The notes under the pieces: model-generated | The model's input: the letters and a program-made list of their open reading frames with translations, nothing else | What the model was told of the DNA's origin: nothing | Databases searched by the model: none | Shown here: piece after piece, positions 1-64,000 of the stretch | How positions within the stretch are numbered: the first letter of the stretch is position 1 | Layout: each line of letters begins with the position of its first letter | Program-made: the position numbers and the translations under genes | From: an uncultured Acidobacteriota bacterium | GTDB lineage: Bacteria; Acidobacteriota; Terriglobia; Terriglobales; Acidobacteriaceae | Direction of reading: 5' to 3' | Assembly (NCBI GenBank): GCA_963817835.1 | Contig: CAWFPZ010000019.1 | Location: 37,283-101,282, forward strand | DNA length: 64,000 bases

Positions 1-59
1 CCGCCATCAAGCAGCTCAACGATCTCGGCGTGGTTGTGGAAGAGTGGCCTGCGCGCTGA
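1..59 (+). CDS. 3' end of a gene truncated by the window edge (…AIKQLNDLGVVVEEWPAR*)
   Basis: Open frame 3..59 ending in TGA, with GC-rich codon style; too short to assign a family. Confidence 0.45.
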   Translation, partial: AIKQLNDLGVVVEEWPAR

Positions 60-96
60 CGCGCAGCGCTCCCCATGCAAGAAACAATCGGCGGTC

Positions 97-1899
97 TCAG
101 CGGGAAATGGATGCTGGCAGTCGCACGGGATAAATCCAATTCGTGTGCGGCGCGATCCAGGTGCGATATTCGGCCGGCGGGAAAGCGATCTTCCCTCCGC
201 ACGTTCCCTGCTCGATGAATGTGGCAAAAACGGGTTTGATGGCTGGCGTCCAGGTCATAAAGTAGAGTGACCACTGATCCAGAAAAGCCGCGGACGGCGG
301 CTTGCAATCTTCCAGGAAGGAGTCCCCGGTCCGCGGCACATAGGCGCCTGCGGGAACACGAATCCTGGGATCGTTAACGTATCCAGTTTTATCTATCTCG
401 ATCCACGCATCGAACTCCGCCGGCCCAAGAATGGTGTTTACAGGCGCTCCGCTCGACCGGATTTCGTCGATGGCAGTCAGATAGCCGCGATACAGGGCAA
501 ACTCGTCGTGCGTGGCCGCGACACTGAAAGCGCCGAAGAGGATGATGAGGAGAACGCATGTCCAGGGCAGCTTGGCTTGCACCCGTTCCTGGTAACAACG
601 GGCCAATACCAGAAAAAGGATCATGAGCAACGGAAGGAGATATCGATCGGAGAATCCGAACGGCTGCCTGATCTGTGTCAAAAGGACGACGGTAGCCGCG
701 CTAAAGGGGCCGGCGATGATCCAGATTTGCCGCCATGAACTCGCAGCCGTCGCCGGATTCGAAGCGAGCGGCCCACGCGCATGAGCGAAAAGGCACGCGA
801 CAAGGCTCAGAGTTCCGAGCACGATCGCAACAGTAAGCAATATGCGAAGGCCGTTACGCTCAATCGCGAGGTGACCTCCCCAGGCCGCAATGGCGCTCAG
901 TCTTGCGAATGCGGAATCGGTGGCGTCATTCCCCATAAACGGAGCCAGCCAAAAGTGCAGCCTGCCGGAGCGAATCAGTACAACTCCGGGAATGGCGAAA
1001 CAGAAAATTCCGGCTGCGAAGACAGCGCTCGCCCGGCGATTCCACGAGCGAAAAGATCCAGCAAACATCATTAGCACCGGCAATGCCAATAGAGCCAGTT
1101 GTCCTGCGATTCGCAAGTAGAATCCCCCAAGAAATCTCAGGGGTCCCGCAAGAATACCATCGGCGAAAGGAGACACCGAAATGGAATACGGCTGCCGGGC
1201 AAACCAATGCATTGCGGCCACCACAAAGACGGCTCCAGCGATGCAGGAAATGCTCCCAACCACAAGCACGCGCCGGCTCTTCCTGAGCAGCCACAGCGTG
1301 CAGGGAACCATCACCAGCACGCCAAGCCAGGCAATTTGCCGCGCCGTTCCCCCCGACGCGTTTACCAGCGCAGCCAGGCTGATCCAGACCATGGCGGAGC
1401 GCTCACTTCCGGCCTGCACGGCGCGCAGGCACATGTAGAAGCAGGCCACAATGCACAAAACGCCCGAAATATCGGTCATGAATGTAAACGCCAGGGGAAG
1501 ATAGAGCGGCGAAAGCACAAAGGCCATCGTCGCCAACGTTGCATTCCAGGCGTTCAGCCCGGCCCGGACGAAGGTGCGCTGCAGCAAGTAAGCCGTCGCC
1601 ATGGCCTCGAGCACCGTGCTGAAGCGGACCGCCGTGAAGGAAAACCCGAAGAGCTTGACCAACAAGGCTGCGAAGAAGACCTGCCAGCCCAGCATGGGCG
1701 TCGCCCACCCGTTATAGACAATGTGGCCGGTTTGGGCCAGCACCTGGGCCGATTTGATAAAGGACCAGTCGTCGCTAATGCCGATCTCTGCGTACGGCCG
1801 AATCACGAAATAGCAGAGAAGCAGAGTCGTCGCGCAAGCCATCGCCGGCAGGTAGTTCTTCACCGTCGCTCGCAAGGTCGCGTCCTCCCTCGATCTCAA
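97..1899 (-). CDS. Polytopic membrane glycosyltransferase (GT-C / ArnT-PMT-like, family 39-like)
   Basis: 600-aa ORF with many TM segments and an N-terminal luminal ISDDWSF acidic motif typical of GT-C enzymes; the true start may be the ATG at 1842. Confidence 0.7.
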   Translation of the reverse strand: MRSREDATLRATVKNYLPAMACATTLLLCYFVIRPYAEIGISDDWSFIKSAQVLAQTGHIVYNGWATPMLGWQVFFAALLVKLFGFSFTAVRFSTVLEAMATAYLLQRTFVRAGLNAWNATLATMAFVLSPLYLPLAFTFMTDISGVLCIVACFYMCLRAVQAGSERSAMVWISLAALVNASGGTARQIAWLGVLVMVPCTLWLLRKSRRVLVVGSISCIAGAVFVVAAMHWFARQPYSISVSPFADGILAGPLRFLGGFYLRIAGQLALLALPVLMMFAGSFRSWNRRASAVFAAGIFCFAIPGVVLIRSGRLHFWLAPFMGNDATDSAFARLSAIAAWGGHLAIERNGLRILLTVAIVLGTLSLVACLFAHARGPLASNPATAASSWRQIWIIAGPFSAATVVLLTQIRQPFGFSDRYLLPLLMILFLVLARCYQERVQAKLPWTCVLLIILFGAFSVAATHDEFALYRGYLTAIDEIRSSGAPVNTILGPAEFDAWIEIDKTGYVNDPRIRVPAGAYVPRTGDSFLEDCKPPSAAFLDQWSLYFMTWTPAIKPVFATFIEQGTCGGKIAFPPAEYRTWIAPHTNWIYPVRLPASISR

Positions 1900-2030
1900 G
1901 CCTCAGCCCTCATCCCCGCCGGCACGCCGCAGCATAGAAACCTCAAGTCTAGCGCAAACCACGGGACAGGCCGACCTTCACTCCGCGATGCTCTGCGCGC
2001 AAAGCCTCGTCAACGCGCTACCATTCCAGC

Positions 2031-5000
2031 GTGAGCACTTCTTCATTTTCCATCCTCTCCAACCCCGCTCCGCTCGACCATGAGCGTTTCTCTGCGCATC
2101 GCGAACTGGAAGATCTTCTAAAAAAATCTCTGCGTGGCCCAAATTCCTCCGATCTTGTTCGCTTCGATCTCGGCTCGCGTGCTCTCTATGCCGCCGATGC
2201 TTCGAATTATCGCCAGCTGCCCATCGGCGTGGTTTTCCCGCGCGACGCCGCCGACGTTGAGGCTGCGCTGGCGGCTTGCCGCGCTACGGGTGCTGCCGTG
2301 CTGCCCCGCGGCGCAGGCACCAGTCTTGCCGGCCAGTGCGTCAACGTCGCCGTGGTCTTCGACTATTCCCGCTTCATGAATTCACTGGAGGAGCTGGACC
2401 CCGCGCAGCGGATTGCGCGCGTCCAGCCCGGCATCGTGCTCGACCGCCTGCGCGACGCCGCTGAGCTTCATCACCTCACCTACGCACCCGACCCCGCCAC
2501 GCATTCCCGCTGCACGCTCGGCGGCATCGTCGGCAACAATAGTTGCGGCGTCCACGGCCTGCTGGGCGGCAAAGCCGTCGACAATGTGGAATCGCTCGAC
2601 ATCGTTCTCTACGACGGCACCAGGATGACGGTGGGCGCAACGCCGCAAGAGCAATTGGACGCGCTCGTCCGCTCCGGCGGCCGCGTGGGCCAAATCTACG
2701 CAGGCCTTGCGCGCATTCGTGATCGCTACGCCGTCCTGGTGCGCGAAAAGTTTCCGCGCATTCCCCGCCGCGTCTCCGGCTACAACCTCGACGAGTTGCT
2801 GCCCGAAAATAATTTCCACGTGGCCCGCGCGCTGGTGGGCTCTGAAGGCACGTGCGCCAACATCGTCTCCGCCACGCTCAATCTCATTGCCAGCCCGCCC
2901 TTCCGCGTGCTCACGGTGCTCGGCTTCAGCGATGCCTTTCTCGCCGCCGATGCCGTCCCCCTCGCCCTCGACCACAAGCCCATCGGTCTTGAAGGCTTCG
3001 ATTATCTGCTCGTCGATTTCATGCGCCGCAAAGGTCTCGCGCTGCGCGATCTCGACCGTTTACCGGACGGAGTTGGTTTTCTGCTGGTCGAAATGGGCGC
3101 GTGGTCCCAGGAAGAAGCGCTGGCCAAGGCCGAAGCCATCGCCCGCGCCTCGCAAGCCTGGCCCTCCCCGCCGGTGGCGCACATCTGCACGCCGGAGGAA
3201 GCGGCTTCCGTGTGGCACGTGCGCGAGTCCGCTCTCGGCGCCATGGTTTTCGTGCCCGGCGAGCCCGATCGCTTCGAGGGCTGGGAAGATGCCGCCGTGC
3301 CGCCCGCACAGCTCGGCAACTATCTGCGCGCCATCACCAAGCTCATGGCCGAGTACGGCTTCCGCAGCCCGCTCTACGGACACTACGGCCAGGGCTGCGT
3401 GCACACCCGGATAAACTTCGACTTCTCTACTCCAAAGGGCATAAAAAAATTTCGCGAGTTCATCGATCGCGCCGCCGACATGGTGCTCTCCTTCGGCGGA
3501 TCGCTCTCGGGCGAGCACGGCGACGGCCAGGCGCGCGCGGCCCTGTTGCCCAAAATGTTCGGAGCCGAGCTCATCGAGGCCTTCCGCGAATTCAAGAGTC
3601 TCTGGGATCCGGACAATCGTATGAATCCCGGCAAGCTCTCTGACGCAGTGCGTGTCTACGACCCCACAGAAAATCTCCGCCACGCTTCAGAAATGCACAC
3701 GAATCTCGTCCAAGGGGCTGCCCCACCGCAGGTGGTGAGGACCGGGGAAACTCACTTCGCCTTCGCAAAAGACAACGGCTCCCTCGCGCGCGCGACCGAG
3801 CGCTGCGTCGGCGTCGGCTCCTGCCGCAACACCGTGGGCGGCGTCATGTGCCCCAGCTACCGCGCCACCGGCGAGGAGCAGCACTCCACCCGCGGCCGCG
3901 CGCACCTGCTGTGGGAAATGCTCTCCGGCGCACTGCGCGAAGAAGGCTTCCAGAGCCGCGCCGTCCACGAGGCCCTCGATCTCTGTCTCAGTTGCAAGGC
4001 CTGCAAATCCGAGTGCCCAGTGCAAGTGGACATGGCCGCCTACAAATCCGAATTTCTCGCGCAGCGCTACAAAGGCCGCCTGCACCCGCTGCACCAATAC
4101 ATCTTCGGCTTTGCCGACCAACTCGCCCGCTACGGCTCACTGGCGCCGGCGCTGACGAACGCAATTCTCACCGGCCCGCTAACCAGCCCACTCATCAAGC
4201 GCATCGCCGGAGTCGCCCGCGAGCGCCAATTGCCCCGTCTCGCACCGAAAACCTTCCAGCAATCGCGCCGCCCTTCCGCGAATCTGGGTGCCCCGGGTCC
4301 CTCGCACTTGGGGACCCGGGAAGCGACGAGCAGCGATCTCCCACAATCAGTCCTCCTCTGGCCCGACACCTGGAACAACTACTACCATCCACAATCCCTC
4401 CAGGCCGCGGAAACCGTCCTAAGCCGCGCCGGCTTCCGCGTGGAAACGCCCAGCGGGCACATCTGCTGCGGCCGTCCGCTCTACGACTTCGGCCTGCTCT
4501 CAGCGGCCCGGTCCTATCTCGCGCAGGTTCTCCGCCGCATGACTCCGCAGATCGATGCCGGCATGCCCTTTATCTTTCTCGAGCCCAGTTGCGCCAGCGT
4601 CTTCAAGGACGAGCTCCTCGAACTCTTCCCCAACGATCCCCGCGCCCAGCGCCTGAGCGAGCAGGTCTGGCTGCTTGCCGACTTTCTTGCCGCTCGCGCC
4701 CCCGGCTTTATCCCAGGTCGTCTTGACGGCGCGCACATTCTCATCCACGGCCACTGCCATCACAAGGCGGTCTTCGGTGGCCCGGGCAGCGAAATCGCGC
4801 TTCTCCGCGAGGCCGGCGCCGCGGTCGAACTCATCCAGGCCGGTTGCTGCGGCATGGCCGGCCCCTTCGGCTTTGAGGCCGATAAATTCGAAGTCTCGAA
4901 GACCATCGCCAACCAGGGTCTGCTCCCGGCCGTTCAATCCGCGGAACCGACCACGATTGTGGTTGCCGACGGCTTCAGTTGCCGCGAGCAGATCGACCAG

Positions 5001-5066
5001 TTGGCTCACGTCAAAGCGCTCCACTTTGCTGAGCTTCTGGCGCACACCTGCCGCTGCGGCGGATGA
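2031..5066 (+). CDS. FAD-binding and Fe-S oxidoreductase (YdiJ/GlcD-GlcF fusion type)
   Basis: PRGAGTSLAGQ FAD motif, SGEHGDGQAR, CVGVGSCR and CLSCKACKSEC ferredoxin motifs, and C-terminal CCG domains (HGHCH, GCCGMAG, GFSCREQI). Confidence 0.9.
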   Translation: MSTSSFSILSNPAPLDHERFSAHRELEDLLKKSLRGPNSSDLVRFDLGSRALYAADASNYRQLPIGVVFPRDAADVEAALAACRATGAAVLPRGAGTSLAGQCVNVAVVFDYSRFMNSLEELDPAQRIARVQPGIVLDRLRDAAELHHLTYAPDPATHSRCTLGGIVGNNSCGVHGLLGGKAVDNVESLDIVLYDGTRMTVGATPQEQLDALVRSGGRVGQIYAGLARIRDRYAVLVREKFPRIPRRVSGYNLDELLPENNFHVARALVGSEGTCANIVSATLNLIASPPFRVLTVLGFSDAFLAADAVPLALDHKPIGLEGFDYLLVDFMRRKGLALRDLDRLPDGVGFLLVEMGAWSQEEALAKAEAIARASQAWPSPPVAHICTPEEAASVWHVRESALGAMVFVPGEPDRFEGWEDAAVPPAQLGNYLRAITKLMAEYGFRSPLYGHYGQGCVHTRINFDFSTPKGIKKFREFIDRAADMVLSFGGSLSGEHGDGQARAALLPKMFGAELIEAFREFKSLWDPDNRMNPGKLSDAVRVYDPTENLRHASEMHTNLVQGAAPPQVVRTGETHFAFAKDNGSLARATERCVGVGSCRNTVGGVMCPSYRATGEEQHSTRGRAHLLWEMLSGALREEGFQSRAVHEALDLCLSCKACKSECPVQVDMAAYKSEFLAQRYKGRLHPLHQYIFGFADQLARYGSLAPALTNAILTGPLTSPLIKRIAGVARERQLPRLAPKTFQQSRRPSANLGAPGPSHLGTREATSSDLPQSVLLWPDTWNNYYHPQSLQAAETVLSRAGFRVETPSGHICCGRPLYDFGLLSAARSYLAQVLRRMTPQIDAGMPFIFLEPSCASVFKDELLELFPNDPRAQRLSEQVWLLADFLAARAPGFIPGRLDGAHILIHGHCHHKAVFGGPGSEIALLREAGAAVELIQAGCCGMAGPFGFEADKFEVSKTIANQGLLPAVQSAEPTTIVVADGFSCREQIDQLAHVKALHFAELLAHTCRCGG
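4286..4329 (+). repeat. REP-like GGGTGCCCC-hairpin element inside the oxidoreductase CDS
   Basis: GGGTGCCCCGGGTCCC-TCGCACTTG-GGGACCCGGGAAGCGAC, with a perfect 10-bp stem; same architecture as the intergenic copies. Confidence 0.7.
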
Positions 5067-5260
5067 ATCCGGCCTGCGCACACGGCCACCCGCCCATCGC
5101 TTCTCTCAATCCGCGCATCCAAAGGCTGGAGTCCATGTGCAGGCACGTCCTGCCCGGCCGGAAATGGACAACCCGCACGATGCCGGTCGTTTGCGGTAGA
5201 CTTGGACTGTTTGGTACCCTCAGGCATCCTTTGTACGGTAGCGAAAGGAGAAATTTCCTC

Positions 5261-5689
5261 ATGGCAGACGAAAATAAATCCTACGGAGTGGCGTGGTTCC
5301 TCGCCGGATTGGGCGTGGGCGCGCTGGTGGGCATTCTTTACGCCCCCAAGAGCGGCCGCGAAACTCGCGAGGACATCGCGCAGGGCGCCCGCGAGGGCAC
5401 CGAGTATCTACGCGTCCGCACGCGCGAGGCTGCGGAGAACGTCAGCGCAATGGTCGACAAGGGCAAAGAACATGTGAGCGCCTTCGTCGACAAGGGCAAG
5501 GAGCAGGTGAGCGAATACGTCGATCGCGGCCGTGACGCCGTCGATCGTGGTCGCGCGCAGTGGGAAGAATTTGTGGAGCGGGGCAAGAATCTTGTCTCCG
5601 ATCAGACGTCGCGGGTAAGCGCCGCCGTTGAAGCGGGCCGCGAGGCGTACCACGCGTCCACCACCGAATCCGAGAGTCACGAGGGCTGA
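5261..5689 (+). CDS. YtxH domain-containing (general stress / gas vesicle-like) protein
   Basis: RBS AAGGAG at 5245-5250; MADENKSYGVAWFLAGLGVGALVGILYAPKSGRETRE is the YtxH signature. Confidence 0.85.
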   Translation: MADENKSYGVAWFLAGLGVGALVGILYAPKSGRETREDIAQGAREGTEYLRVRTREAAENVSAMVDKGKEHVSAFVDKGKEQVSEYVDRGRDAVDRGRAQWEEFVERGKNLVSDQTSRVSAAVEAGREAYHASTTESESHEG

Positions 5690-5871
5690 GAGCGGGCGGT
5701 TCCGGGTCCTTCCCGGCAAACCGCGGCCGCACCATTTCTTCCGGCGCACGGCGCGAGAGCAGGATCCACAAGCTCCTGCGCCGGCTCTGGATACAACGCC
5801 GCTTCTTCCCCCAGGAGCGTGCTTGACAGTTTTTGTTTCAAGCCGCAGAACTCCTGCGCGAGGGCAACGCC

Positions 5872-6399
5872 ATGCCAAATCTCGATAACCAGACCGTTCA
5901 GCTCGCCATGGTCGCCGCGGTGGCGCTGGCCATGCTGGTTCAGGCCATCGTTCTCCTTGCCGCATTCGTTGTCCTGCGCAAACTGGCCAAGAATATTCGC
6001 GATCAGGTCGAAGACATTCGCTCCTCGATCATGCCGATCATTGACCAGACCCGCGACCTCGTCACGCGACTCGCGCCCAAGATTGAATCCACCACGTCCG
6101 ATCTCGCCGTGCTCACGCGCGCCCTGCGCGATCAGACCGCCGACGTGCAAGCGGCGGCCGACGAAATCATTGCGCGCGCCCAGCGTCAAGCCGGCCGCAT
6201 CGACAGCATGCTTTCGAGTGTCCTCGACGCTGTGGACCGCGCCAGTGCCTTTATGGCCGACACCGTGGCCAAGCCCATGCGCCAGCTCTCAGCGTTCCTT
6301 GCTTCCGCAAAAGCTGTCGTCGAATCGCTGCGCAGCACGGACGCCGCGCCGCGCGCAGAGGCGAGTCGCAGGACCAGCGACAACGACATGTTCGTGTAG
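5872..6399 (+). CDS. DUF948-like membrane-anchored coiled-coil protein
   Basis: N-terminal TM helix followed by amphipathic helical repeats; often found next to YtxH genes. Confidence 0.6.
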   Translation: MPNLDNQTVQLAMVAAVALAMLVQAIVLLAAFVVLRKLAKNIRDQVEDIRSSIMPIIDQTRDLVTRLAPKIESTTSDLAVLTRALRDQTADVQAAADEIIARAQRQAGRIDSMLSSVLDAVDRASAFMADTVAKPMRQLSAFLASAKAVVESLRSTDAAPRAEASRRTSDNDMFV

Positions 6400-6434
6400 A
6401 GCATTCTCACTGCCAGTCTCAGCGAATAACCTTA

Positions 6435-6474
6435 GGGTGCCCCAGGTCTCGGTTTTGAGACCTGGGATAGCACA
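6435..6474 (+). repeat. REP-like GGGTGCCCC-hairpin element
   Basis: GGGTGCCCCAGGTCTC-GGTTTT-GAGACCTGGGATAGCAC, perfect 10-bp stem. Confidence 0.8.
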
Positions 6475-6534
6475 AATGCTGGACAAGCCGTTTCCTGAGC
6501 GCTCTAAGGTGATACGGCTGCACAAGGTCTCAGA

Positions 6535-7146
6535 ATGCGCACCCTCGATCCCGCCCAAATCGCGCCCAGCGACACCTACAAGCTCATGATCGGCATGATC
6601 GTGCCGCGGCCCATCGCTTTCGTCTCCACTATCGATGCTGCCGGCATTCTGAATCTCGCGCCATTCAGTTACTTCACCGCGTGCAGCTCTAATCCTCCCG
6701 TGGTCTGCTTCTGCGCCGCCGTCCGCGCCGGCCCGCGCCCTTACAAGGACACGTTGCGCAACATCGAAGCCACGAGTGAATTTGTCGTCAACATCGTTTC
6801 AGAAGAATTTGCCGAGCAGATGAACCTCTGCTCCGCCGATGTACCGCCCGAAGTGGACGAATTCGAGCTTTCAGGGCTGACACCGCTGGCGAGCGACCTG
6901 GTAAAGCCGCCGCGCGTGGCTGAAAGCAAGGTGCAGATGGAGTGCCGCCTGCATCAGATCGTCCGCGTCAGCGATCAGCCCGGCGGTGGCATCCTGGTGC
7001 TGGGCGAGGTTCTGCGCTTCCACGTGCTCGAATCGCTTCTTGACGGCTACAAGGTCGATCCCGACCGGCTCAACGCCATCGGCCGCATGGGCGGCCCGGC
7101 GTACGTGCGAACCCGCGACCGCTTCGAGATGCAGCGGCCAAAATAG
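6535..7146 (+). CDS. Flavin reductase family protein (DIM6/NTAB)
   Basis: IVPRPIAFVST, NLAPFSYF, KDTLRNI…EFVVNIV and IGRMGGPAY motifs. Confidence 0.9.
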   Translation: MRTLDPAQIAPSDTYKLMIGMIVPRPIAFVSTIDAAGILNLAPFSYFTACSSNPPVVCFCAAVRAGPRPYKDTLRNIEATSEFVVNIVSEEFAEQMNLCSADVPPEVDEFELSGLTPLASDLVKPPRVAESKVQMECRLHQIVRVSDQPGGGILVLGEVLRFHVLESLLDGYKVDPDRLNAIGRMGGPAYVRTRDRFEMQRPK

Positions 7147-7243
7147 CAGCGGCTCTCTCAAATGTTTGCGCGAATTTCGAACGGGTCCAATTGTTTTGTC
7201 CGCTTTCCCATCGCCCTGTCACCCTGAGCAATAAAAAATAGGA

Positions 7244-7296
7244 TGTCATCCTGAGCGAGACCCGGCACGCCGGGACGAGTCGAAGGACCTGCATTT
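7244..7296. repeat. GTCATCCTGAGCG…AGTCGAAGGACC palindromic repeat family, copy between convergent genes
   Basis: Conserved ends flank the hairpin CCCGGC-AC-GCCGGG; related copies at 29827 and 54409. Confidence 0.75.
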
Positions 7297-7333
7297 GCTC
7301 TTCAATGAACCTCGGACTCGCCACACCAGCGAA

Positions 7334-8449
7334 TCAGAAAATCCAGCCGCCGCCAACCACTTCGTCGCCGTCGTAGAACACCGCTGACTGTCCCGGCGTC
7401 ACGGCGCGCTGCGGCTCGTCAAAGGTGGCCAGAATCTCGCCCGGCCCCGCTGGCTCGAGCGTCGCCCAAGCCGGCTCATGCCGGTGCCGGATTTTGGCCC
7501 GCACCCGCATCGGTCCCGTTAGCTCGGCAATGCTGATCCAGTTCAGCCGCCGCGCGCGCAACGTTCGCGTCGCGAGTTCGGCATCCGCGCCCACCGTCAC
7601 GCGGTGGCTCGCCGGATCGATTTGCAGCACATAAAGCGGCGACGGCGACGACACGCCCAGGCCCTTGCGCTGGCCCACGGTAAAGTTCGAAATTCCCTCG
7701 TGCTTCCCGATCACTTCGCCGCTCGCGGCTACCAACTCGCCCGCCGTCTCCGGCATGCGCTCGCCCTGCTCCTCGAGATACGCCGTCAAAAACTGCTTGT
7801 AATCGCCTCCGGGAATGAAGCAGATCTCCTGCGAGTCGGGCTTTTCCGCCAGCCGCAATCCATGCTGACGCGCCACTTCGCGCACCTCCGGCTTGGTCAT
7901 GTGCCCCAGCGGAAACAGCGTCCGCGACAACTGCTCCTGCGTAAGCCCGAAGAGAAAATACGTCTGATCCTTCGCCAGGTCTGCCGGCCGCTTCAAAATC
8001 CAGCGCCCGCGCTTTTCGTCGTATTCATTCACCGCATAATGGCCGGTGGCAATGTACTCCGCGCCAATGCTGCGCGCCGTCTTCAGCAGCTGATCGAACT
8101 TGATGTGGTTGTTGCAGAGTGAGCAGGGAATCGGCGTGCGTCCCGCGAGATACTCGTCAACAAAAGGGCGCACCACATCACGTTCGAACCGTTCTTCCTG
8201 ATTGACGACATAATACGGAATCCCCAGGTCCTCGGCCACGCGCCGCGCGTCATACACATCATCAATCGAACAGCAGCGGCCCGCCTTCGGAGCATCGGGA
8301 ATGCCATGCTTACCCGCCAACCGCGTCTGATCCCAAAGATGCAGTGTCAGCCCGACTGCGTTCACCCCCGAATGCGCGAGGATCGCCGCCGCCGTCGAGG
8401 AGTCAACCCCTCCGGACATGGCTACCGCGATAGTTGTCTGCTGTTCCAT
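7334..8449 (-). CDS. mnmA: tRNA 2-thiouridine(34) synthase MnmA
   Basis: AMSGGVDSS PP-loop, TPIPCSLCNNHIKF, ATGHY, KDQTYFL, KPDSQEIC and QRAVTPGQ; start placed at MEQQTTIAV. Confidence 0.97.
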   Translation of the reverse strand: MEQQTTIAVAMSGGVDSSTAAAILAHSGVNAVGLTLHLWDQTRLAGKHGIPDAPKAGRCCSIDDVYDARRVAEDLGIPYYVVNQEERFERDVVRPFVDEYLAGRTPIPCSLCNNHIKFDQLLKTARSIGAEYIATGHYAVNEYDEKRGRWILKRPADLAKDQTYFLFGLTQEQLSRTLFPLGHMTKPEVREVARQHGLRLAEKPDSQEICFIPGGDYKQFLTAYLEEQGERMPETAGELVAASGEVIGKHEGISNFTVGQRKGLGVSSPSPLYVLQIDPASHRVTVGADAELATRTLRARRLNWISIAELTGPMRVRAKIRHRHEPAWATLEPAGPGEILATFDEPQRAVTPGQSAVFYDGDEVVGGGWIF

Positions 8450-8465
8450 CTGTTCGAAAACTTTC

Positions 8466-9644
8466 CTATCCAAGAGTTCCTGCAACTTCCGGGGCCAGCG
8501 CTCGCAAATGTTCCACGGCCTGCGGAACCACGCGCAGCACCTGATCCACATCCTCTTCCGTCGCCGTCCTCAGCAAACTGAACCGCAAACTTGCCCGCGC
8601 CGCATGCTTGTCCAATCCCATCGCCATCAGCACGTGGCTGGGTTCGGTCGAGCCGGAGTGGCACGCCGATCCGCCGCTCACTGCCACGCCCTTCAGGTCC
8701 AGCGCGATCACCAGCGCCTCACCCTCCACCGGATCAAAGTGGATGTTCGTGGTATTCGCCACACGTGGTGCGCCGGCGCCGTTCACGCCCGTGCCCGCAA
8801 TCCGCAAAACTCCCGCTTCGAGCCGGTCGCGCAACCCTGCAATGCGCTCCACGGTTCCATCCCCCAGGCTTTCCATGGCCAGTTCCGCGGCCTTGCCCAG
8901 TCCCACGATGCCCGGCACATTCTCCGTGCCCGCGCGCTGCCGGCGCTCGTGGCTCCCGCCCACAATCAGCGGTTCCAGCGGCGTCCCGCGCCGCACATAC
9001 ATCGCGCCCACGCCCTTCGGCCCGTGCATCTTGTGGGCGCTCATCGAGCACAGATGGCACCCGAACCGCCGCACGTCGAACTCCACCTTCCCCGCGCCCT
9101 GCACAGCATCGATGTGGAAAAACGCACCCGCCTCCGCGGCAACCTTGCCGATCTCTTCTACGGGTTGCAGAACCCCCGTCTCGTTGTTCGCCAGCATCAC
9201 ACTGACCAAGGTCCTTCGAGAATCGCCGAGCCGCGTCGCAGGCCGCAATGCCTTGCGAATCTCTTCAGGTTCGATCAATCCATCTGCGCGAGGCGCAATG
9301 AACGTCACCTCCGCGCCGCGCTCTGCCACACGCTCTGCCGCACGCAACACCGCCGAGTGCTCAATCGCCGTCGTAATCAGGTGGTCGCCCGCACGCACCA
9401 GTCCGAAGATCGCCGTGTTGTCCCCCTCGGTCCCGCCTGAGTTGAACACCACTTCCGCCTCACGGCAATGGAAAAACGTGGCCAGCGTCTCGCGCGCCCC
9501 GTCCACCGCCTTCCGCGCCCGCTGCCCCTGCAAATGGATCGACGACGCATTCCCGAAATCCTCCATCAGATACGGGCGCATCGCCTCCATCACCTCTGGC
9601 AGCAGAGGCGTGGTGGCATTGGCATCGCAATACACACGGCGCAT
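8466..9644 (-). CDS. iscS: Cysteine desulfurase (IscS/NifS family)
   Basis: YCDANATTP, GNASSIH, SGGTE, SAHKMHGPKG (PLP lysine) and SGGSACHSG (catalytic Cys); sits directly upstream of mnmA. Confidence 0.93.
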   Translation of the reverse strand: MRRVYCDANATTPLLPEVMEAMRPYLMEDFGNASSIHLQGQRARKAVDGARETLATFFHCREAEVVFNSGGTEGDNTAIFGLVRAGDHLITTAIEHSAVLRAAERVAERGAEVTFIAPRADGLIEPEEIRKALRPATRLGDSRRTLVSVMLANNETGVLQPVEEIGKVAAEAGAFFHIDAVQGAGKVEFDVRRFGCHLCSMSAHKMHGPKGVGAMYVRRGTPLEPLIVGGSHERRQRAGTENVPGIVGLGKAAELAMESLGDGTVERIAGLRDRLEAGVLRIAGTGVNGAGAPRVANTTNIHFDPVEGEALVIALDLKGVAVSGGSACHSGSTEPSHVLMAMGLDKHAARASLRFSLLRTATEEDVDQVLRVVPQAVEHLRALAPEVAGTLG

Positions 9645-9833
9645 TGGGGAAGACTCCTGCCTAAATTGTACGGGGAATCGCGATTCCAGGCGAACCCGCG
9701 TACCGCCGGTCTCCTCACCGGCTGTAGTGCGGGCGTCCACGCCCGCACCTGTCCAAGGATCGTTTCGAAATCATGCGGTCAGGACATTTAGAATGCCAGC
9801 AGCACACTCCCACGTCCTTCGGAGCTCGCCCGC

Positions 9834-10757
9834 ATGAGCGCATCGCCAACTACGGCCGCCAATCCCCGCATCCTCATCGTCGGCAACGCGGGCCAACTCG
9901 GCCGCGAACTCGAAAAAATCTTTGCCGGCGTCGGCCCTATCGTTGCCGTTGACCGTGAATCCGTAGATCTCGCCGATGCCGGGCAAACCCGTGAGCTGGT
10001 TCATCGCGCCGCACCCGATATCATCCTGAACGCCGCCGCCTACACCGCCGTCGACCGCGCCGAGACCGAGCGTGATCTTGCCTTTGCCATCAACGAGCAG
10101 GCGCCGCGCATCCTTGCCGAAGAAGCCCTCCTGCGCAACGCCCTCTTCGTCCACTACTCCACAGATTACGTTTTTGATGGCAGCAAATCTTCTCCTTGGG
10201 TCGAGACGGACGCGCCCAATCCTCTCAATGTCTACGGTTCCAGCAAGCTTGCGGGCGAGAGGGCCGTCGAGGGTGTCGGCGGCAAATTCCTCATCTTCCG
10301 CACCAGCTGGGTCTACGGCCCCCACGGCAACAATTTTCTTCTCACCATGCTTCGCCTTGCCCGTGAGCGCGACCGTCTCTCCATCGTCGACGATCAGATC
10401 GGCGGGCCCACGACTTCCATCGAACTCGCCCGCGCCACGCACCTCATCGTCACCGGCATCCTCACCGGCAGTTTCGGCGCACCACAGGACTGGGCCGGTC
10501 TCTACCACATGACGTGCGGCGGTTCCGTCTCCTGGTTCGGCTTTGCCCAGGCCATCTTCGCCCGCGCCGCCCAGCTCCTCGCCGTGAAGCCGCCCACTCT
10601 CACCCGCATCGCCACCAGGGACTATCCGACCCCCGCCGCGCGCCCGCGCAATTCTGTGTTGTCCAACGCCAAACTGCAAGCCCGCTTCGGCCTTGAGCTT
10701 TTGCCATGGGAATCGGCGCTAGAAGAAACCCTCCAGGCCCTCCGCAACGCCGGCTGA
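9834..10757 (+). CDS. rfbD: dTDP-4-dehydrorhamnose reductase
   Basis: GNAGQLG, NAAAYTAVDRAE, HYSTDYVFDG, YGSSKLAGE and PAARP motifs. Confidence 0.95.
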   Translation: MSASPTTAANPRILIVGNAGQLGRELEKIFAGVGPIVAVDRESVDLADAGQTRELVHRAAPDIILNAAAYTAVDRAETERDLAFAINEQAPRILAEEALLRNALFVHYSTDYVFDGSKSSPWVETDAPNPLNVYGSSKLAGERAVEGVGGKFLIFRTSWVYGPHGNNFLLTMLRLARERDRLSIVDDQIGGPTTSIELARATHLIVTGILTGSFGAPQDWAGLYHMTCGGSVSWFGFAQAIFARAAQLLAVKPPTLTRIATRDYPTPAARPRNSVLSNAKLQARFGLELLPWESALEETLQALRNAG

Positions 10758-10777
10758 ACCGCCGGGCGAGTTTTCAA

Positions 10778-10808
10778 CTGACCACTGACCACTGATCACT
10801 GACCACTG
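10778..10808. repeat. Heptamer tandem repeat (CTGACCA)n
   Basis: About 4.5 units, 20 nt after the rfbD stop. Confidence 0.85.
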
Positions 10809-10885
10809 CCTTGTGACGCCCGTCCTATGCACCCGCTCGAGGCGCTTTCTACACTGGCAGCGCTCTTCAGAGTCGAGGTGTCTTC

Positions 10886-12061
10886 ATGCCTTCCAGGACC
10901 TCACGCCGTGATTTCCTAGCCGCCGGTGTTTCCGCCGGCTTGCTCGCTCCGCTTGCCGGTGCAACCCCCGCCTTCGGCGTACTCAAGCCGCAATCGAGCG
11001 ATGCGCCTTCAGGCTCCGCCGTCAAGCTCAACTTCAAGACGCTCGGCCGCACCGACCTCCGCGTCACTTCTGTCGGCTTCGGCTGCATGATCACTTCCGA
11101 CCCGAGCGTGATTGAGCGCGCGGCCGATCTCGGCATCAACTACTTCGACACCGCTCGCAGCTATCAGCGCGGCAACAACGAACGCATGGTCGGCGCGGCG
11201 CTCGGTGTAAAGCGCAAGCAGATCGTTCTCTCCACCAAAACTCACGCGACCGACAAAGCCGGCATGATGCAGCATCTCGATCAGAGCCTGCGTGAGCTCA
11301 ATACTGACTACATCGACATCTGGTATCTTCACGGCCGCAGCGATCCTGCCGAAATTTCCGACGACCACATCGAAGCCCAACAACTTGCCAAACAGCAAGG
11401 CAAGGTCCGCTTCATCGGCGTCAGCACCCACAGCGGTCAGCCGCAACTCATTCCCTGGATGATCCAGAAGAAAGCCTTCGACGTGGTGCTTGCGGCCTAC
11501 AACTTCACCATGGATCCCGCCATGGATCAGGCCGTGGAAACCGCATCCAGAGCCGGTCTCGGCGTCGTCGCCATGAAGGTCATGGCCGGTGGAGCGCGCA
11601 GCCACAAGCCCGGCGATCCCATCGGCGGCAGGCTTGCGCAACCCGGCGCGATGCTCTCCGCGCTCAAATGGGTGGTCAAAAATCCCAATGTCGCTACCAC
11701 CGTTCCCAGCATCACCGACATGGACCAGCTCGACGAAAACCTCAAGGCCATGCAGTACGCCTTCAGCTCCACCGACGCCGGCATTCTCACCGCGCATCTG
11801 GAGCGGATTAGCCCGCTGTACTGCCGCATGTGCGGCGCATGCGAGGGCGCGTGCCGCGAAGGCCTGCCTGTGGCCGACGTGCTGCGCTGCCTCACTTACG
11901 CTGACGGCTACGGCCAGTTCGCGTTGGGCCGCGAGCGTTATCTCGAACTCGCCCAACCGTCCTCAATTCGTTGCGCCGATTGTGCTTCCTGCACGGTAAA
12001 TTGCCCGCATGGCGTGCGCGTCGCCCGTCGCATGGCCCGCGCACAGGAGCTTTTCTCATGA
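10886..12061 (+). CDS. Tat-exported aldo/keto reductase with a C-terminal 4Fe-4S dicluster
   Basis: SRRDFL twin-arginine signal, AKR barrel (YFDTARSY, STK, WYLH), and the CRMCGACEGAC and CADCASCTVNCP motifs. Confidence 0.85.
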   Translation: MPSRTSRRDFLAAGVSAGLLAPLAGATPAFGVLKPQSSDAPSGSAVKLNFKTLGRTDLRVTSVGFGCMITSDPSVIERAADLGINYFDTARSYQRGNNERMVGAALGVKRKQIVLSTKTHATDKAGMMQHLDQSLRELNTDYIDIWYLHGRSDPAEISDDHIEAQQLAKQQGKVRFIGVSTHSGQPQLIPWMIQKKAFDVVLAAYNFTMDPAMDQAVETASRAGLGVVAMKVMAGGARSHKPGDPIGGRLAQPGAMLSALKWVVKNPNVATTVPSITDMDQLDENLKAMQYAFSSTDAGILTAHLERISPLYCRMCGACEGACREGLPVADVLRCLTYADGYGQFALGRERYLELAQPSSIRCADCASCTVNCPHGVRVARRMARAQELFS

Positions 12062-12921
12062 AGGTTCCCGCGTTGCTGCTCTCGGCCCTGCTTTTATCCG
12101 GCTCCGCCGCTGCGCAAAGCGTTCTCGACTGTCACATCGCCACTGGCTGGGAGCAGTCCGGCGCTTTCCGCCAGTACGACTCTGGCAATCTCTTTGAATA
12201 CAAAGACGGCGGGGCGGAAGGCTACCTCATCTTCGGCTTCGTGCGCATGAGCACCATCGACTGTAAATCTGGCGCCAACACGCTCACCATCGATCTCTCT
12301 GAGATGACCGATGCCGACGCGGCCTACGGGCTTTTCGCCGCCAACCTCGATCTCAACTCGCCCATCTCGCAAATCGGTATGGGCGGCCAGGTTCAGCCGC
12401 AAAGCGCGACCTTCGCCAAGGGCAACTTCTACGTTGAGATCGTCGAAGTCTCCTCCGATGCCAACGCCGACGACTCCTCCACGTTGCGCAGCATGGCCTC
12501 CACGCTTGAAGTGCGACTTCCCGGCCGCGTGACGCCGCCCGCGCAGTTACGCTGGTTCCCGCCAGGCAATGTTGCGCCTGTCCGCATGGTTCCGGAGAGC
12601 GTGTTAGGTCTGCACGAGCTCGAGCGCGGCTACGTGGCCAAATACCAGGCCGGTCAGGCCTTCATTGTTCTCGAAGCCACTCCCGAATCCGCGTCTCTCG
12701 TGCTCAAATCTCTTCACCTGCACTTTCCCGGCGCAGTCCCGGCGCTGGTGGGCGACGAAGCGTGGATCGTCAACGCGCAATATCTTGGCGGCATCTGCAT
12801 CTTTCGCAAGGGCCGCGTGTTGGCCGGCTACGCCAATCTGCCCACGCCGCAACAGGCCGCAACGCAAGCCGCTGCCCTGCCGGCCGCATTCCATAAATTG
12901 TGCTCTGATCTTTTCGCGTAG
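12058..12921 (+). CDS. Secreted DUF6599-like protein
   Basis: ATGA overlap with the upstream gene, a signal peptide, and an NLFEYKDGGAEGY motif. Confidence 0.65.
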   Translation: MKVPALLLSALLLSGSAAAQSVLDCHIATGWEQSGAFRQYDSGNLFEYKDGGAEGYLIFGFVRMSTIDCKSGANTLTIDLSEMTDADAAYGLFAANLDLNSPISQIGMGGQVQPQSATFAKGNFYVEIVEVSSDANADDSSTLRSMASTLEVRLPGRVTPPAQLRWFPPGNVAPVRMVPESVLGLHELERGYVAKYQAGQAFIVLEATPESASLVLKSLHLHFPGAVPALVGDEAWIVNAQYLGGICIFRKGRVLAGYANLPTPQQAATQAAALPAAFHKLCSDLFA

Positions 12922-12926
12922 TTGCA

Positions 12927-13952
12927 TCACAACCCGCGCGTATACGCATCCAGCAACATCCGCGCCGCGCGAAACGACGTGGTGCGCCCCTCCGCCACGT
13001 CCCGCTCCAGCGCTGTCACGCGGCTGCGCACTGCAGCATGTGCGTCGAACCGCTGCCGCAGCGCCTGGTCGATCATCTCGTGCATCCATCGCTGCTGCTG
13101 TTCGCGCCGCGCATTGCCGAACCATCCATTCGCCCGCGTCAGTGCCGCATACTCCAGCGCGCACTCCCACAGTTCGCGAATCCCCGCGCCTGTCCTTGCC
13201 GAGCACGTCACCGCGCGCGGCGTCCATCCCGATTCCGCCGCCGGAAAAAAGTGCAGCGCGTTTTGCGCCTCGGCCCGCGCCCGCTCTGCCGCGTGCACAT
13301 TCGCGCCATCGGCCTTGTTCACGGCCACCAGGTCCGCCAGTTCCATCACGCCGCGCTTGATCCCCTGCAACTCATCGCCCGCTCCGGCCAGCGTGATCAA
13401 AAGAAAAAAGTCCACCATCTCGTGCACGGCAGTTTCCGATTGCCCCACGCCCACGGTTTCCACCAGAATGTTCCGGTATCCCGCCGCTTCGCACAGCAGC
13501 ATCGCCTCGCGCGTCCGCTGCGCTACGCCACCCGCCATGCCGCGCGAGGGCGACGGCCGCACAAACGCCATCTCGCTCGCGGCCAGCGTCGTCATGCGCG
13601 TCTTGTCGCCCAGAATGCTGCCGCCGGAGATTTGGCTGCTCGGATCGATCGCCAGCACCGCAACCTTCTGTTTCTGCTCCGCGATCAAGTACCCGCCCAG
13701 CGCTTCAATCAAGCTGCTCTTGCCCGCGCCCGGCACGCCGGTAATGCCCACGCGGATCGAGTTGCCGCTGTGCGGCAGGCAATCCTCCACAATCTGCTCG
13801 GCCAGCGCGCGATCCGTCTCGCGCGCGCTCTCAATCAGCGTGACCGCGCGCGCCAGCACCGTCCGATCGCCGCGCAAAATGCCCGCAACGTATTCCTCGC
13901 GCGAGAGCGGCTTGCGCTTCTGCGTGACGCGCGGCGCTGCGGCGTCTCGCAC
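12927..13952 (-). CDS. meaB: Methylmalonyl-CoA mutase-associated GTPase MeaB (start uncertain; GTG 13952 or a frameshifted ATG 13981)
   Basis: [12 protein letters not shown]-loop, [35 protein letters not shown] and CSA motifs. Confidence 0.9.
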
Positions 13953-14002
13953 CCGGCAATTTCGCGCATTGCGCTCTTCATGGCATGTGCCGATCCGTTT
14001 TG

Positions 14003-16139
14003 CTAAATCGTGACGCTGGCGCTCAGCATCTCCACAATCTTCTGCGCCGCCACGGGAATCACCGTTCCCGGCCCATAAATCCCCGCCACTCCGGCCTTGT
14101 ACAAGAAAATCGTAATCCTGCGGCGGAATCACGCCGCCCACCACAACCAGAATGTCTTCGCGACCCATCCCGCGCAGTTCCGCGATGAGTTGCGGCACCA
14201 GCGTCTTGTGTCCCGCGGCCAGGCTCGAAACGCCCACCACGTGCACGTCGCTGTCGAGAGCGAAGCGCGCCACTTCGTGAGGCGTCTGGAACAGCGGCCC
14301 AATATCCACGTCGAATCCGATATCGGCAAACGCCGTCGCAATCACCTTGGCGCCGCGGTCGTGTCCATCCTGGCCCATCTTCGCCACCAGAATCCGCGGC
14401 CGCCGCCCTTCCTCGCGCTCAAACTCCTCCACCATCCGCCGCGCCTTGCGGAACTCCTCGCCGCCCGCGCTGGCCGCCGAATACACGCCGGCGATGGTCC
14501 GCGTCGTGGCTTCGTACCGCCCCCACACGTTTTCCAGCGCCTGCGAAATCTCGCCCAGCGTGGCGCGCTTCCGCGCAGCTTCCACAGCGCACTCCAGCAG
14601 ATTCCCCTCGCCCGCCGCCGCGCACTTCTCCAACTGAGTCGAGCGCCGCGCGCACCGCGTCCGCATCGCGTTCGCGCTTCAACTCCTCCAGCCGCTTTAC
14701 CTGTGCCTGGCGTACCGCGTCGTTGTCGATATCGAGCACAGGAATCTCCGGCTCTTCGGGCGCGGCATAGGCATTCACGCCCACAATCACGTCGCTCCCC
14801 GCATCGATCCCCGCCTGCCTTCGCGCCGCCGCCTCTTCAATGCGCATCTTGGGCAAGCCGGTCTCGATCGCCTTCGCCATGCCGCCCAGTTTTTCAATCT
14901 CCTCGATCAGCTCCCACGCCGCGTGCATCAATTCGTGCGTCAGCCGCTCCACGTAATACGATCCCGCCCACGGATCGACCATGCGCGTGATGCCCGTTTC
15001 TTCCTGCAGGTAGATCTGCGTATTGCGCGCGATGCGTGCCGAAAAATCCGTAGGCAGCGCCAGCGCTTCGTCCAGCGCGTTGGTGTGCAGCGACTGCGTA
15101 CCGCCGAAGGCCGCGGCCAGAGCCTCCACGCACGTGCGCACCACGTTGTTGTACGGGTCCTGCGCCGTCAGGCTCCATCCTGAAGTCTGCGAATGCGCGC
15201 GCAGCGCCAGCGATTTGGGATTCTTCGCGCCGAAGCTCTTCACAATCTTCGCCCACAGCATGCGCGCCGCGCGCATCTTGGCAATCTCCATAAAATGGTT
15301 CATGCCCACGCCCCAGAAGAACGAAATCCGCGGCGCAAACTCGTCCACGTCGAGCCCCGCCTTCACGCCCGTGCGCAAATACTCCAGCCCGTCGGCCAGC
15401 GTGTAGGCCAATTCCAGATCCGCCGTCGCGCCCGCCTCCTGCATGTGGTATCCGCTCACGCTGATGCAGTTGAACTTCGGCATCTTCTCCGCGCAGTAGC
15501 GAAAAATGTCGCCGACGATGCGCATCGATCCCTCGGGCGGATAGATGTACGTGTTGCGGACCATGAACTCTTTCAGAATGTCGTTCTGGATGGTCCCGCT
15601 CAACTGCTCCGGCGGCACGCCCTGCTCTTCGGCGGCCACGATATAGAACGCCATGATCGGCAGCACCGCGCCGTTCATCGTCATCGACACCGACATCTGC
15701 TCCAGCGGAATGCGATGGAAGAGAATCTTCATGTCGAGAATCGAGTCGATGGCCACGCCCGCCTTGCCCACGTCGCCGGTCACGCGCTCGTGGTCGGAGT
15801 CGTAGCCGCGGTGCGTCGCCAGATCGAACGCCACCGAAAGCCCGCGCTGCCCCGCCGCCAGGTTGCGCCGGTAAAACGCATTCGACTCTTCCGCCGTCGA
15901 AAATCCCGCATACTGCCGGATCGTCCACGGCCGCGTGGCATACATCGTGCGTGTGCGGCCCGCGCAGATACGGCGGAATTCCCGCCGCATACTCCAGGTG
16001 TTCGAGCCCCTCCAGATCCGCGCGCGTCATAAAAACTCTTCAGCGCGATGTGCTCGGGCGAAAGCCACTCATCGGCTTCGTGCGCAGCCGTTCCCGCCGC
16101 CGCAGGCTTCCAATCGATCTTTGTAAAATCCGGACGCAT
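14003..16139 (-). pseudogene. scpA: Methylmalonyl-CoA mutase large (B12-binding) subunit, split by at least 4 apparent frameshifts
   Basis: Consecutive frames give MRPDFTKID…, [18 protein letters not shown]…QSLHTN…, [11 protein letters not shown] (DxHxxG), SSLAAGH and …[17 protein letters not shown]; may be an intact gene with assembly indels. Confidence 0.85.
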
Positions 16140-16166
16140 GTTGTGTTCTCAACTCACCGAAACTCT

Positions 16167-16220
16167 GGGTGCCCCACATCTCGCTTCTGAGATGTGGGAT
16201 ACCACCGACCTCAATTCCGC
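16167..16220 (+). repeat. REP-like GGGTGCCCC-hairpin element between mutA and scpA
   Basis: GGGTGCCCCACATCTC-GCTTCT-GAGATGTGGGATACCAC, nearly identical to the array unit at 29.9-30.3 kb. Confidence 0.85.
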
Positions 16221-16222
16221 TT

Positions 16223-17977
16223 TCAAATCAACAGTCTTTCCTGCCACTTCGTCAAAAACTCCACCGGATGACTGCGCACGTGCACGAAATCCGCAATTCC
16301 CGTCGCGCGTCAATTCCTCCGCGTTCTCGGGATTTCCCGCCACAATCACCGGCGTCTCGCGGCCCAGCGCTTTCAACTTCGGCATCAACTGCCGGCCAGC
16401 GCCGCATACTCCGCATCCGCGCTGCACAGCACAATCAAATCCGCGTCCGCCGCGGCAATCTCCTCGGCCTTCTTGAAGCGCCGCGTCTGCAATCTCGAAT
16501 CCCGCGCAGGCAAAGAAATTCGCCGCAAAATTCGCCCGCGCCGCGCGCATCTTCACGTCGCCAATCTCCGCCAGCAGCACCCGCGGCGTCTTGCCTCCCG
16601 CGGCCGCATGGCGCTCCGTGCGCAGCCGCAACTCCTCGTACGCGCCGCGCTCCGCGCAAATCGGCATTCATGCGCTGTTCGTCGACGCGGCCCAGCGCCC
16701 GCTCCGCCGGATTTGCATATTGATTCGTGCCCACCAACACGCGCCTCCGCGATGCAACTGCCTGCTCGCGCGCCGCCAGGCTCCGTTCCAGCGCCTGCGC
16801 AATCATTCCTTCGGCTTGCGCTTTGCGGAATCCGCCGCGCGCCTCAATCTCCTGCATCACGCTTCCAGCTCTCGCGCGCCAGAAAGTCGGTGATCGCCTC
16901 GAGAGCGTACGAGCCTCCGCCGGCATCGGCCACGCGGCCCAGCCACGCCTCGTGCTTCAGCAGCAGTTGCGTGTTCCGCGCCAGCCGCCGGCTCGCCTCA
17001 TCCGGCGCTTTGTAGCAGGCATCGAACGGCGTCACCGTCACTGCATCCGCTCCGCCCAGCACCGCGGCCATCGCCTCGGTGGTCGCGCGCAAAATGTTTA
17101 CGTGCGGATCGTAGACGGTCTTGTTCCATTTCGACGTGCGCGCCGCAATGCGCGCTCTCGCCGCCTCATGCGTGCCGCCAAAGCTCTCTACCGCCCGCGC
17201 CCACAGCATGCGGAATGCGCGGAACTTGGCGATCTCGAAGAAATAATTGGAGCCGACGGCGAAGCTGAATTCGAGCGCAGCCGCCGCGCGGTTCACATCC
17301 ACTCCGCGCTCCGCGAGCGCTGCCAGAAAATCCACTCCGGCCGCCAGCGCGAAGCCGGCTTCTTCAACGGCCGTCGCTCCCGCCTCGGCAAACGCTTCGC
17401 CGTGAATGGTGAACGGCACCAGTCCAGCCGGCGCGGCCATGATCGTCTCCGCCGCAAACTCCACGCTGGCCAGCGCATCGCATCCGGTTGAAATCTGTGC
17501 GGCATACGGCGTTCCATTCTGTCGCTCGATCAGCATCCGAAGCAGCGGTTCGTCGGCACGCTCAAAATGCACTGGAATCTCGTCGAGATGTCTCAGAGCA
17601 GTTTCGAGTTCACGCGTACTCTCGACCAAAATTCCGCTGAATGCAATTCCCTCGGCGCCCGCGGCCACCGCCGCGCACGCCATGCGATTGGCTTCTTCCG
17701 CATCCGCGGCGTCAATCTCCTCGCGAATCCGCCAGTCGCCGGTGGCGCGCGCGCCGCGCCGGTACGGAAAATCCCCCGGCGCCGTATCCACGCATGCCAG
17801 CCCCGCCAAATCCTCGGCGCGATAGAAGGGCTTTACTCCCAGCCCCTCGTCCGTCCGCCAAGTCAGTCTTTTCTCGGGATCGGCGCCCTTCAGGTCGCGC
17901 GCAATCGCCGCCTGCCACTCCGTTGTGCTCACCGGCGGGAACTCTTCAAGCAGACGTTCAGTGGCTATGGTTGTCAT
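16223..17977 (-). pseudogene. mutA: Methylmalonyl-CoA mutase small subunit, several apparent frameshifts in the 3' part
   Basis: EFPPVSTTEW…PFYRAED…PYRRG, NILRATTE, DAGGGSY, then VGTNQY, ARANFAANFF and LCSADAEY in shifted frames. Confidence 0.8.
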
Positions 17978-18424
17978 TTGTTCGCGGTGTCTTCCACCAT
18001 CTCGATCAAAACTCCGAATGCGCTTTCGGCCTTCGACTTGGGATGCACAAAAAACACCGTCGTTCCCCGCGAGCCTTTGCGCGGAGCCTCGTCAATCAGC
18101 TGAAATCCCTCGGCGCGCATCGCCGTCGAACGCGTGCTGCGCATTCTCCACGCGGAACGCCACATGCGCCAATCCGCCGCGCCCGCCGTTCTTGTCGATC
18201 AGCTTCTGCACCGGCGAATCCGCCGTCAGCGGTTCGAGCAGTTGGATCAGGTTCGGCCCCTCGCCGATCTGCAACAGCGCCTCGCGCACCTGGTCCTTTC
18301 CGTGCACCTCTTCGCGATGAATCTCCCTGAATCCCAAAGCCTCGTACGCCTTCACCTGGCCCTCAAGCTCGCCCTGCTTCACCGCGATCGCTACGTGATC
18401 CACAAACTTGGATCCCGGGAACAT
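17974..18424 (-). pseudogene. mce: Methylmalonyl-CoA epimerase, one apparent frameshift near 18130
   Basis: DHVAIAV, IQLLEP and GLAHVAFRV, then FVHPKS…GVLIEMVE in a shifted frame; ATGA overlap with mutA. Confidence 0.85.
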
Positions 18425-18483
18425 TCTTCAACTCTTCCTGCACGCCGTTCCTTTCAATCTCCTGGGCCGAGCTTCAGCCCGAC

Positions 18484-18861
18484 TTACTCAAACTCCACCA
18501 GCAACTGATTCACTTTCACGGGATCGCCCGGCTTCACATGCACGCTCTTCACCGTTGCCGCGCGCGGCGCCGTCACTTTGGTCTCCATCTTCATCGCTTC
18601 CAGAACCAGCATCAGCGCGCCCGCCTCCACAACCTGTCCCGGCTCGACGTTGACCGTGATCACCAGCCCCATCACCGGGCTGCGTGCACAGCTTTCTCGT
18701 CCGCATCCCACGTGCCGCCCGGGTTCTGTGCGTGTCCACTGGCTACGTCATGCGCCGCGTGGTGGGGCGAGTTGCTCCGGCGTCTGCTGGCTGTCCTCAT
18801 CTTCCAGAAGCTCTACGTCCACCGCGTACGCTTTGCCATCAATCGTGATCTGAAGCTTCAA
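18484..18861 (-). pseudogene. Biotin carboxyl carrier protein (1.3S-like), with apparent frameshift(s) in the linker
   Basis: AGGAGG RBS before TTG-KLQITIDGKAYAVDVE; the C-terminal frame has SPVMG…LEAMKME (biotinyl lysine)…VKVNQLLVEFE. Confidence 0.8.
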
Positions 18862-18907
18862 CCTCCTGCTTCCTTTCTCGCAAAATCTCTTGCTGCACTC
18901 ATCTTCA

Positions 18908-19347
18908 TTACCGGAGGTTGTGCGAGGTCTGCACAATCACCCGTCCCTGCTGCGCCCACGCGCCCGCGCTATCTTGCGCGATCGGCCAGCGGCTGTGCCG
19001 AGCGCACGCGCGCCTTCTTGCCCAGGAATACCGTTGCCGCAGCCGTCAGCGCGGCCACAATCTCCGGCTTGGTCTGTGCCGGCTTCGGGCTCTCTCGCGG
19101 TTTCCGCCGGCGCCGCGATCATCGGCACTTCGCCCGTAACTCGCGCTGCCTGCTGCCTGCTCAGTTCCGCCACGCGCGCCTGCAAAGCCTTCACCGTGGT
19201 CGCCATGGCGTTCAACTGCCGCTCCATGTCGCGCTGCCGTTCCCGCACGGCACGCCGCAGGACGCGCTCCAATCCGGTATAGATCGCCACACAGCCCGCG
19301 CCGGCAATCACCGCCATCACCGCCCAATCCGCCCCATGCAGCTTCAT
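18908..19347 (-). pseudogene. Small accessory subunit of the carboxyltransferase (OadG/epsilon-like), with an apparent frameshift near 19075
   Basis: N-terminal TM helix and coiled coil; the shifted frame gives EIVAALTAAATVFLG…AWAQQGRVIVQTSHNLR*. Confidence 0.6.
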
Positions 19348-19390
19348 GCGCTTCCTTTCATCTCGCGGCGCGAAATTCCGCCGCCGGATC

Positions 19391-20965
19391 TTAAAGCGGA
19401 ATCAATCCATGTTTCTTTTGCGGCCTGAGCTCGCGCTTCCCGTGCAGCGATTCGAGGGCCCGCGCCACCACTCTGCGCGTATCCGCCGGCTCAATAATGT
19501 CGTCTACCAGCCGTCGTCCCGCCGCCACATACGGATTCGCGAAAGTCTCGCGATACTCGTCCACAAGTTCCTTGCGCCGCATCGCCTCGTCCTCGGCCCC
19601 GTCAATCTCTCTGCGAAATACAATCTCGGCAGCGCCCTCGGCTCCCATCACGGCGATCTCTGCCGTGGGCCACGCCAGCACGCGATCCGCGCCCAGCCCG
19701 CGCGAGCACATGGCAATGTACGCGCCGCCGTAAGCCTTGCGCAGCACCACCGTAATCTTCGGCACCGTCGCCGCCGAATACGCAAACAGCAGCTTGGCCC
19801 CGTGGCGGATAATGCCTCCGCGCTCCTGCTCCACGCCCGGCAAAAATCCCGGCACATCCACAAACGTGAGCAGGGGAATGTTGAAGGCATTGCAAAAGCG
19901 CACAAACCGCGCCGATTTGTCCGAAGCATCGATGTCCAGTGCGCCTGCCATCACGCACGGTTGGTTGGCCACAATCCCTACGGACCGCCCTTGCAATCGT
20001 CCAAAGCCAATGACAATATTCGCGGCGAATCCCGGCTGAATCTCCAGAAAATCCTCGTTGTCCACCACGCGCAGAATCACGTCGCGCACATCGTAGGCCA
20101 CCTTCGGATCAACCGGCACAATCTTGTTCATCTCGGTGTCGGACTTCAGACGCCCGCTAAAAGCCCGATGCGGCGGATCTTCCAGATTGTTCGAAGGTAG
20201 AAAACTCAACAGCCGCTTGCACAGTTCGACGGCCTGCTGATCGTCGCGCGCAATCAGATGCACCACGCCCGAGTTGTTCATCTGCGAATGCGGCCCGCCC
20301 AGTTCCTCGGCGCTCACCTCTTCGCCCGTCACCTGCTTGATTACCTGCGGCCCGGTAATAAACATGCGCGCCTGCTCGGTCTGGATCACAAAGTCCGTAA
20401 GCGCCGGGCTGTAGGCCGCGCCGCCCGCGCACGGCCCGCAAATCAGCGCAATCTGCGGCACCGTTCCTGAAAGCATCACGTTGTTGTAGAACACGCGCGC
20501 GTATCCGGCCAGGCTGTCGATCCCCTCCTGCACGCGCGCTCCGCCCGAGTCGTTGATGAAGACAAACGGGCTGCCCGTCTTCAGGCTCATGGCCATCATG
20601 TCGGCCACTTTTTGGCAATGCGTTTCGCCGGCAGCGCCGCCAGCCACCGTGAAATCCTGGCTCGCCAGGTGCACCAGCCGTCCGTCGACGATCGCGCATC
20701 CCGTCACCACGCCGTCGGCCGGCAGTTCCTTCTCCGCCATGCCGAAGTACGTAGCCCGGTGTCGGCTAAACAACCCGATCTCCTCAAAGCTGCCCTTGTC
20801 CACAAGTCGGTCCACGCGCTCGCGCGCGGTGAGCTTGCCCGATTTGTGTTGCCGGTCGATGCGCTCCTGCCCGCCGCCCAGCTCCAACTCCGCGCGTTTC
20901 GCCTCCAGCTCCGCAACCTTGTCGTCCATGCTTTTCTTATGCGTAATTTCTTCCTGAGTCAGCAT
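19391..20965 (-). CDS. Acyl-CoA carboxyltransferase, methylmalonyl-CoA carboxytransferase 12S-like subunit
   Basis: GKLTARER, QDFTVAGG, DSGGARVQEG, GPCAGGAAYSPAL, VDVPGFLPG, RKAYGGAY and KKHGLIPL; intact 524 aa. Confidence 0.92.
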   Translation of the reverse strand: MLTQEEITHKKSMDDKVAELEAKRAELELGGGQERIDRQHKSGKLTARERVDRLVDKGSFEEIGLFSRHRATYFGMAEKELPADGVVTGCAIVDGRLVHLASQDFTVAGGAAGETHCQKVADMMAMSLKTGSPFVFINDSGGARVQEGIDSLAGYARVFYNNVMLSGTVPQIALICGPCAGGAAYSPALTDFVIQTEQARMFITGPQVIKQVTGEEVSAEELGGPHSQMNNSGVVHLIARDDQQAVELCKRLLSFLPSNNLEDPPHRAFSGRLKSDTEMNKIVPVDPKVAYDVRDVILRVVDNEDFLEIQPGFAANIVIGFGRLQGRSVGIVANQPCVMAGALDIDASDKSARFVRFCNAFNIPLLTFVDVPGFLPGVEQERGGIIRHGAKLLFAYSAATVPKITVVLRKAYGGAYIAMCSRGLGADRVLAWPTAEIAVMGAEGAAEIVFRREIDGAEDEAMRRKELVDEYRETFANPYVAAGRRLVDDIIEPADTRRVVARALESLHGKRELRPQKKHGLIPL

Positions 20966-21044
20966 TTCTTCACCTGGGGAAAATTGCGCAAACTCCCACT
21001 TTCTGCGCCTTCATGGCGCATTCCATCCTTGTTCGACCGCTGTC

Positions 21045-21088
21045 ATTCTATGCCCCTGCATAAAGGCTGGGATGTGATCAAGTTCACT
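21045..21088 (-). promoter_or_regulatory. Putative promoter of the methylmalonyl-CoA operon: TAGAAT -10 box plus a CRP/FNR/Rex-type palindrome
   Basis: TGTGA-TCAAGT-TCACT at 21073-21088, centred about -42 relative to the -10 box at 21045-21050. Confidence 0.5.
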
Positions 21089-21260
21089 CTCCACAAGCCC
21101 AAGGAAGCAGACGGGTTACCTGCCGATGAAAGGCCAGAAGGCAGGCCTTTTCGCCGACCCCAAAAGTGCGTCAAACGGCGGCAGCGGGCGCACGGCTGCG
21201 CGTGGCCGCACGGCCGGCTCGAAGTTCTCTCAGAACCTGCGCTTTTTCAATTGCATGCAG

Positions 21261-21300
21261 AAAGGGCGCGACCCGGCTTGTAAAAGCCGCTCGCGCCCTT
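21261..21300 (-). terminator. Intrinsic terminator-like hairpin downstream of the iol operon
   Basis: AAGGGCGCGA…TCGCGCCCTT 10-bp stem with an inner CGGCTT/AAGCCG stem and a short T run on the minus strand. Confidence 0.55.
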
Positions 21301-21315
21301 CGCAAGATACTTACT

Positions 21316-21359
21316 GTGCCCCATCCTTTCGCGGCATCTCGCGAAAGAGTGGGAGACCA
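21316..21359 (+). repeat. REP-like GTGCCCC-hairpin element variant
   Basis: GTGCCCCATCCTTTCGCG-GCATCT-CGCGAAAGAGTGGGAGACCA. Confidence 0.65.
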
Positions 21360-21391
21360 TGATCACTGGTTACAGCATCTGTAGTTCTGCT

Positions 21392-22681
21392 CTAAGAAAA
21401 CCGCGTCCTTCTCCACAGCAATGTTCCGCACAATCCCAGCGGAACCAGAGTTCCCACAATCAGCACAAACATCCACGGGAAGTTGACGCTGATGTGCTGC
21501 GCGCGCGTACCCACCGCCAGCCACACAAAGATGCCCGTGGCTGTCAGCATGATGAGCACTTCCCACCAGCGCCTCGGGTGCTTGTCGTCAGCCAGTGGAT
21601 CGTTGCCGGCCACCACGGCGGCCACATTGACTCTGTCGAGTTCATAGCGGTCGCATTCGCGATGCATGGCGTCGCGCCAGTTCTCCATCTCGGAAGGCGG
21701 AGGCTCGGCCATGCTGATCGATACCGCGCCCGCAATCATCACGGCCGATCCGGCAAGAATCAATATCCGTCCGCCGCTGGCCAGTCCCACAAATTCGCCA
21801 AAGACCAGCGCGCCCCACGCCAGTCCCCAAAGCTGGTTGGTGTTCGAGAGCGGAATACCGCGCCCGATGCCGATGTACTTGGCTGCATACTGCTGGAACA
21901 GATCGCCGATCACCCAGCAGAAGCCGCCCACAAACGGCCAGAACAGCATGGTCCGCGCCTGCTGCAGCTGCACCAGTACCGGCGCCATGCCGCCGCTGTT
22001 AATGGCCGTGAGCAGAGTGACGGTTCCCAGTTCGCCGAACGTGAAAATGGTCACGAACGACAGCGGATTCATGCCGCTGATGTAAGCCTTGCGGTAGGGA
22101 ATGTACATGGTGCCGAACATGCAGCCCGCGCCCAGTGCGGCAATGATGCCGGTAGCCGCCTTGCCCGGCGTGCCCGCATTCTGATGCGCCGTGGCCACGG
22201 CCAGCACCGCAGCTCCAAAGACAATCGCCCCCGCGCCGCCCACCACCTTGGCCCAGTTCTTTGCAGTCGATCCGTGCAGTTCTTTGAACAGCAGGCAGCC
22301 CCAAGCCAGCCCCACCAGGCTGTTCATGTTCCACAAGGGAAACGCAATCGCCAGGCCCACGTTGCGCACGCCGAAGATTGTCAGCGTGTTGCCCACCGCC
22401 CATAGCATTCCTGCCAGCAGCGCCCACACAATCAGGTGCGGCTTGGCACGTAAATCGTCGAACAGGAATCCCGTGCCCTTCAGCAGCGTGGGCACCGTCC
22501 AGCGCGCCACAAACGCGCCCATCACCATCCCCATGGAGATGATGAACGGCGAAAATCCCGCGTTCACCAGCTTGGTAGGCGCTTCCGCGCTGCCCAGCCA
22601 CACCGCGGCTGACAGTCCGCAAAACACGCCCAGTTTGTGCAACGAGATTGTCGACCGCGCCGCAATTGCGCCCTGGCTCAT
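21392..22681 (-). CDS. DMT superfamily (GlcU/RhaT/GRP-like) sugar transporter, putative inositol importer
   Basis: Two 5-TM repeats with GLAIAFPLWNMNSLVGLAWG and GRGIPLSNTNQLWGLAWG; last gene of the iol operon. Confidence 0.7.
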   Translation of the reverse strand: MSQGAIAARSTISLHKLGVFCGLSAAVWLGSAEAPTKLVNAGFSPFIISMGMVMGAFVARWTVPTLLKGTGFLFDDLRAKPHLIVWALLAGMLWAVGNTLTIFGVRNVGLAIAFPLWNMNSLVGLAWGCLLFKELHGSTAKNWAKVVGGAGAIVFGAAVLAVATAHQNAGTPGKAATGIIAALGAGCMFGTMYIPYRKAYISGMNPLSFVTIFTFGELGTVTLLTAINSGGMAPVLVQLQQARTMLFWPFVGGFCWVIGDLFQQYAAKYIGIGRGIPLSNTNQLWGLAWGALVFGEFVGLASGGRILILAGSAVMIAGAVSISMAEPPPSEMENWRDAMHRECDRYELDRVNVAAVVAGNDPLADDKHPRRWWEVLIMLTATGIFVWLAVGTRAQHISVNFPWMFVLIVGTLVPLGLCGTLLWRRTRFS

Positions 22682-22783
22682 CCTGTCACCTCAGCGTCAT
22701 CAACAGCGCGGTTCCCAGAATCAATACGACCACGGGCACCCACAGATGCACGTCGGTCAGGATGCAAACCAACTTCGATCGCT

Positions 22784-23806
22784 TCAAGCTTCCACCTCAG
22801 TCAATTTCACCGGCCGGTTCTCGTCGAACGACTTGCGCGCCGCCATCGCCATAATCACGGGCACGCGGCTATCGGCGCCCGTTACCGGCACAGGCTTGCC
22901 TTCCAGCACCGCATGCGTAAACTGCCTCACCTCTTCCGCAAAGCTGTCCGTGTAACGGTCCATGAAGAAATTCAACGGCAGATCGCTGTAAACGGATTCT
23001 CCCGTGCTCACCACAACCTGGTTGGGGAAGCGGTTTTCCGAAGCGATCTTGCCTTCGGTGCCCAGGATCTCCACGCGCTGGTCGTAGCCGAACACCGCCT
23101 TGCGACTGTTGTCAATGGTGCCGATAGCGCCGCTGCGGTAGCGTAGCGTAACCACGGCCGTATCCACGTCGCCCAGTTCGCCAATGGCCGGGTCGGCCAT
23201 CACGCCGGCCGCAGCGTACACCTCTTCCACCTCGTCGCCGGTCAAAAAGCGCGCCATGTCGAAATCGTGAATCATCATGTCCAGGAACATTCCTCCCGAC
23301 AAGCGTACAAACTCAATGGGCGGAGGCAGAGGATCGCGGCTGGTGATGTGCACCAGGCACGGCTTGCCGACCTCGCCGTTGATCACGGCCTTGCGCACCC
23401 GCGCGTAATTCGTATCGAAGCGCCGGTTGAAGCCGATCTGCAGCTTCACGCCGGCCTTCTTCACCGCCGCGAGCGCGGCATCAATCTGCTTGAGAGTGTA
23501 GGAAATCGGCTTTTCGCAAAAAATGTGCTTGCCCGCCTCTGCCGCGCGAATAATCAGGTCGGCGTGCGTGTCAGTCGACGAGCAGATCGCGACTGCCTCA
23601 ATGCGCTTGTCGCCAAGAATCTCATCCACGGAGCTCGCCACGTTAGGAATGCCAAAATCTGCCGCGAGTTTTTCAGCCGTCTCGCGATTGACGTCGAAAA
23701 CGGAGACAATCTCTGCCTCCGGAATTTGAAACGCGAGCGATTTCGCATGAACTCGCCCAATCCGTCCCGCTCCAATAACTCCGAAATGAAGTTTCTTCCC
23801 GCTCAT
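22784..23806 (-). CDS. iolG: myo-Inositol 2-dehydrogenase
   Basis: GAGRIG, HIFCEKP, GFNRRFD, SRDP and GGMFLDMMIHDFD; Gfo/Idh/MocA family within the iol cluster. Confidence 0.92.
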   Translation of the reverse strand: MSGKKLHFGVIGAGRIGRVHAKSLAFQIPEAEIVSVFDVNRETAEKLAADFGIPNVASSVDEILGDKRIEAVAICSSTDTHADLIIRAAEAGKHIFCEKPISYTLKQIDAALAAVKKAGVKLQIGFNRRFDTNYARVRKAVINGEVGKPCLVHITSRDPLPPPIEFVRLSGGMFLDMMIHDFDMARFLTGDEVEEVYAAAGVMADPAIGELGDVDTAVVTLRYRSGAIGTIDNSRKAVFGYDQRVEILGTEGKIASENRFPNQVVVSTGESVYSDLPLNFFMDRYTDSFAEEVRQFTHAVLEGKPVPVTGADSRVPVIMAMAARKSFDENRPVKLTEVEA

Positions 23807-23851
23807 AATCTCTCCCCAAAATCGGCTTTCAGCTCTCAGCTGTCAGCATGT

Positions 23852-23919
23852 GAAGGGGCACGACTTCAGTCGTGCCGTAATTCTCGCAAAATGAGTGGTG
23901 GGCTTTAGCCCCTGAGGGA
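23852..23919. repeat. GAAGGGGCACGACTTCAGTCGTGCC…GGCTTTAGCCCCTGAGG REP-like element
   Basis: GGCACGACT/AGTCGTGCC stem; related hairpin at 53726-53753. Confidence 0.7.
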
Positions 23920-24001
23920 ACTCAACCAAAGCCGATTAACCCATTTTTTGCACCGTACCCTAATAAACCGTCGCTCCCCGCCGTACGGAAAAAGCTGGAA
24001 G

Positions 24002-24961
24002 CTAGGAGCTGGAAGCCAGCAGCTGTTCCTGCACAAAATTCGCCTCAATCGAACGAATATACTCCCGGTTCCGCGCCGCACTTTCCTTCGGCGTGCCCAT
24101 TCCCGGAAGAATATCCTGCTCCACCAGCACGTATCCCTTGTAGTCGCGGCGTGCGAGCCAGCGTAACAGGGCAGGGAAGTCCACGCATCCTTTGCCCAGT
24201 TCACAGTACACTCCGTGCCGCATGCCCGTGAAGTAGTCCCACTCCTCCTCGCGGCTGCGGCGCGCCACGTTGGGCTCAATATCTTTCAAATGGATGTACC
24301 AGACGCGCTCCTTGAAGCGCTCGAGAGCCGCCACCAGGTCGATGTCCTCGCGGCCGGTTCCGTGAACATAGTGGCCCGCGTCGAACACCAGTCCCAGTCG
24401 CTCCGGATTGGTTCCATCGAGCAGCGTCGCAATCTCGTCCGGCGTCTCCACGTAGCCCGCGCAGTGATGATGAAACACCGTGCGCAGTCCGGTCTCGTCA
24501 AACACCGCGTGCGCAATCCGATCGGCGCCGCCGGCAAAAGTCTTCCACTCGTCCTTGTTCAGTCCTGCGCTCGCGGGCACGCGCCCGGCGAGCTTGGTGC
24601 GTCGCGCATCGGTCCCGTTGTCGTCGGCCAGCACCAGGAACGGCGCCGGCGTCGTGGCCACAGCCGCAATCAGCCGCGCCGTCCTCACAGCCCTTGCCGT
24701 GCCCTCCGCATGCGCCAGCGGATTCTTCAGCTCCACCGGCACAAACGCGCCCAGCATCGCCACGTTGTTCCGCTTCGTCAGTTCCTCGCTCAGCTGCACC
24801 GGGTCGGTGGGCATGTAGCCCCAGTCGCCCAATTCCGTTCCGGTGTAGCCCGTCTCCACCAACTCGTCCAGCATTTGCGTCGACGGAATCGCCTGGCTCT
24901 GGTCCTGGTGCTCCAGCGTGCCCCACGAACAGGGTGCATTGCCAACCAGCAACTCTTTCAT
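24002..24961 (-). CDS. iolE: myo-Inosose-2 dehydratase (IolE/MocC family TIM barrel)
   Basis: GNAPCSWG, GTELG, VFHHHCAGYVET, HLKD, CELGKG and VEQD motifs. Confidence 0.85.
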   Translation of the reverse strand: MKELLVGNAPCSWGTLEHQDQSQAIPSTQMLDELVETGYTGTELGDWGYMPTDPVQLSEELTKRNNVAMLGAFVPVELKNPLAHAEGTARAVRTARLIAAVATTPAPFLVLADDNGTDARRTKLAGRVPASAGLNKDEWKTFAGGADRIAHAVFDETGLRTVFHHHCAGYVETPDEIATLLDGTNPERLGLVFDAGHYVHGTGREDIDLVAALERFKERVWYIHLKDIEPNVARRSREEEWDYFTGMRHGVYCELGKGCVDFPALLRWLARRDYKGYVLVEQDILPGMGTPKESAARNREYIRSIEANFVQEQLLASSS

Positions 24962-25020
24962 ATCGTCTCCTTGCTTCCCGCGGGTTTTCAGTCTCAGTGC
25001 TTTACTTCAACGGTTGACGA

Positions 25021-25034
25021 TTTACACGTGTGCA
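25021..25034. promoter_or_regulatory. LacI-type operator candidate upstream of iolE
   Basis: TTTACACGTGTGCA, 12/14 match to TGCACACGTGTGCA. Confidence 0.6.
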
Positions 25035-25045
25035 TCACAGACTAA

Positions 25046-25080
25046 AAAGCTAGCAGCTAGAAGCTAGCGGCTAGTAGCTG
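25046..25080. repeat. Degenerate heptamer tract (AGCTAGC/AGCTAGA)
   Basis: Next to the iolA stop codon; a similar tract lies at 23993-24023 around the iolE stop. Confidence 0.65.
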
Positions 25081-25084
25081 TCTT

Positions 25085-26551
25085 TCAGAACTTCCGGCTC
25101 CACTCCTTCGGCCACCGTTCCACAACGACCTTGGTTTGCGTAAAGAACTCCACTGCGTGGTGCGCCTGCGCATGCAGATCGCCGAAAAAGCTTTCGCCCC
25201 ACCCGCTGAACGGGAAGGTTGACATCGGCGCGGCCACGCCCACGTTAATGCCCACATTGCCCGCTTGCACCTCGTAGCGGAAGCGCCGTGCATTGGCGCC
25301 GTCGGTGGTGAAGATGCAGGCCATGTTGCCATAGCTGCGTCCATTCACCAGCGCAATCGCCTCTTCAATGGTCTGTGCATGGATCAGGCTCAGCACCGGC
25401 CCAAAGATCTCCGTTCGCGCCGTCTCGGAATCAGGCGGCACATCGTCCAGCACCGTAGGCAGCACGAAATAACCATCCTCGTAGCCGTCCACTTTTTTGC
25501 CGCGCCCATCCACCACCACGCGCGCGCCGGCCTGTTCGCCCTTCGCGATCAGCCCTTCGATCCGCGTCTTGCTCTCGGCGGAAATCACCGGGCCCATCTC
25601 CACATCCGGCAACGCGCCGTAACCCGTCTTGCGGCTCTGGGCCGCCGCCACAATCCGATCCGTGAATGTGCGCGAATCGCCCACGGTAATCGCCACCGAT
25701 GCCGCCAGGCATCGCTGTCCCGCGCAACCAAACGCGGAATCAGCCAGAATCCGCGTCGTCATCTCCATGTCCGCATCCGGCATCACCACCACCGGATTCT
25801 TCGCGCCGCCCTGGCACTGCGCGCGTTTCCCATTCGCAGCTGCCCGGCTGTAAACGTACTTCGCCGTCGGCGTCGATCCCACAAAACTCACTGCCTTGAT
25901 GCCCGGATGATCCAGAATCGCATTCACCGCATCACGTCCGCCGTTCACCAGTTGCATCACGCCCGGCGGGAATCCCGCTGCCTGAATCAGCTCGAACAGT
26001 TTCTGCGACGTGATCGGTACGCGCTCCGACGGCTTCAGCAAAAAGCAGTTGCCCGCCGCTACCGCGTAGGGGAAAAACCAGAACGCGATCATGCCCGGAA
26101 AATTGAACGGCACAATCGCCGCCACCACGCCCAGGGGTTGCCGGATCATGTGCTCGTCGATGCCCCGCGCAATGTCCTCGCAATTCGTGCCCTGCATCAT
26201 GATCGGCATGGCGCACGCCGTTTCCACGTTTTCCACTGCGCGCAGAATCTCCGCGCGGCTCTCCACCAGCGTCTTGCCGCATTCTCTCGTGATAGACAGC
26301 GCGAGTTCTTCGCGATGCTGCTCCAGCAGCGTCTTCAGCCGGAACAGCGGCTGAATCCGGTCCACCACCGGCGTCCGCCGCCACTCGATAAACGCCCGCT
26401 CCGCCGCTTCCACCGCAGCATTCACGTCCGTCGCCGGCGAAAGCGGAACCTCCACCAGCACCTTGGCCGATGCGGGATCGATTACGTTCAGCGCATTCGT
26501 TGCGCTCGAAGCGCGCCATCCTCCATCAACAAAATTCTGCAACCGCTCCAT
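25085..26551 (-). CDS. iolA: CoA-acylating (methyl)malonate-semialdehyde dehydrogenase
   Basis: [35 protein letters not shown] (catalytic Cys), EIFGPV and FSGW; start placed at MERLQNF. Confidence 0.92.
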
Positions 26552-26610
26552 AGAGAACCTCCGTCTCATCGAAACCGAAATGTAGCGCCGGTCTCCAGAC
26601 CGGCTGTCGT

Positions 26611-26648
26611 GGGGTGCCCCGTCCAAGCTTTGCTTGGGCGGGTGTAGC
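26611..26648 (+). repeat. REP-like GGGTGCCCC-hairpin element between iolD and iolA
   Basis: GGGGTGCCCCGTCCAAGC-TTT-GCTTGGGCGGGTG. Confidence 0.7.
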
Positions 26649-26664
26649 TCCCTTGCTCCCTGTA

Positions 26665-28542
26665 TCAAAGATGATGCCGTTCGCGCTTGCGCGCTTCTTC
26701 ATAGCGTGCTCTCGCCTCGCGCACGCTCTCCAGTTCCGAAACTTCCGCTACCGCAACATCCCACCAGGACTCGTATCCCGGCACGCCGGTTGACGTATCC
26801 GTTTCCACTACAATCACCGTGGTGCGGTCCAGCGTCTTCGCTTTCTCGAGGGCTTGCTTCAGTTCATCCAATGTACCAGCAGTCAACGCATATGCGCCCA
26901 GGCTGCGCGCGTTGGCCGCAAAGTCCACCTTCAGCACATCGCCGTCCAGTTGTTTACTCGCTTCGTTGCGTGCGCGATACCGCGTTCCGAACCCGCCCTG
27001 CCCTAATGACCGGCTCAGGCTGCCGATCGAGGCGAACCCGTGATTGTCCACCAGCACGATGATGATCTTGATCCCCTCCTGCACGGACGTCACAATCTCC
27101 GTGGGCATCATCAGATACGTGCCGTCGCCCAGGAACACGTAGACTTCGCGGCTGGGATCGGCCAGCTTCGCGCCCATGGCGCCCGGAATCTCGTACCCCA
27201 TGCACGAGTAGCCGTATTCCATGTGATAGCCGTTGGGTGTGCGCGTGCGCCACAGCTTGTGCAGATCGCCGGGATGGCTGCCCGCGGCCGACAGCAATAC
27301 GTCACGCTCGCCCGCAGCCGCCCATAGCGCGCCAATCACTTCGCTCTGCGCGGGTTTGCCCCCGCCGTTCGAATTTTGACTGTTCAGATGAAAGAGCCGC
27401 TCGACCTCCGCGTCCCACTCGACGCGCAACCCCGCAATCTCCGCAGCATACTTCGCGCCCACCGTGTGTCCGGCGAGCGCCGCGCCCAGTTCCTCCAGCG
27501 CCACGCGAGCGTCGGCAACCACGGGAATCGCGCCCACCTTGTACGCGTCAAACTCCGCGGTGTTGATATTCACAAACTTCACTGCCGGATTCTGAAACGC
27601 CGTCATCGAGGCCGAAGTGAAATCGGAGTAGCGCGTCCCGATGCCGATCACGAGATCGGCGGAGTTCGCCAAGCGGTTCGCAGCCAGCGTGCCCGTGGCT
27701 CCGATGGCGCCCACCTCCTGCGCATGATCCCACGCAAGCGACCCCTTGCCTGCCTGTGTCTCTGCCACAGGGATTCCGGTCTTGGTTGCGAATTCACTCA
27801 GCGCCTGCGACGCCTCGCTCATCAGCACGCCGCCGCCGGCCACAATCAGCGGCCGTTCCGCGCCGCGGATGGCAGCAATGGCACGCTCCAACGAAACGCG
27901 ATCCGGTTGTCCGCGCCGGATCAGCCACACGCGTTTTTCAAAAAGCTCTTCGGGATAGTCGTAAGCTTCGGTCTGCACATCCTGCGGCAGCGCCAGCGTC
28001 ACCGCGCCGCAATCCGATGGCGAGGTCAGCACGCGCATCGCCTCAGGCAGCGCCGTAATCAGTTGTTCCGGTCTGTAAATGCGGTCCCAGTAGCGCGACA
28101 CCGGCTTGAAGCAGTCGTTCACGCCCGTGTCTTGCGTGGTCGGCGACTCAATCTGTTGCAGTACCGGCGCCACGTTGCGCCGCGCAAAAATGTCTCCGGG
28201 CAACAGCAGCACCGGCAGCCGATTGATGGTGGCCAGCGCCGCGCCCGTAATCATGTTCGTCGCGCCCGGCCCGATCGAAGAGGTGCAGGCAAAGGTTCGC
28301 AGCCGGTTGCTCGCCTTGGCAAATCCCGCGGCCATGTGCACGCCCGCCTGCTCGTTGCGCACAAGAATGTACGGGAAATCGGGATTCTGCTGCAACGCCT
28401 GCCCGATCCCTGCCACGTTGCCGTGCCCAAAAATCCCCAGCATGCCCGCGAAGAATGCATGCTCGCGCCCATCCCGCTCCACATATTGCTGCTTCAGGAA
28501 CTGGATGAGCGCCTGGGCCATCGTGATGCGCCGCGTCTTCAT
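26665..28542 (-). CDS. iolD: 3D-(3,5/4)-trihydroxycyclohexane-1,2-dione acylhydrolase
   Basis: [41 protein letters not shown] and GDGTYLM (ThDP motif). Confidence 0.96.
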
Positions 28543-28611
28543 ACGTACTCCCCCGACCCCCGCGACTACATTTTCACTTTTTTTACTTTTTCGCTCTCTT
28601 CACTTCTTCAC

Positions 28612-28708
28612 GGTTCCTTGGTCCCTAGTCCCTAGTCCCTAGTCCCTACGTCCCTAGTCCCTACGTCCCTAGTCCCTACGTCCCTAGTCCCTACGTCCCT
28701 GGTCCCTA
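28612..28708. repeat. Heptamer tract (GTCCCTA)n with a 15-bp higher-order period
   Basis: About 12 GTCCCTA units; after the first four they occur as C+(GTCCCTA)2; runs into the iolB stop codon. Confidence 0.9.
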
Positions 28709-29527
28709 TCTCTTAACCATCGGCAACCGCGGATCCTTTTCCTTCCAGCCGCCGCGCACCCATGCGTAGTTGGGATCGTCTGAAGCCGCCAGCGACCGCG
28801 CCGATCCCGCAAGCGCGTTCAAATAGTAGACGTTGTATCCGTGCGCGGCCACCACCGGATGATAACCCTCCGGCACCAGCACCAGTTCGCCGTCGCGCAC
28901 CGTCATGGTTTCGTCGATGCGCCCGTCCGCCGTGTACACCTTCTGCACCGCATATCCCTCCGGCCGCTGAATCCGGTAATAGTAAATCTCTTCCAGATCC
29001 ACTTCTCCCGGCGGGTTATGCACGTCGTGCTTGTGCGGCGGAAAGCTCGACCAATTGCCCGCTGGCGTAAACACCTCCACCACCATCAGCCGGTGCGCCA
29101 GAAACTCCGGCGGCAACATGGAATTGATTTGCCGCGTCGCATTTCCGCCCCCGCGAATCTCGATGCCCACGTGCGCCGGCGTTACCAGCCGCGCCGGGTA
29201 CTCGTCCTCGGCCTTTGCGTAGCAAAACGCCAGGTCGCAGGCCGCATCGGCGCTCACAGTGAAACGAGTGCGGACAGGCAGGTAAAGCGTATAAGGCAGC
29301 CCGTCAAAAACCGTTGCGCGCTGCCCAAACCTATGCCACTCGCCCCGCGAGCTCGTTACCGAGCAAACGCCGCCCAACACCACAATGGCCAGTTCGCGGT
29401 TGGCTGTTTCGCCGCTGTACTTCTGGCCGGCTTCCATCTTCCGAGTCTCAAACGATAAAAATTCGTATCCGAAACTATCAATCCGGTCGCGGAACGTCTC
29501 GGGCCGGACAAGCAGGTCACTCATCAT
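28706..29527 (-). CDS. iolB: 5-deoxy-glucuronate isomerase
   Basis: EVFTPAGNWSSFPPHKHD, LEEIYYYR and GYHP motifs of the KduI/IolB family. Confidence 0.95.
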   Translation of the reverse strand: MMSDLLVRPETFRDRIDSFGYEFLSFETRKMEAGQKYSGETANRELAIVVLGGVCSVTSSRGEWHRFGQRATVFDGLPYTLYLPVRTRFTVSADAACDLAFCYAKAEDEYPARLVTPAHVGIEIRGGGNATRQINSMLPPEFLAHRLMVVEVFTPAGNWSSFPPHKHDVHNPPGEVDLEEIYYYRIQRPEGYAVQKVYTADGRIDETMTVRDGELVLVPEGYHPVVAAHGYNVYYLNALAGSARSLAASDDPNYAWVRGGWKEKDPRLPMVKR

Positions 29528-29602
29528 CTCTCCAGGGGGAGCTTACGCAAAACGCCGGCAAATGGAACACGGGCCCATGCCGAACGAAAAGACAAGCAAA
29601 GT

Positions 29603-29652
29603 TGCACACGTGTGCACCTTTCCATCATCCTATGCCTCCGACCGCCTGTCAA
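29603..29652 (-). promoter_or_regulatory. iol operon promoter (TTGACA-17-GATGAT) with a perfect operator TGCACACGTGTGCA at about +1 to +14
   Basis: -35 box at 29647-29652, -10 box at 29624-29629, palindrome at 29603-29616. Confidence 0.7.
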
Positions 29653-29880
29653 CAGAAATACCGGTCTCTTCGGTAACCGGTTTCTTGCCCGTATCTTGTG
29701 GAGACAAAGGTCGCATTGCCACAACAACTTACCCACCCGGCCCAGCACTTATTTCTGCCGCGAAAGCAGATTCGAAATCATAGCATCCCCATCGCCCACC
29801 CAGTCGCGATGCTCCCTATCCGATCTGTCATCTTGACCGAAGTCGAAAGACCTGCGGCCGTTTTGCCAACTCAACCCAGC

Positions 29881-30320
29881 ACGAAAAGGGGTGCCCCACA
29901 TCTCGCTTCTGAGATGTGGCAAACCACGAACCCAGGCAGCCCCATTCAACCCCGCACGAAAAGGGGTGCCCCATATCTCGCTTCTGAGATGTGGGAAACC
30001 ACGAACCCAGGCAGCCCCATTCAACCCCGCACGAAAAGGGGTGCCCCATATCTCGCTTCTGAGATGTGGGAAACCACGAACCCAGGCAGCCCCATTCAAC
30101 CCCGCACGAAAAGGGGTGCCCCAGATCTCGCTTCTGAGATGTGGGAAACCACGAACCCAGGCAGCCCCATTCAACCCCGCACGAAAAGGGGTGCCCCACA
30201 TCTCGCTTCTGAGATGTGGGAAACCACGAACCCAGGCAGCCCCATTCAACCCCGCACGAAAAGGGGTGCCCCACATCTCGCTTCTGAGATGTGGGAAACC
30301 ACGGACCTCAACTCCCCCGC
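29881..30320 (+). repeat. Tandem array of a 75-bp unit carrying the GGGTGCCCC hairpin (5 full units and 1 partial)
   Basis: Units start at 29881, 29956, 30031, 30106, 30181 and 30256; linkers are identical; SNPs occur only in the stem. Confidence 0.95.
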
Positions 30321-30356
30321 TCCCTAGCTCCCTCGTTCCCTCGCTCCCTGTACTTC

Positions 30357-30405
30357 TTGACCCCCGCCAATTCCCGGTGCTACGGTTTGTATGCACACGT
30401 TTGCA
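30357..30405 (+). promoter_or_regulatory. Transaldolase promoter (TTGACC-18-TACGGT) with operator TGCACACGTTTGCA
   Basis: -35 box at 30357, -10 box at 30381, and a 13/14 operator match at 30392-30405 just before the GGAGG RBS. Confidence 0.65.
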
Positions 30406-30420
30406 CCCGCCGGAGGAATC

Positions 30421-31523
30421 ATGGCTCCCGTTACCCCCTCGCTCCAATTCAAAAGCCCGCTCCACAAAATGACGCAGACCACCCCCACCTACCTCTGGAA
30501 CGACTCGGCCTCCGTTGAAGAGCTCACCTACTCCATCGCGCACGGCGCAGTCGGCGCCACCTGCAACCCGTCCATCGCCGTCAGCGTCCTCAAGCACGAG
30601 CTCCCCGCCTGGAAGCCGCGCATCCTCGAGCTCGCCGCCGCTGAGCCCGAACTCACTGAGGACGGTCTCGCCTGGCGCATCGTCGAAGAGATCTCGGCCA
30701 ACGCCGCGCGCCTGCTCCTGCCCATCTTCGAGCGCGAAAAAGGCCGCAACGGCCGCCTCTCCATCCAAACCGACCCGCGCAACTATCGCAACACCGCCGC
30801 CATGCTCGAGCAGGCCATCCATTTCAGCCAGCTCGCGCCCAACATGATCGTCAAAATCGCCGCCACGCACGCCGGCCTCGCCGCCATGGAAGAGGCCACG
30901 TACCGCGGCATCAGCATCAACGCGACTGTCAGCTTCACCCTGCCGCAGGCCATCGCCGTAGCCGAAGCCGTCGAGCGCGGCCTCAACCGCCGCGAAGCCG
31001 AGGGCCTCGACATTTCGACGATGGGCCCGGTCTGCACCATCATGGTCGGCCGCCTCGACGACTGGCTCAAAGTCCTCCACGACAAGCACAATCTCTCCGT
31101 CGATCCCGGCTACCTCGAGTGGGCCGGCGTCGCCGTCTTCAAGAAGGCCTATCAGATTTATCAAGCCCGCGGCTATCGTCTGCGCCTGCTCTCCGCGGCC
31201 TTTCGCAATCACATGCACTGGAGCGAATTCATCGGCGGCGACGTCGTCATCTCGCCGCCCTGCGTCTGGCAAAAGCGCTACAACGCCAGCGACATCGAAG
31301 TCATCGACCGCATCTCCACGCCCGTCGACCCGCTCATCGTCTCCACGCTCCTCGACAAGTTCCCCGACTTCGCCCGCGCCTGGAACGAGAACGGCCTGAC
31401 CCCCGCCGAGTTCGACACCTTCGGCAGCACGCGCCGCACCCTCCGCGAGGATTCATCGCCGCCGTAGCCGAGATGAACGCCATCGTCCGCGACGTGATCC
31501 TGCCGAACCCGGATACGGAATAG
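30421..31523 (+). CDS. Transaldolase-family protein (non-canonical), with an apparent frameshift near 31447 in the last ~25 codons
   Basis: LWND, TCNPS, VKIAAT (Schiff-base Lys), SINATVSF and MVGRLDDWL; the annotated frame stops at 31467 and the shifted frame continues …FIAAVAEMNAIVRDVILPNPDTE*. Confidence 0.8.
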
Positions 31524-31686
31524 CAGGGAACAAGGGACCAAGGGAGCAAGAAGGCAGGGATCAGGGAACAGAAAGCGCGGCGCTCGCAAAAAGCCGCGCT
31601 TCATTTTTTCGCCCCTTCGCTCCCTTCACTTCTTCACTTTTTTCACTCGGACCGCGATGTTTCGTTAAGCCCAGCAGAATCAATCT

Positions 31687-31763
31687 AAATGTCCGTTTTT
31701 GAGGGGCCGAAAAGGGGCCAAATGTTCGCTCAAGTGGTGCCATTTGCCCCCGAAATGTTCGCT
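31687..31763. repeat. Three 11-bp direct repeats AAATGTYCGYT at an exact 33-bp period
   Basis: Copies at 31687, 31720 and 31753. Confidence 0.6.
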
Positions 31764-32100
31764 TAGAGTTTCGCGATTTTTTGAGACATCTTGCTGAGAA
31801 TTACCCGTTTTCAGGGTGAGTGTGACCATAGAATTTCCCGAATAAACGCAAAGGGTTGCAGAGAACTTCCCATAAACGCGTCTAAACGGGCTTCGGTGCA
31901 CGTTTTTGCGCGTGTTTTCGCGCGTTTTTGGCCCGTTTTGCGCGCGAATTTTGGGGTGGTGAGTGCGAGTGTGAGTGCGGGCTGCGGCCCCGGCCGGCTG
32001 ATCTCTGGTTCCTGATCTCTGAACCTTGGTTTCGGTATGCGCCGGGAGGGGAAGATTATATGCGGAGCGGCGGGGAAAACTTATTGCTCTTTTTTATACG

Positions 32101-32130
32101 CTTGACAGATGGTCAAGGGCTGAGTACACT
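32101..32130 (+). promoter_or_regulatory. Sigma70-type promoter TTGACA-17-TACACT with a palindrome CTTGAC-N5-GTCAAG over the -35 box
   Basis: Near-consensus hexamers at 32102 and 32125. Confidence 0.7.
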
Positions 32131-32282
32131 CTTCCGTTCTGTCGCCCAATCTGATTTGCCGTTCCTAATCTTGGGAATGAGATGTCGTATCGCGTGCCTT
32201 CTCTGGAGGCTGTTGCCCAGAGACGTGTTCGACATCTCCAGCTGCGAAACACAATTACGGACATCTTAAAAGGAGACTGTTC

Positions 32283-32921
32283 ATGAACTGTTCCGCTTGT
32301 GGAAAAGCGAATGTCGATGGCGTCTTGTTCTGCGAGTACTGCGGAGCCAGCATGCGCGCTCAATCAGCAGCAGTACCGGGCGCATTCGCGCCCGCCACGG
32401 TTCCTGCATCGCCCGCTCCTCCCACGGCCGCTCAAGTCGCGCAGATGGGCAAGTCGATAATCGGCGCGATGACTCTCGGCGAAAAGTTCGCGGTCGCGGG
32501 CGTTGCTGCAGCAGTGTTGGGTTTCTTTTTGCCGTTTGCAACTACGCCCGATCTGGGGGAACTTTCCGGGCTCCTCTCAAGCCTCGGTTCCGGCGGAGGA
32601 GAGGGTGGTCACCTCAGTTTGTCTCTGTTCGGCGCGACCAAATTTCTCGGCGCCATCTACATATTATTGCTCGCGGCGGTCGCTGCCGGGGTGCTGGCCT
32701 ACCTTATGCGGAAGGCGCCCAACGCAAAGAAAATGCTGATGAGCGGCTTCCTGGTGATGATCGGCTCACTTTTCGGTCCGGGCTGCGTTGCCGCTCTCCT
32801 TTTTGTTCCCATGATTCAATCCGTGGCGGGAGCCGGCTACTACCTGTTCGGACTGGGGTATTGTGCCATCGCAGCCGGAGGTTTGATCATCATCGGCACT
32901 TTGAGCAAAGCCGTCCGCTGA
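32283..32921 (+). CDS. Zinc-ribbon domain membrane protein
   Basis: AAGGAG RBS; CSAC…FCEYCG ribbon, Pro/Ala linker and about 4 TM helices. Confidence 0.8.
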   Translation: MNCSACGKANVDGVLFCEYCGASMRAQSAAVPGAFAPATVPASPAPPTAAQVAQMGKSIIGAMTLGEKFAVAGVAAAVLGFFLPFATTPDLGELSGLLSSLGSGGGEGGHLSLSLFGATKFLGAIYILLLAAVAAGVLAYLMRKAPNAKKMLMSGFLVMIGSLFGPGCVAALLFVPMIQSVAGAGYYLFGLGYCAIAAGGLIIIGTLSKAVR

Positions 32922-32946
32922 GCCGGAAGGGAAAGCGAGGACTTCC

Positions 32947-34569
32947 ATGTTTTGTCCAGATTGTGGTTCTACGGTAGCGGAAGGCCGAGTGTTTTGCGGA
33001 AAATGTGGTGGACGTATTCATGCTGCTGCCGCATCCGCAGCGCCGCAAGCCGCTCCCGTCCAACTTGCTCCCGTCGTTCCTCCGCAACCGGCGCGGCCCC
33101 CTTCGCCGTATCGCTGGGTCGTTTACGCCGCTGTTCTCCTGCTCGCCGCTCTCGGCGGTGTCGCATGGTGGTGGTTCCATCGACCCCCGCCGCCCTATCA
33201 AGTGCAGGACCCCGGGATTTACCCCTTCCAGGGCCTTACCGCTGACGGAAAAGCCATGAAATGGGGCTTCATCGACGCGGATGGGAAAGTCTTGATCCAA
33301 CCGGCATGGGACGGCGTCGACCTCAGCGATCTCATTCTTGGCCGTTCCGCCGCGTGCAACGAGGGACTATGCGCGGTCCTTAAGGACGGAAAATGGGGCT
33401 ACGTCGATTCCAGCGGTAACTTGGTAATTTCCAACCAGTTTGACTCGGTCGCTCCGTTCGTCGAGGGCATGGCGCGCGTTCATTTTGGAAATCAGGTTGG
33501 CTACATCGACAAAGCCGGCCACCTCGCCATTAACCCGCAATTCTATGATGCCGGAGATTTCTATGGCGACCTGGCAGCCGTCCGCACCGACGATGGCTGG
33601 GGCTTCATCAATAAGACCGGAACGTTTGTCATCAAGCCACGCTTCCAGGCGGCGGACACCAACGGTTTCTCAAGTGGGCTCGCCGGCGTTTGCACCGGCG
33701 GCAAATGCGGCTTCATCGATCACACGGGCCAATTCGTGATTCGTCCGCAATTCGGCAACCTTGGAACCTTTTCCGAAGGTCTAGCCGAGGTCGGGATCAA
33801 CGGCAAGCTCGGCTATATCAATACCTCCGGCACAGTCGTCATCAACCCTCAGTTCGATCAGTCAACCATGTTTTCCGACGGCCTTGCTGCCGTCTCCGTC
33901 TCCGGGCGTCAAGGAACGATTAACAAACAAGGCAAGTATCTTCTCAATCCTGGGCAATACAACTTCGGCATAAAGGAAGGAGACGTGCTTGTCGCGACAA
34001 CGAATCAGGGAATGGGCTTGATGACCAGGGGGGGCCAATGGCTGATTCAACCGTCAGCCTCGCTCACGGGTGTAGGCCCCATCTTCGGAAAAGTGTTTCT
34101 TGGAACGCTGGGCGGCCAGCAGGGTCAGGTTCCCATCTCCATTTCCGGCAAAGTGCTTGCCGGTCCCTACAAGGGCTCGATGATTGCATCACTTGCTCAA
34201 GACATCCAGGACGAAACCAGCGCCATCCAGTCCATGCACGCTCTAACCGCCGCTGAAACCGCCTACTCGGGCACCTACCCTTCCGGCTTCACTGATTCGC
34301 TCGAAAAGCTCGGCCCGGCCACGGGTACGCCCGATCAAAACCACGCCGGGCTCATTGACGCAACCCTCGCCACCGGAACCAAGGATGGCTATCAGTTCGT
34401 CATCACTATTCCTGCTGGAACCTCGACCGGTGGAAGCAACTTCAATTACTTTCTCGTCGGCAAGCCCGCATCCGGCCACGCCGGTCGCACGTTCTGCGCC
34501 GACTCCTCGGGGACTGTGCGTTACGCAGAACAAGGCCAGGATTGTACGACCTCATCGCCAGTTCTGTGA
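32947..34569 (+). CDS. Zinc-ribbon + TM + WG (KWG) repeat protein with a C-terminal pilin-head-like domain
   Basis: CPDC…FCGKCG ribbon, a TM helix, about 8 xGF/YIdxxGxxvIxP repeats, then DETSAIQSMHALTAAETAY…GYQF…RTFCADSSG…CTTSSP. Confidence 0.8.
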   Translation: MFCPDCGSTVAEGRVFCGKCGGRIHAAAASAAPQAAPVQLAPVVPPQPARPPSPYRWVVYAAVLLLAALGGVAWWWFHRPPPPYQVQDPGIYPFQGLTADGKAMKWGFIDADGKVLIQPAWDGVDLSDLILGRSAACNEGLCAVLKDGKWGYVDSSGNLVISNQFDSVAPFVEGMARVHFGNQVGYIDKAGHLAINPQFYDAGDFYGDLAAVRTDDGWGFINKTGTFVIKPRFQAADTNGFSSGLAGVCTGGKCGFIDHTGQFVIRPQFGNLGTFSEGLAEVGINGKLGYINTSGTVVINPQFDQSTMFSDGLAAVSVSGRQGTINKQGKYLLNPGQYNFGIKEGDVLVATTNQGMGLMTRGGQWLIQPSASLTGVGPIFGKVFLGTLGGQQGQVPISISGKVLAGPYKGSMIASLAQDIQDETSAIQSMHALTAAETAYSGTYPSGFTDSLEKLGPATGTPDQNHAGLIDATLATGTKDGYQFVITIPAGTSTGGSNFNYFLVGKPASGHAGRTFCADSSGTVRYAEQGQDCTTSSPVL

Positions 34570-34674
34570 GAACCGGATCCCTGCCTTGGGCGGGGATTCA
34601 CCTTTTTTGATCCGTTTTGCCCCTGCGCGTCGAGCGCATCGCCCGGTAGAGTTCGACCTTTCGGAGACTGTCTC

Positions 34675-35841
34675 ATGCAAATCAGGCTTTCGTTCCCAAC
34701 CCGTCGTCAGTCACGTTCTCTGAGTGTTCTTCTACTCCTCGCTTTCTACGCGCTCATCCTCTCCCCTTCCGCCACACTAAGCCAGCAGCCCGCCGTGCAA
34801 AAGTTTACCCTCGACCAGATCGAGGGGCTCATCGTGCACAACGTGCCAGACGCCACTTTGAGCAACCAGATTCGCCTCCATGGCCTTGCCTTCGCCCCAA
34901 GCCCAGCTATTCTCGACGAACTCAGCGCCAAGGGCGCTGGCCCTTTGACGCTGGCCGCAATCCAGGCGTTCGTCTCCAAGGCGCCGCAAGCCCAGCCCGG
35001 AGCGCCGGCAAAGCAGCCGGGAGGGCAGGGTCAAGGCGGAGGTAATCAGTCCCTTGTGCAGGCACAGCAACTCGCCTGGAAGGCGCAACCTGCGAATGGG
35101 CAAATCGAGATAACGCAGGCGGAGTGGCGGAACGGCGCGAGCGTGACCATCCAGTCGGCGACGCTGGAGTGCATTCAGTATGGCGCCAACAACCAGTCTC
35201 TTTCGCAGTTGACCACCACGCTCAACGGGCCGGTGCAGCCAGGGCAGACCGTCAACATCCAGCCATTCACTTTGGGAACCGAGGCACAGGGCGTGGCCAA
35301 CATGAAATGCGGCATTGTGGGGGTCGCGCCGCAAGCCCAGCCCGTCGCGACTCAACCCACCGACAGCGAACCGACGCTGGCGGCGACCATGCAATTCATC
35401 CAGGACAAATTGAATGAGCGGGGCGCCTTGAAGTTTGCAGTGCATACGCATGACAATGCCGATGGAAAGGACTCCACGGATCAGTACATCAACGAGACCA
35501 GCAACTTGATCGTCGATCCTACCTCATGCAACATTAGCTATCACCGGACACACAAGAAGAACGGGGCAGTGGAGGCAGACGCCGACGTATCCTTCAGCCT
35601 TCACAATGTGCAAGATGTGGTAGTCACGACTGCCGAGCAGAGTTGGAAGCTCTCCTATAGCTCGGCAGGACACCCGACTTGGGATGCGAAGATCGATCCA
35701 CCCATGTTTCAGGTCGTAGTGCGAAAAGCAGGAAACCAGGGAAATGGGTTTTACTTTACCGATGAGGAAATGGCCAACCGCGTAGCCAAGGCCTTGCGCC
35801 ATGCGGTCGAGCTATGCGGCGGCAATAGGGAGCCGTTTTAG
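34675..35841 (+). CDS. Secreted modular hypothetical protein
   Basis: Signal peptide, N-terminal helical domain, Gln/Pro linkers, a central Ig/FxLYD-like domain with a Cys pair, and a C-terminal domain. Confidence 0.65.
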   Translation: MQIRLSFPTRRQSRSLSVLLLLAFYALILSPSATLSQQPAVQKFTLDQIEGLIVHNVPDATLSNQIRLHGLAFAPSPAILDELSAKGAGPLTLAAIQAFVSKAPQAQPGAPAKQPGGQGQGGGNQSLVQAQQLAWKAQPANGQIEITQAEWRNGASVTIQSATLECIQYGANNQSLSQLTTTLNGPVQPGQTVNIQPFTLGTEAQGVANMKCGIVGVAPQAQPVATQPTDSEPTLAATMQFIQDKLNERGALKFAVHTHDNADGKDSTDQYINETSNLIVDPTSCNISYHRTHKKNGAVEADADVSFSLHNVQDVVVTTAEQSWKLSYSSAGHPTWDAKIDPPMFQVVVRKAGNQGNGFYFTDEEMANRVAKALRHAVELCGGNREPF

Positions 35842-36115
35842 AGAATTCGGTTGCTTATTCACCAACTGTTCAATTTGGCTTGGCGTCAGCTTGGGGAGGG
35901 CCGGTTGCTGGCCGATCGCATTCTGAGACCCAAGCACAGCAGCAAAGGCCAGAAGCACCAATACGCGCAGAGCCTACGAGTTCCGAACGGGAGATGATGA
36001 TTCATGAAAGTTGAGCAGTGAATAGTGGGACATGATACCTATTCCCCGCATAGCACCATTTTCCGTATAAGGGCGGTGGCCCGGCCCTCGAATTTGAATC
36101 TTGCGATTCAACGCC

Positions 36116-36418
36116 TCAGCTTGCCAGCGCCTCCACCACTGCCTCCGGATGCCGGGCAATCACCGTGAGATAAGCTCGCGCTGCGCGATCGGGACGCCGC
36201 CGCCCTTGCTCCCAATCCTGCAAGGCGCGCGGGTCGAGGGCGAAGCGGCGCGCAAACTCCGCGCGGCTGAGGCCGGTGGCTGCCCGCACCGCACGCACAT
36301 CCACTTCAAGAGGGAGCGGGAACTGGTGAACGGCGGCGGGCTCGGCCTCGCCCTTGGCGATGGCGGCCGCCTCGCCCATGGCCGCGACAAGTTCGTCTGC
36401 AACATTCTTCCGCTTCAT
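36116..36418 (-). CDS. XRE/HigA-like helix-turn-helix protein (antitoxin type), no toxin partner
   Basis: VRAVRAATGLSRAEFARRFALDPRALQDWEQGRRRPDRAARAYL. Confidence 0.85.
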   Translation of the reverse strand: MKRKNVADELVAAMGEAAAIAKGEAEPAAVHQFPLPLEVDVRAVRAATGLSRAEFARRFALDPRALQDWEQGRRRPDRAARAYLTVIARHPEAVVEALAS

Positions 36419-36436
36419 GGTTTGATCCTAATCGCA

Positions 36437-36465
36437 ACTATGCGGCATTGCCGCACAACCGTCAA
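36437..36465 (-). promoter_or_regulatory. Promoter TTGACG-17-CATAGT with operator palindrome TGCGGCA-N-TGCCGCA
   Basis: Perfect 7-1-7 inverted repeat at 36441-36455 between the -35 and -10 boxes of the HTH gene. Confidence 0.65.
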
Positions 36466-36887
36466 GCCCTCGCGCAGTCGGCCTCGCCCCAGAAATTTCT
36501 TCCGCCGTTTTGCAGATAATTTCCCCCTCCCGGCGCACAATCGTTCTATGAGCTGCCCCGAAAGGCAAAGCAATTCGCCCACGCCCTCCGCTTTTCTACT
36601 CCCTGTTAGCTGTTTACTACTTCCTAACTCCCCCTCCCCTCCCCCCGGGTCGGGCGCCCACGCACCACGGCCCACGGTTCACGAGCAACGCCGCAGAGCC
36701 ACAGCTCTCTGACCACGGATCACTGACCACTGGCGGCCACGCCGCAAAATCGAGTTGTGAAACTGTGAAGCTCGGAACTAGCTCCGAATCAACCACTTAC
36801 AGAACAAATCCGCGCAGCCTCACAGTCTGCGTGTTTCTGTGATCCTGTGGAGCGCGATCACTTCGGTTTTTGGGGCAGAGGTTTTGC

Positions 36888-36948
36888 CACGAACCACGAA
36901 CCACGAATCACGAACCACGAACCACGAATCACGAATCACGAACCACGA
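36888..36948. repeat. Heptamer tract (CACGAAC/CACGAAT)n
   Basis: About 8-9 units. Confidence 0.85.
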
Positions 36949-37150
36949 TTCATGATCCACGGGCCTCCGCCACCTAAGTCGTTAGCGATGACGACTTTCC
37001 GGAAGCCTCTCTTTTAGAATCAAGAAGATACGGAGAGCCCACCCCGTAAACCATTTTCTGTGAGGACTTTAGGAAAAAGGGGGGAGGGGGTAAGGCGGGG
37101 CTACTGAAAGGGAAACCCCCGCCGCAGCCGGTCCTTCAGACACCGGCACT

Positions 37151-37174
37151 CTGACCACTGACCACTGACCACTG
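37151..37174. repeat. Heptamer tract (CTGACCA)n
   Basis: About 3.5 units. Confidence 0.75.
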
Positions 37175-37554
37175 GTTCTTGGCTACTGGCTACCGGATTC
37201 ACGGCCGGGCCACACTCGCACTCACACTCACACTCGCAATTCGGCTGTGCAACTGTACCGCCCTATCTAACCAGCGATGTTTCAACGGTTTGCAGCCAGA
37301 CAGCTGACCTCGTTACAGCCACTGTACAACTGTACAGCGGCACCCAACGAGCACATAAATAAGGGTTTATCATCAGATCGAAAAACGCGGTAAATTCGCT
37401 GTAAGACTGTGACGCTGTACCGGGAACGCCGCAATCGAGCGCGGCCGCGCCGCGCACTTTGCATGTCCAAACTGAGCGAGTTGGGTTCGGCCCGACTGAA
37501 GTCATGCCCTTGTTACAAAGCGGATTTATGAAACACGCAAGAGTTCAAGTTTTT

Positions 37555-37620
37555 CTGATCCCTGATCCCTGATCCCTGACCACTGACCACTGACCACTGA
37601 CCACTGACAACTGACCACTG
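37555..37620. repeat. Heptamer tract (CTGATCC)3(CTGACCA)n
   Basis: About 9 units, ending 2 nt from the glpP stop codon. Confidence 0.85.
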
Positions 37621-37622
37621 TT

Positions 37623-38228
37623 CTACTTGATCCACATCTCCGGATGGCTGGTGGACACGGCGCTCAGTCCCTGTTCGAGCAGCGCTTCCACTTCCTTCAT
37701 ATTGGAGATCAGCCCGCCGCCAACGACCGGCAGATCGGGATTGATGGCGCGCACTCGGTCCAGCATCTTGGGCGCGACCAGCGCGGGCAGAATCTCCAGC
37801 GCATGCACCGGCGTATTGCGCAGCTGATTCGAGATGGTATCCATGGCGCCGCTATCGAGCAGAAAGGTGCGCTGGATGCCGTAGAGCCCGATGGCCAGCG
37901 CGTGGCGCAGCGGGTCGAGGTGCGTGGAGATGATGCCGCCCGCGCCCACGCGCTTGAGGTAATTGACCGCGTACTTGTCGCGCGAGAAGCCGTTGAGCAG
38001 ATCGAGATTGACGATCGCCACCTTGCCCGCGGCGGTGATCTTCTGGATCATCGGCTCGATGGTATCCGGATCGCCGGTGAGCAGATAAATCAGCCGGCTG
38101 CGCGACGCGATGGCAAGCTCCACAAGATCCGGCTTGCGAATGGCGGGGAGAATCGGCGTCTCCGCGCAGAACACGCGCAGCGGAGTCAGCGGCGGCGGCG
38201 TTCCGTTTCTTACAACGGCGTCAGACAT
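37623..38228 (-). CDS. Glycerol-3-phosphate-responsive antiterminator, GlpP/YgcP family
   Basis: IVNLDLLNG, GIISTH, IQRTFLLDS, EILP, GGGLI and AVSTSHPEMW; its start overlaps the lacI stop (ATGTCTGA). Confidence 0.85.
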   Translation of the reverse strand: MSDAVVRNGTPPPLTPLRVFCAETPILPAIRKPDLVELAIASRSRLIYLLTGDPDTIEPMIQKITAAGKVAIVNLDLLNGFSRDKYAVNYLKRVGAGGIISTHLDPLRHALAIGLYGIQRTFLLDSGAMDTISNQLRNTPVHALEILPALVAPKMLDRVRAINPDLPVVGGGLISNMKEVEALLEQGLSAVSTSHPEMWIK

Positions 38229-39339
38229 GCGTCCCTCCGAGTGGGGCATGATGTCCGTCCCGCTTCTGCGCTTTTCCTGTCGATCCTCTTACCATCAATT
38301 CCGCCTCCACTTTCACCTGCACCACCGACTCCTGGCCCGACATCAGCTTGAACAAATTCTCCATCGCCAACTGTCCCATGCGCCGCATGGGCTGCCGCAC
38401 CGTGGTCAGAGTGGGCGTGAGATACGCGGCAAAAAACAAATCGTCGAATCCCGTCACTGAAACATCCTCAGGCACCTTGAGCCCGCGCGCGCGGATCGCC
38501 CGCATCGCGCCCAGCGCCGTCATGTCGTTGTAGCAGACGATCGCGGTCGGCGGATGCTTCAACTGCAGCAGCGCATCCGTCGCCTTGCCCGCCGCTTCCG
38601 GCCGGCTGTCGCCCTCGACTGCCAGCTCCGGCGCAAAGCCGATCCCCGCTTTCGTCAGTGCCTCTTTGTATCCCGCGAGCCGCTCCGCATCGGATTGGTA
38701 TCCGCCGCGATCGCCGAGATACGCAATTCGCCGATGTCCCAACTCGATCAGGTGCTCCGTTGCCGCGCGCGTTCCTTCCTGGTTCGCGATCATGACCGAG
38801 TGCACAAACTCGCCGGAAGCCTGGTCGTTCACCAGCACGATGGGAACCTGCAGCTCCTTGAGCAGCGGCATATACAACGCGCCCACGCGCGACGACGTGA
38901 CAACGATTCCATCCACGCGCCGCTCGGCAAACTCCTGCACCACTTTGCGCTCGCGCTCCGGATCGGCGTGCGAGTTGGCCAGGAACACCGCATAGTTGTG
39001 ATCGTTGGCAATCTCCTCAATGCCGCAAGCCACTTCGCTGGCAAACGGATCGTCGACCGTAGTCACCACGAGGCCGATGGTTCGCGTCCGTCGCGTCACC
39101 AGGCCGCGCGCAACCGCGCTGGCGCGGTATCCCGCGTCTTCGGCGATCTTGCGGATCTTGGCCGCAGTTGCCGCATTCACCAGGGGACTGTTCTGCAGGG
39201 CGCGCGAAACCGTAGGGTGCGAAACCCTCGCCAGCCGCGCAATGTCCTTGATGGAAGGCTGCCGCGAAGGTTGCCGTGGCACGCGCTTCATGCCCGCATG
39301 CGGAACTCCTGCCGACTTGCCTCCGTCCTTCTCCACCAT
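38221..39339 (-). CDS. LacI family transcriptional regulator (candidate IolR)
   Basis: SIKDIARLARVSHPTVSRAL HTH, ARGL hinge, YNDMTALG, SVTGFDD and LTTVRQP; AGGAG RBS before the ATG at 39339. Confidence 0.95.
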   Translation of the reverse strand: MVEKDGGKSAGVPHAGMKRVPRQPSRQPSIKDIARLARVSHPTVSRALQNSPLVNAATAAKIRKIAEDAGYRASAVARGLVTRRTRTIGLVVTTVDDPFASEVACGIEEIANDHNYAVFLANSHADPERERKVVQEFAERRVDGIVVTSSRVGALYMPLLKELQVPIVLVNDQASGEFVHSVMIANQEGTRAATEHLIELGHRRIAYLGDRGGYQSDAERLAGYKEALTKAGIGFAPELAVEGDSRPEAAGKATDALLQLKHPPTAIVCYNDMTALGAMRAIRARGLKVPEDVSVTGFDDLFFAAYLTPTLTTVRQPMRRMGQLAMENLFKLMSGQESVVQVKVEAELMVRGSTGKAQKRDGHHAPLGGTHV

Positions 39340-39355
39340 GGCCAGAAACTCCTAA

Positions 39356-39369
39356 TGCACACGTGTACG
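39356..39369. promoter_or_regulatory. LacI-type operator candidate upstream of lacI-glpP
   Basis: TGCACACGTGTACG, 12/14 match to the palindrome. Confidence 0.6.
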
Positions 39370-39462
39370 ATAGCCCTCAGTCTCCTAGAACGCACGCGTC
39401 CTCGTCAACACATATCAATGGGCCTTTCGCTGCGCCCTAGTAATCTGGATACCGACCGCAAG

Positions 39463-40968
39463 ATGCTCCCATCCACCTCAACTTCCGCCGACCACCCCAT
39501 CGGGCAAGCGCCGAACTCCGGCGATTCCGACGTGGGCGATTCTGGCGGGTTGCAGCGCCGCATCGGTCTCCGCTCCGCTGTGCTGTTCAACATGCTGGAG
39601 ATGATCGGCGTCGGTCCCTTCATCACGCTGCCTCTGGTCATCGCCGCTGCGGGATTCCGAATGTCGGTTTGGGCGTGGCTGCTCGGCGCTGCCATCGCTG
39701 TCGCCGACGGCCTGGTCTGGGCCGAACTCGGCGCAGCCTTCCCGCGTGCCGGCGGTTCGTACGCCTTTCTCCGGGAAATCTACGGCCCCGGGAGCGCGGG
39801 CAACTGGCTGAGCTTTCTCTATGTCTGGCAGGTCGGATTCACTGCGCCGCTGTCGATTGCTTCGGGGTGCATCGGCCTCTCCGGGTTTCTCGCGGTCTTC
39901 TGGCCCGGCCTCGACTCGGCGCCCATCGCTGCGCTGCCCACACTCCACTACGCGAACTTTGCCGGCGCCGCCGCGTGCCTTCTCGTCACCGTGCTCCTCT
40001 ATCGCAATATCAGCTCCGTCGCGCGCATGGCATGGGTGCTTTTTGCCGGCGTCATGGCTGCGCTCACCGGCGTCATCGTCTCCGGATTCGCTCACGCCGC
40101 GGCCACCGGCGGCTGGCATATACCTACTGCGCCGGCGCTCTCCACTGCGCTCGGGTCGATTGGAACAGCGAGTGGAACTCTCGGCGGTCTCGCCCAGGCC
40201 ACGCTCCTTGCCACGTACTGTTACTGGGGCTATTACAACATCTGCTTTCTCGCTGGCGAAGTCCGCCGACCCGAGCGCACGATTCCTCGCGCCATCCTGC
40301 TCTCGGTCGTCTTCGTTTCCGCGTTGTATGTTTTGATGAACCTGGCCGTGTTGCCATCGCTCGGCGGCGCCGCATCGCATGCTGGCGGGTCCGCCGTGCT
40401 GCGTTTCCAACTTGCCGCCGACATCGCGCGCTCGGCTTTCGGACCCTGGGCCGGCTACACCATCGCCGCGCTTATCGTGTGGACCGCTTTCGCCAGCATC
40501 TTCTCACTGCAACTCGGCTACTCGCGCGTGCCCTACGCCGCCGCTCGCGACGGCAACTACTTCCGCTTTCTCGGTGCGCTGCATCCAAAGCACGGCATCC
40601 CCCACCGATCGCTTGTGGCACTGGGCATCGTGGGAGCCTTCTTCTGCTTCTTCTCGCTCACGCAGGTCATCACTCTGCTCGTCATTACGCGCATTCTGCT
40701 GCAATTCTTCCTGCAGCAATTCGGCGTGATCTATCTGCGCGTGCGCAAGCCCGATCTCCCGCGGCCTTTCCGCATGCCGATCTATCCACTGCCGCCGCTC
40801 TTCGCCATGGCCGGCTTCGGATTTCTCCTCGTCTATCGCGTCCACGCAGTGAAAGAGCTCGCCGTCGCTGCTGCAATCGCCGTCTCCGGGAGCCTTCTCT
40901 ATCTGCTGCGCGCGCATCGTCTGCGGCAATGGCCATTCGCAGACGTGTCCCAACCTCAAAGCCAATAG
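39463..40968 (+). CDS. APC family amino acid/polyamine permease
   Basis: MIGVGPF, WAELGAAFPRAGGSYAFL, GEVRRPERTIP, SRVPYAAARDG and RPFRMP; about 12 TM. Confidence 0.9.
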   Translation: MLPSTSTSADHPIGQAPNSGDSDVGDSGGLQRRIGLRSAVLFNMLEMIGVGPFITLPLVIAAAGFRMSVWAWLLGAAIAVADGLVWAELGAAFPRAGGSYAFLREIYGPGSAGNWLSFLYVWQVGFTAPLSIASGCIGLSGFLAVFWPGLDSAPIAALPTLHYANFAGAAACLLVTVLLYRNISSVARMAWVLFAGVMAALTGVIVSGFAHAAATGGWHIPTAPALSTALGSIGTASGTLGGLAQATLLATYCYWGYYNICFLAGEVRRPERTIPRAILLSVVFVSALYVLMNLAVLPSLGGAASHAGGSAVLRFQLAADIARSAFGPWAGYTIAALIVWTAFASIFSLQLGYSRVPYAAARDGNYFRFLGALHPKHGIPHRSLVALGIVGAFFCFFSLTQVITLLVITRILLQFFLQQFGVIYLRVRKPDLPRPFRMPIYPLPPLFAMAGFGFLLVYRVHAVKELAVAAAIAVSGSLLYLLRAHRLRQWPFADVSQPQSQ

Positions 40969-41007
40969 CAAACTCACAAATTCTGTAGCTTTCGTTCTCA
41001 GGCGCGG

Positions 41008-41319
41008 CTAAAACGTCTTTCCACAACTCTGGCAAGTCCACACCACATTGCCGCTTCCGACATATCCGGCGTACCACTTCCAGCCGCGCTTGCCAGCCTG
41101 CACTTGCGTGGAATGGCAGAACGGACACTGTGTGGCCGGCGCGGGAGGCACCGAGCCGTATGTCGGCTGAGGATTCTGGGGTTGGGCATACTGGGGCGGT
41201 GCCGGGGGTGCCGGCGGGGTTGGAGCGGACAGCGGTAGCCCACAAGCGCCGCAAAAGCTGGACGGTAGGGTTATCGCCGCTCCGCAATGTGAGCAGTAGA
41301 CGATGGAAGGTTCAGTCAC
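41008..41319 (-). CDS. Small double zinc-ribbon protein
   Basis: AGGAG RBS + GTG; CSHC…CGAC, Pro-rich linker, then CPFC…CQSC. Confidence 0.65.
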   Translation of the reverse strand: MTEPSIVYCSHCGAAITLPSSFCGACGLPLSAPTPPAPPAPPQYAQPQNPQPTYGSVPPAPATQCPFCHSTQVQAGKRGWKWYAGYVGSGNVVWTCQSCGKTF

Positions 41320-41540
41320 GACGCTCTCCTCAATGCAAACCCGATTTCGAATGGCCCCATGTTTCTCCGTTGTGTGCGCAATTATATCCCCGCACCGGTG
41401 GTTTTGCCTCAATCCAAATCCTCTCCATGGTGCGTATTTGAGATGTGCATCTTAGAAACCCGCTCCGCACAAATTTTGTGACGTCCGCCGCGGTACGGTG
41501 TCTAATAGATGAAACAGGCCTTCCCCAAGCGAGGTCATTC

Positions 41541-42515
41541 ATGCTCATCGGCAAGCCACCCGGTATTCCCTCGTCGGAGATCACCCCCCGCGACGATTAT
41601 TTCCGGTATCTCTCGCGCCGCCGTTTTCTAAAAGGCGCGGCCGCAACAGCAGGCATTGCGGCCCTCGGCGCCAATCAATTGTTCGCTCCGCGCGCCGTCG
41701 AAGCGGACACCAAGCTGCAGACCGTGAAAAGCCCACTGACCACCACGGGCGAGCAGCTCACCAGCTACGACGACATCACGCATTACAACAACTTCTACGA
41801 GTTCGGCGTGGACAAGGGCGATCCCGCCAAAAACGCCGGTGGCCTTCCCACGCGTCCCTGGACTGTGAAAGTCGAGGGCAAAGTCGCCAAGCCGCTCACC
41901 TTCGACATCGACGACCTGCTCAAGCTGCGTCCGCTTGAAGACCGCGTCTACCGCCATCGTTGCGTCGAGGCCTGGAGCATGGTCATACCCTGGGTCGGTT
42001 ACTCGCTTTCTGAATTCATCAAGCAGTGCAACCCGCTGCCCGGCGCCAAGTACGTGCAGTTCCTCTCGTACTACAACACCAAAGTGGAGAAATGGACCTA
42101 CGAAGACGCCACCATTCACTGGCCCTACTCCGAGGGCCTGCGCATGGACGAGGCGATGAATCCGCTCACCCTGTTCACCTTCGGACTCTACGGAGAAACC
42201 CTGCCTAACCAGGATGGCGCGCCGGTGCGCGTGGTGCTGCCATGGAAGTACGGCTTCAAATCCGCCAAGTCCATCGTGACGGTGCGCTTCGTCGACAGGC
42301 AACCGCCCACCACCTGGAACGATCAGGCGCCCAACGAATACGGCTTCTACTCCAATGTGAACCCCAACGTCGACCACCCGCGCTGGAGCCAGAAAACCGA
42401 GCGCCGCATCGGCCTGCCTTTCTACGAGCAGCGCCGCACCACGCTCATGTTCAACGGCTATACGGACCAGGTGGCCTATCTGTATAACGGAATGGACCTG
42501 CGCAGGAACTTTTGA
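41541..42515 (+). CDS. msrP: Protein-methionine-sulfoxide reductase catalytic subunit MsrP (YedY)
   Basis: SRRRFL Tat signal, [16 protein letters not shown] (Mo-Cys), [12 protein letters not shown] and HPRWSQ. Confidence 0.96.
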
Positions 42516-42673
42516 AGCAGCCTCTAGCTGCTAGCTCTTAGCTTCCAGCTCATCGAGGCGAATGGCCGGCAGCGACGGAACGGGGAGAAGGGATCCTTCC
42601 TTTTCGATGGATTGGTTTGTTCTCGTGCCGACTTGCTAATTCGCTAACCTGCTGACTCGCCAACTGGCTTGCT

Positions 42674-43315
42674 ATGAATCGCACAACGCTCATCATCCTT
42701 AAAACGCTCACCTGGATCGCGTGCCTTTCGATCGCAGTCCGTCTTGCCTGGGGCATGGTCTCGAACGACCTCGGACCCGACCCCTCGGCCGCCATCGCCT
42801 TTGCTACCGGCAAGGCCACGATCTGGCTGCTCGCCATCACCCTTGCCATCACGCCGCTGCGCCGCCTGTCGCCGCGCCTCAACTGGCTGATTAAGTTTCG
42901 CCGCCTCTTCGGCCTCTTCGCCTTTTTCTACGCTACGCTGCACATGCTCACCTATGTGGCGCTCTATTCTGGCTTCGACGTGAACGCCATGCTGGCCGAC
43001 GTCGCCAAACGCCGCTTCATCACCATGGGCGTCGCCGCCTACTTGTTGCTCGTGCCACTCGCGCTCACGTCCACCACGTGGGCCATCCGCAAGCTCGGCG
43101 GCAAGAACTGGAACCGCCTGCACAAGCTCGTCTATGCCGCTGCAATTTGTGGAGTGATTCACTACTGGTGGCAGGTGAAGACCGGCGTCATCACGCCGCT
43201 CACCATCACCGTAGTGCTGGCTGTCCTGTTTCTGGCGCGGCCCGTGACCAGCTGGCTGCAGCGCCGCGAGGCGCGCGCCGCGGTCGCCGCATCTTCCGTG
43301 CCTTTCCCTCGTTAA
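42674..43315 (+). CDS. msrQ: MsrQ (YedZ) heme-binding membrane subunit
   Basis: TLAITP, RRLFGLFAFFYATLH and WNRLHKLVY…IHYWW. Confidence 0.93.
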   Translation: MNRTTLIILKTLTWIACLSIAVRLAWGMVSNDLGPDPSAAIAFATGKATIWLLAITLAITPLRRLSPRLNWLIKFRRLFGLFAFFYATLHMLTYVALYSGFDVNAMLADVAKRRFITMGVAAYLLLVPLALTSTTWAIRKLGGKNWNRLHKLVYAAAICGVIHYWWQVKTGVITPLTITVVLAVLFLARPVTSWLQRREARAAVAASSVPFPR

Positions 43316-43344
43316 CGCTTTGCTCTCCCGCCCGTTAGTTCTTT

Positions 43345-43980
43345 GTGCGCCGTTCGACAAACATCTTCCTCAAATCCATCGTTTGGGTCGGCTGTCTTTT
43401 GCCGCTCGCGGACCTGCTGAGAGGCGCGGCCACTCATCATCTCGGGCGTAATCCTGTCAACGAGGTTCTCTCGGTCACCGGCCTTTCCGCTCTCTGGCTG
43501 CTTGCGATTACACTGGCCATCACGCCAGTGCGCAGTCTTTCACCACGCTTCGCATAGCTCCTCCAGTTTCGGCGTTTGCTGGGGCTCTTCGTCTTTTTCT
43601 ACGGCACGGTGCACCTGCTCGTTTACATCGCGCTTTATTCAGGATTCAGCCTAAGCGCGATGGTGACCGACATTGCGAAAAGGCATTTCATTATCGCCGG
43701 GATCGCCACGTGGCTCTCACTCGTGCCGCTGGCCCTGACGTCGACCCACGCCGCGATCCGCAAGCTCGGCGGAAAAAACTGGAATCGCCTTCACATGCTG
43801 ATTTATCTGGCCGCGATTTTGGCTGCGGTTCATTACTGGCGGAAGATGAGGCCGGGAATTATTTCACCAGCACCCTATACGCTCGCACTCCTCATCCTTT
43901 TACTGGTCAGGCTCGGCATCGCCTGGCGCCGTCGCTGGAAAGCGCGCGCCGCCGCATTCAGGGCTGTCTCCAAGGTCTAA
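43345..43980 (+). pseudogene. Second MsrQ paralog interrupted by an in-frame TAG at 43555-43557
   Basis: RFA*LLQFRRLLGLFVFFYGTVH aligns to RLNWLIKFRRLFGLFAFFYATLH (TGG to TAG); the frame is continuous on both sides. Confidence 0.85.
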
Positions 43981-44008
43981 CGCCGATAGCTCCGCTTACA
44001 CCGCTGCT

Positions 44009-44650
44009 TTATTCGAACAGCATTCTCTGCGCCACCGGACTGAAGCTCTTGCGGTGCAGCGGCGTCGGGCCCAGCCGCCGGAGGGCCTCCAGGTGCTCTG
44101 CCACGCAGTAGCCCTTGTGCCGCGCCAATCCATAACCTGGATAGATTGCGTCGAGCTCGACCAACAGGTGGTCGCGAAACACCTTGGCCAATACGCTCGC
44201 CGCGGCAATCGATATGCTTCGCGCGTCGCCCTGAATTACCGCCTGCTGCGGGCAGGGCCAGTCGATGGTGTCGCGCCCGTCAATGAGCAAATAGTCGGGA
44301 AGCAAAAAATCCGGAGCGACGGCCAGCCGTTGCACGGCGATGCGCATGGCCAGCAGGGAAGCCCGCCTGATATTGATGCGGTCGATCGTCTCCACATCCA
44401 CTACCGCAACCGCCCATGCCACGGCGCAGTCGCGAATCGCCGCGTCAAATTCATTTCTCTGTCTTTCGGTGAGTTGTTTTGAATCCGTCAGGCCTTTCAG
44501 GCGGCAGCCTTTTGGAAGAATAACTGCGGCTGCGACAACCGGTCCGAACATTGGCCCGCGTCCCACCTCATCCAGCCCGGCAATGCGCAGTGCGCCACGC
44601 CGCCGCGCGGCGTTCTCCAGCGCGAATCCGCAGATTGGTGCCGTGGTCAT
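44009..44650 (-). CDS. rnhB: Ribonuclease HII
   Basis: GLDEVGRGP, DSKQL, IDG, GDA…SIAAASVLAKV, HKGY and HRKSF. Confidence 0.96.
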   Translation of the reverse strand: MTTAPICGFALENAARRRGALRIAGLDEVGRGPMFGPVVAAAVILPKGCRLKGLTDSKQLTERQRNEFDAAIRDCAVAWAVAVVDVETIDRINIRRASLLAMRIAVQRLAVAPDFLLPDYLLIDGRDTIDWPCPQQAVIQGDARSISIAAASVLAKVFRDHLLVELDAIYPGYGLARHKGYCVAEHLEALRRLGPTPLHRKSFSPVAQRMLFE

Positions 44651-44722
44651 GCTGAAAGTATAAGAATGAGCAGTGAGCTGTCAGGTGGAAAAGCCGCCCG
44701 CAATCGCAGCGCCCCGGCCGCT

Positions 44723-45214
44723 CTATTCCCATTCGCTCGGCAATTGTGGAAGTGGGCCATGTATGTCGATTCCGAATCGGGCCGCGGTTTCTACCAGCTT
44801 TTGCATGTCGGGCGGGGAGGGCGGAGCCGATGCGGGCTGACTTAATGCCAGCACAAAATTCTCAAAACCCGGCGGCGAGTTCAGAATCAGCATCCGCGCC
44901 GGGCTGTTGCCGATGACCTTGAACCCATGGGCAATCTCACGCGGCCCGAACACGAACGCGCCCGCTGTACCCTTCAGCCACTTGCCAGCGCAGACAAAAG
45001 CCACCTCGCCTTCGAGCACGTAAAACGCCTCGTCCTCGCGGTGATGCGTATGATACGGACTCGCCCATCCCCGGGGCATATCCCAATGCTCGGTCAAGCC
45101 AAACCCGCCATTGCTGGTTTCGCCGGTTGACCGGATCAGTGTCGGCAGTCCCAGGAATCGGGAGGCCTCGTCATGGCGCGTATTCAGGTAGGGTTTTGCC
45201 GCAGGCGTGCTCAT
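44723..45214 (-). CDS. Cupin domain protein (quercetin dioxygenase-like)
   Basis: HTHHREDEAFYVLEGE and PREIAHGF cupin motifs. Confidence 0.8.
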   Translation of the reverse strand: MSTPAAKPYLNTRHDEASRFLGLPTLIRSTGETSNGGFGLTEHWDMPRGWASPYHTHHREDEAFYVLEGEVAFVCAGKWLKGTAGAFVFGPREIAHGFKVIGNSPARMLILNSPPGFENFVLALSQPASAPPSPPDMQKLVETAARFGIDIHGPLPQLPSEWE

Positions 45215-45367
45215 GGACTCTCCTTTTAATTTGCGAACAGATTCATTTTGAAGGAAGCGGTTTGCTGGTGTACTTCGGAAGTGTAACGGACCCCCCTGCT
45301 GTTCTCTTGAAAATGTGCTTGAATCGCGAACAAATTCCGCGCGGGCGAGCGGGTGTGCCGCAATGGC

Positions 45368-45691
45368 TCACTCGCGCGCGAAGGCATAGTCGCGTTCCAC
45401 CCGGCAAATGCGCACCTTGAATTCCTCATACCAGGTGCCGCGTCCACGCTGCTGCGCCACCAGGTGCGTTGCATTCGCTTTCCAGGCCGCAATCGCTTCC
45501 AGGCCCTCCCAATAGGAAACCGTAATTCCCAGGCCGTCGCGCGCGGATTCAATCCCGAGAAACCCGGGCTGCGTCGCGGCCAGCGTCTCCATCGCTTCCG
45601 CCATTTTCCCGTACCCGTTGTCGCCCGCGGTGCGCTGGGAAGTGAAGATCACCGCAAAGTAAGGCGGCATGGGAGTGGATGCAATCGTCAT
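45368..45691 (-). CDS. Antibiotic biosynthesis monooxygenase (ABM) family protein
   Basis: YFAVIFTS…QPGFLGIESAR…ITVSYW…HLVAQQRGR. Confidence 0.85.
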   Translation of the reverse strand: MTIASTPMPPYFAVIFTSQRTAGDNGYGKMAEAMETLAATQPGFLGIESARDGLGITVSYWEGLEAIAAWKANATHLVAQQRGRGTWYEEFKVRICRVERDYAFARE

Positions 45692-45791
45692 CGGGGCCCT
45701 CCAGATCTCGGCAAAAGCTATCAACAGGAATGCCAGATTATCACCAAACCAGCCGGCCACTTGAGCACGCCGGGGAAGCATCTAACCTTTC

Positions 45792-46490
45792 ATGCGAACA
45801 TGGCGCTTGCGGATCGCTTCATCCACATTTTTTCTGTTTCTGTTATTCGGGTTATTCCCCGGTATTTCGCATGCGCAGGCGCATATTGATCCGGCGCTGC
45901 CCCCGGCGCCACTGCCGCACGGGGGTTACTGGTCGTTAATCCCCAGCAACGAGGTGGTGAAAAATGCGCATCGGCCTGTTCCCCGGCTCACCGTTCGGCA
46001 GAAGTTTGAGATTGCCTATCGCAATACATTAACACCGGCGCTGCCCTTCGATTCGCTCGCGGTTGCGGGATTCGACCAGGCGACCAATGTCGGGCCCGCC
46101 TACGGGCAGGAGTGGGGTGCGTTCGGCAAGCGGGTCGGCTACAACGCCGCCAACTTTACATCGAAATCACTCTTCGCCTTTGGCATTGTGCCCGCCGCGT
46201 TTCACCAGGACCCCCGCTACTTTCGCCTCGGTTCAGGCTCCATGCGCGCCCGGATGTTGTGGGTCCTGCGCAGCCAGGTCGTTGCCTTTAGTGATCGCGG
46301 CGCCGCGATGCCCAATTACGGAAAGCTCATCGGCTTCGCGGCCTCGACTCTCTTGAGCAATGCCTATATGCCCGCGAGCAGCGTCTCGCCGGAGAATGAT
46401 TTAAAGGGATACGGAATCAAATTTGGCGCTTCGGTAGCCATCAGCACTGTTCACGAATTCGACTTGACGCGTTTTCTCCGGAAGCTGTAG
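45792..46490 (+). CDS. Secreted/membrane hypothetical protein
   Basis: Signal peptide followed by YGQEWGAFGKR…HQDPRYFR, a domain style common in Acidobacteria. Confidence 0.6.
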   Translation: MRTWRLRIASSTFFLFLLFGLFPGISHAQAHIDPALPPAPLPHGGYWSLIPSNEVVKNAHRPVPRLTVRQKFEIAYRNTLTPALPFDSLAVAGFDQATNVGPAYGQEWGAFGKRVGYNAANFTSKSLFAFGIVPAAFHQDPRYFRLGSGSMRARMLWVLRSQVVAFSDRGAAMPNYGKLIGFAASTLLSNAYMPASSVSPENDLKGYGIKFGASVAISTVHEFDLTRFLRKL

Positions 46491-46557
46491 TCGTATTCCA
46501 GTCCATGAGCGGAAATTGCTCAATGAGAAACTGTCTGGATTCGACGAACGCCTATTC

Positions 46558-48141
46558 TCAATGCGAAGCCGGCTGCGCGGCAGGCTTCCACGCCTTCCCC
46601 GGCCGCGCGACGGCATACATCTCGGTCGCGATCACGTTGAGCAGGCCTCCACGATCTTCCTTGCCGTCGACCTGCATCGTGTACAGGTCGAAGTGCGTGC
46701 GGTCGGGAATGTAAGTGAAGTGTGCGCCGGCATTGAGCCCCTGCAACACCGCATCCAGCTTGTGCGCCGCGCCGTCCAGATAAAACGTGTCCGCGGTGCC
46801 CACAATTACGTGAATCTTGCCGCGCAGCAGCGGTCCCCGCTGCGACCACGTGGTGGTCACAATGTGCGCCAGGTCGTAGTGGTCGTGCCAGTAGGCCACC
46901 ACCGCCGGGTCAATGTCGCCCGTCGCGCGATTGAACATGGGCAACGGCCGCCCATCGCTGCCGCGCGGCGAGAACACCCAGTCAAACGACGTAAACTGCC
47001 CGCCATATGCGCCCTGCACCGTCTCGTCCCGCGCAAACTGCTCCGTTGTGCTCAATACCTTGTCGTGGTCACGGACAATTGGATACGGCGTGCCGTCCGC
47101 GCGATGGTACATGTTGGCATGCGGCGCATACAGATCGATGCCGGTGAAGTCGTGAAAGTCGCTCGGGTCGGGCGAAGTCGACCACGTGCCGCCGAAAATC
47201 TCCGGATAATTGATCTGCAACTGCAGCGTCGCCCAGCCGCCCGAGGAGTGCCCCTGCAGGAATCGCCCGCTCGGGCGTGCATCCATCCGATATTTTCTCT
47301 CGAGAAACGGAATGAACTCCGTCGTCAGCGCCGTGCCCCACGGTCCGTCATTCGCTGAGTCGGCAAATTCGTGCGTACCGGTTGCCCACGACTCGTCCAG
47401 CATCACCCAGATCATGGGAGGCATCAGGCCCCGCACCATCCGCTGGTAGATCGAGGAGCCGAACATTTCCGCGTAGTCAAGGTCGGCGCCGAATCCGTGC
47501 GTCCAGTACACGGCGGGGTAGTGAGCCTTGGCGTGCTCGTCATAGTCAGGCGGCAGCACCACCCACGCGCGAACGTGCACGGGCCGTGCGAAGAATGCAG
47601 TGAGCGCGGGGCTGGTCAAGTATTCAAGGCGCGCGTGGGCCACGAACTCGGGCGCAAGCTTTGGCGCCGGGAGCTCAGGCAATGTGGCGTTCAGCACCAG
47701 CACCGGCTCGGCGCCCGTACCCGGATGGAATGCTGCGAGCGGAACCACATCGCTCACCAGGTCGCCCGCCTCGCGGCCGCCATAAGCGTATGTGTGGCCC
47801 ACGTCGAGCACCGCCTGCGCCTGGTAATCGCCGGGCTTGAGCGATGAGAAGCCTTCCGGAAAGGCAATGTCGTCGGTGTCCACGTCGACCGACGCACCGG
47901 GCGCGAGGTACGGCACTTCTTTCGCCGCAATATAGACCGATGTTGGATGGAAGGGATCCTCGTCGATCTTCTCGGCACCGCTGCCGGCCGTCAGGAGGAT
48001 GAGCATGCGGCCGGAAGCGGGCGCAGTGAACTGCTGCCCCAGCGTGACACGGAAGAAAAGATGCTGCGGTTGCTGCGCCAAGCCGCTGGCCGCGCACAAG
48101 ACCACCGCGAGAACCGTGAGAAACCACCGGGAGATTCGCAT
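46558..48141 (-). CDS. Secreted alpha/beta hydrolase (enterochelin esterase-like)
   Basis: Signal peptide, YPAVYWTHGF, GHSSGG nucleophile elbow, and DTF…H catalytic candidates. Confidence 0.8.
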   Translation of the reverse strand: MRISRWFLTVLAVVLCAASGLAQQPQHLFFRVTLGQQFTAPASGRMLILLTAGSGAEKIDEDPFHPTSVYIAAKEVPYLAPGASVDVDTDDIAFPEGFSSLKPGDYQAQAVLDVGHTYAYGGREAGDLVSDVVPLAAFHPGTGAEPVLVLNATLPELPAPKLAPEFVAHARLEYLTSPALTAFFARPVHVRAWVVLPPDYDEHAKAHYPAVYWTHGFGADLDYAEMFGSSIYQRMVRGLMPPMIWVMLDESWATGTHEFADSANDGPWGTALTTEFIPFLERKYRMDARPSGRFLQGHSSGGWATLQLQINYPEIFGGTWSTSPDPSDFHDFTGIDLYAPHANMYHRADGTPYPIVRDHDKVLSTTEQFARDETVQGAYGGQFTSFDWVFSPRGSDGRPLPMFNRATGDIDPAVVAYWHDHYDLAHIVTTTWSQRGPLLRGKIHVIVGTADTFYLDGAAHKLDAVLQGLNAGAHFTYIPDRTHFDLYTMQVDGKEDRGGLLNVIATEMYAVARPGKAWKPAAQPASH

Positions 48142-48222
48142 GAAGAGAGTTTATAGGGTGTGTCGGCGGGGCGGGGAGTGCGGAACTTGAGGACACCTGA
48201 ACTGCGAATCTCGCCTCAAAGG

Positions 48223-48246
48223 AAAACCCCGGCCGAAGCCGGGGTT
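48223..48246 (-). terminator. Intrinsic terminator after rplS
   Basis: AACCCCGGC-TTCG-GCCGGGGTT followed by TT on the minus strand. Confidence 0.75.
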
Positions 48247-48312
48247 GTTGTCTTTTACTCAACGATCTCTGCTGGTCACTGACAGCTGGTCACTGCGGAC
48301 CAGGAACTGCGT

Positions 48313-48684
48313 CTACGCCCGGACTTTGCCGGTCGCGCGATCCACTTCCTTCAGGCGGGCAGCCTTGCCGCGCAATCCGCGCAGGTAGAACAGCTTGGCG
48401 CGCCGCACTTTGTAGCTGCGCACCAGGTCCACCTTGTCGACGACTCCGGAGTTGAAGGGGAAAATGCGTTCCACCCCTTGCCCAAAGCTCATCTTGCGCA
48501 CGGTAAACGTGCCCTGGGGGCCTTTGTTGATGGCGATCACCAGGCCCTCAAAGGCCTGCAACCTCTCTTTATCGCCTTCTTTGATCTTCACTTGCACGCG
48601 AATCTGGTCGCCGGGCACAAACTCCGGCAAATCGGTGCGCTTCAGCTTGTCAGCCAGGCGCTGCATTACGGGATGGATGGACAT
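48313..48684 (-). CDS. rplS: 50S ribosomal protein L19
   Basis: [26 protein letters not shown] and [10 protein letters not shown]. Confidence 0.98.
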
Positions 48685-48909
48685 GGGTTCTTCCTACGAT
48701 GGACTTTCCTGAGTGATTCCTGCGAAGAAACGCAGAATAACCAGTTTATCAAAGATTCCCGGCTGCGCCTAATTCCTCTGGCCTCAATGTTCAGACCCCA
48801 TTTGGGCGATTTTCCTGCGCCGGTTGCCCCATCCTGATGGCGCTTGTTGCATTTTGGGCGAAATCGCAGTTTTCAGCCCGATGCGCGCCGTCTGCGCTAT
48901 ATTTTCCGC

Positions 48910-49380
48910 ATGGACGAAAAACGCGAACTGCTCCGCCATGCCTTGGCCACGCTCGCTTACCGCACGACCCGGATAATCGAGAATGCCCCCGAGTCCTTCG
49001 CCGAATTCGACGGCTGCGGCCGCCGCCCCGTGGAGATCCTGGCGCACATGGGCGATCTGCTGCAGTGGTCGCTCCACATGGCGCAGGGAACGAACCGCTG
49101 GGAAATCCATCTGCCCTATCCGTGGCATGCAGAGCAGAACCACTTCTACGTGCTGCTCGGCGCCTTCGACGAATATCTGGCCTCGGATGCACCCGTCCAG
49201 GCGCCCATTGAGCGCCTCCTCCAGGGCCCCATCGCGGACGCCCTCAGCCACGCCGGCCAACTCGCCATGATGCGCCGCCTTGCCGGCGCTCCCATCCGCG
49301 GCGAAAACTACTACGTTGCCGCGATCGCCGTGGGCCAGGTCGGCGCAGCGCAGCCGGCACCGATTCAACCGTTCAAGTAG
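48910..49380 (+). CDS. DinB-like four-helix bundle hypothetical protein
   Basis: ILAHMGDL and DALSHAGQLAMMRR His motifs. Confidence 0.6.
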   Translation: MDEKRELLRHALATLAYRTTRIIENAPESFAEFDGCGRRPVEILAHMGDLLQWSLHMAQGTNRWEIHLPYPWHAEQNHFYVLLGAFDEYLASDAPVQAPIERLLQGPIADALSHAGQLAMMRRLAGAPIRGENYYVAAIAVGQVGAAQPAPIQPFK

Positions 49381-49628
49381 CCCTTCGCGCCGATCCATCC
49401 CGCCCATCCGCTGCCTGATCTCCCTACCCCAATCTCGCTGGGCCGCGATCCCCCCGCGCGCCTTTCTTTGGCGTCAAAATCCACCTGCGATTTCACTGTT
49501 TATTCAAAAATGGCTGTTTTCTTAGAGGTAAGTCTTTAAAAATCAATGAATTCAATTTTATTATTGACAAACGTATATTTTTTGGATGACAATAGTGACG
49601 GTGACTGTCGTCGCCGTGGAGGTTTCAT

Positions 49629-50018
49629 ATGCGCCGTATACTCGTAGCCAGTCTTCTGCTCCCCTCGCTGTTCCTTCCCGCAGCGGCAAAAGCCAGCACG
49701 CCCGTGGACGACGCTTCTGCCCCAACCCCGGTGCGCATCAGCACCGGCGTCATCGCACCTGTTCTCATCGGCTCTCCCGTACTCTCTCTCCCCGCCGGCT
49801 TCTCCTTCGACATCGTCCCTTCGGACGCCCAGGTCCAGCTCTCTCTCACCGTCAACGCAAAAGGCGAACCCGAGAACATCCAGGTCGTCAGGTCATTCAG
49901 CCCCTTCGTTGACGCACGCGTGATCGAAACCGTCAGCCAGTTCCACTTCCGTCCCGGCACCATCGACAACCAACCGGTGGCTCTCGATCTCAACCTCACC
50001 GTGAACGTCACCCGCTAG
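49629..50018 (+). CDS. TonB C-terminal domain protein (short, secreted)
   Basis: Signal peptide; VQLSLTVNAKGEPENIQVVRS…FRPGTIDNQPV. Confidence 0.75.
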   Translation: MRRILVASLLLPSLFLPAAAKASTPVDDASAPTPVRISTGVIAPVLIGSPVLSLPAGFSFDIVPSDAQVQLSLTVNAKGEPENIQVVRSFSPFVDARVIETVSQFHFRPGTIDNQPVALDLNLTVNVTR

Positions 50019-50061
50019 CGCGCGTTTACCCCTGCTCGTGCACCTTCCCCCGGAAGCAGAG

Positions 50062-50095
50062 AACGCCAGGGCCAGTTACAGGACCGGCCCTGGCG
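50062..50095. terminator. Hairpin between convergent genes
   Basis: ACGCCAGGGCC…GGCCCTGGCGT 11-bp stem. Confidence 0.6.
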
Positions 50096-50163
50096 TCTCC
50101 GCACATCATTCCACCTGCCGGGCAGCTTGAGCCCCGCGGTCAATCAATTGTTCCCGCGTTCTT

Positions 50164-51774
50164 CTATTTGGCCTCAGTCTCCTTGCCGTTATCGTGCTCG
50201 TCGACAGGTCCTGCTATTAGATTGATCGGCACTTTGATCGGCACTGTGGCAGCCCTCGCCGGAGCCGATGCCAGATGTCTCACCTCGGCCGGCGCAGTCG
50301 CAGTTCTTGCGGGCGCGACCGGAGCCCCCATGGCGTGCTTTAGATCCACCAGCGCCCCGCCGTACTCGACGTAATCCTTGATGCAGCTGCCTTGCACGGC
50401 GTGGAAACGCGCCAGAGCCGCGGTGCGCTTTTGATGCGCCAGCGCACTCTCGCCAACGTAGAAATTCACCTCGCAAGCCCGGCCCACGTGGGTTTCCGGA
50501 TCGGGATCGGCGGCCGCGGCCATCAGATCGTCATCCGTCATCTGCCCCAGGTAGTACTTCAGCACCGGACCGGGCCAGTACGACAGGTTGGCCTTCTGCG
50601 CTACCTCTTCCAGTTCTTCGTTGCCCGCGATATGCAGCCGCCACTTGGCGATATGAAGCCACAACGCCGCGTAGACCGCCGTGGAAGTGGAGGGATCGGC
50701 GCCGATGGCGAGTTCGAAATCCGCCGTTGCCTGGCTGGACTGCCCGGCCAGAAAATGCGCGGTTCCCCGCTCCAGAAAGGCATACTGCCGGTTGGGCTGA
50801 AGCTCCAGGGCCTTATCGAAGTCCGAGATCGCAAGTGGGTACTGGCCCTTCTCGTAGTACTCCAGGCCGCGCACTGCGAATCCGTCCGAATCCTTCGGCT
50901 CCATCTCGATGTACTTCCCCATGGTGGTGATCGCGGCATCGTACTGGCCCTCGAGACCAGAGGTGAGGCCGAGATAGTAATAGGCGAGCGGATAGTCGCT
51001 CTTCACGTGCAACGCATGGTTGTACTCGCCGATCGCCTCATCGTACTGACTCTGGTGTCGATAGGCGTTACCGCGGCTTTCATACCCATCCGGATCGTTG
51101 GGCTGGAGCGCGATGTAGCGCGTAAACCAGGTCACGGCCTCCGCGTATTCCTTCTTGTCGCTATTCACCACGCCGGTGTTGTAGGTCGCCAATGCGTGAT
51201 TTGGATCGACGCGCAGCGCGGCCTGGTAATCCTCGAGAGCGCGGTCGTAGTCGCCCTTCGCCATGTAGGCATGACCGCGGTTATTAAAGCCATCGGGATC
51301 GGTGGACGCCTTCTGTAAGTACACGTCGTAATCGGCGATGGCCTTGTCCCACTCTTTCTTGTCGCCCCAACCGTTGCCGCGGTTGTAGTAAGCCAGCGCG
51401 TAGTTGGGATCGATGCGGATCGCGTCGTCGTAGTCGGCCATGGCGCGGTCGATCTCGCCCTTGTCGGCGTAGACATTTCCTCGCGTGTTCAGCGCGCCGG
51501 CAAAGTCCGGCTTCAGTTTCAGGGCCTGATCCAGATCCTGCAAAGCCAGGTCGTATTCCTTTTTGTCACGGTAGGCGATGCCGCGGTCGAAGTAGGCGCT
51601 GGCCAAATCGACTGCAGTTTCCTGACCGGCCTGGATAAGCGCCGTGCAACCGGCGATGCTGGTATCGGGATCGTCGGCCTTGCACTTATTCCAGTTTTCG
51701 TCGCGGGTTTGGCCCATGGCGGCCACCGCGGCCCCCAGCAGTAGACATGCGAAGAATCCACCTCTGCGAATCAT
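50164..51774 (-). CDS. Secreted tetratricopeptide repeat protein (NlpI-like C-terminus), paralog 2
   Basis: Signal peptide, about 9 TPRs, and ALWLH…WPGPVLKYYLG…CEVNFYVGE. Confidence 0.9.
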   Translation of the reverse strand: MIRRGGFFACLLLGAAVAAMGQTRDENWNKCKADDPDTSIAGCTALIQAGQETAVDLASAYFDRGIAYRDKKEYDLALQDLDQALKLKPDFAGALNTRGNVYADKGEIDRAMADYDDAIRIDPNYALAYYNRGNGWGDKKEWDKAIADYDVYLQKASTDPDGFNNRGHAYMAKGDYDRALEDYQAALRVDPNHALATYNTGVVNSDKKEYAEAVTWFTRYIALQPNDPDGYESRGNAYRHQSQYDEAIGEYNHALHVKSDYPLAYYYLGLTSGLEGQYDAAITTMGKYIEMEPKDSDGFAVRGLEYYEKGQYPLAISDFDKALELQPNRQYAFLERGTAHFLAGQSSQATADFELAIGADPSTSTAVYAALWLHIAKWRLHIAGNEELEEVAQKANLSYWPGPVLKYYLGQMTDDDLMAAAADPDPETHVGRACEVNFYVGESALAHQKRTAALARFHAVQGSCIKDYVEYGGALVDLKHAMGAPVAPARTATAPAEVRHLASAPARAATVPIKVPINLIAGPVDEHDNGKETEAK

Positions 51775-51931
51775 GTTTGCCGCCTCTCCGGTTTAAAAAA
51801 TTGAAGGCGAAATCAGAATACACTGGCTTGATTTCTCAGAGAGTGCCTTTCTAGACGCCGGAGCGGTCGGTTTTCCGGGAGCGGCCGTTCGCAGACCCTT
51901 AGTTCGTAGGCCCTTGTCCCTGTTCTTCCAG

Positions 51932-52037
51932 CGCTTCCAGCGTCCGCTGGTCCTCGGCGCTCAGGGTAGCCCGCTCCAGCAGTTCCGGCCGGTTCCTCAG
52001 CGCCTTCTTCAGTTGCTGTTCGCGCCGCCCGCGCCGG
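51932..52037 (-). pseudogene. Duplicated 106-bp 3' segment of trmD
   Basis: Colinear with 53860-53965 and has only a few substitutions (…EQQLKKALRNRPELLERATLSAEDQRTLEA). Confidence 0.85.
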
Positions 52038-52039
52038 TT

Positions 52040-53527
52040 TTACCGTCTGGTCGTCGACTTCGCAGCGGCCGCCGGCGCCACCGACAAGCGTTTCAGCTCG
52101 GCGACAGTGGCGGCGTACTCGTAGTAGCTCTTCGGGCAGCCGTCGCGCGCGGATTTGAGCCGCAACAGGCCGGCAGTGCGCTGCTGGTGAAGCAGCGAAT
52201 CCTCGCCGGCGTAGAAATTTGCTTCGCAGATCTGCCCCTGCTGGGTTTGGGGATCGGGATTGGCAGCCCCGACCATGACCTCATCGCTTGTCCCTTGCCC
52301 AAGGTAGAGCTTGAGCACCGCGCCCGGCCATTTCGAAAGGTCTGCTTTCTGGGCCACGTTTTTGAGCTCCTCGGTGGCGTCCTGGTGCAGCCGCGCTTTG
52401 GTCATGCGCAGCCACAATGCCGCGTAGACAGCCGAGGACGAGGAGGAATCGACGCCGATGGCAAGTTCGAAATCCGCCGCCGCTTCGGCGTTCTGCCCGG
52501 CCAGAAGGTGCGCGCAGCCAATATCGAAAAACATGTTGGCCTGATTCGCTTTCAACTCCTTGGCCTGGTCGTAGTCCTCGATGGCCTGCGCGTACTGGCC
52601 CTTTTGGTAATAGCCCAGGCCACGCATGGTGAATCCGTCCGGGTCCTTCGGCTCCAACTCGATGTACTTGGTCTCGTCCGTCACCGCCGTTTCGTAAAGC
52701 CCCTGGCGTTCGTGCGCTAATCCCAGGTAATAGTAGGCGAGCGAATAATCCGCCTTCACCTGCAGGGAATGGTTGAAATCCGCGATGGCTTCATCGAACT
52801 GGCCCTGGCGCCGGTAGGCGTTGCCACGGCTTTCATACCCGTCCGGATCGTTGGGCTTGAGCGCAATGTAGCGCGTGAACCAGGTCACTGCCTGCGCGTA
52901 GTCCAACTTATCGCTCTCCGCTACGCCGGTGTTGTAGATCGCCAGCGCATGATTGGGATTGAGTCGCAGTGCTGCCTGGTAATCCACGAGTGAGCGGTCG
53001 TAGTCGCCCTTTGCCATGTAGGCGTGGCCGCGGTTGTTAAAGCCATCGGGATCGGCGGGCGCTTTCACCACATACACGTCGTAATCGGCGATGGCCTTGT
53101 CCCACTCTTTCTTGTTGCCCCAGGCGTTGCCGCGGTTGTAGTAGGCTAGCGCGTAGTTCGGATCGATGCGGAGGGCATCATTGTAATCGGAGATGGCGCG
53201 GTCGTACTCGCCCTCGTCGGAGTAGACATTGCCGCGGGTGTTGAGCGCCCCGGCAAAGTCCGGCTTGAGTTTCAGTGCCTGATTCAGGTCCTGCATGGCC
53301 TGGTCGTCCTCTTTTTTCTGACGGTAGGCAATGCCGCGGTCAAAGTAGGCGCTGGCCTGATCGGTGGTCGATTCCTGGCCCGACTGGATCAGCGCCGTGC
53401 AACCGGCGACGCTGGTGTCGGGATCGTCGGCCTTGCACTTATCCCAGTTTTGGTCGCGGGTTTGCCCCACGGCGGCCACTGTGGCGCCGAGTAGAAGACA
53501 TGCGAAGAAACCACTCCTGCGAATCAT
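52040..53527 (-). CDS. Secreted tetratricopeptide repeat protein, paralog 1
   Basis: Highly similar to 50164..51774 along its length (MIRRxGFFACLLLGA…KCKADDPDTS…). Confidence 0.9.
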   Translation of the reverse strand: MIRRSGFFACLLLGATVAAVGQTRDQNWDKCKADDPDTSVAGCTALIQSGQESTTDQASAYFDRGIAYRQKKEDDQAMQDLNQALKLKPDFAGALNTRGNVYSDEGEYDRAISDYNDALRIDPNYALAYYNRGNAWGNKKEWDKAIADYDVYVVKAPADPDGFNNRGHAYMAKGDYDRSLVDYQAALRLNPNHALAIYNTGVAESDKLDYAQAVTWFTRYIALKPNDPDGYESRGNAYRRQGQFDEAIADFNHSLQVKADYSLAYYYLGLAHERQGLYETAVTDETKYIELEPKDPDGFTMRGLGYYQKGQYAQAIEDYDQAKELKANQANMFFDIGCAHLLAGQNAEAAADFELAIGVDSSSSSAVYAALWLRMTKARLHQDATEELKNVAQKADLSKWPGAVLKLYLGQGTSDEVMVGAANPDPQTQQGQICEANFYAGEDSLLHQQRTAGLLRLKSARDGCPKSYYEYAATVAELKRLSVAPAAAAKSTTRR

Positions 53528-53725
53528 CTTTGCCGCCTCTCCGGATTGTGGAAATTGAAGGCGGGATCATAATACACTCCATTGGAATTCCTGAGGATAA
53601 CCCTTCCGTTCAGGATGACCCTTCCGTTTGGTCCTGCGAGGATGACCCTTTCGTTCGGTCCTGCAATCGGTTTCCAGGTTCAACGGTTTTTCCGTTCCTG
53701 GAACTGGCTGCATAAACCCGGCTTT

Positions 53726-53753
53726 GAAAGGGCACGGCTTTAGCCGTGCCCTT
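53726..53753. repeat. REP-like hairpin AAGGGCACGGCT-TT-AGCCGTGCCCTT
   Basis: Perfect 12-bp stem; same family as 23852. Confidence 0.75.
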
Positions 53754-53829
53754 GAGGACGCATATACCGAGGGCCTTGAGGTCTCGAAGGATGTTTTTCA
53801 TTCGCCTTCGCGCATCGACGAAACCAGCG

Positions 53830-54714
53830 TCAATCCGTATCCGATCCCAGCTCTCGCAACGCTTCCAGCGTCCGCCGGTCCTCGGTGCTCAGGGTAGCCC
53901 GCTCCAGCAGTTCCGGCCGGTTCCTCAGCGTCTTCTTCAGTTGCTGTTCGCGCCGCCAGCGCCGGATCTGGGCGTGATCGCCATTCATCAGGACTTGCGG
54001 GGTCTCAAGTCCGCCAAACTCCGCAGGCCGCGTGTAATGCGGATAGTCCAGCAATCCTCCCGCTCCATGTTGTGACCGCGGAACCCCTTCCACATCCGCG
54101 ACGATTTCCGCGTCCGCCGCGCCAAAGCTCTCAAACTCGCCCGAGGCCTCATTGCCCAGCACGCCCGGAATCAGGCGCATAGTCGCGTCCACCACCACTG
54201 CTGCCGCCGGCTCGCCTCCGCTCAACACATAGTCGCCGATGGAAAGCTCCATGTCGCAGTAAAGTTCGTTGATTCTCTCGTCCACGCCCTCATACCGCCC
54301 GCAAATCAGCACTACGCGTTCCAATCCAGCCAGTTCCCGCGCCACTGCCTGCGTAAAGACCCTCCCCTGCGCCGACAGCAGAATCACGCGCGTCCGATCC
54401 ACAGAATGGTCATCCTGAGCGGAGATCGCGGAAGCGATCGAAGTCGAAGGACCCGCACTTCCTCCCTTGTCTCCGGCCTTCTTCGCAACTCCGAGACTCT
54501 CCAGCGCCTCCGCCAGCGGCTCCGGCTTCAGCACCATCCCCTCGCCGCCGCCGAACGGGCGGTCGTCCACCGTGCGATGACGGTCGTGCGTAAATTCGCG
54601 CAGATCGTGCAGCCGGATCTCGATCAATTTCTCGGTTTGCGCACGGCGCACGATCCCTTGCGCAAACACACTCTCAAAGAACCCGGGAAAGATGGTGACA
54701 ATGTCGAACAGCAT
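53830..54714 (-). CDS. trmD: tRNA (guanine-37-N1)-methyltransferase
   Basis: FDIVTIFP, HRTVDDRPFGGGEGM, CGRYEGVDER, SIGDYVLSGGE, LLDYPHYTRP and GDHAQI. Confidence 0.97.
   Translation of the reverse strand: MLFDIVTIFPGFFESVFAQGIVRRAQTEKLIEIRLHDLREFTHDRHRTVDDRPFGGGEGMVLKPEPLAEALESLGVAKKAGDKGGSAGPSTSIASAISAQDDHSVDRTRVILLSAQGRVFTQAVARELAGLERVVLICGRYEGVDERINELYCDMELSIGDYVLSGGEPAAAVVVDATMRLIPGVLGNEASGEFESFGAADAEIVADVEGVPRSQHGAGGLLDYPHYTRPAEFGGLETPQVLMNGDHAQIRRWRREQQLKKTLRNRPELLERATLSTEDRRTLEALRELGSDTD
54409..54460. repeat. GTCATCCTGAGCG…AGTCGAAGGACC element inserted in-frame in trmD
   Basis: Same ends as 7244-7296 with the hairpin GATCGC-GGAA-GCGATC; encodes GPSTSIASAISAQDD. Confidence 0.75.
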
Positions 54715-54802
54715 ACTGACGATGATAGAAGCTCGACCGTCCGCCCGAGTCCACCCGTTCAAGCACCGCTCATAAATGGAGTGATCTGAGAATGCGCGGT
54801 CG

Positions 54803-56455
54803 TCATGCGACGATGGTGCCCATAAGATACAGGGCTCCCGGCTTCGCCGTGAAGGCGTCGTCGTGTTCCGGTGTGACAGGCACTCGTTCCTGAGCTTTGC
54901 GCAGCAGGGTCTGGAATTCCTCGGCCGTGACTGGATGTCCGTAAAGCCAGCCCTGGCCGTAGATTTTTTGCGTGACGCGGGAGAAATAATCGGCTTGGTG
55001 GTCGGATTCAACGCCCTCCACAACCACTTCCAGATTGAGCGATTTGGCCATGGCCAGGATCTGCGGCAGAATGGCCGCGGCCACCGACTCCGTGCCGATG
55101 ACCTTGGTGAAGGCCTTGTCGATCTTGATGGTGTCGGCAAACAGATACAGCAGCTTGTCCAGATTCGAGGTGCCGGTGCCAAAGTCGTCGATATGAATGC
55201 TGTGTCCCCTGCTCCGCAGACTGCGAATCGTCTCCATGGCCACGACGCCGTTGGCCGCCGACCTTTCCGTAATCTCAATCACCAGGTTCTCCGGCCTAAC
55301 CTGTGCCCGATCCAGAGATTCCTTCAGCATGGGTAGAAACTTTGCGTCGACAAGGTCCGCCGCAGCCACGTTCACGCTTAGACGAAAGTTGGGATTGTTG
55401 TAGAACGTCTTTGCAAAATCGTGCAACGACCGATGCAACACGGCTTTCGTGATCTCTCCCACAATACCGAGCGCTTCGGCCATCCCTACAAAGACATCGG
55501 GATCCACCTCATTGCCTGCTTCATCGGTCCATCGCGCCAACGCCTCTGCCCCCACGATGGATCGAGTGGGAAGATCGACGATGGGCTGATAGACCACCTT
55601 CAATTCGTTGCGTCGCACGGCCCGGCGAAGCTGCTGGCCCAGTTCCTGGCTGCGGTCGTATGCGAACCAAAACATCATCCCGCACAAAACGCCGAACAGA
55701 CCTCCCGCGAGAGAGCTTGCCGTTATCAGATTGGCTCCGCGATGCAATGCGTCGGAAACAGTGGTAGAGGCCGTCACGCAGTTGGAATGAAGAGTCGAAC
55801 ACCGCGTCGCATAGAGCGTGTCGCCCACGCGGCCCGATCCGTCTGCGGTCCGATTTGGCTCATTATCTTGGGGCGCTCCGTTGGCGCCAGGGCTCATTTG
55901 CTTTCCGGCAGCGTTCTGCGTTGTGGCGGAGAATTGCATCGCGACGGGCTCTGGACTGGGGGGCAGGGTTGCGCCCAGCACCACCACGTAGACACTATCC
56001 AGTTGCAGAGCCGTCCTCTGCGCGCTGGAACCACGCTCCGGGACTAAATAGCTGTAGACAACGGCACCATCATTCCATTGCCTCTCCGGCTTGAACGACC
56101 CCATCGGCTGGCTCTGACGGCCCATGGCGGCAGAGCATACGATGTTCCCTCTATCGATGCGTCCCGCATCTTTAACGTATTCCGAGTGGAAGATGAGCCC
56201 GCGGAAATAGCTTATTTCAGCGCCTGAGCAATAGGGGTAGGGCGAAGCCTTCAGGACATCGAGAAGGCTGCGCGCCTCTGCCAAGGATGCGTTGTCCTGC
56301 GCCACCCGGAGCTTTACGTACCCGTCAAGCCAGGTTGAGGCCTGGCTGAGCGATAGGGAGTAGCCCAGCAGAAAGCCGACCACTATGCCGACCGCCGCCA
56401 GTGTGATGGCCACAGCTCGGGCGATCAGAGCGCGACGCGATTGGGCTTGGCCCAT
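54803..56455 (-). CDS. CSS-motif sensor + EAL c-di-GMP phosphodiesterase
   Basis: TM-periplasmic domain with a Cys pair (YPYCS…IVCSA)-TM-EAL (EALARW, EITE, DDFGTG, KIDK, EGVE, QGW). Confidence 0.85.
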   Translation of the reverse strand: MGQAQSRRALIARAVAITLAAVGIVVGFLLGYSLSLSQASTWLDGYVKLRVAQDNASLAEARSLLDVLKASPYPYCSGAEISYFRGLIFHSEYVKDAGRIDRGNIVCSAAMGRQSQPMGSFKPERQWNDGAVVYSYLVPERGSSAQRTALQLDSVYVVVLGATLPPSPEPVAMQFSATTQNAAGKQMSPGANGAPQDNEPNRTADGSGRVGDTLYATRCSTLHSNCVTASTTVSDALHRGANLITASSLAGGLFGVLCGMMFWFAYDRSQELGQQLRRAVRRNELKVVYQPIVDLPTRSIVGAEALARWTDEAGNEVDPDVFVGMAEALGIVGEITKAVLHRSLHDFAKTFYNNPNFRLSVNVAAADLVDAKFLPMLKESLDRAQVRPENLVIEITERSAANGVVAMETIRSLRSRGHSIHIDDFGTGTSNLDKLLYLFADTIKIDKAFTKVIGTESVAAAILPQILAMAKSLNLEVVVEGVESDHQADYFSRVTQKIYGQGWLYGHPVTAEEFQTLLRKAQERVPVTPEHDDAFTAKPGALYLMGTIVA

Positions 56456-56907
56456 CAAGATCACCCGAAGGTACCCCCCAGGGCCCACTAACTTCGGATA
56501 CCTTCCCCTTCATATCTATACCTAACTTGATGTATGGGAATGGGAAATACCCCTTTTGGGCATTTCAGGCCTATTCAGCCGCATTGTAGTGCTATTACCA
56601 AAGCGTCAAGCGCCTGGCTTTCCAACCGCGAGCTGAGCTTCGATCCCTGGCACCGCGTCAAGTCGTTCATTTCTCGGCCGAAACTTGTTCGTGATCTCCT
56701 CACGCGTATAACGTACGGGCCAAGCCCTCGCTCACAGACGTTCCAGATTGGCGCGCCAGGGAACTGCTGCCTTTGGGCAGTACTTTCCTCAGAGAAATGC
56801 CGCCCCTCGTTGCCCTGAAAAGGGCACGCGGATTCAGTAACCGCTGTAATTGCTGGTAGCTGCGTCTCGCCGCCACAGAAGCGCCGCCTCAGAAGTGTGT
56901 AAAGACC

Positions 56908-57834
56908 TTAGTCGCGTCCTGGCCCTGGACGGTCACACTCGATTGCCCGGAGAACGGTCCGCATAGCGCCGGCCCATACCAGGCCGAAATAGGACACGCG
57001 ATAATCGTGCCACCACCCGACTGGTTTGGGTACCTCGATCACGGGCAGCGTCTCCGTGGCAACTGCCGGGGTGGTGCCGGCGTCTGTAAGAACGATGATT
57101 TTACCGTCGCCAAGAGCAGCTCTCAACGTAGCCAATTCCCACCCCACGTGCGGTGTGTTCTCAGGCACGGAGATGACCGCCGCATCCACCACGGGAGCAA
57201 GGATTTCGATCACTTCGCGCCAGCGATCGGTATCGACCGGGCAGTTCAACACCGTGCCGCTTAATCCCGACGCAATGACAGAGCGGGATTTTTTCACGAG
57301 GTCCAGCTTTTTCGTCCAGTCGTCGGACTTCAACCCAACCTTCCCTTTGCGCATATAGTTCCAGAGCATGAAGCCTGAGAAGCCAACAGTAGTGTAAAAA
57401 ACCATCGGAGGAACAAGTCCCAGCGCCGCGGCCACACCTAGACCACCGACCATGATGACCGTAATCCAAATACCGGCGCGAGAAGCTGAGGCAGAATGAA
57501 TGTTGGAGTCAGCCAGGGTAATCAGCTTTCCCCAGGGATTTACCGCGCCTTCGAGAAACTGCTGCTCCATGCGCGACTGTTCTCCACGATGGAAGCGGCG
57601 CACCCAAATCACCACCGACCGTCTTCGCTTGAGCGAGATCAGCGAGGGGATGGCGCCGGCAAAGATTGCCAGGAAGAAAAGTATCAATATGTACGGCATC
57701 GAGTCCTCATCGGCGAACGGGAGAGCGATGAGCAAAATGAGCCACACTGCTGAAAATGCCATGGAGTAGTGGCGCAGCCTGAGGGAACTTGCTAACCGTT
57801 TCTGAACGCGCTGTTCGAAGTTTGACGGCGGCAT
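56908..57834 (-). CDS. Hypothetical membrane protein
   Basis: 308-aa ORF with about 4 hydrophobic helices and a C-terminal alpha/beta segment; no family recognised. Confidence 0.55.
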   Translation of the reverse strand: MPPSNFEQRVQKRLASSLRLRHYSMAFSAVWLILLIALPFADEDSMPYILILFFLAIFAGAIPSLISLKRRRSVVIWVRRFHRGEQSRMEQQFLEGAVNPWGKLITLADSNIHSASASRAGIWITVIMVGGLGVAAALGLVPPMVFYTTVGFSGFMLWNYMRKGKVGLKSDDWTKKLDLVKKSRSVIASGLSGTVLNCPVDTDRWREVIEILAPVVDAAVISVPENTPHVGWELATLRAALGDGKIIVLTDAGTTPAVATETLPVIEVPKPVGWWHDYRVSYFGLVWAGAMRTVLRAIECDRPGPGRD

Positions 57835-57927
57835 GCGAACAGCATATCTGCTTTTCGCAATCGTTCTACCGGATTTTTTGCGCGCGAATCGCCCAAGTCG
57901 CGCACACCATGAGCTGGCAGCTGAAGG

Positions 57928-58581
57928 CTAATAGCTGATTGCTGATTTTCGCGCCCAGAGCCGCGCCGTTGCCGCGCCAAACAGAAATCCGCCCACGTGC
58001 GCGAGATAGGCCACGCCGCCCGATTGCACACTTGCCACGGCGCCCGCATTCCACAGTTGGATGACAAACCACACGCCGATCAGCAACGCCGCGGGGATGT
58101 AGGTGATGCGGATAATAATCAGGATCCAGAGGAGCGACCGGATGCGGTCGCGTGGGAACATGACGATAAACGCGCCCATCACTGCCGCAATGGCGCCGCT
58201 CGCGCCCAGGCAGGGGACATGAGAGCCTGGCATCCCCGCCACCTGCGCCAGCATCGCCACCACGCCGCCCGTCAGATAAAAAATCGCGTAACGCACGCGG
58301 CCCATGGCGTCCTCAATGCGGGGCCCAAACGCCCAGAGGAACACCATGTTGCCCCCGATGTGCAGCCATCCCGCGTGCAAGAACGTGCCCGTCACCAGCG
58401 TGATCAAGTGTTGGCCGTGATCGATGTGCGCGGGAATCACCGCCCATCGCCGCACGAACGCGTTGCCCTCGATCAACTCGCGCAGAAACACATACACATT
58501 GGTCAGGATGATCAGCAGGGTCACTACGGCGAAGCGGCTCGGCCGTCGCGACACATCCCCAAGCGGGATCAGCGTTGCCAC
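57928..58581 (-). CDS. Rhomboid family intramembrane serine protease
   Basis: HAGWLHIGGNM, GASGA (catalytic Ser) and AYLAHVGG (catalytic His). Confidence 0.93.
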   Translation of the reverse strand: MATLIPLGDVSRRPSRFAVVTLLIILTNVYVFLRELIEGNAFVRRWAVIPAHIDHGQHLITLVTGTFLHAGWLHIGGNMVFLWAFGPRIEDAMGRVRYAIFYLTGGVVAMLAQVAGMPGSHVPCLGASGAIAAVMGAFIVMFPRDRIRSLLWILIIIRITYIPAALLIGVWFVIQLWNAGAVASVQSGGVAYLAHVGGFLFGAATARLWARKSAISY

Positions 58582-58691
58582 GATTGCATTCCTTAAAGAT
58601 TCTCGGCGTAGGGGCAGAAAACACCTTTGGCGCCGGCAGCGTTGGTTTGTCGCGCCGGCGCCTCATTGTGCGCTTGCCCGCGCTCTGGATT

Positions 58692-59249
58692 TCAGGCCGT
58701 CTGGGAACGAAGATGCTTCGTCGCCGCCAGCACCCCGAGGCGCGACACACCGCTGAAGATCATGCTGACTCCAATCACTGTTCCGATGACCCAGGCGCTA
58801 TTCGCCGGCCAGGTCCTCCAGATCAGAACGGAGAAAATCAGCGTTACCACGCCATCGAAAAACAGCCACCCCGATCCCCCCACCGGCCGCAGCTTCCACG
58901 CCAGTGCAAATTCCAGAATCGCTTCCGCAAAGAGGTAAGCTCCCAGACCAAGCGTAAGCACGGCCAATCCGGCCACGGGATGAATCAGTATGTAAATCCC
59001 CGCGATCAGGTAGGCAAGCCCCAGAAGAATTCCCCACACTAATCCGCCCATTGCGCGGGTATGCCAGCCGAACGCAAAGTGCGCCACACCGGCGAACACC
59101 AGCAACCAGCCGATCAGAATCGTTGCCGCGATTCCCGCTGCCGGGGGCACAGCGATAGCCAGAGCTCCTGCCAAAATAATCACAGCGCTCATTGCCTTCG
59201 ACCAGGTTATCGAATGTTTCCCCGTCGTCGCGATGGAATTGTCACCCAT
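58692..59249 (-). CDS. HdeD/DUF308 family membrane protein
   Basis: 6 TM helices with IGWLLVFAG and WVIGTVIGVSMIFSG repeats. Confidence 0.85.
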   Translation of the reverse strand: MGDNSIATTGKHSITWSKAMSAVIILAGALAIAVPPAAGIAATILIGWLLVFAGVAHFAFGWHTRAMGGLVWGILLGLAYLIAGIYILIHPVAGLAVLTLGLGAYLFAEAILEFALAWKLRPVGGSGWLFFDGVVTLIFSVLIWRTWPANSAWVIGTVIGVSMIFSGVSRLGVLAATKHLRSQTA

Positions 59250-59392
59250 ATTCGATCTCCTTTCGTGGATTGCCGCATCGGGTCCCGCGACGCTGCCCCG
59301 GCGCAAATTGCCGCGTACCCTGCAATTCGCTGGAGAAGGGGATCGGGGCGCCCGCATCGGCGTACCGGTAGTCTACCCGCTCCCCGCGCAGA

Positions 59393-59788
59393 TCAACCAC
59401 CATATTGTTCGTCACTCACATGTTCCAGCCAGTCGACCGTCTTGCCGTCGAGTCTTTCCTGGATGGCGAAGTGCGTCATGGCCGTGGTGGGCGCCGCACC
59501 GTGCCAGTGTTTTTCTCCGGGGGCGAACCACACCACGTCGCCCGGCCGGATCTCTTCCACCGGCCCGCCCCAGCGCTGCGCGCGGCCGCATCCCGCCGTC
59601 ACAATCAGCGTCTGCCCCAGCGGATGCGTATGCCACGCCGTCCGCGCGCCCGGCTCGAAGGTCACGCTTGCGCCCTGCACCCGCGCCGGCTCCGGCGCTG
59701 CCAGCAACGGATCGATGCGCACCGTGCCCGTGAACCAATCCGCCGGTCCCTTCCCCGAAGGCTGTGTACCCGCTCGTTTGATCTCCAT
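59393..59788 (-). CDS. Cupin domain protein
   Basis: [20 protein letters not shown]…GEKHWHGA…MTH. Confidence 0.88.
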
Positions 59789-59823
59789 GATGTTTCTCTC
59801 CTGTGTGTCTCAGATGCTGCCGC

Positions 59824-60831
<1,008 letters not shown>

Positions 60832-60891
60832 CTACTTCCTGTGTCGGTTTGAGACGGCGGTTCTCGGATGTGGAGCGCTGCGGCCCGGCCA

Positions 60892-61950
60892 TTATTGGGA
60901 TTTGAGCGACGCCATGTCGATCGAAAAGCGATACTTCACGTCCGACTTCACCAGCCGCTCGTAGGCTTCGTTGATCTTCTGGATCGGGATCATTTCAACG
61001 TCGGCAACGATATTGTGCTCGGAGCAGAAGTCCAGCATCTCCTGGGTTTCCGCGATGCCGCCGATGGCCGAACCGGAGAAACTGTGCCGACCCATGATGA
61101 GGCCGAAGACGTTGACGGGCAGCGGCTTATCCGGCGCGCCGACCATGGTGAGGTTGCCGTCGCGCGCCAGCAAGGCGATATACGCGTTGATGTCGTGCTG
61201 TGCTGCCACGGCATCCAGAATGAAGTCAAAGCTGCCTGCGTGCTTCGCCATTTCGTTGGCGTCCTTTGAGAGCACCACTTCGTCGGCGCCCAGGCGCAGC
61301 GCGTCGTCTTTCTTGTTGGGCGATGTGGTGAACACCACGGTGTGCGCGCCCATCGCATGCGCAAACTTCACGCCCATGTGGCCCAATCCTCCCAGGCCCA
61401 CCACGCCCACCTTCTTGCCCTTGCTCACGCCCCAGTGGCGCAGTGGCGAGTAGGTGGTAATGCCCGCGCAGAGCAGCGGCGCGGCGCCCGCCAGGTCCAG
61501 GTTCTTGGGAACCCGCAGCACAAAATGCTCCTTGACGACGATGCTGTCGGAGTAGCCGCCGTAGGTCACGCCGCCCAGGTGCTTGTCAGGGAAGTTGTAA
61601 GTGAGCGTGAAGTTCGGGCAGTACTGCTCCAGGCCCGCCTGGCAATTGGGGCAGGTGCCGTCGGAGTCGACCATGCAGCCCACCGCGGCCAGGTCGCCCA
61701 CCTTGAACTTCGTCACCGACGGACCCACCCTGGTTACGCGGCCCACAATCTCATGGCCGGGAACGCAGGGATACACGGTGGGCATGACGTCGTTCCATTC
61801 GTTGCGCACCTGGTGAAGATCTGAATGGCAGACGCCGCAGAAGAGAATCTCAATTTCGACGTCGTCTGCGGTGGGATCGCGCCGCGCGATCGTGGAGGAG
61901 GCAAGCGGCGATGTGGCGCTGGCCGCGGAATACGCTTTGGATGTAGACAT
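60892..61950 (-). CDS. Zn-dependent NAD(P)H aldehyde reductase / cinnamyl-alcohol dehydrogenase (YahK/AdhC-like)
   Basis: GVCHSD, PGHEIVG, structural Cys cluster, LCAGITTYSPL and GLGGLGH. Confidence 0.92.
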   Translation of the reverse strand: MSTSKAYSAASATSPLASSTIARRDPTADDVEIEILFCGVCHSDLHQVRNEWNDVMPTVYPCVPGHEIVGRVTRVGPSVTKFKVGDLAAVGCMVDSDGTCPNCQAGLEQYCPNFTLTYNFPDKHLGGVTYGGYSDSIVVKEHFVLRVPKNLDLAGAAPLLCAGITTYSPLRHWGVSKGKKVGVVGLGGLGHMGVKFAHAMGAHTVVFTTSPNKKDDALRLGADEVVLSKDANEMAKHAGSFDFILDAVAAQHDINAYIALLARDGNLTMVGAPDKPLPVNVFGLIMGRHSFSGSAIGGIAETQEMLDFCSEHNIVADVEMIPIQKINEAYERLVKSDVKYRFSIDMASLKSQ

Positions 61951-62169
61951 GAAATCACCTCAGCCCTTTGGGCAATTGCTGTTGACATTGAGATGCGCGG
62001 CAGAGCCAGCCGTCGCATCGATTTCTTCATTTCAAGACTACGGAACGAAAGTCTTCCGGCGGTATCCCGATCCTGTTTTTTTATTGCCTATTTCTGCTGT
62101 CGCGCAGATTTTTATGCACAATCGCGCAATTTCCGGCGTAGGCTGGAAATTGTTAAGCAGGGGTTACAA

Positions 62170-63123
62170 ATGGCGAAACGGAAACATGAAAGCCGGGAAA
62201 AATTCCCCGAAAACCCGTGCTTGATTGAAGCGCGTGTCGCGCTGGCCTGCAAAATTGCCGCACATTGCAGCGAAGGTGTTTTGGAAACAGGTGTGCCCGG
62301 TTTGAGCCTGTACCGCCAATCCACGCCCACCGCCTGCGCGTCGGCCGCTTACGATCCCAGGCTGGTTGTCTTTGTTCAGGGCCAGAAGCGCATCAATGTC
62401 GGCGCCACATCGTATCTCTGCGATGCATCCTCGTTTCTGCTCTCCACCATCGATCTGCCGGTGGTAAGCCAGGTGGTAGCGGCAACGCCGGAAAAGCCGA
62501 TGCTCGGCTTGATGATCAGCCTGGAAATGCCCGCGGTGCGGAGCATCCTGAGCCAGGAAGAGTTTCTGTTATCCGAGGAACCGGCCGGCGCGCGCGGCAT
62601 TTCCGTCGGCGTCACTTCGTTCGAAATGCTCAACGCATGTTTGCGGCTCATCGATCTTCTCGACGCGCCCCAGGACATCGCGTTTCTCAGCGGCCTCATC
62701 CATCGCGAAATCATCTACCGCCTGTTGCGCAGCCCGCAAGGCAAGCATCTGCGCGCCATTGCCACGCTGGGTGAGCAGAGCCATCGCACCGCCAAGGCCG
62801 TTACCTGGCTGCGCACGAACTATGCCAAGCCGCTGCGCGTGGAAGAGCTCGCGGACATGGCGCAGATGGGCGTCTCGACGCTGCACCATCACTTCCGCTC
62901 GCTCACCGCCATGAGCCCCATTCAGTACCAGAAGCAGTTGCGCCTGCATGTGGCGCGTGAGCGCATGCTCAACGACGGCCTCGACGCCGCCAGCGCCGCT
63001 TTCGAAGTGGGCTATGAAAGCGCCAGCCAATTCAATCGCGAGTACAGCCGCTTCTTCGGTCAGCCGCCAATGCGCGACATCAAGGCCCGCCGCCTTACCT
63101 TCGCCGCCATGGCGAACGACTGA
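62170..63123 (+). CDS. AraC family regulator (YqhC-like, AraC N-terminal domain)
   Basis: VQGQKR…LPVVSQV; C-terminal double HTH …MSPIQYQKQLRL…VGYESASQFNREY; divergent from the reductase genes. Confidence 0.92.
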   Translation: MAKRKHESREKFPENPCLIEARVALACKIAAHCSEGVLETGVPGLSLYRQSTPTACASAAYDPRLVVFVQGQKRINVGATSYLCDASSFLLSTIDLPVVSQVVAATPEKPMLGLMISLEMPAVRSILSQEEFLLSEEPAGARGISVGVTSFEMLNACLRLIDLLDAPQDIAFLSGLIHREIIYRLLRSPQGKHLRAIATLGEQSHRTAKAVTWLRTNYAKPLRVEELADMAQMGVSTLHHHFRSLTAMSPIQYQKQLRLHVARERMLNDGLDAASAAFEVGYESASQFNREYSRFFGQPPMRDIKARRLTFAAMAND

Positions 63124-63234
63124 CCAGGGCAATCGCAATCAGCGGCCGCTGTCGCCGGTTTCCGCGCTTCACTTGTTCATTTCTTCACTCTTTACTGCCC
63201 ACTCCAGAGCGCCTATGATGTTGTCCACATCACC

Positions 63235-64000
63235 ATGCAAGAAATCGAATCGCTACTGAAACGCTGGCAATCGGCCGGCGTCCTCGATGCGGATACAGCC
63301 GCCCGCATTCGCGCCCTCGAAGCACAAAGCGCTGCGCCGTCCGCCGGGGGACCTGCCACGCCTGCCGCCAATCCCGCGGGCCTCAAGTGGCTGGTGGTCA
63401 CGGGGCTTATTCTCGGCGCCATTCTTCTCGCCTGCGGTGTGGTGCTCTTTGTCTCCGCGCACTGGGACCAACTCGGCCCCGGCGAGCGTTTTCTCCTGGT
63501 TCTCAGCATGGTTGCTGTGTTTCAAGTCGGCGGCGGGCTCACGCGGACCAGCTTCGAAGGTTTCTCGACCGCACTTCACGCCGTGGGGACCATCTCCACC
63601 GGCGCGGCCATTGCGCTCGTCGGCCAGATCTTCAACATTCAGGAACACTGGCCGGCCGCGGTGCTGCTCTGGGCGCTGGCCGCGTTTGCCGGATGGGCGT
63701 TGCTACGCGATCAGGCGCAACAAACGCTGGCGCTCCTGCTCCTGCCCGCGTGGATCTTTTCCGAACTCGCTTTCCGCATCGACGGCCACATAGGCGATTC
63801 CGTCTATATGGGCCGGCTCTACTTTGTCTGGGCCATCCTCTACTTCACTTTTTTTGCCGGCTCGCGGCGCAAAGCGGTGCAGGGAATTCTCTTCGCAGCA
63901 AGCGTCATCGCCACCGTCACCGGCATCGTCTTCATGTTGAGCAGTTGGGTCTCCTTCTCCTCCGACCAATCCTTCATCCCCTTCGGAACCCGCGTTTGGG
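63235..64000 (+). CDS. DUF2157 family membrane protein (runs off the window edge)
   Basis: MQEIESLLKRWQSAGVLDADTA…GAILLACGVVLFVSAHW…IALVGQIFNI. Confidence 0.8.
   Translation, partial: MQEIESLLKRWQSAGVLDADTAARIRALEAQSAAPSAGGPATPAANPAGLKWLVVTGLILGAILLACGVVLFVSAHWDQLGPGERFLLVLSMVAVFQVGGGLTRTSFEGFSTALHAVGTISTGAAIALVGQIFNIQEHWPAAVLLWALAAFAGWALLRDQAQQTLALLLLPAWIFSELAFRIDGHIGDSVYMGRLYFVWAILYFTFFAGSRRKAVQGILFAASVIATVTGIVFMLSSWVSFSSDQSFIPFGTRVW

Follow-up and report, generated by a model that had tools for sequence, protein, structure and literature searches.

A LacI-family regulator and its predicted palindromic operator at inositol gene promoters of an uncultured acidobacterium

The window, a 64,000-nt stretch of DNA from an uncultured soil acidobacterium of the genus Terracidiphilus (Acidobacteriaceae), carries inositol-catabolism genes, several copies of a 14-bp palindrome and, 9 kb from the cluster, a gene for a LacI-family protein, which raises the question of whether this protein controls the inositol genes and how far its regulon extends. 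An initial annotation had proposed a regulon of four sites. Scanning the window with the perfect palindrome TGCACACGTGTGCA returned four matches with at most two mismatches, all of them intergenic, against 0.36 expected by chance; four or more were reached in none of 100 shuffles. All four copies lie at the positions and show the degree of match that the annotation had reported. Its total does not stand, as at least five sites are present once a further copy upstream of dedA-ino1, on contig C6, is included.

Across the 5.32-Mb assembly, we found 12 sites with at most two mismatches, 10 of them non-redundant; two of the 12 lie on the near-identical duplicate contigs C31 and C33. Four of the 10 fall within one 14.3-kb span (P ~2e-5). 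There was no genome-wide over-representation, with a median of 13 sites for 300 scrambled control palindromes; the count is thus normal for a palindrome of such composition, and the signal lies in clustering and placement. With 10 non-redundant sites in the assembly, the motif is rare. A PWM scan of genome G000, which the annotation had suggested, ranked the regulon sites and their duplicates as the seven best hits, after which scores fell. LacI+ genomes contain on average 2.8 exact matches to TGCANACGTNTGCA, every one at iolB, tal or ino1, as against 0.14 in 28 LacI− congeners (Mann-Whitney p = 1e-7). The motif is a 14-bp palindrome with a central CG, and all operators share a central ACGT.

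The exact copy, O-iolB (TGCACACGTGTGCA, 29603–29616, no mismatches; like the other operators, not assigned to a strand), starts 7 nt after the predicted iolB promoter TTGACA-17-GATGAT (29624–29652, minus strand) and covers approximately +2 to +15. It precedes an operon of three minus-strand genes: iolB, encoding 5-deoxy-glucuronate isomerase (28706–29527; TIGR04378, 327 bits against a cut-off of 205), iolD, encoding THcHDO acylhydrolase (26665–28542; TIGR04377, 940 against 715), and iolA/mmsA, encoding a CoA-acylating methylmalonate/malonate-semialdehyde dehydrogenase (25085–26668; TIGR01722, 545 against 448). The true start of iolA/mmsA may sit further in than the annotated ORF. Phylogenetic footprinting, likewise suggested in the annotation, revealed conservation of the iolB, transaldolase-like and lacI operators. 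O-iolB is invariant in ~20 orthologous loci or species, its flanking intergenic DNA having diverged, and the TTGACA −35 box is kept in G011, G017, G026 and G029. The iolB leader contains a recurrent inverted repeat with non-significant fold statistics, and a terminator scan flags O-iolB itself as a 5-bp stem.

On the other side of this gene, the transaldolase-like gene is transcribed divergently from iolB (30421–31467, plus strand). Its operator, O-tal (TGCACACGTTTGCA, 30392–30405, one mismatch), separates the −10 box from the ribosome-binding site, in the order conserved TTGACC-N18-TAnnGT, operator, GGAGGA-ATG. The identical 13/14 variant occurs in all orthologous loci (~20 species), although the intergenic DNA around it has diverged, and is accompanied by the conserved TTGACC −35 box and GGAGGA-ATG. 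The most likely start codon is ATG 30421, which follows the ribosome-binding site; the ATG at 30391 overlaps the operator and is the less likely choice. The product is a divergent member of the TAL/FSA aldolase family (Pfam TAL_FSA, 133 bits) that retains the Schiff-base lysine motif IVKIAAT and scores 110 bits with the best NCBIfam transaldolase model, for which the cut-off is 367. Its own operator and divergent orientation are kept in all species examined, in agreement with the proposal that it belongs to the inositol regulon.

The third copy, O-iolE (TTTACACGTGTGCA, or TGCACACGTGTAAA on the minus strand; 25021–25034, two mismatches), lies upstream of iolE-like, iolG and transporter genes, at or beside the −35 region and just past the iolA terminator, a terminator-like hairpin being located at 25068–25049. 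It is conserved in the closest relatives only (five species, including G017, L099, L100 and L070) and is absent from G011 and from most more distant congeners. The genes, all on the minus strand, encode an iolE-like TIM-barrel sugar-phosphate isomerase/epimerase (24002–24961; Pfam AP_endonuc_2; TIGR04379, 171 bits, below the cut-off of 290), the inositol 2-dehydrogenase IolG (22784–23806; TIGR04380, 458 bits against 355) and, last in the unit, a GRP/TMEM144-type sugar transporter (21392–22681; Pfam Sugar_transport and TMEM144). The transporter, whose equivalent position is kept in G011 and G031, is a candidate inositol importer.

The proposed cognate regulator, an IolR/IpsA-like LacI-family transcription factor, is encoded at 38221–39339 on the minus strand (Pfam LacI HTH and Peripla_BP_1/3/4). 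It comprises an HTH domain (PF00356, residues 29–72, 45.9 bits against a cut-off of 27), the hinge motif AVARGL (...YRASAVARGL...) and a C-terminal periplasmic-binding-protein-like effector domain (PF13377, 152 bits; PF00532, 122 bits). In PurR and LacI structures, the hinge leucines act as a lever paired with the central CG step of the operator. No NCBIfam equivalog exceeded its cut-off (227 bits against 436–501). Its best matches among solved structures, to which it aligns along its full length, are CcpA and PurR (~35% identity). The fourth copy, O-lacI (TGCACACGTGTACG, 39356–39369, two mismatches), belongs to the divergent lacI–permease region and sits 17 nt ahead of the lacI start codon; a conserved TTGACG/GAGACT promoter precedes it and the AGGAG ribosome-binding site of lacI follows. 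It is conserved in G017, G026, G031 and G011, and the half-site ACACGTGTGCA appears at the equivalent place in ~30 Terracidiphilus loci. The lacI upstream regions of G021 and G014 contain no operator, so autoregulation is not universal. At greater distance, LacI orthologues of 40–44% identity in Chloroflexota and Saccharibacteria have an exact operator within the 120 bp that precede the gene.

Two further genes flank the regulator. The start of glpP (37623–38249, minus strand), encoding a GlpP-like protein of the G3P_antiterm family (PF04309, 159 bits, full-length match 1–173/173), overlaps the lacI stop, indicating that the two are co-transcribed; this arrangement with an autoregulated lacI is found in nearly all species examined. 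Single-copy glpP is present in exactly the eight iolB+ genomes of 37 and missing from the genomes of distant LacI orthologues. No glp genes occur at the locus in any species examined; glpP tracks iolB instead. Co-transcription and the 8/8 match with iolB favor the earlier assignment of GlpP to the inositol regulon. Divergent from lacI is an APC-family permease gene (39463–40968, plus strand; Pfam AA_permease_2, NCBIfam subfamily hits only), whose putative −10 box follows O-lacI at a distance of ~70 bp. The lacI–permease adjacency is kept in G011, G017, G026 and G077.

LacI orthologues occur in nine of 37 Terracidiphilus genomes, including all eight with iolB, which is found in none of the 28 LacI− genomes (Fisher p = 2e-7). 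The LacI+ genomes probably form one subclade, as their Ino1 proteins show slightly higher identity to that of G000, so phyletic p-values overstate the number of independent events. Synteny and the operator footprints also favor this LacI as the IolR of the cluster, as the initial annotation had suggested. G011 has the uninterrupted order iolG-E-A-D-B <> tal, glpP-lacI <> permease; the lacI–iolB distance is 2–6 kb in G011, G026, G031 and G017, and in compact relatives lacI-glpP directly adjoins the transaldolase-like gene. The "distant" position of the lacI-glpP pair in the annotation, 9 kb away in the window, is the result of a recent lineage-specific insertion of ~6 kb. G014 and G077 (lacI possibly broken) carry LacI and the ino1 site without an iol cluster.

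The pairing of protein and motif is itself a prediction from sequence, and the palindromes could instead be bound by another factor or form RNA or DNA hairpins, the LacI gene being a mere neighbor with a different operator. The 5-bp stem scored by the terminator scan would fit a hairpin; yet the motif has the canonical architecture of LacI-family operators, the protein provides the hinge leucine in its AVARGL context, and the motif travels with the LacI orthologue in three phyla, always just 5′ of the gene, while being essentially missing from the 28 congeners that lack lacI. No other regulator gene was found to be conserved at the locus, nor did any Rfam family match the region. We regard this alternative as very improbable. 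Instead, TGCAnACGTnTGCA would be the operator recognized by the LacI-family protein of 38221–39339, which would control the iol promoters of the window and probably dedA-ino1; we hold this explanation, taken as a whole, with high confidence.

The fifth site (C6:153425–153438) lies on a separate contig upstream of dedA-ino1, where ino1 encodes myo-inositol-1-phosphate synthase. It is present in 12 of the 12 LacI+ Terracidiphilus genomes examined and in none of six LacI− genomes, in which the dedA upstream region is otherwise alignable, and LacI very probably binds there too. The operator is centered ~63–97 bp upstream of the likely transcription start (except in G016, ~−121) and 51–109 bp from a conserved TATACT −10-like box of dedA, with all spacings but one helically phased. 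A divergent chlorite-dismutase-family (HemQ-like) gene has a conserved TAGGAT box whose −35 position the operator overlaps as well, which leaves the regulated gene at this locus ambiguous. LacI might accordingly be a pure catabolic repressor, IolR-like only, with ino1 outside its regulon and the C6 site serving the HemQ-like gene or being weak or non-functional. Relative to the start that the TAGGAT box predicts, the operator is centered ~31 bp upstream, a repressor-type position; the spacing to the dedA box varies, and more distant LacI-orthologue genomes (55–66% identity) have no site near ino1. However, the site correlates perfectly with LacI presence, persists in G014, a genome with LacI and without iol genes, and keeps its helical phase at all distances but one; moreover, the HemQ-like gene is of a heme-biosynthesis type without obvious link to inositol, and IpsA sets a precedent for ino1 control. 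We therefore consider a regulon restricted to catabolism unlikely.

What the regulator senses is suggested by more distant relatives. In six Terriglobia/Bryobacteraceae genomes, a LacI orthologue (55–60% identity) with an exact operator lies beside myo-inositol oxygenase (MIOX). The IolG-type and MIOX-type routes have only myo-inositol in common, which argues for it as the ligand; the ligand would thus be inositol-derived, most likely myo-inositol itself. LacI could alternatively sense a downstream intermediate or another cyclitol (scyllo- or chiro-inositol, inosamine), since pathway intermediates are the effectors of many catabolic repressors, the iolE-like gene falls below its equivalog cut-off, and the permease conserved beside lacI is of the APC "amino-acid" type and no known inositol carrier. 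Against this possible but doubtful reading, the orthologues control two non-homologous entry routes, IpsA responds to myo-inositol, and, with no canonical IolC found in the genome, the organism may not even be able to produce the Bacillus effector.

From the in silico record of the sites (their existence, rarity, placement and conservation), their co-occurrence and synteny with lacI, and the gene identities, we infer that LacI physically binds these sites, which promoters it would repress or activate, and what its ligand would be. A LacI dimer would bind the four promoters of the window. At iolB-iolD-iolA, the TAL/FSA-like gene and lacI-glpP, the operator sits downstream of the −10 box and ahead of the ribosome-binding site, and at the iolE-iolG-transporter unit it sits at or beside the −35 region; at all four, binding would block transcription until an inositol-derived ligand releases the protein, as in classical LacI-type negative control with autoregulation. 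At dedA-ino1, the upstream geometry fits a regulator that, like Corynebacterium IpsA, activates when inositol is absent, so that a single sensor would switch the cell between inositol synthesis and degradation. A more ambitious version makes LacI a two-way homeostat that represses iolBDA, the iolE-G-transporter unit and the TAL-like gene and activates near-leaderless dedA-ino1 from a helically phased upstream site, inositol reversing both effects. Here the TAL/FSA aldolase would split unphosphorylated 2-deoxy-5-keto-gluconate into dihydroxyacetone and malonic semialdehyde, replacing IolC and IolJ in a lower pathway not described before, and the GlpP-like protein encoded with lacI would contribute a second level of control, by acting on RNA or by sensing a metabolite. 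All of these parts holding together is improbable.

Several known systems resemble the predicted regulon. Bacillus subtilis IolR is a DeoR-family repressor of the iolABCDEFGHIJ operon with DKGP (2-deoxy-5-keto-gluconate-6-phosphate) as effector. It shares with the predicted Terracidiphilus system the repression of myo-inositol catabolic genes, a divergent regulator unit and induction by available inositol, but differs in protein family, operator type and, probably, effector; the Terracidiphilus cluster also lacks a canonical iolC and an iolJ-type aldolase, a TAL/FSA-family gene taking the place of iolJ. PurR and CcpA have the same fold at ~35% identity, with different effectors and regulons. 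The PurR box has a CAAACGTTTG-type core whose central CG is contacted by hinge leucines, and O-tal similarly carries ACGTTTGCA. Comparative genomics has described seven non-orthologous LacI groups for inositol utilization in seven phyla, Acidobacteriota not included (RegPrecise; Ravcheev et al. 2014, PMC4052901). As in those LacI-family IolR systems, the regulator is encoded in or beside the iol cluster, with palindromic, CG-centered operators on iol promoters and usually autoregulation; the Terracidiphilus regulon differs in adding the TAL/FSA-like aldolase, the GlpP-like protein and probably ino1.

IpsA (Cg2910 in C. glutamicum, Rv3575c in M. tuberculosis) is a LacI-type dimer that recognizes a palindromic motif with a central CG, is released by myo-inositol, activates ino1 from sites upstream of the −35 box and represses where sites overlap the promoter (PMC3899939). 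In Terracidiphilus, the operator at iol genes likewise overlaps the −10 box or comes after it, and at dedA-ino1 it is placed upstream, the sign at ino1 being deduced from geometry only. In Corynebacterium, the iol genes have their own GntR-type IolR and the main role of IpsA concerns inositol lipids of the cell envelope and mycothiol, whereas the Terracidiphilus regulator appears to cover both branches. The regulatory principle (LacI repressor, palindromic operators, autoregulation) and LacI-type sugar regulons are already known, and the prediction of a further LacI-type IolR/IpsA-like regulator is well supported. New here are the predicted link to ino1 through the fifth site and the MIOX-neighbor orthologues with an identical operator.

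Acidobacteriota are abundant in soil and peat and, to our knowledge, their transcription regulation is almost wholly uncharted. Our analysis provides a high-confidence predicted pairing of regulator, operator and regulon for this phylum, together with promoter elements (−35 TTGACA/TTGACC; −10 GAnnAT/TAnnGT) shared by many uncultured species. Three under-annotated genes, those for the TAL/FSA-like aldolase, the GlpP-like protein and the APC permease, emerge as likely parts of the inositol pathway, and the results may be of use as an annotation guide or as the basis of an inositol-responsive genetic switch. For the organism, the predicted regulon would tie the catabolism of plant- or microbe-derived inositol to endogenous synthesis through one sensor.

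A motif scan of the window returned exactly the four operator copies located by the initial annotation: TTTACACGTGTGCA at 25021 (O-iolE), the perfect TGCACACGTGTGCA at 29603 (O-iolB), TGCACACGTTTGCA at 30392 (O-tal) and TGCACACGTGTACG at 39356 (O-lacI). The chance expectation for the motif in the window is 0.36, and none of 100 shuffles reached four. The host, which related records name as an uncultured peat or soil member of Terracidiphilus (Acidobacteriaceae), is represented by an assembly of 5.32 Mb (60% G+C, 99.4% complete, contamination 4.7%) in which the window is C19:37283-101282; across this assembly, 12 sites with at most two mismatches were found. Two of these lie on contigs C31 and C33, which match parts of the window with 93–99% and 99.7% identity, respectively; given this near-identity, both sites appear to be strain variants or duplicates without independent weight. 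Scrambled palindromes of the same composition were equally frequent (median 13), indicating no genome-wide over-representation of the motif, and our argument is therefore built on site placement and conservation. Four of the ten non-redundant sites fall inside one 14.3-kb stretch (P about 2e-5), and all four window sites sit in promoter regions. Five further candidates in the genome (C17:179106, C22:1012, C7:444976, C17:510943 and C23:167681, the last within uxaC) were left out of the regulon because their scores were lower, their surroundings were unrelated to inositol or they lay in coding sequence. C31 (14.7 kb) and C33 (24 kb) correspond to window positions 12869–27327 and 36439–60458; part of the iol cluster (93–99% identical) and the lacI-glpP-permease region (99.7% identical) are thereby present twice in the assembly, operators included, which probably reflects uncollapsed strain variation in the MAG rather than real duplication.

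The iol cluster is encoded entirely on the minus strand. Three of its genes, iolB, iolD and iolG, exceed NCBIfam equivalog cut-offs and iolA/mmsA exceeds the subfamily cut-off of TIGR01722, while the iolE-like TIM barrel scores under its NCBIfam cut-off; a GRP/TMEM144-type sugar transporter comes after iolG. The iolB promoter reads TTGACA-17-GATGAT, with O-iolB beginning 7 nt past the −10 box. Upstream of the divergent tal gene, TTGACC-N18-TACGGT is followed after 5 nt by O-tal, GGAGGA and the ATG at 30421, the likely start codon judging from this arrangement. The lacI promoter has the order TTGACG, GAGACT, O-lacI, AGGAG and ATG; the LacI start at 39339 is genuine, since relatives share the N-terminal peptide MxxKDGG. 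O-iolE is located directly past the terminator-like hairpin closing iolBDA, at or adjoining the −35 region. All four predicted operator positions are typical of repression.

The iolB-tal spacer of the window contains a 75-bp tandem array (29871–30307; 5.8 copies, 98% matches), each unit of which holds a hairpin-like core. The spacing between the two operators differs among relatives (mostly 110–340 bp, and 450–940 bp in the closest ones), suggesting a recent and variable array; its insertion has left O-iolB and O-tal unharmed. Operators are also intact in two other genomes with broken reading frames, G017 (iolB; locus L029, G017:C11:571742-572387) and G031 (iolD; locus L028), where frameshifts or stop codons point to either decaying clusters or MAG assembly errors.

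The initial annotation had proposed that the LacI encoded 9 kb away regulates this cluster. The gene (38221–39339, minus strand) codes for a LacI-family protein that is complete: HTH and PBP-like domains are both present, as is the hinge motif AVARGL. No NCBIfam equivalog was assigned to this protein. An APC permease gene is divergent from lacI, and a glpP-family gene (37623–38249, minus strand) overlaps the lacI stop codon. In the related genome G011 the gene order is gapless, with iolG-E-A-D-B divergent from tal and then glpP-lacI divergent from the permease, and lacI lies 3–6 kb from iolB in G026, G031 and G017. The window carries an insert of about 6 kb (31.5–37.6 kb) between tal and glpP, comprising zinc-ribbon and WG-repeat membrane-protein genes and ORFs without a Pfam match, which is missing from G011 and from the close relatives at loci L099 and L100. 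By this comparison, the 9-kb separation of lacI and iolB is due to the lineage-specific insert.

Orthologues of the window LacI (71–88% identity) occur in 9/37 genomes of the genus (LacI+), and iolB is present in eight of these nine and in none of the other congeners (Fisher p = 2e-7). Exact TGCANACGTNTGCA sites number one to four per LacI+ genome, every one at iolB, tal or ino1, as opposed to only four single matches in the 28 congeners without the orthologue (LacI-; p = 1e-7); both p-values overstate independence because the LacI+ genomes are probably members of a single subclade. The association across phyla is free of this weakness: exact TGCANACGTNTGCA sites lie <120 bp upstream of 40–44% identical LacI orthologues in Chloroflexota and Saccharibacteria MAGs. 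Phylogenetic footprinting of orthologous loci, the check suggested at the outset, revealed a perfect O-iolB and an identical 13/14 O-tal variant in every iolB-tal spacer examined (~20 species), within sequence that has diverged around the operators except at the promoter boxes. O-lacI is retained in ~30 Terracidiphilus loci and, together with the exact sites in two other phyla, supports the predicted autoregulation of lacI. Synteny, co-occurrence, footprints and motif specificity thus agree on the proposed regulator, and we consider it highly likely that the window LacI binds the predicted operators and controls the iol genes.

The TAL/FSA-family gene (tal, 30421–31467, plus strand) bears only a weak likeness to true transaldolases (110 bits versus a cut-off of 367). 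Its own operator and its position divergent from iolB are kept everywhere, and these conserved features favor the earlier assignment of a transaldolase-like gene to the inositol regulon. The host genome has no canonical iolC (105 bits for the best match, where the cut-off is 300), and the iol cluster lacks iolJ. In the TAL-like protein the Schiff-base lysine is retained, with Gln and Met at the positions of TalB Glu96 and Phe178, respectively; fructose-6-phosphate aldolase likewise has Gln at the Glu96 position. The sequences suggest that the lower inositol pathway may be a variant with a co-regulated TAL/FSA-family aldolase, and non-phosphorylative cleavage of 2-deoxy-5-keto-gluconate by the TAL-like protein would be an attractive idea.

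The genome scan also identified TGCAGACGTGTGCA at C6:153425, in the gap separating a HemQ-like gene of the chlorite dismutase family from a gene with a DedA/VTT domain; the latter gene is followed by ino1, which encodes myo-inositol-1-phosphate synthase (PF07994 and PF01658). The site occupies the same position in 12/12 LacI+ Terracidiphilus genomes examined, being exact in 11 (doubled in two of these) and present in G021 as a diverged copy with two mismatches. It is missing in 6/6 LacI- genomes examined, where the flanking TAGGAT and TATATACT boxes can be aligned, and G014 possesses LacI and the dedA-ino1 site without an iol cluster. No ino1 site was found in the genomes with distant LacI orthologues. 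dedA has no Shine-Dalgarno sequence (C6:153440-153512; locus L133:3440-3515), and a TATACT box invariant in 15/15 aligned genomes ends 10 nt upstream of its ATG, which suggests a near-leaderless dedA-ino1 mRNA.

The operator centre lies 51, 53, 63–65, 83, 85 or 109 bp upstream of the TATACT box, spacings that are in helical phase with the sole exception of 109. IpsA of Corynebacterium, a LacI-type ino1 activator released by myo-inositol, binds upstream of the −35 box at activated genes and over the promoter at repressed ones (PMC3899939), and by analogy the dedA-ino1 geometry would be of the activator type. Alternatively, the site may serve to repress the divergent HemQ-like gene, whose −35 position it overlaps. 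Weighing these readings, we favor direct control of dedA-ino1 by the window LacI; activation as the mode of that control is put forward tentatively and with some doubt.

More distant LacI orthologues bear on the ligand. In six Terriglobia/Bryobacteraceae genomes, an orthologue with 55–60% identity adjoins the gene for myo-inositol oxygenase (MIOX), and exact TGCANACGTNTGCA copies lie at the MIOX promoter in MAG loci L091, L093, L095, L097, L098 and L103. At L091, where the neighboring genes encode an outer-membrane protein of the TonB type and a PIG-L-family deacetylase, there is another operator 6 kb further on. One Anaerolineaceae orthologue is the first gene of an operon with two operators; the other genes of this operon include one of the GFO/IDH/MocA inositol-dehydrogenase type, one for a PfkB kinase and further ones for sugar-acid enzymes. 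As the sole metabolite common to the IolG and MIOX routes, myo-inositol would be the most economical candidate effector of the window LacI.

The GlpP-like protein is a strong, single-copy PF04309 member. Its gene forms one transcription unit with lacI in almost every species, so that its proposed place in the regulon holds through membership of the autoregulated lacI operon; in G021 glpP stands alone, and a search upstream of it found no operator. The gene tracks the IolB-type pathway and not LacI, since it occurs in exactly the eight iolB+ genomes of the genus and is missing from genomes with distant LacI orthologues. In the iolB 5′ leader (29528–29602, minus strand), the inverted repeat CCGGCA...TGCCGG precedes a T-rich stretch. 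This arrangement lies at the same place in ~12/14 orthologous leaders, where the repeat has the general form CCGG(C/T)(A/G)...CCGG; its CCGG core is invariant, and the pairs on either side of the core carry some compensatory substitutions. The element could be a leader hairpin or an attenuator, and is a candidate for recognition by the GlpP-like protein. A GlpP-dependent attenuator was not upheld, as single-sequence fold z-scores were non-significant in all but one species and RNAalifold gave no consensus. Known RNA families were not detected within window 20–42 kb.

We also rejected the intercistronic (UAGNNNN)n repeats of the iol genes (25050–25074 and 28621–28708) as HutP-like or GlpP RNA targets. 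TAG-rich in a 7-nt register and partly palindromic (GCTAGC), with one copy scoring as a terminator-like hairpin, these heptamers (window 25043–25075 and 28621–28708) follow stop codons and fill the iolB-iolD and iolA-iolE gaps, and also occur at dedA-ino1. They belong to a dispersed genome-wide repeat family, (CTAGCNN)n and (TAGGGAC)n, and are not regulon-specific, given 170 pattern hits on both strands, typically right after genes.

Seven non-orthologous groups of LacI-type inositol-utilization regulators have been catalogued (PMC4052901), and Acidobacteriota has so far stood outside the described ones. IpsA covers the ino1 side, and the Terracidiphilus LacI is the same general kind of inositol regulator. 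Added interest may lie in a single protein that probably combines IolR-like with IpsA-like functions, in the unusual gene set of the regulon and in an operator conserved across three phyla.

Follow-up and report, generated by a model that had tools for sequence, protein, structure and literature searches.

A co-regulated transaldolase-like enzyme in an acidobacterial iol cluster points to a kinase-free ending of myo-inositol catabolism

An inositol (iol) gene cluster of an uncultured Acidobacteriota bacterium, together with a co-regulated gene for a transaldolase-like (TAL) enzyme, points to an undescribed ending of the myo-inositol pathway that would proceed without a kinase. We consider it probable that the encoded protein belongs to a separate subfamily of long transaldolases and works through a Schiff base, and that it takes unphosphorylated 2-deoxy-5-keto-D-gluconate (DKG) and frees malonate semialdehyde for IolA. 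A literature search found no paper describing a transaldolase-like enzyme in this role.

Gene content and operator of the iol cluster

The window analysed here is the whole stretch of 64,000 nt at positions 37,283-101,282 of contig CAWFPZ010000019.1 (assembly GCA_963817835.1; Acidobacteriaceae). The source organism is a soil acidobacterium. The minus strand of the window carries iolB-iolD-iolA and iolE-iolG-transporter, with the TAL_FSA gene running the opposite way. These genes are iolB, for the 5-deoxy-glucuronate isomerase that yields the ketose DKG (28706..29527; TIGR04378, 327 bits against a cut-off of 205), iolD, for trihydroxycyclohexane-1,2-dione hydrolase (26665..28542; TIGR04377, 940 against 715), iolA/mmsA, for the CoA-acylating malonate or methylmalonate semialdehyde dehydrogenase, MMSDH (25085..26668; TIGR01722, 545 against 448), a gene for an IolE-like inosose dehydratase (24002..24961), iolG, for inositol 2-dehydrogenase (22784..23806; TIGR04380, 458 against 355), and a GlcU/RhaT-type sugar transporter gene (21392..22681; PF06800 and PF07857). 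The first-pass annotation of this DNA had listed all five iol genes. The clustered IolG, IolD, IolB and IolA of the canonical pathway all score above their NCBIfam cut-offs, and the IolE-like protein is a xylose-isomerase-like TIM barrel (PF01261) whose best NCBIfam match, TIGR04379, reaches 171 of the 290 bits that the cut-off requires. The transporter adjoins iolG in 36 of 80 loci and is likely to be the inositol importer.

The lack of a PfkB kinase or class II aldolase gene, remarked at first for the window, extends to the whole contig. In the complete set of contigs (99.4% genome completeness) no IolC was found above cut-off (best TIGR04382 match 105 bits against 300), and the best match to DUF2090 (PF09863) was 23 bits, under cut-off, on another contig. 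Six PfkB-family genes are present, none of them near an operator site, and the sole PF01116 gene of the genome encodes a class II FBA at C6:140067, distant from every operator. These generic kinases and this FBA could in principle moonlight, which counts against the DKG reading. A genome-wide search for iolC or iolJ elsewhere under the same operator, on which the original proposal had been allowed to stand or fall, returned neither. The genome has a canonical transaldolase elsewhere (C15, 298 bits), and the copy beside the iol genes is therefore an extra paralogue.

The common operator proposed at the outset was borne out: the palindrome TGCACACGTGTGCA has four sites in the window, where 0.36 would be expected, and a count of four came up in none of 100 shuffles. 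An exact copy of TGCACACGTGTGCA lies upstream of iolB (29603..29616) and a copy with one mismatch, TGCACACGTTTGCA, upstream of the TAL gene (30392..30405), 29 nt from its ATG at 30421 as in relatives. Operator-like sites with two mismatches were located in the iolA-iolE intergenic region (25021..25034) and upstream of a lacI-glpP-like gene pair (39356..39369), the latter with a counterpart at the matching place in related loci. An operator stands 25-150 nt upstream of the TAL orthologue in 51 of the 80 related species loci. The LacI-family regulator (38221..39339, minus strand; PF00356 and Peripla_BP domains), which is present in 50 of the 80, is a candidate repressor for this palindrome, and a LacI-type repressor acting on it would co-regulate the TAL gene and the iol operons. 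A GlpP-like (G3P_antiterm) gene (37623..38249, minus strand; PF04309, 159 bits) overlaps the lacI stop; in 25 of 80 loci the two genes are conserved together.

Family, fold and residues of the transaldolase-like protein

The TAL gene occupies 30421..31467 on the plus strand (ORF from 30391). Its true start is likely to be the ATG at 30421, which follows GGAGG; orthologues are 366 aa long and start with MAPV. The protein matches PF00923 (TAL_FSA) with 133.5 bits against a gathering score of 27, and the match spans positions 1-279 of the 285 in the profile. It stays well under the NCBIfam cut-offs for transaldolases (NF002881, 110 bits against 367; TIGR00876, 80 against 234; TIGR00874, 58 against 396) and for fructose-6-phosphate aldolase, FSA (TIGR00875, 37 against 246). 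The AlphaFold model of a 93%-identical orthologue, P0003 (pLDDT 96.7), has the TIM-barrel transaldolase fold, with a TM-score of 0.83 to the C. glutamicum transaldolase 3r5e and of about 0.8 to 3clm.

When solved transaldolases and the genome's own canonical Tal were aligned, Gln126 (GRLSIQTDPR) fell on the catalytic Glu96 of TalB, as had been read from the motif by eye. The first-pass annotation had also taken the Phe of SINATVSF for the counterpart of TalB Phe178 and FSA Tyr131. This was a misalignment; the position is held by Met218 (CTIMVGRLDD), and the signature is thus Gln/Met, not Gln/Phe. The FSA residues are numbered Gln59 and Tyr131 in the literature, the Tyr being catalytic. The Schiff-base Lys (TalB Lys132) is K155 in VKIAAT, and Asp17, Asn35 and Thr156 of TalB correspond to D38 (WNDS), N59 (CNPS) and T179 (NATV). 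Across 31 subfamily representatives, with identity down to 31%, the Gln is near-invariant, Met is the majority residue at the Phe178 position, and the Schiff-base Lys and both Arg are kept. The two conserved Arg are the anion-binding pair, whose distal Arg is followed by a subfamily-specific R-x-H-x-H-W motif. With Met at the Phe178/Tyr131 position, neither the Glu of transaldolases nor the Tyr of FSA is available as acid/base; this absence of both superfamily residues counts against the DKG reading.

Three known identities were considered and rejected. A canonical transaldolase (EC 2.2.1.2) does not fit scores under the equivalog and subfamily cut-offs or Gln126/Met218 instead of Glu96/Phe178. 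FSA/TalC/MipB shares the Gln but Met replaces its Tyr, and the fold is of the long type (348-366 aa) against about 220 aa. The protein has no PF01116 match, which sets aside an IolJ identity.

In the window the assembled ORF ends early, at 31467, because of a frameshift, and the end at 31523 given at first is reached only across it. Relative to aligned relatives there is a 2-nt insertion near 31447-31451, and the last 23 codons fall in another frame, the displaced 3' end (31452..31523, plus strand) encoding FIAAVAEMNAIVRDVILPNPDTE; CGCGAGGATTC in the window stands against CGCCAGTTC in every aligned relative. The frameshift costs the greater part of the C-terminal helix (335-359 in the P0003 model), which counts against the DKG reading and could mean that this copy is a decaying pseudogene, the last iol steps being non-functional and the association historical only. 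We regard this as unlikely: beyond the 23 lost residues the ORF shows no damage (GC3 0.87; 93-96% identity to intact orthologues), every other iol gene is intact, as are the operators, and the assembly has redundant strain-variant contigs in which local errors are possible. Decay would, moreover, bear on the window's copy alone and not on the family.

Linkage and distribution among relatives

The place of TAL orthologues within iol clusters varies, with at least six arrangements recorded. The gene is divergent from iolB in the window and in L015, and the orders iolD-TAL-iolE (G168), iolB-TAL-iolA (L018) and iolD-iolE-iolB-TAL (L118) were found, along with TAL-ALDH beside iolD, iolB and iolG (L031). 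Fusion proteins, IolE::TAL, occur in iol operons (P0131, P0344 and P0345; 44-50% mutual identity). Among the 80 species loci, 51-56 have iolB, iolD, iolE or iolG within 10 kb of the TAL gene and none has IolC in that range; unbiased clustering of the neighbour genes at these loci gave no conserved kinase or other aldolase. An aldehyde dehydrogenase (ALDH) is a recurrent neighbour of subfamily members, even outside iol clusters, which fits the release of an acid-aldehyde.

The linkage has exceptions. A metagenomic operon, L030, reads iolG-TAL-iolC-iolD-iolE-iolB, its TAL having 59% identity and the same active-site motifs; enzyme and kinase thus coexist in some organisms, and a phosphorylated substrate is possible there. 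Close orthologues are also found where iol genes are lacking, for example in G123 (67% identity), where the gene adjoins a Zn-dependent alcohol dehydrogenase, and in L032, where an SDR-TAL-ALDH cluster includes a TRAP transporter; both kinds of exception count against the DKG reading.

A phylogenetic profile against iolC loss, suggested with the original proposal, gave a complementary pattern. IolC is present in none of 53 genomes that have the TAL gene together with iol genes, and at E<=1e-40 in none of 50 related genomes with the TAL gene next to iol genes; the 53 are phylogenetically clustered and are therefore not 53 independent events. Of 201 Acidobacteriota genomes sampled evenly, six were positive for IolB and IolD, three of them with the TAL gene and without IolC, and three with IolC and without the TAL gene.

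Proposed reaction, alternatives and related systems

For substrate, products and mode we infer the following scheme. IolG, IolE, IolD and IolB would convert inositol to the ketose-acid DKG, ketose-making IolB being kept in these clusters. TAL/FSA enzymes act only on 2-ketoses whose 3,4-diol is D-threo and whose C1-OH is free; DKG qualifies and DKG 6-phosphate does not. Read from C6, DKG has the D-fructose (3S,4R) configuration, with a carboxylate in place of the phosphate of fructose 6-phosphate. A Schiff base at DKG C5 and cleavage of the C3-C4 bond would give malonate semialdehyde, which IolA would convert to acetyl-CoA. In a transaldolase mode, the dihydroxyacetone unit would pass either to glyceraldehyde 3-phosphate (G3P), to form fructose 6-phosphate, or to erythrose 4-phosphate, to form sedoheptulose 7-phosphate; in an aldolase mode, the bound unit would be let go as dihydroxyacetone. 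We slightly favour the former. As IolC is lacking genome-wide, an unphosphorylated substrate is favoured. Of the first proposal, a class I aldolase cleaving DKG to malonate semialdehyde, the putative takeover of the lower pathway by a TAL/FSA-fold enzyme is thus supported by linkage, operator and IolC pattern, and the residue argument was half wrong, right on the Gln and mistaken on the Phe.

The enzyme might instead replace IolJ only, as a class I aldolase splitting DKG-6-phosphate into DHAP and malonate semialdehyde, with an unrecognised kinase (e.g. a KdgK-like PfkB) phosphorylating in IolC-less genomes. Such a division of labour finds support in L030, where a genuine IolC-like PfkB gene directly follows TAL and no IolJ occurs in 21 kb, in the six PfkB-family genes of the window's genome, and in the chance that loss of a negative Glu near donor C1 could admit phosphate. 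We nevertheless hold it to be quite improbable, given the absence of IolC from all 53 carrier genomes, 80 neighbourhoods without a conserved kinase, no PfkB gene near any operator site, a best PfkB in the window's genome merely 26% identical to the L030 IolC, and a conserved Arg pair at the distal end, where the carboxylate of DKG would sit. To our knowledge, no member of the TAL/FSA family accepts a donor phosphorylated at C1.

Another alternative would make the protein one more transaldolase of the pentose-phosphate pathway, or a sugar-phosphate aldolase, induced with the inositol genes to rebalance central metabolism while a generic PfkB kinase and the housekeeping class II FBA moonlight in the lower pathway. 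This agrees with the Pfam family and fold of the protein and with the class II FBAs proposed as IolJ stand-ins in Dysosmobacter (PMC13311982), but is very unlikely, as the genome already has a canonical Tal and the score is 110 bits against a 367-bit transaldolase cut-off with the catalytic Glu absent. It would also leave unexplained why the protein occurs fused to IolE, why its gene lies within iol operons and why its distribution complements that of IolC.

Returning to the DKG reading, we tentatively extend it by placing the protein in a widespread and unnamed family of long 'Gln/Met' transaldolases, whose dihydroxyacetone donors may be non-phosphorylated keto-acids or ketoses; for those in iol clusters the reaction would be DKG + glyceraldehyde 3-phosphate -> malonate semialdehyde + fructose 6-phosphate. 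If true, inositol catabolism would have a third ending, one without a kinase. The same chemistry might then operate in other dehydrogenase-TAL-ALDH modules (with Zn-ADH or SDR partners and TRAP transporters), through an acid/base arrangement unlike those of TalB (Glu) and FSA (Tyr). E. coli TalB, FSA and the engineered TalB E96Q/F178Y (PDB 4rz5, 4rz6, 9qpk) have the same fold, Schiff-base Lys and Asp/Asn/Thr, and the Gln at the Glu96 position is common to our protein, FSA and the TalB E96Q variants, whereas Met at the Phe178/Tyr131 position is unlike both TalB and FSA.

The inositol pathway of B. subtilis and Salmonella (IolG, IolE, IolD, IolB, IolC, IolJ, IolA) has the upper part and the final IolA step in common with the present cluster, likewise clustered, and the expected products are likewise malonate semialdehyde and a C3 unit. 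In contrast, there is here no IolC and no dedicated class II IolJ, a TAL/FSA-fold enzyme is in the regulon, and the substrate is probably unphosphorylated. An IolC-DUF2090 fusion has been proposed from fitness data as an alternative DKG-6-phosphate aldolase (PMC9007349); like the present case, it is a class I-type answer to the aldolase step that does without IolJ and came from gene association. However, DUF2090 is LacD/DeoC-like and the present enzyme belongs to another family, PF00923; as DUF2090 is fused to the kinase, that route stays phosphorylative. A functional analogy is offered by the sulfofructose transaldolase of the sulfo-TAL pathway (SftT/BmSF-TAL, PDB 8bc3), a TAL-family enzyme for a non-phosphorylated ketose with an anionic tail, which moves a dihydroxyacetone unit to G3P, the freed acid-aldehyde being oxidised by a dehydrogenase. 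SF-TAL is short (about 220 aa) and of the decameric type, and its match to our protein is weak and confined to some 70 residues (E about 1e-6); the latter is of the long type, with the transaldolases of C. glutamicum and Neisseria as its closest counterparts.

Gene order and shared operator at the iol locus

The iol genes of the Acidobacteriaceae genome (5.32 Mb in 34 contigs, 61% GC, 99.4% completeness; close homologues carry the name Terracidiphilus sp.) are arranged in two minus-strand groups. The first comprises iolB (28706-29527), iolD (26665-28542) and iolA/mmsA (25085-26668). A short stretch separates it from the second, which consists of an iolE-like gene (24002-24961), iolG (22784-23806) and a GlcU/RhaT-type transporter gene (21392-22681). 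The products of iolB, iolD, iolA/mmsA and iolG score over the NCBIfam equivalog cut-offs, and the iolE-like product falls below its own (171 bits against 290). The transaldolase-like (TAL) gene, a member of the TAL_FSA family (PF00923), is divergent from iolB and occupies 30421-31467 of the plus strand within an open reading frame spanning 30391-31467. Translation almost certainly begins with the ATG at 30421, because this codon is preceded by GGAGG and the MAPV start of the 366-aa orthologues matches.

The palindromic operator TGCACACGTGTGCA is found as an exact copy upstream of iolB (29603) and with one mismatch at 30392, 29 nt upstream of the TAL ATG, and operator-like sites with two mismatches each are situated between iolA and iolE (25021) and upstream of a lacI-glpP-like pair (39356). 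These four sites compare with 0.36 expected in the window, and none of 100 shuffles reached four. Of 80 loci from related species, 51 have the operator word 25-150 nt upstream of the TAL orthologue, with a second copy usually before iolB and a third before lacI. A predicted co-regulation of the TAL gene with the iol genes is thereby supported, and it rests on more than one genome because the phylogenetic footprinting was carried across species loci.

The divergent intergenic stretch between the iolB and TAL operators is occupied by a tandem array (29871-30307) of 5.8 copies of a 75-bp unit at 98% identity, each unit containing the hairpin GGGGTGCCCCACATCTCGCTTCTGAGATGTGGG. In the minus-strand pair at 37623-39339, the stop of the lacI-family gene overlaps the GlpP-like gene (G3P_antiterm, PF04309). 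This pair is kept in 25 of the 80 related loci with no glp genes nearby, and could tie inositol catabolism to glycerol or dihydroxyacetone handling. A further operator-like site, with one mismatch, was located on contig C6 (153425-153438; position 7426 of locus L011). It is flanked by genes for a chlorite-dismutase-like and a VTT-domain protein, and ino1, the myo-inositol-1-phosphate synthase gene, comes after the VTT-domain gene. Chance alone would give about 0.85 such sites genome-wide, but the inositol link there is suggestive.

Towards the 3' end of the TAL gene, the window reads CGCGAGGATTC at 31444-31455, where all relatives aligned there read CGCCAGTTC. The 2-nt insertion, which is accompanied by a substitution, shifts the final 23 codons (FIAAVAEMNAIVRDVILPNPDTE, up to 31523) to a different frame and so removes most of the long helix at the C-terminus of the structural model. 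The frameshift may be a true lesion of the strain or a local assembly error, and has no bearing on the family. The assembly contains redundant contigs at 92.8-99.7% identity to C19, the contig on which the window spans 37283-101282, namely C31 (matching window 12869-27327 at 92.8-98.8%), C33 (window 36439-60458 at 99.7%) and C4 (the start of C19 at 99.6%). These contigs probably stem from strain variants that entered the same bin, and the TAL gene lies in none of them.

Active site and fold of the transaldolase-like protein

Active-site residues were placed by HMM alignment to solved transaldolases and by alignment to the canonical transaldolase of the same genome. The first-pass annotation had read a Gln/Phe signature from unaligned motifs, and all of that observation stood apart from the Phe. 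Gln126 (GRLSIQTDPR) does align to the catalytic Glu96 of the E. coli transaldolase TalB. The second diagnostic position, however, which is Phe178 in TalB and Tyr131 in fructose-6-phosphate aldolase (FSA) on the SPFVGR/APYVNR strand of the literature, is filled by Met218 (CTIMVGRLDD) and not by the Phe of SINATVSF, so the signature was corrected to Gln/Met. The protein thus lacks the acid/base residue of either enzyme type, the Glu of transaldolases and the Tyr of FSA. The Schiff-base lysine is retained as K155, as are TalB Asp17, Asn35 and Asn154/Thr156 (D38, N59 and N177/T179) and the anion-binding Arg181 and Arg228 (R221 and R272). Across 31 representatives, the most distant at 31% identity, the Gln hardly varies and the strand has the consensus x-x-M-x-G-R-L-D-D. 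An H-x-H-W motif specific to the subfamily follows the second Arg.

The scores of the protein fall far short of every cut-off that NCBIfam sets for transaldolases and FSA. An AlphaFold model of a 93%-identical orthologue (pLDDT 96.7) superposed best on long transaldolases, those of C. glutamicum (3r5e, TM-score 0.83) and Neisseria (3clm), and gave no superposition on the short FSA/TalC type. The subfamily comprises 344 representative clusters (50% identity) at E<=1e-30, and with its own profile its members score 288-519 bits across 201 Acidobacteriota genomes, against at most 135 bits for canonical transaldolases and Tal-Pgi fusions; it is cleanly set apart from ordinary transaldolases. The TAL gene is not the sole transaldolase of its genome, which encodes a canonical enzyme on contig C15 (298 bits against PF00923), and the iol-linked gene is therefore an extra paralogue.

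Linkage to iol genes and complementarity with IolC

The first-pass annotation had described an iol cluster devoid of IolC, the kinase of 2-deoxy-5-keto-D-gluconate (DKG), and of IolJ, the class II aldolase of the textbook pathway. Searching the whole genome with the IolC model returned at best 105 bits against a cut-off of 300, the matches being generic PfkB kinases on other contigs, and the single class II aldolase gene (C6:140067) has no operator nearby. No iolC or iolJ was thus found elsewhere under the shared operator, in agreement with that description. A DUF2090 aldolase, proposed as an alternative to IolJ (PMC9007349), was likewise not found in a whole-genome profile search.

A single intact orthologue (P0003, 366 aa) used as query recovered 80 species-level loci, and hence relatives at 69-100% identity only, from Acidobacteriaceae, Bryobacterales, Acidoferrales and Vicinamibacteraceae together with two Verrucomicrobiota. 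In 51-56 of these, iolB, iolD, iolE or iolG lay within 10 kb, and in none did IolC. Unbiased clustering of neighbouring ORFs across the 80 loci ranked, by frequency, IolG, IolD, IolB, IolE, LacI, IolA, the transporter and the GlpP-like protein, with no conserved kinase or other aldolase among them. The layouts vary, from that of the window (L015, 82% identity) to iolB-TAL-iolA (L018, 51%), iolD-TAL-iolE with iolB divergent (G168), iolD-iolE-iolB-TAL (L118, 47% identity to the fusion query P0131), TAL with an ALDH gene beside iolD, iolB and iolG (L031), and an iolD fragment followed by TAL (L117). Three IolE::TAL fusion proteins share 44-50% mutual identity, and at least two are encoded between iolD and iolB. 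The pattern was verified in Acidobacteriota, in the two Verrucomicrobiota loci and in several metagenomic contigs. The idea that iol-adjacent members form one exclusive group is not supported, as iol clusters contain members at 41-51% identity and orthologues at 62-67% occur away from them. In Acidoferrales-type loci, still more divergent IolE/IolG-like paralogues (36-38% identity) lie directly 5' of the TAL gene.

Whole-genome searches at E<=1e-40 (a true IolC scores about 1e-100) detected IolC in none of 50 genomes with TAL beside iol genes, nor was it found in the genome studied here, G032 or G168, although these 53 carriers are phylogenetically clustered and so are not independent events. 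In an even sample of 201 genomes of the phylum, IolB and IolD occurred together in six, three of which had TAL and no IolC, and the other three IolC beside iolB/iolD and no TAL. The TAL and IolC solutions are complementary. An exception is a 1.18-Mb metagenomic contig (L030; 59% identity, identical active-site motifs) with the order iolG-TAL-iolC-iolD-iolE-iolB, in which the PfkB gene has an N-terminus typical of IolC; there, either TAL accepts a phosphorylated substrate too or IolC plays another role.

Other members occur in non-iol settings, and therefore the family is not restricted to inositol. In G123, where iolB and iolD were found nowhere in the genome, a TAL orthologue at 67% identity follows a Zn-dependent alcohol dehydrogenase gene (L019 8597-14614), with a TIM-barrel protein, an aldo-keto reductase and a GFO/IDH oxidoreductase encoded nearby, and in L026 (6813-11672) a Zn-dependent alcohol dehydrogenase gene accompanies two tandem TAL_FSA genes and a Lar_N gene. 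Such orthologues suggest a role of the subfamily in further routes for polyols or keto-acids as well. An aldehyde dehydrogenase partners TAL in L029, L032, L063, L064 and L081-L083; some of these loci add an SDR, and L032 has a TRAP transporter as well. Most constant among the partners of the family are a dehydrogenase, which could supply a ketose, and an aldehyde dehydrogenase, which could act on a released aldehyde. A distant clade at 28-31% identity (G135, L021 9366-10421; G190, L022 9614-10663) keeps the Gln and Lys, has Asn for Asp17 (WINN/WVNN), has lost Arg181 (HIAGIYDD) and adjoins an MFS sugar transporter or MMSDH-like aldehyde dehydrogenase gene; its chemistry is probably different.

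Putative reaction and place in inositol catabolism

Transaldolases and FSA require an open-chain 2-ketose in which the C1-OH is free and the 3,4-diol has the D-threo configuration. The product of IolB, DKG, read from C6, offers a CH2OH, a keto group and a 3S,4R diol as in D-fructose, and its end bears a carboxylate at the place of the phosphate of fructose 6-phosphate. We propose that K155 would form a Schiff base at C5 of DKG, the two retained arginines binding the carboxylate, and that scission between C3 and C4 would set free malonate semialdehyde, on which IolA acts, leaving a dihydroxyacetone unit on the lysine. This unit might be passed to glyceraldehyde 3-phosphate or erythrose 4-phosphate, giving fructose 6-phosphate or sedoheptulose 7-phosphate, in analogy to the sulfofructose transaldolase pathway, or else leave by hydrolysis as free dihydroxyacetone, the FSA mode. 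Gene content does not discriminate between the two, since a Dak1-type (DhaK-type) dihydroxyacetone kinase was not found in the genome yet a bona fide glycerol kinase is present; with the latter, and with a homologue of the GlpP glycerol-3-phosphate antiterminator within the regulon of the Terracidiphilus group, free dihydroxyacetone or glycerol may be formed instead. We lean slightly towards transfer, because the FSA Tyr is absent, the genome has no DhaK-type kinase and no conserved kinase lies nearby.

The core of the first-pass interpretation, a co-regulated class I aldolase acting on DKG or its 6-phosphate, was supported by comparative genomics, and replacement of the lower inositol steps is a well-supported putative function; on the phosphorylation state, which had been left open, the evidence favours unphosphorylated DKG as the predicted substrate. 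Judged from sequence, a known pathway would here run in a new form, by way of a functionally new branch of an established enzyme superfamily. Its upper part and IolA follow the canonical B. subtilis scheme (PMC9430895). The known non-IolJ solution, IolC-DUF2090 (PMC9007349), comes from a different family and keeps the phosphorylation step, and the closest functional analogue, sulfofructose transaldolase (PDB 8bc3), is of the short type and only remotely similar. The full-text literature outside subscription journals yielded no account of a transaldolase-family enzyme in inositol catabolism.

Phytate and the organic matter of plants and soil supply myo-inositol, a major carbon source whose catabolism is a textbook pathway, and genome-based prediction of its use typically takes IolC as a core gene. 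If a single kinase-free enzyme does stand in for IolC and IolJ, prediction of inositol use would change in Acidobacteriota and other phyla, as surveys demanding iolC would overlook TAL-carrying organisms. The transaldolase superfamily would also gain a reaction with a catalytic make-up of neither Glu nor Tyr, and biocatalysis would have a tool for C-C bond chemistry on keto-acids that carry no phosphate.

A methylmalonyl-CoA carboxyltransferase/mutase operon (12927-20965) directly adjoins the iol transporter gene, as it does in about 25 related loci, and in the unrelated locus L031 (5683-9168) genes for a carboxyltransferase and OAD beta and gamma subunits are divergent from TAL-ALDH. These carboxyltransferase neighbours may link malonate semialdehyde or malonyl-CoA to decarboxylase energy conservation.
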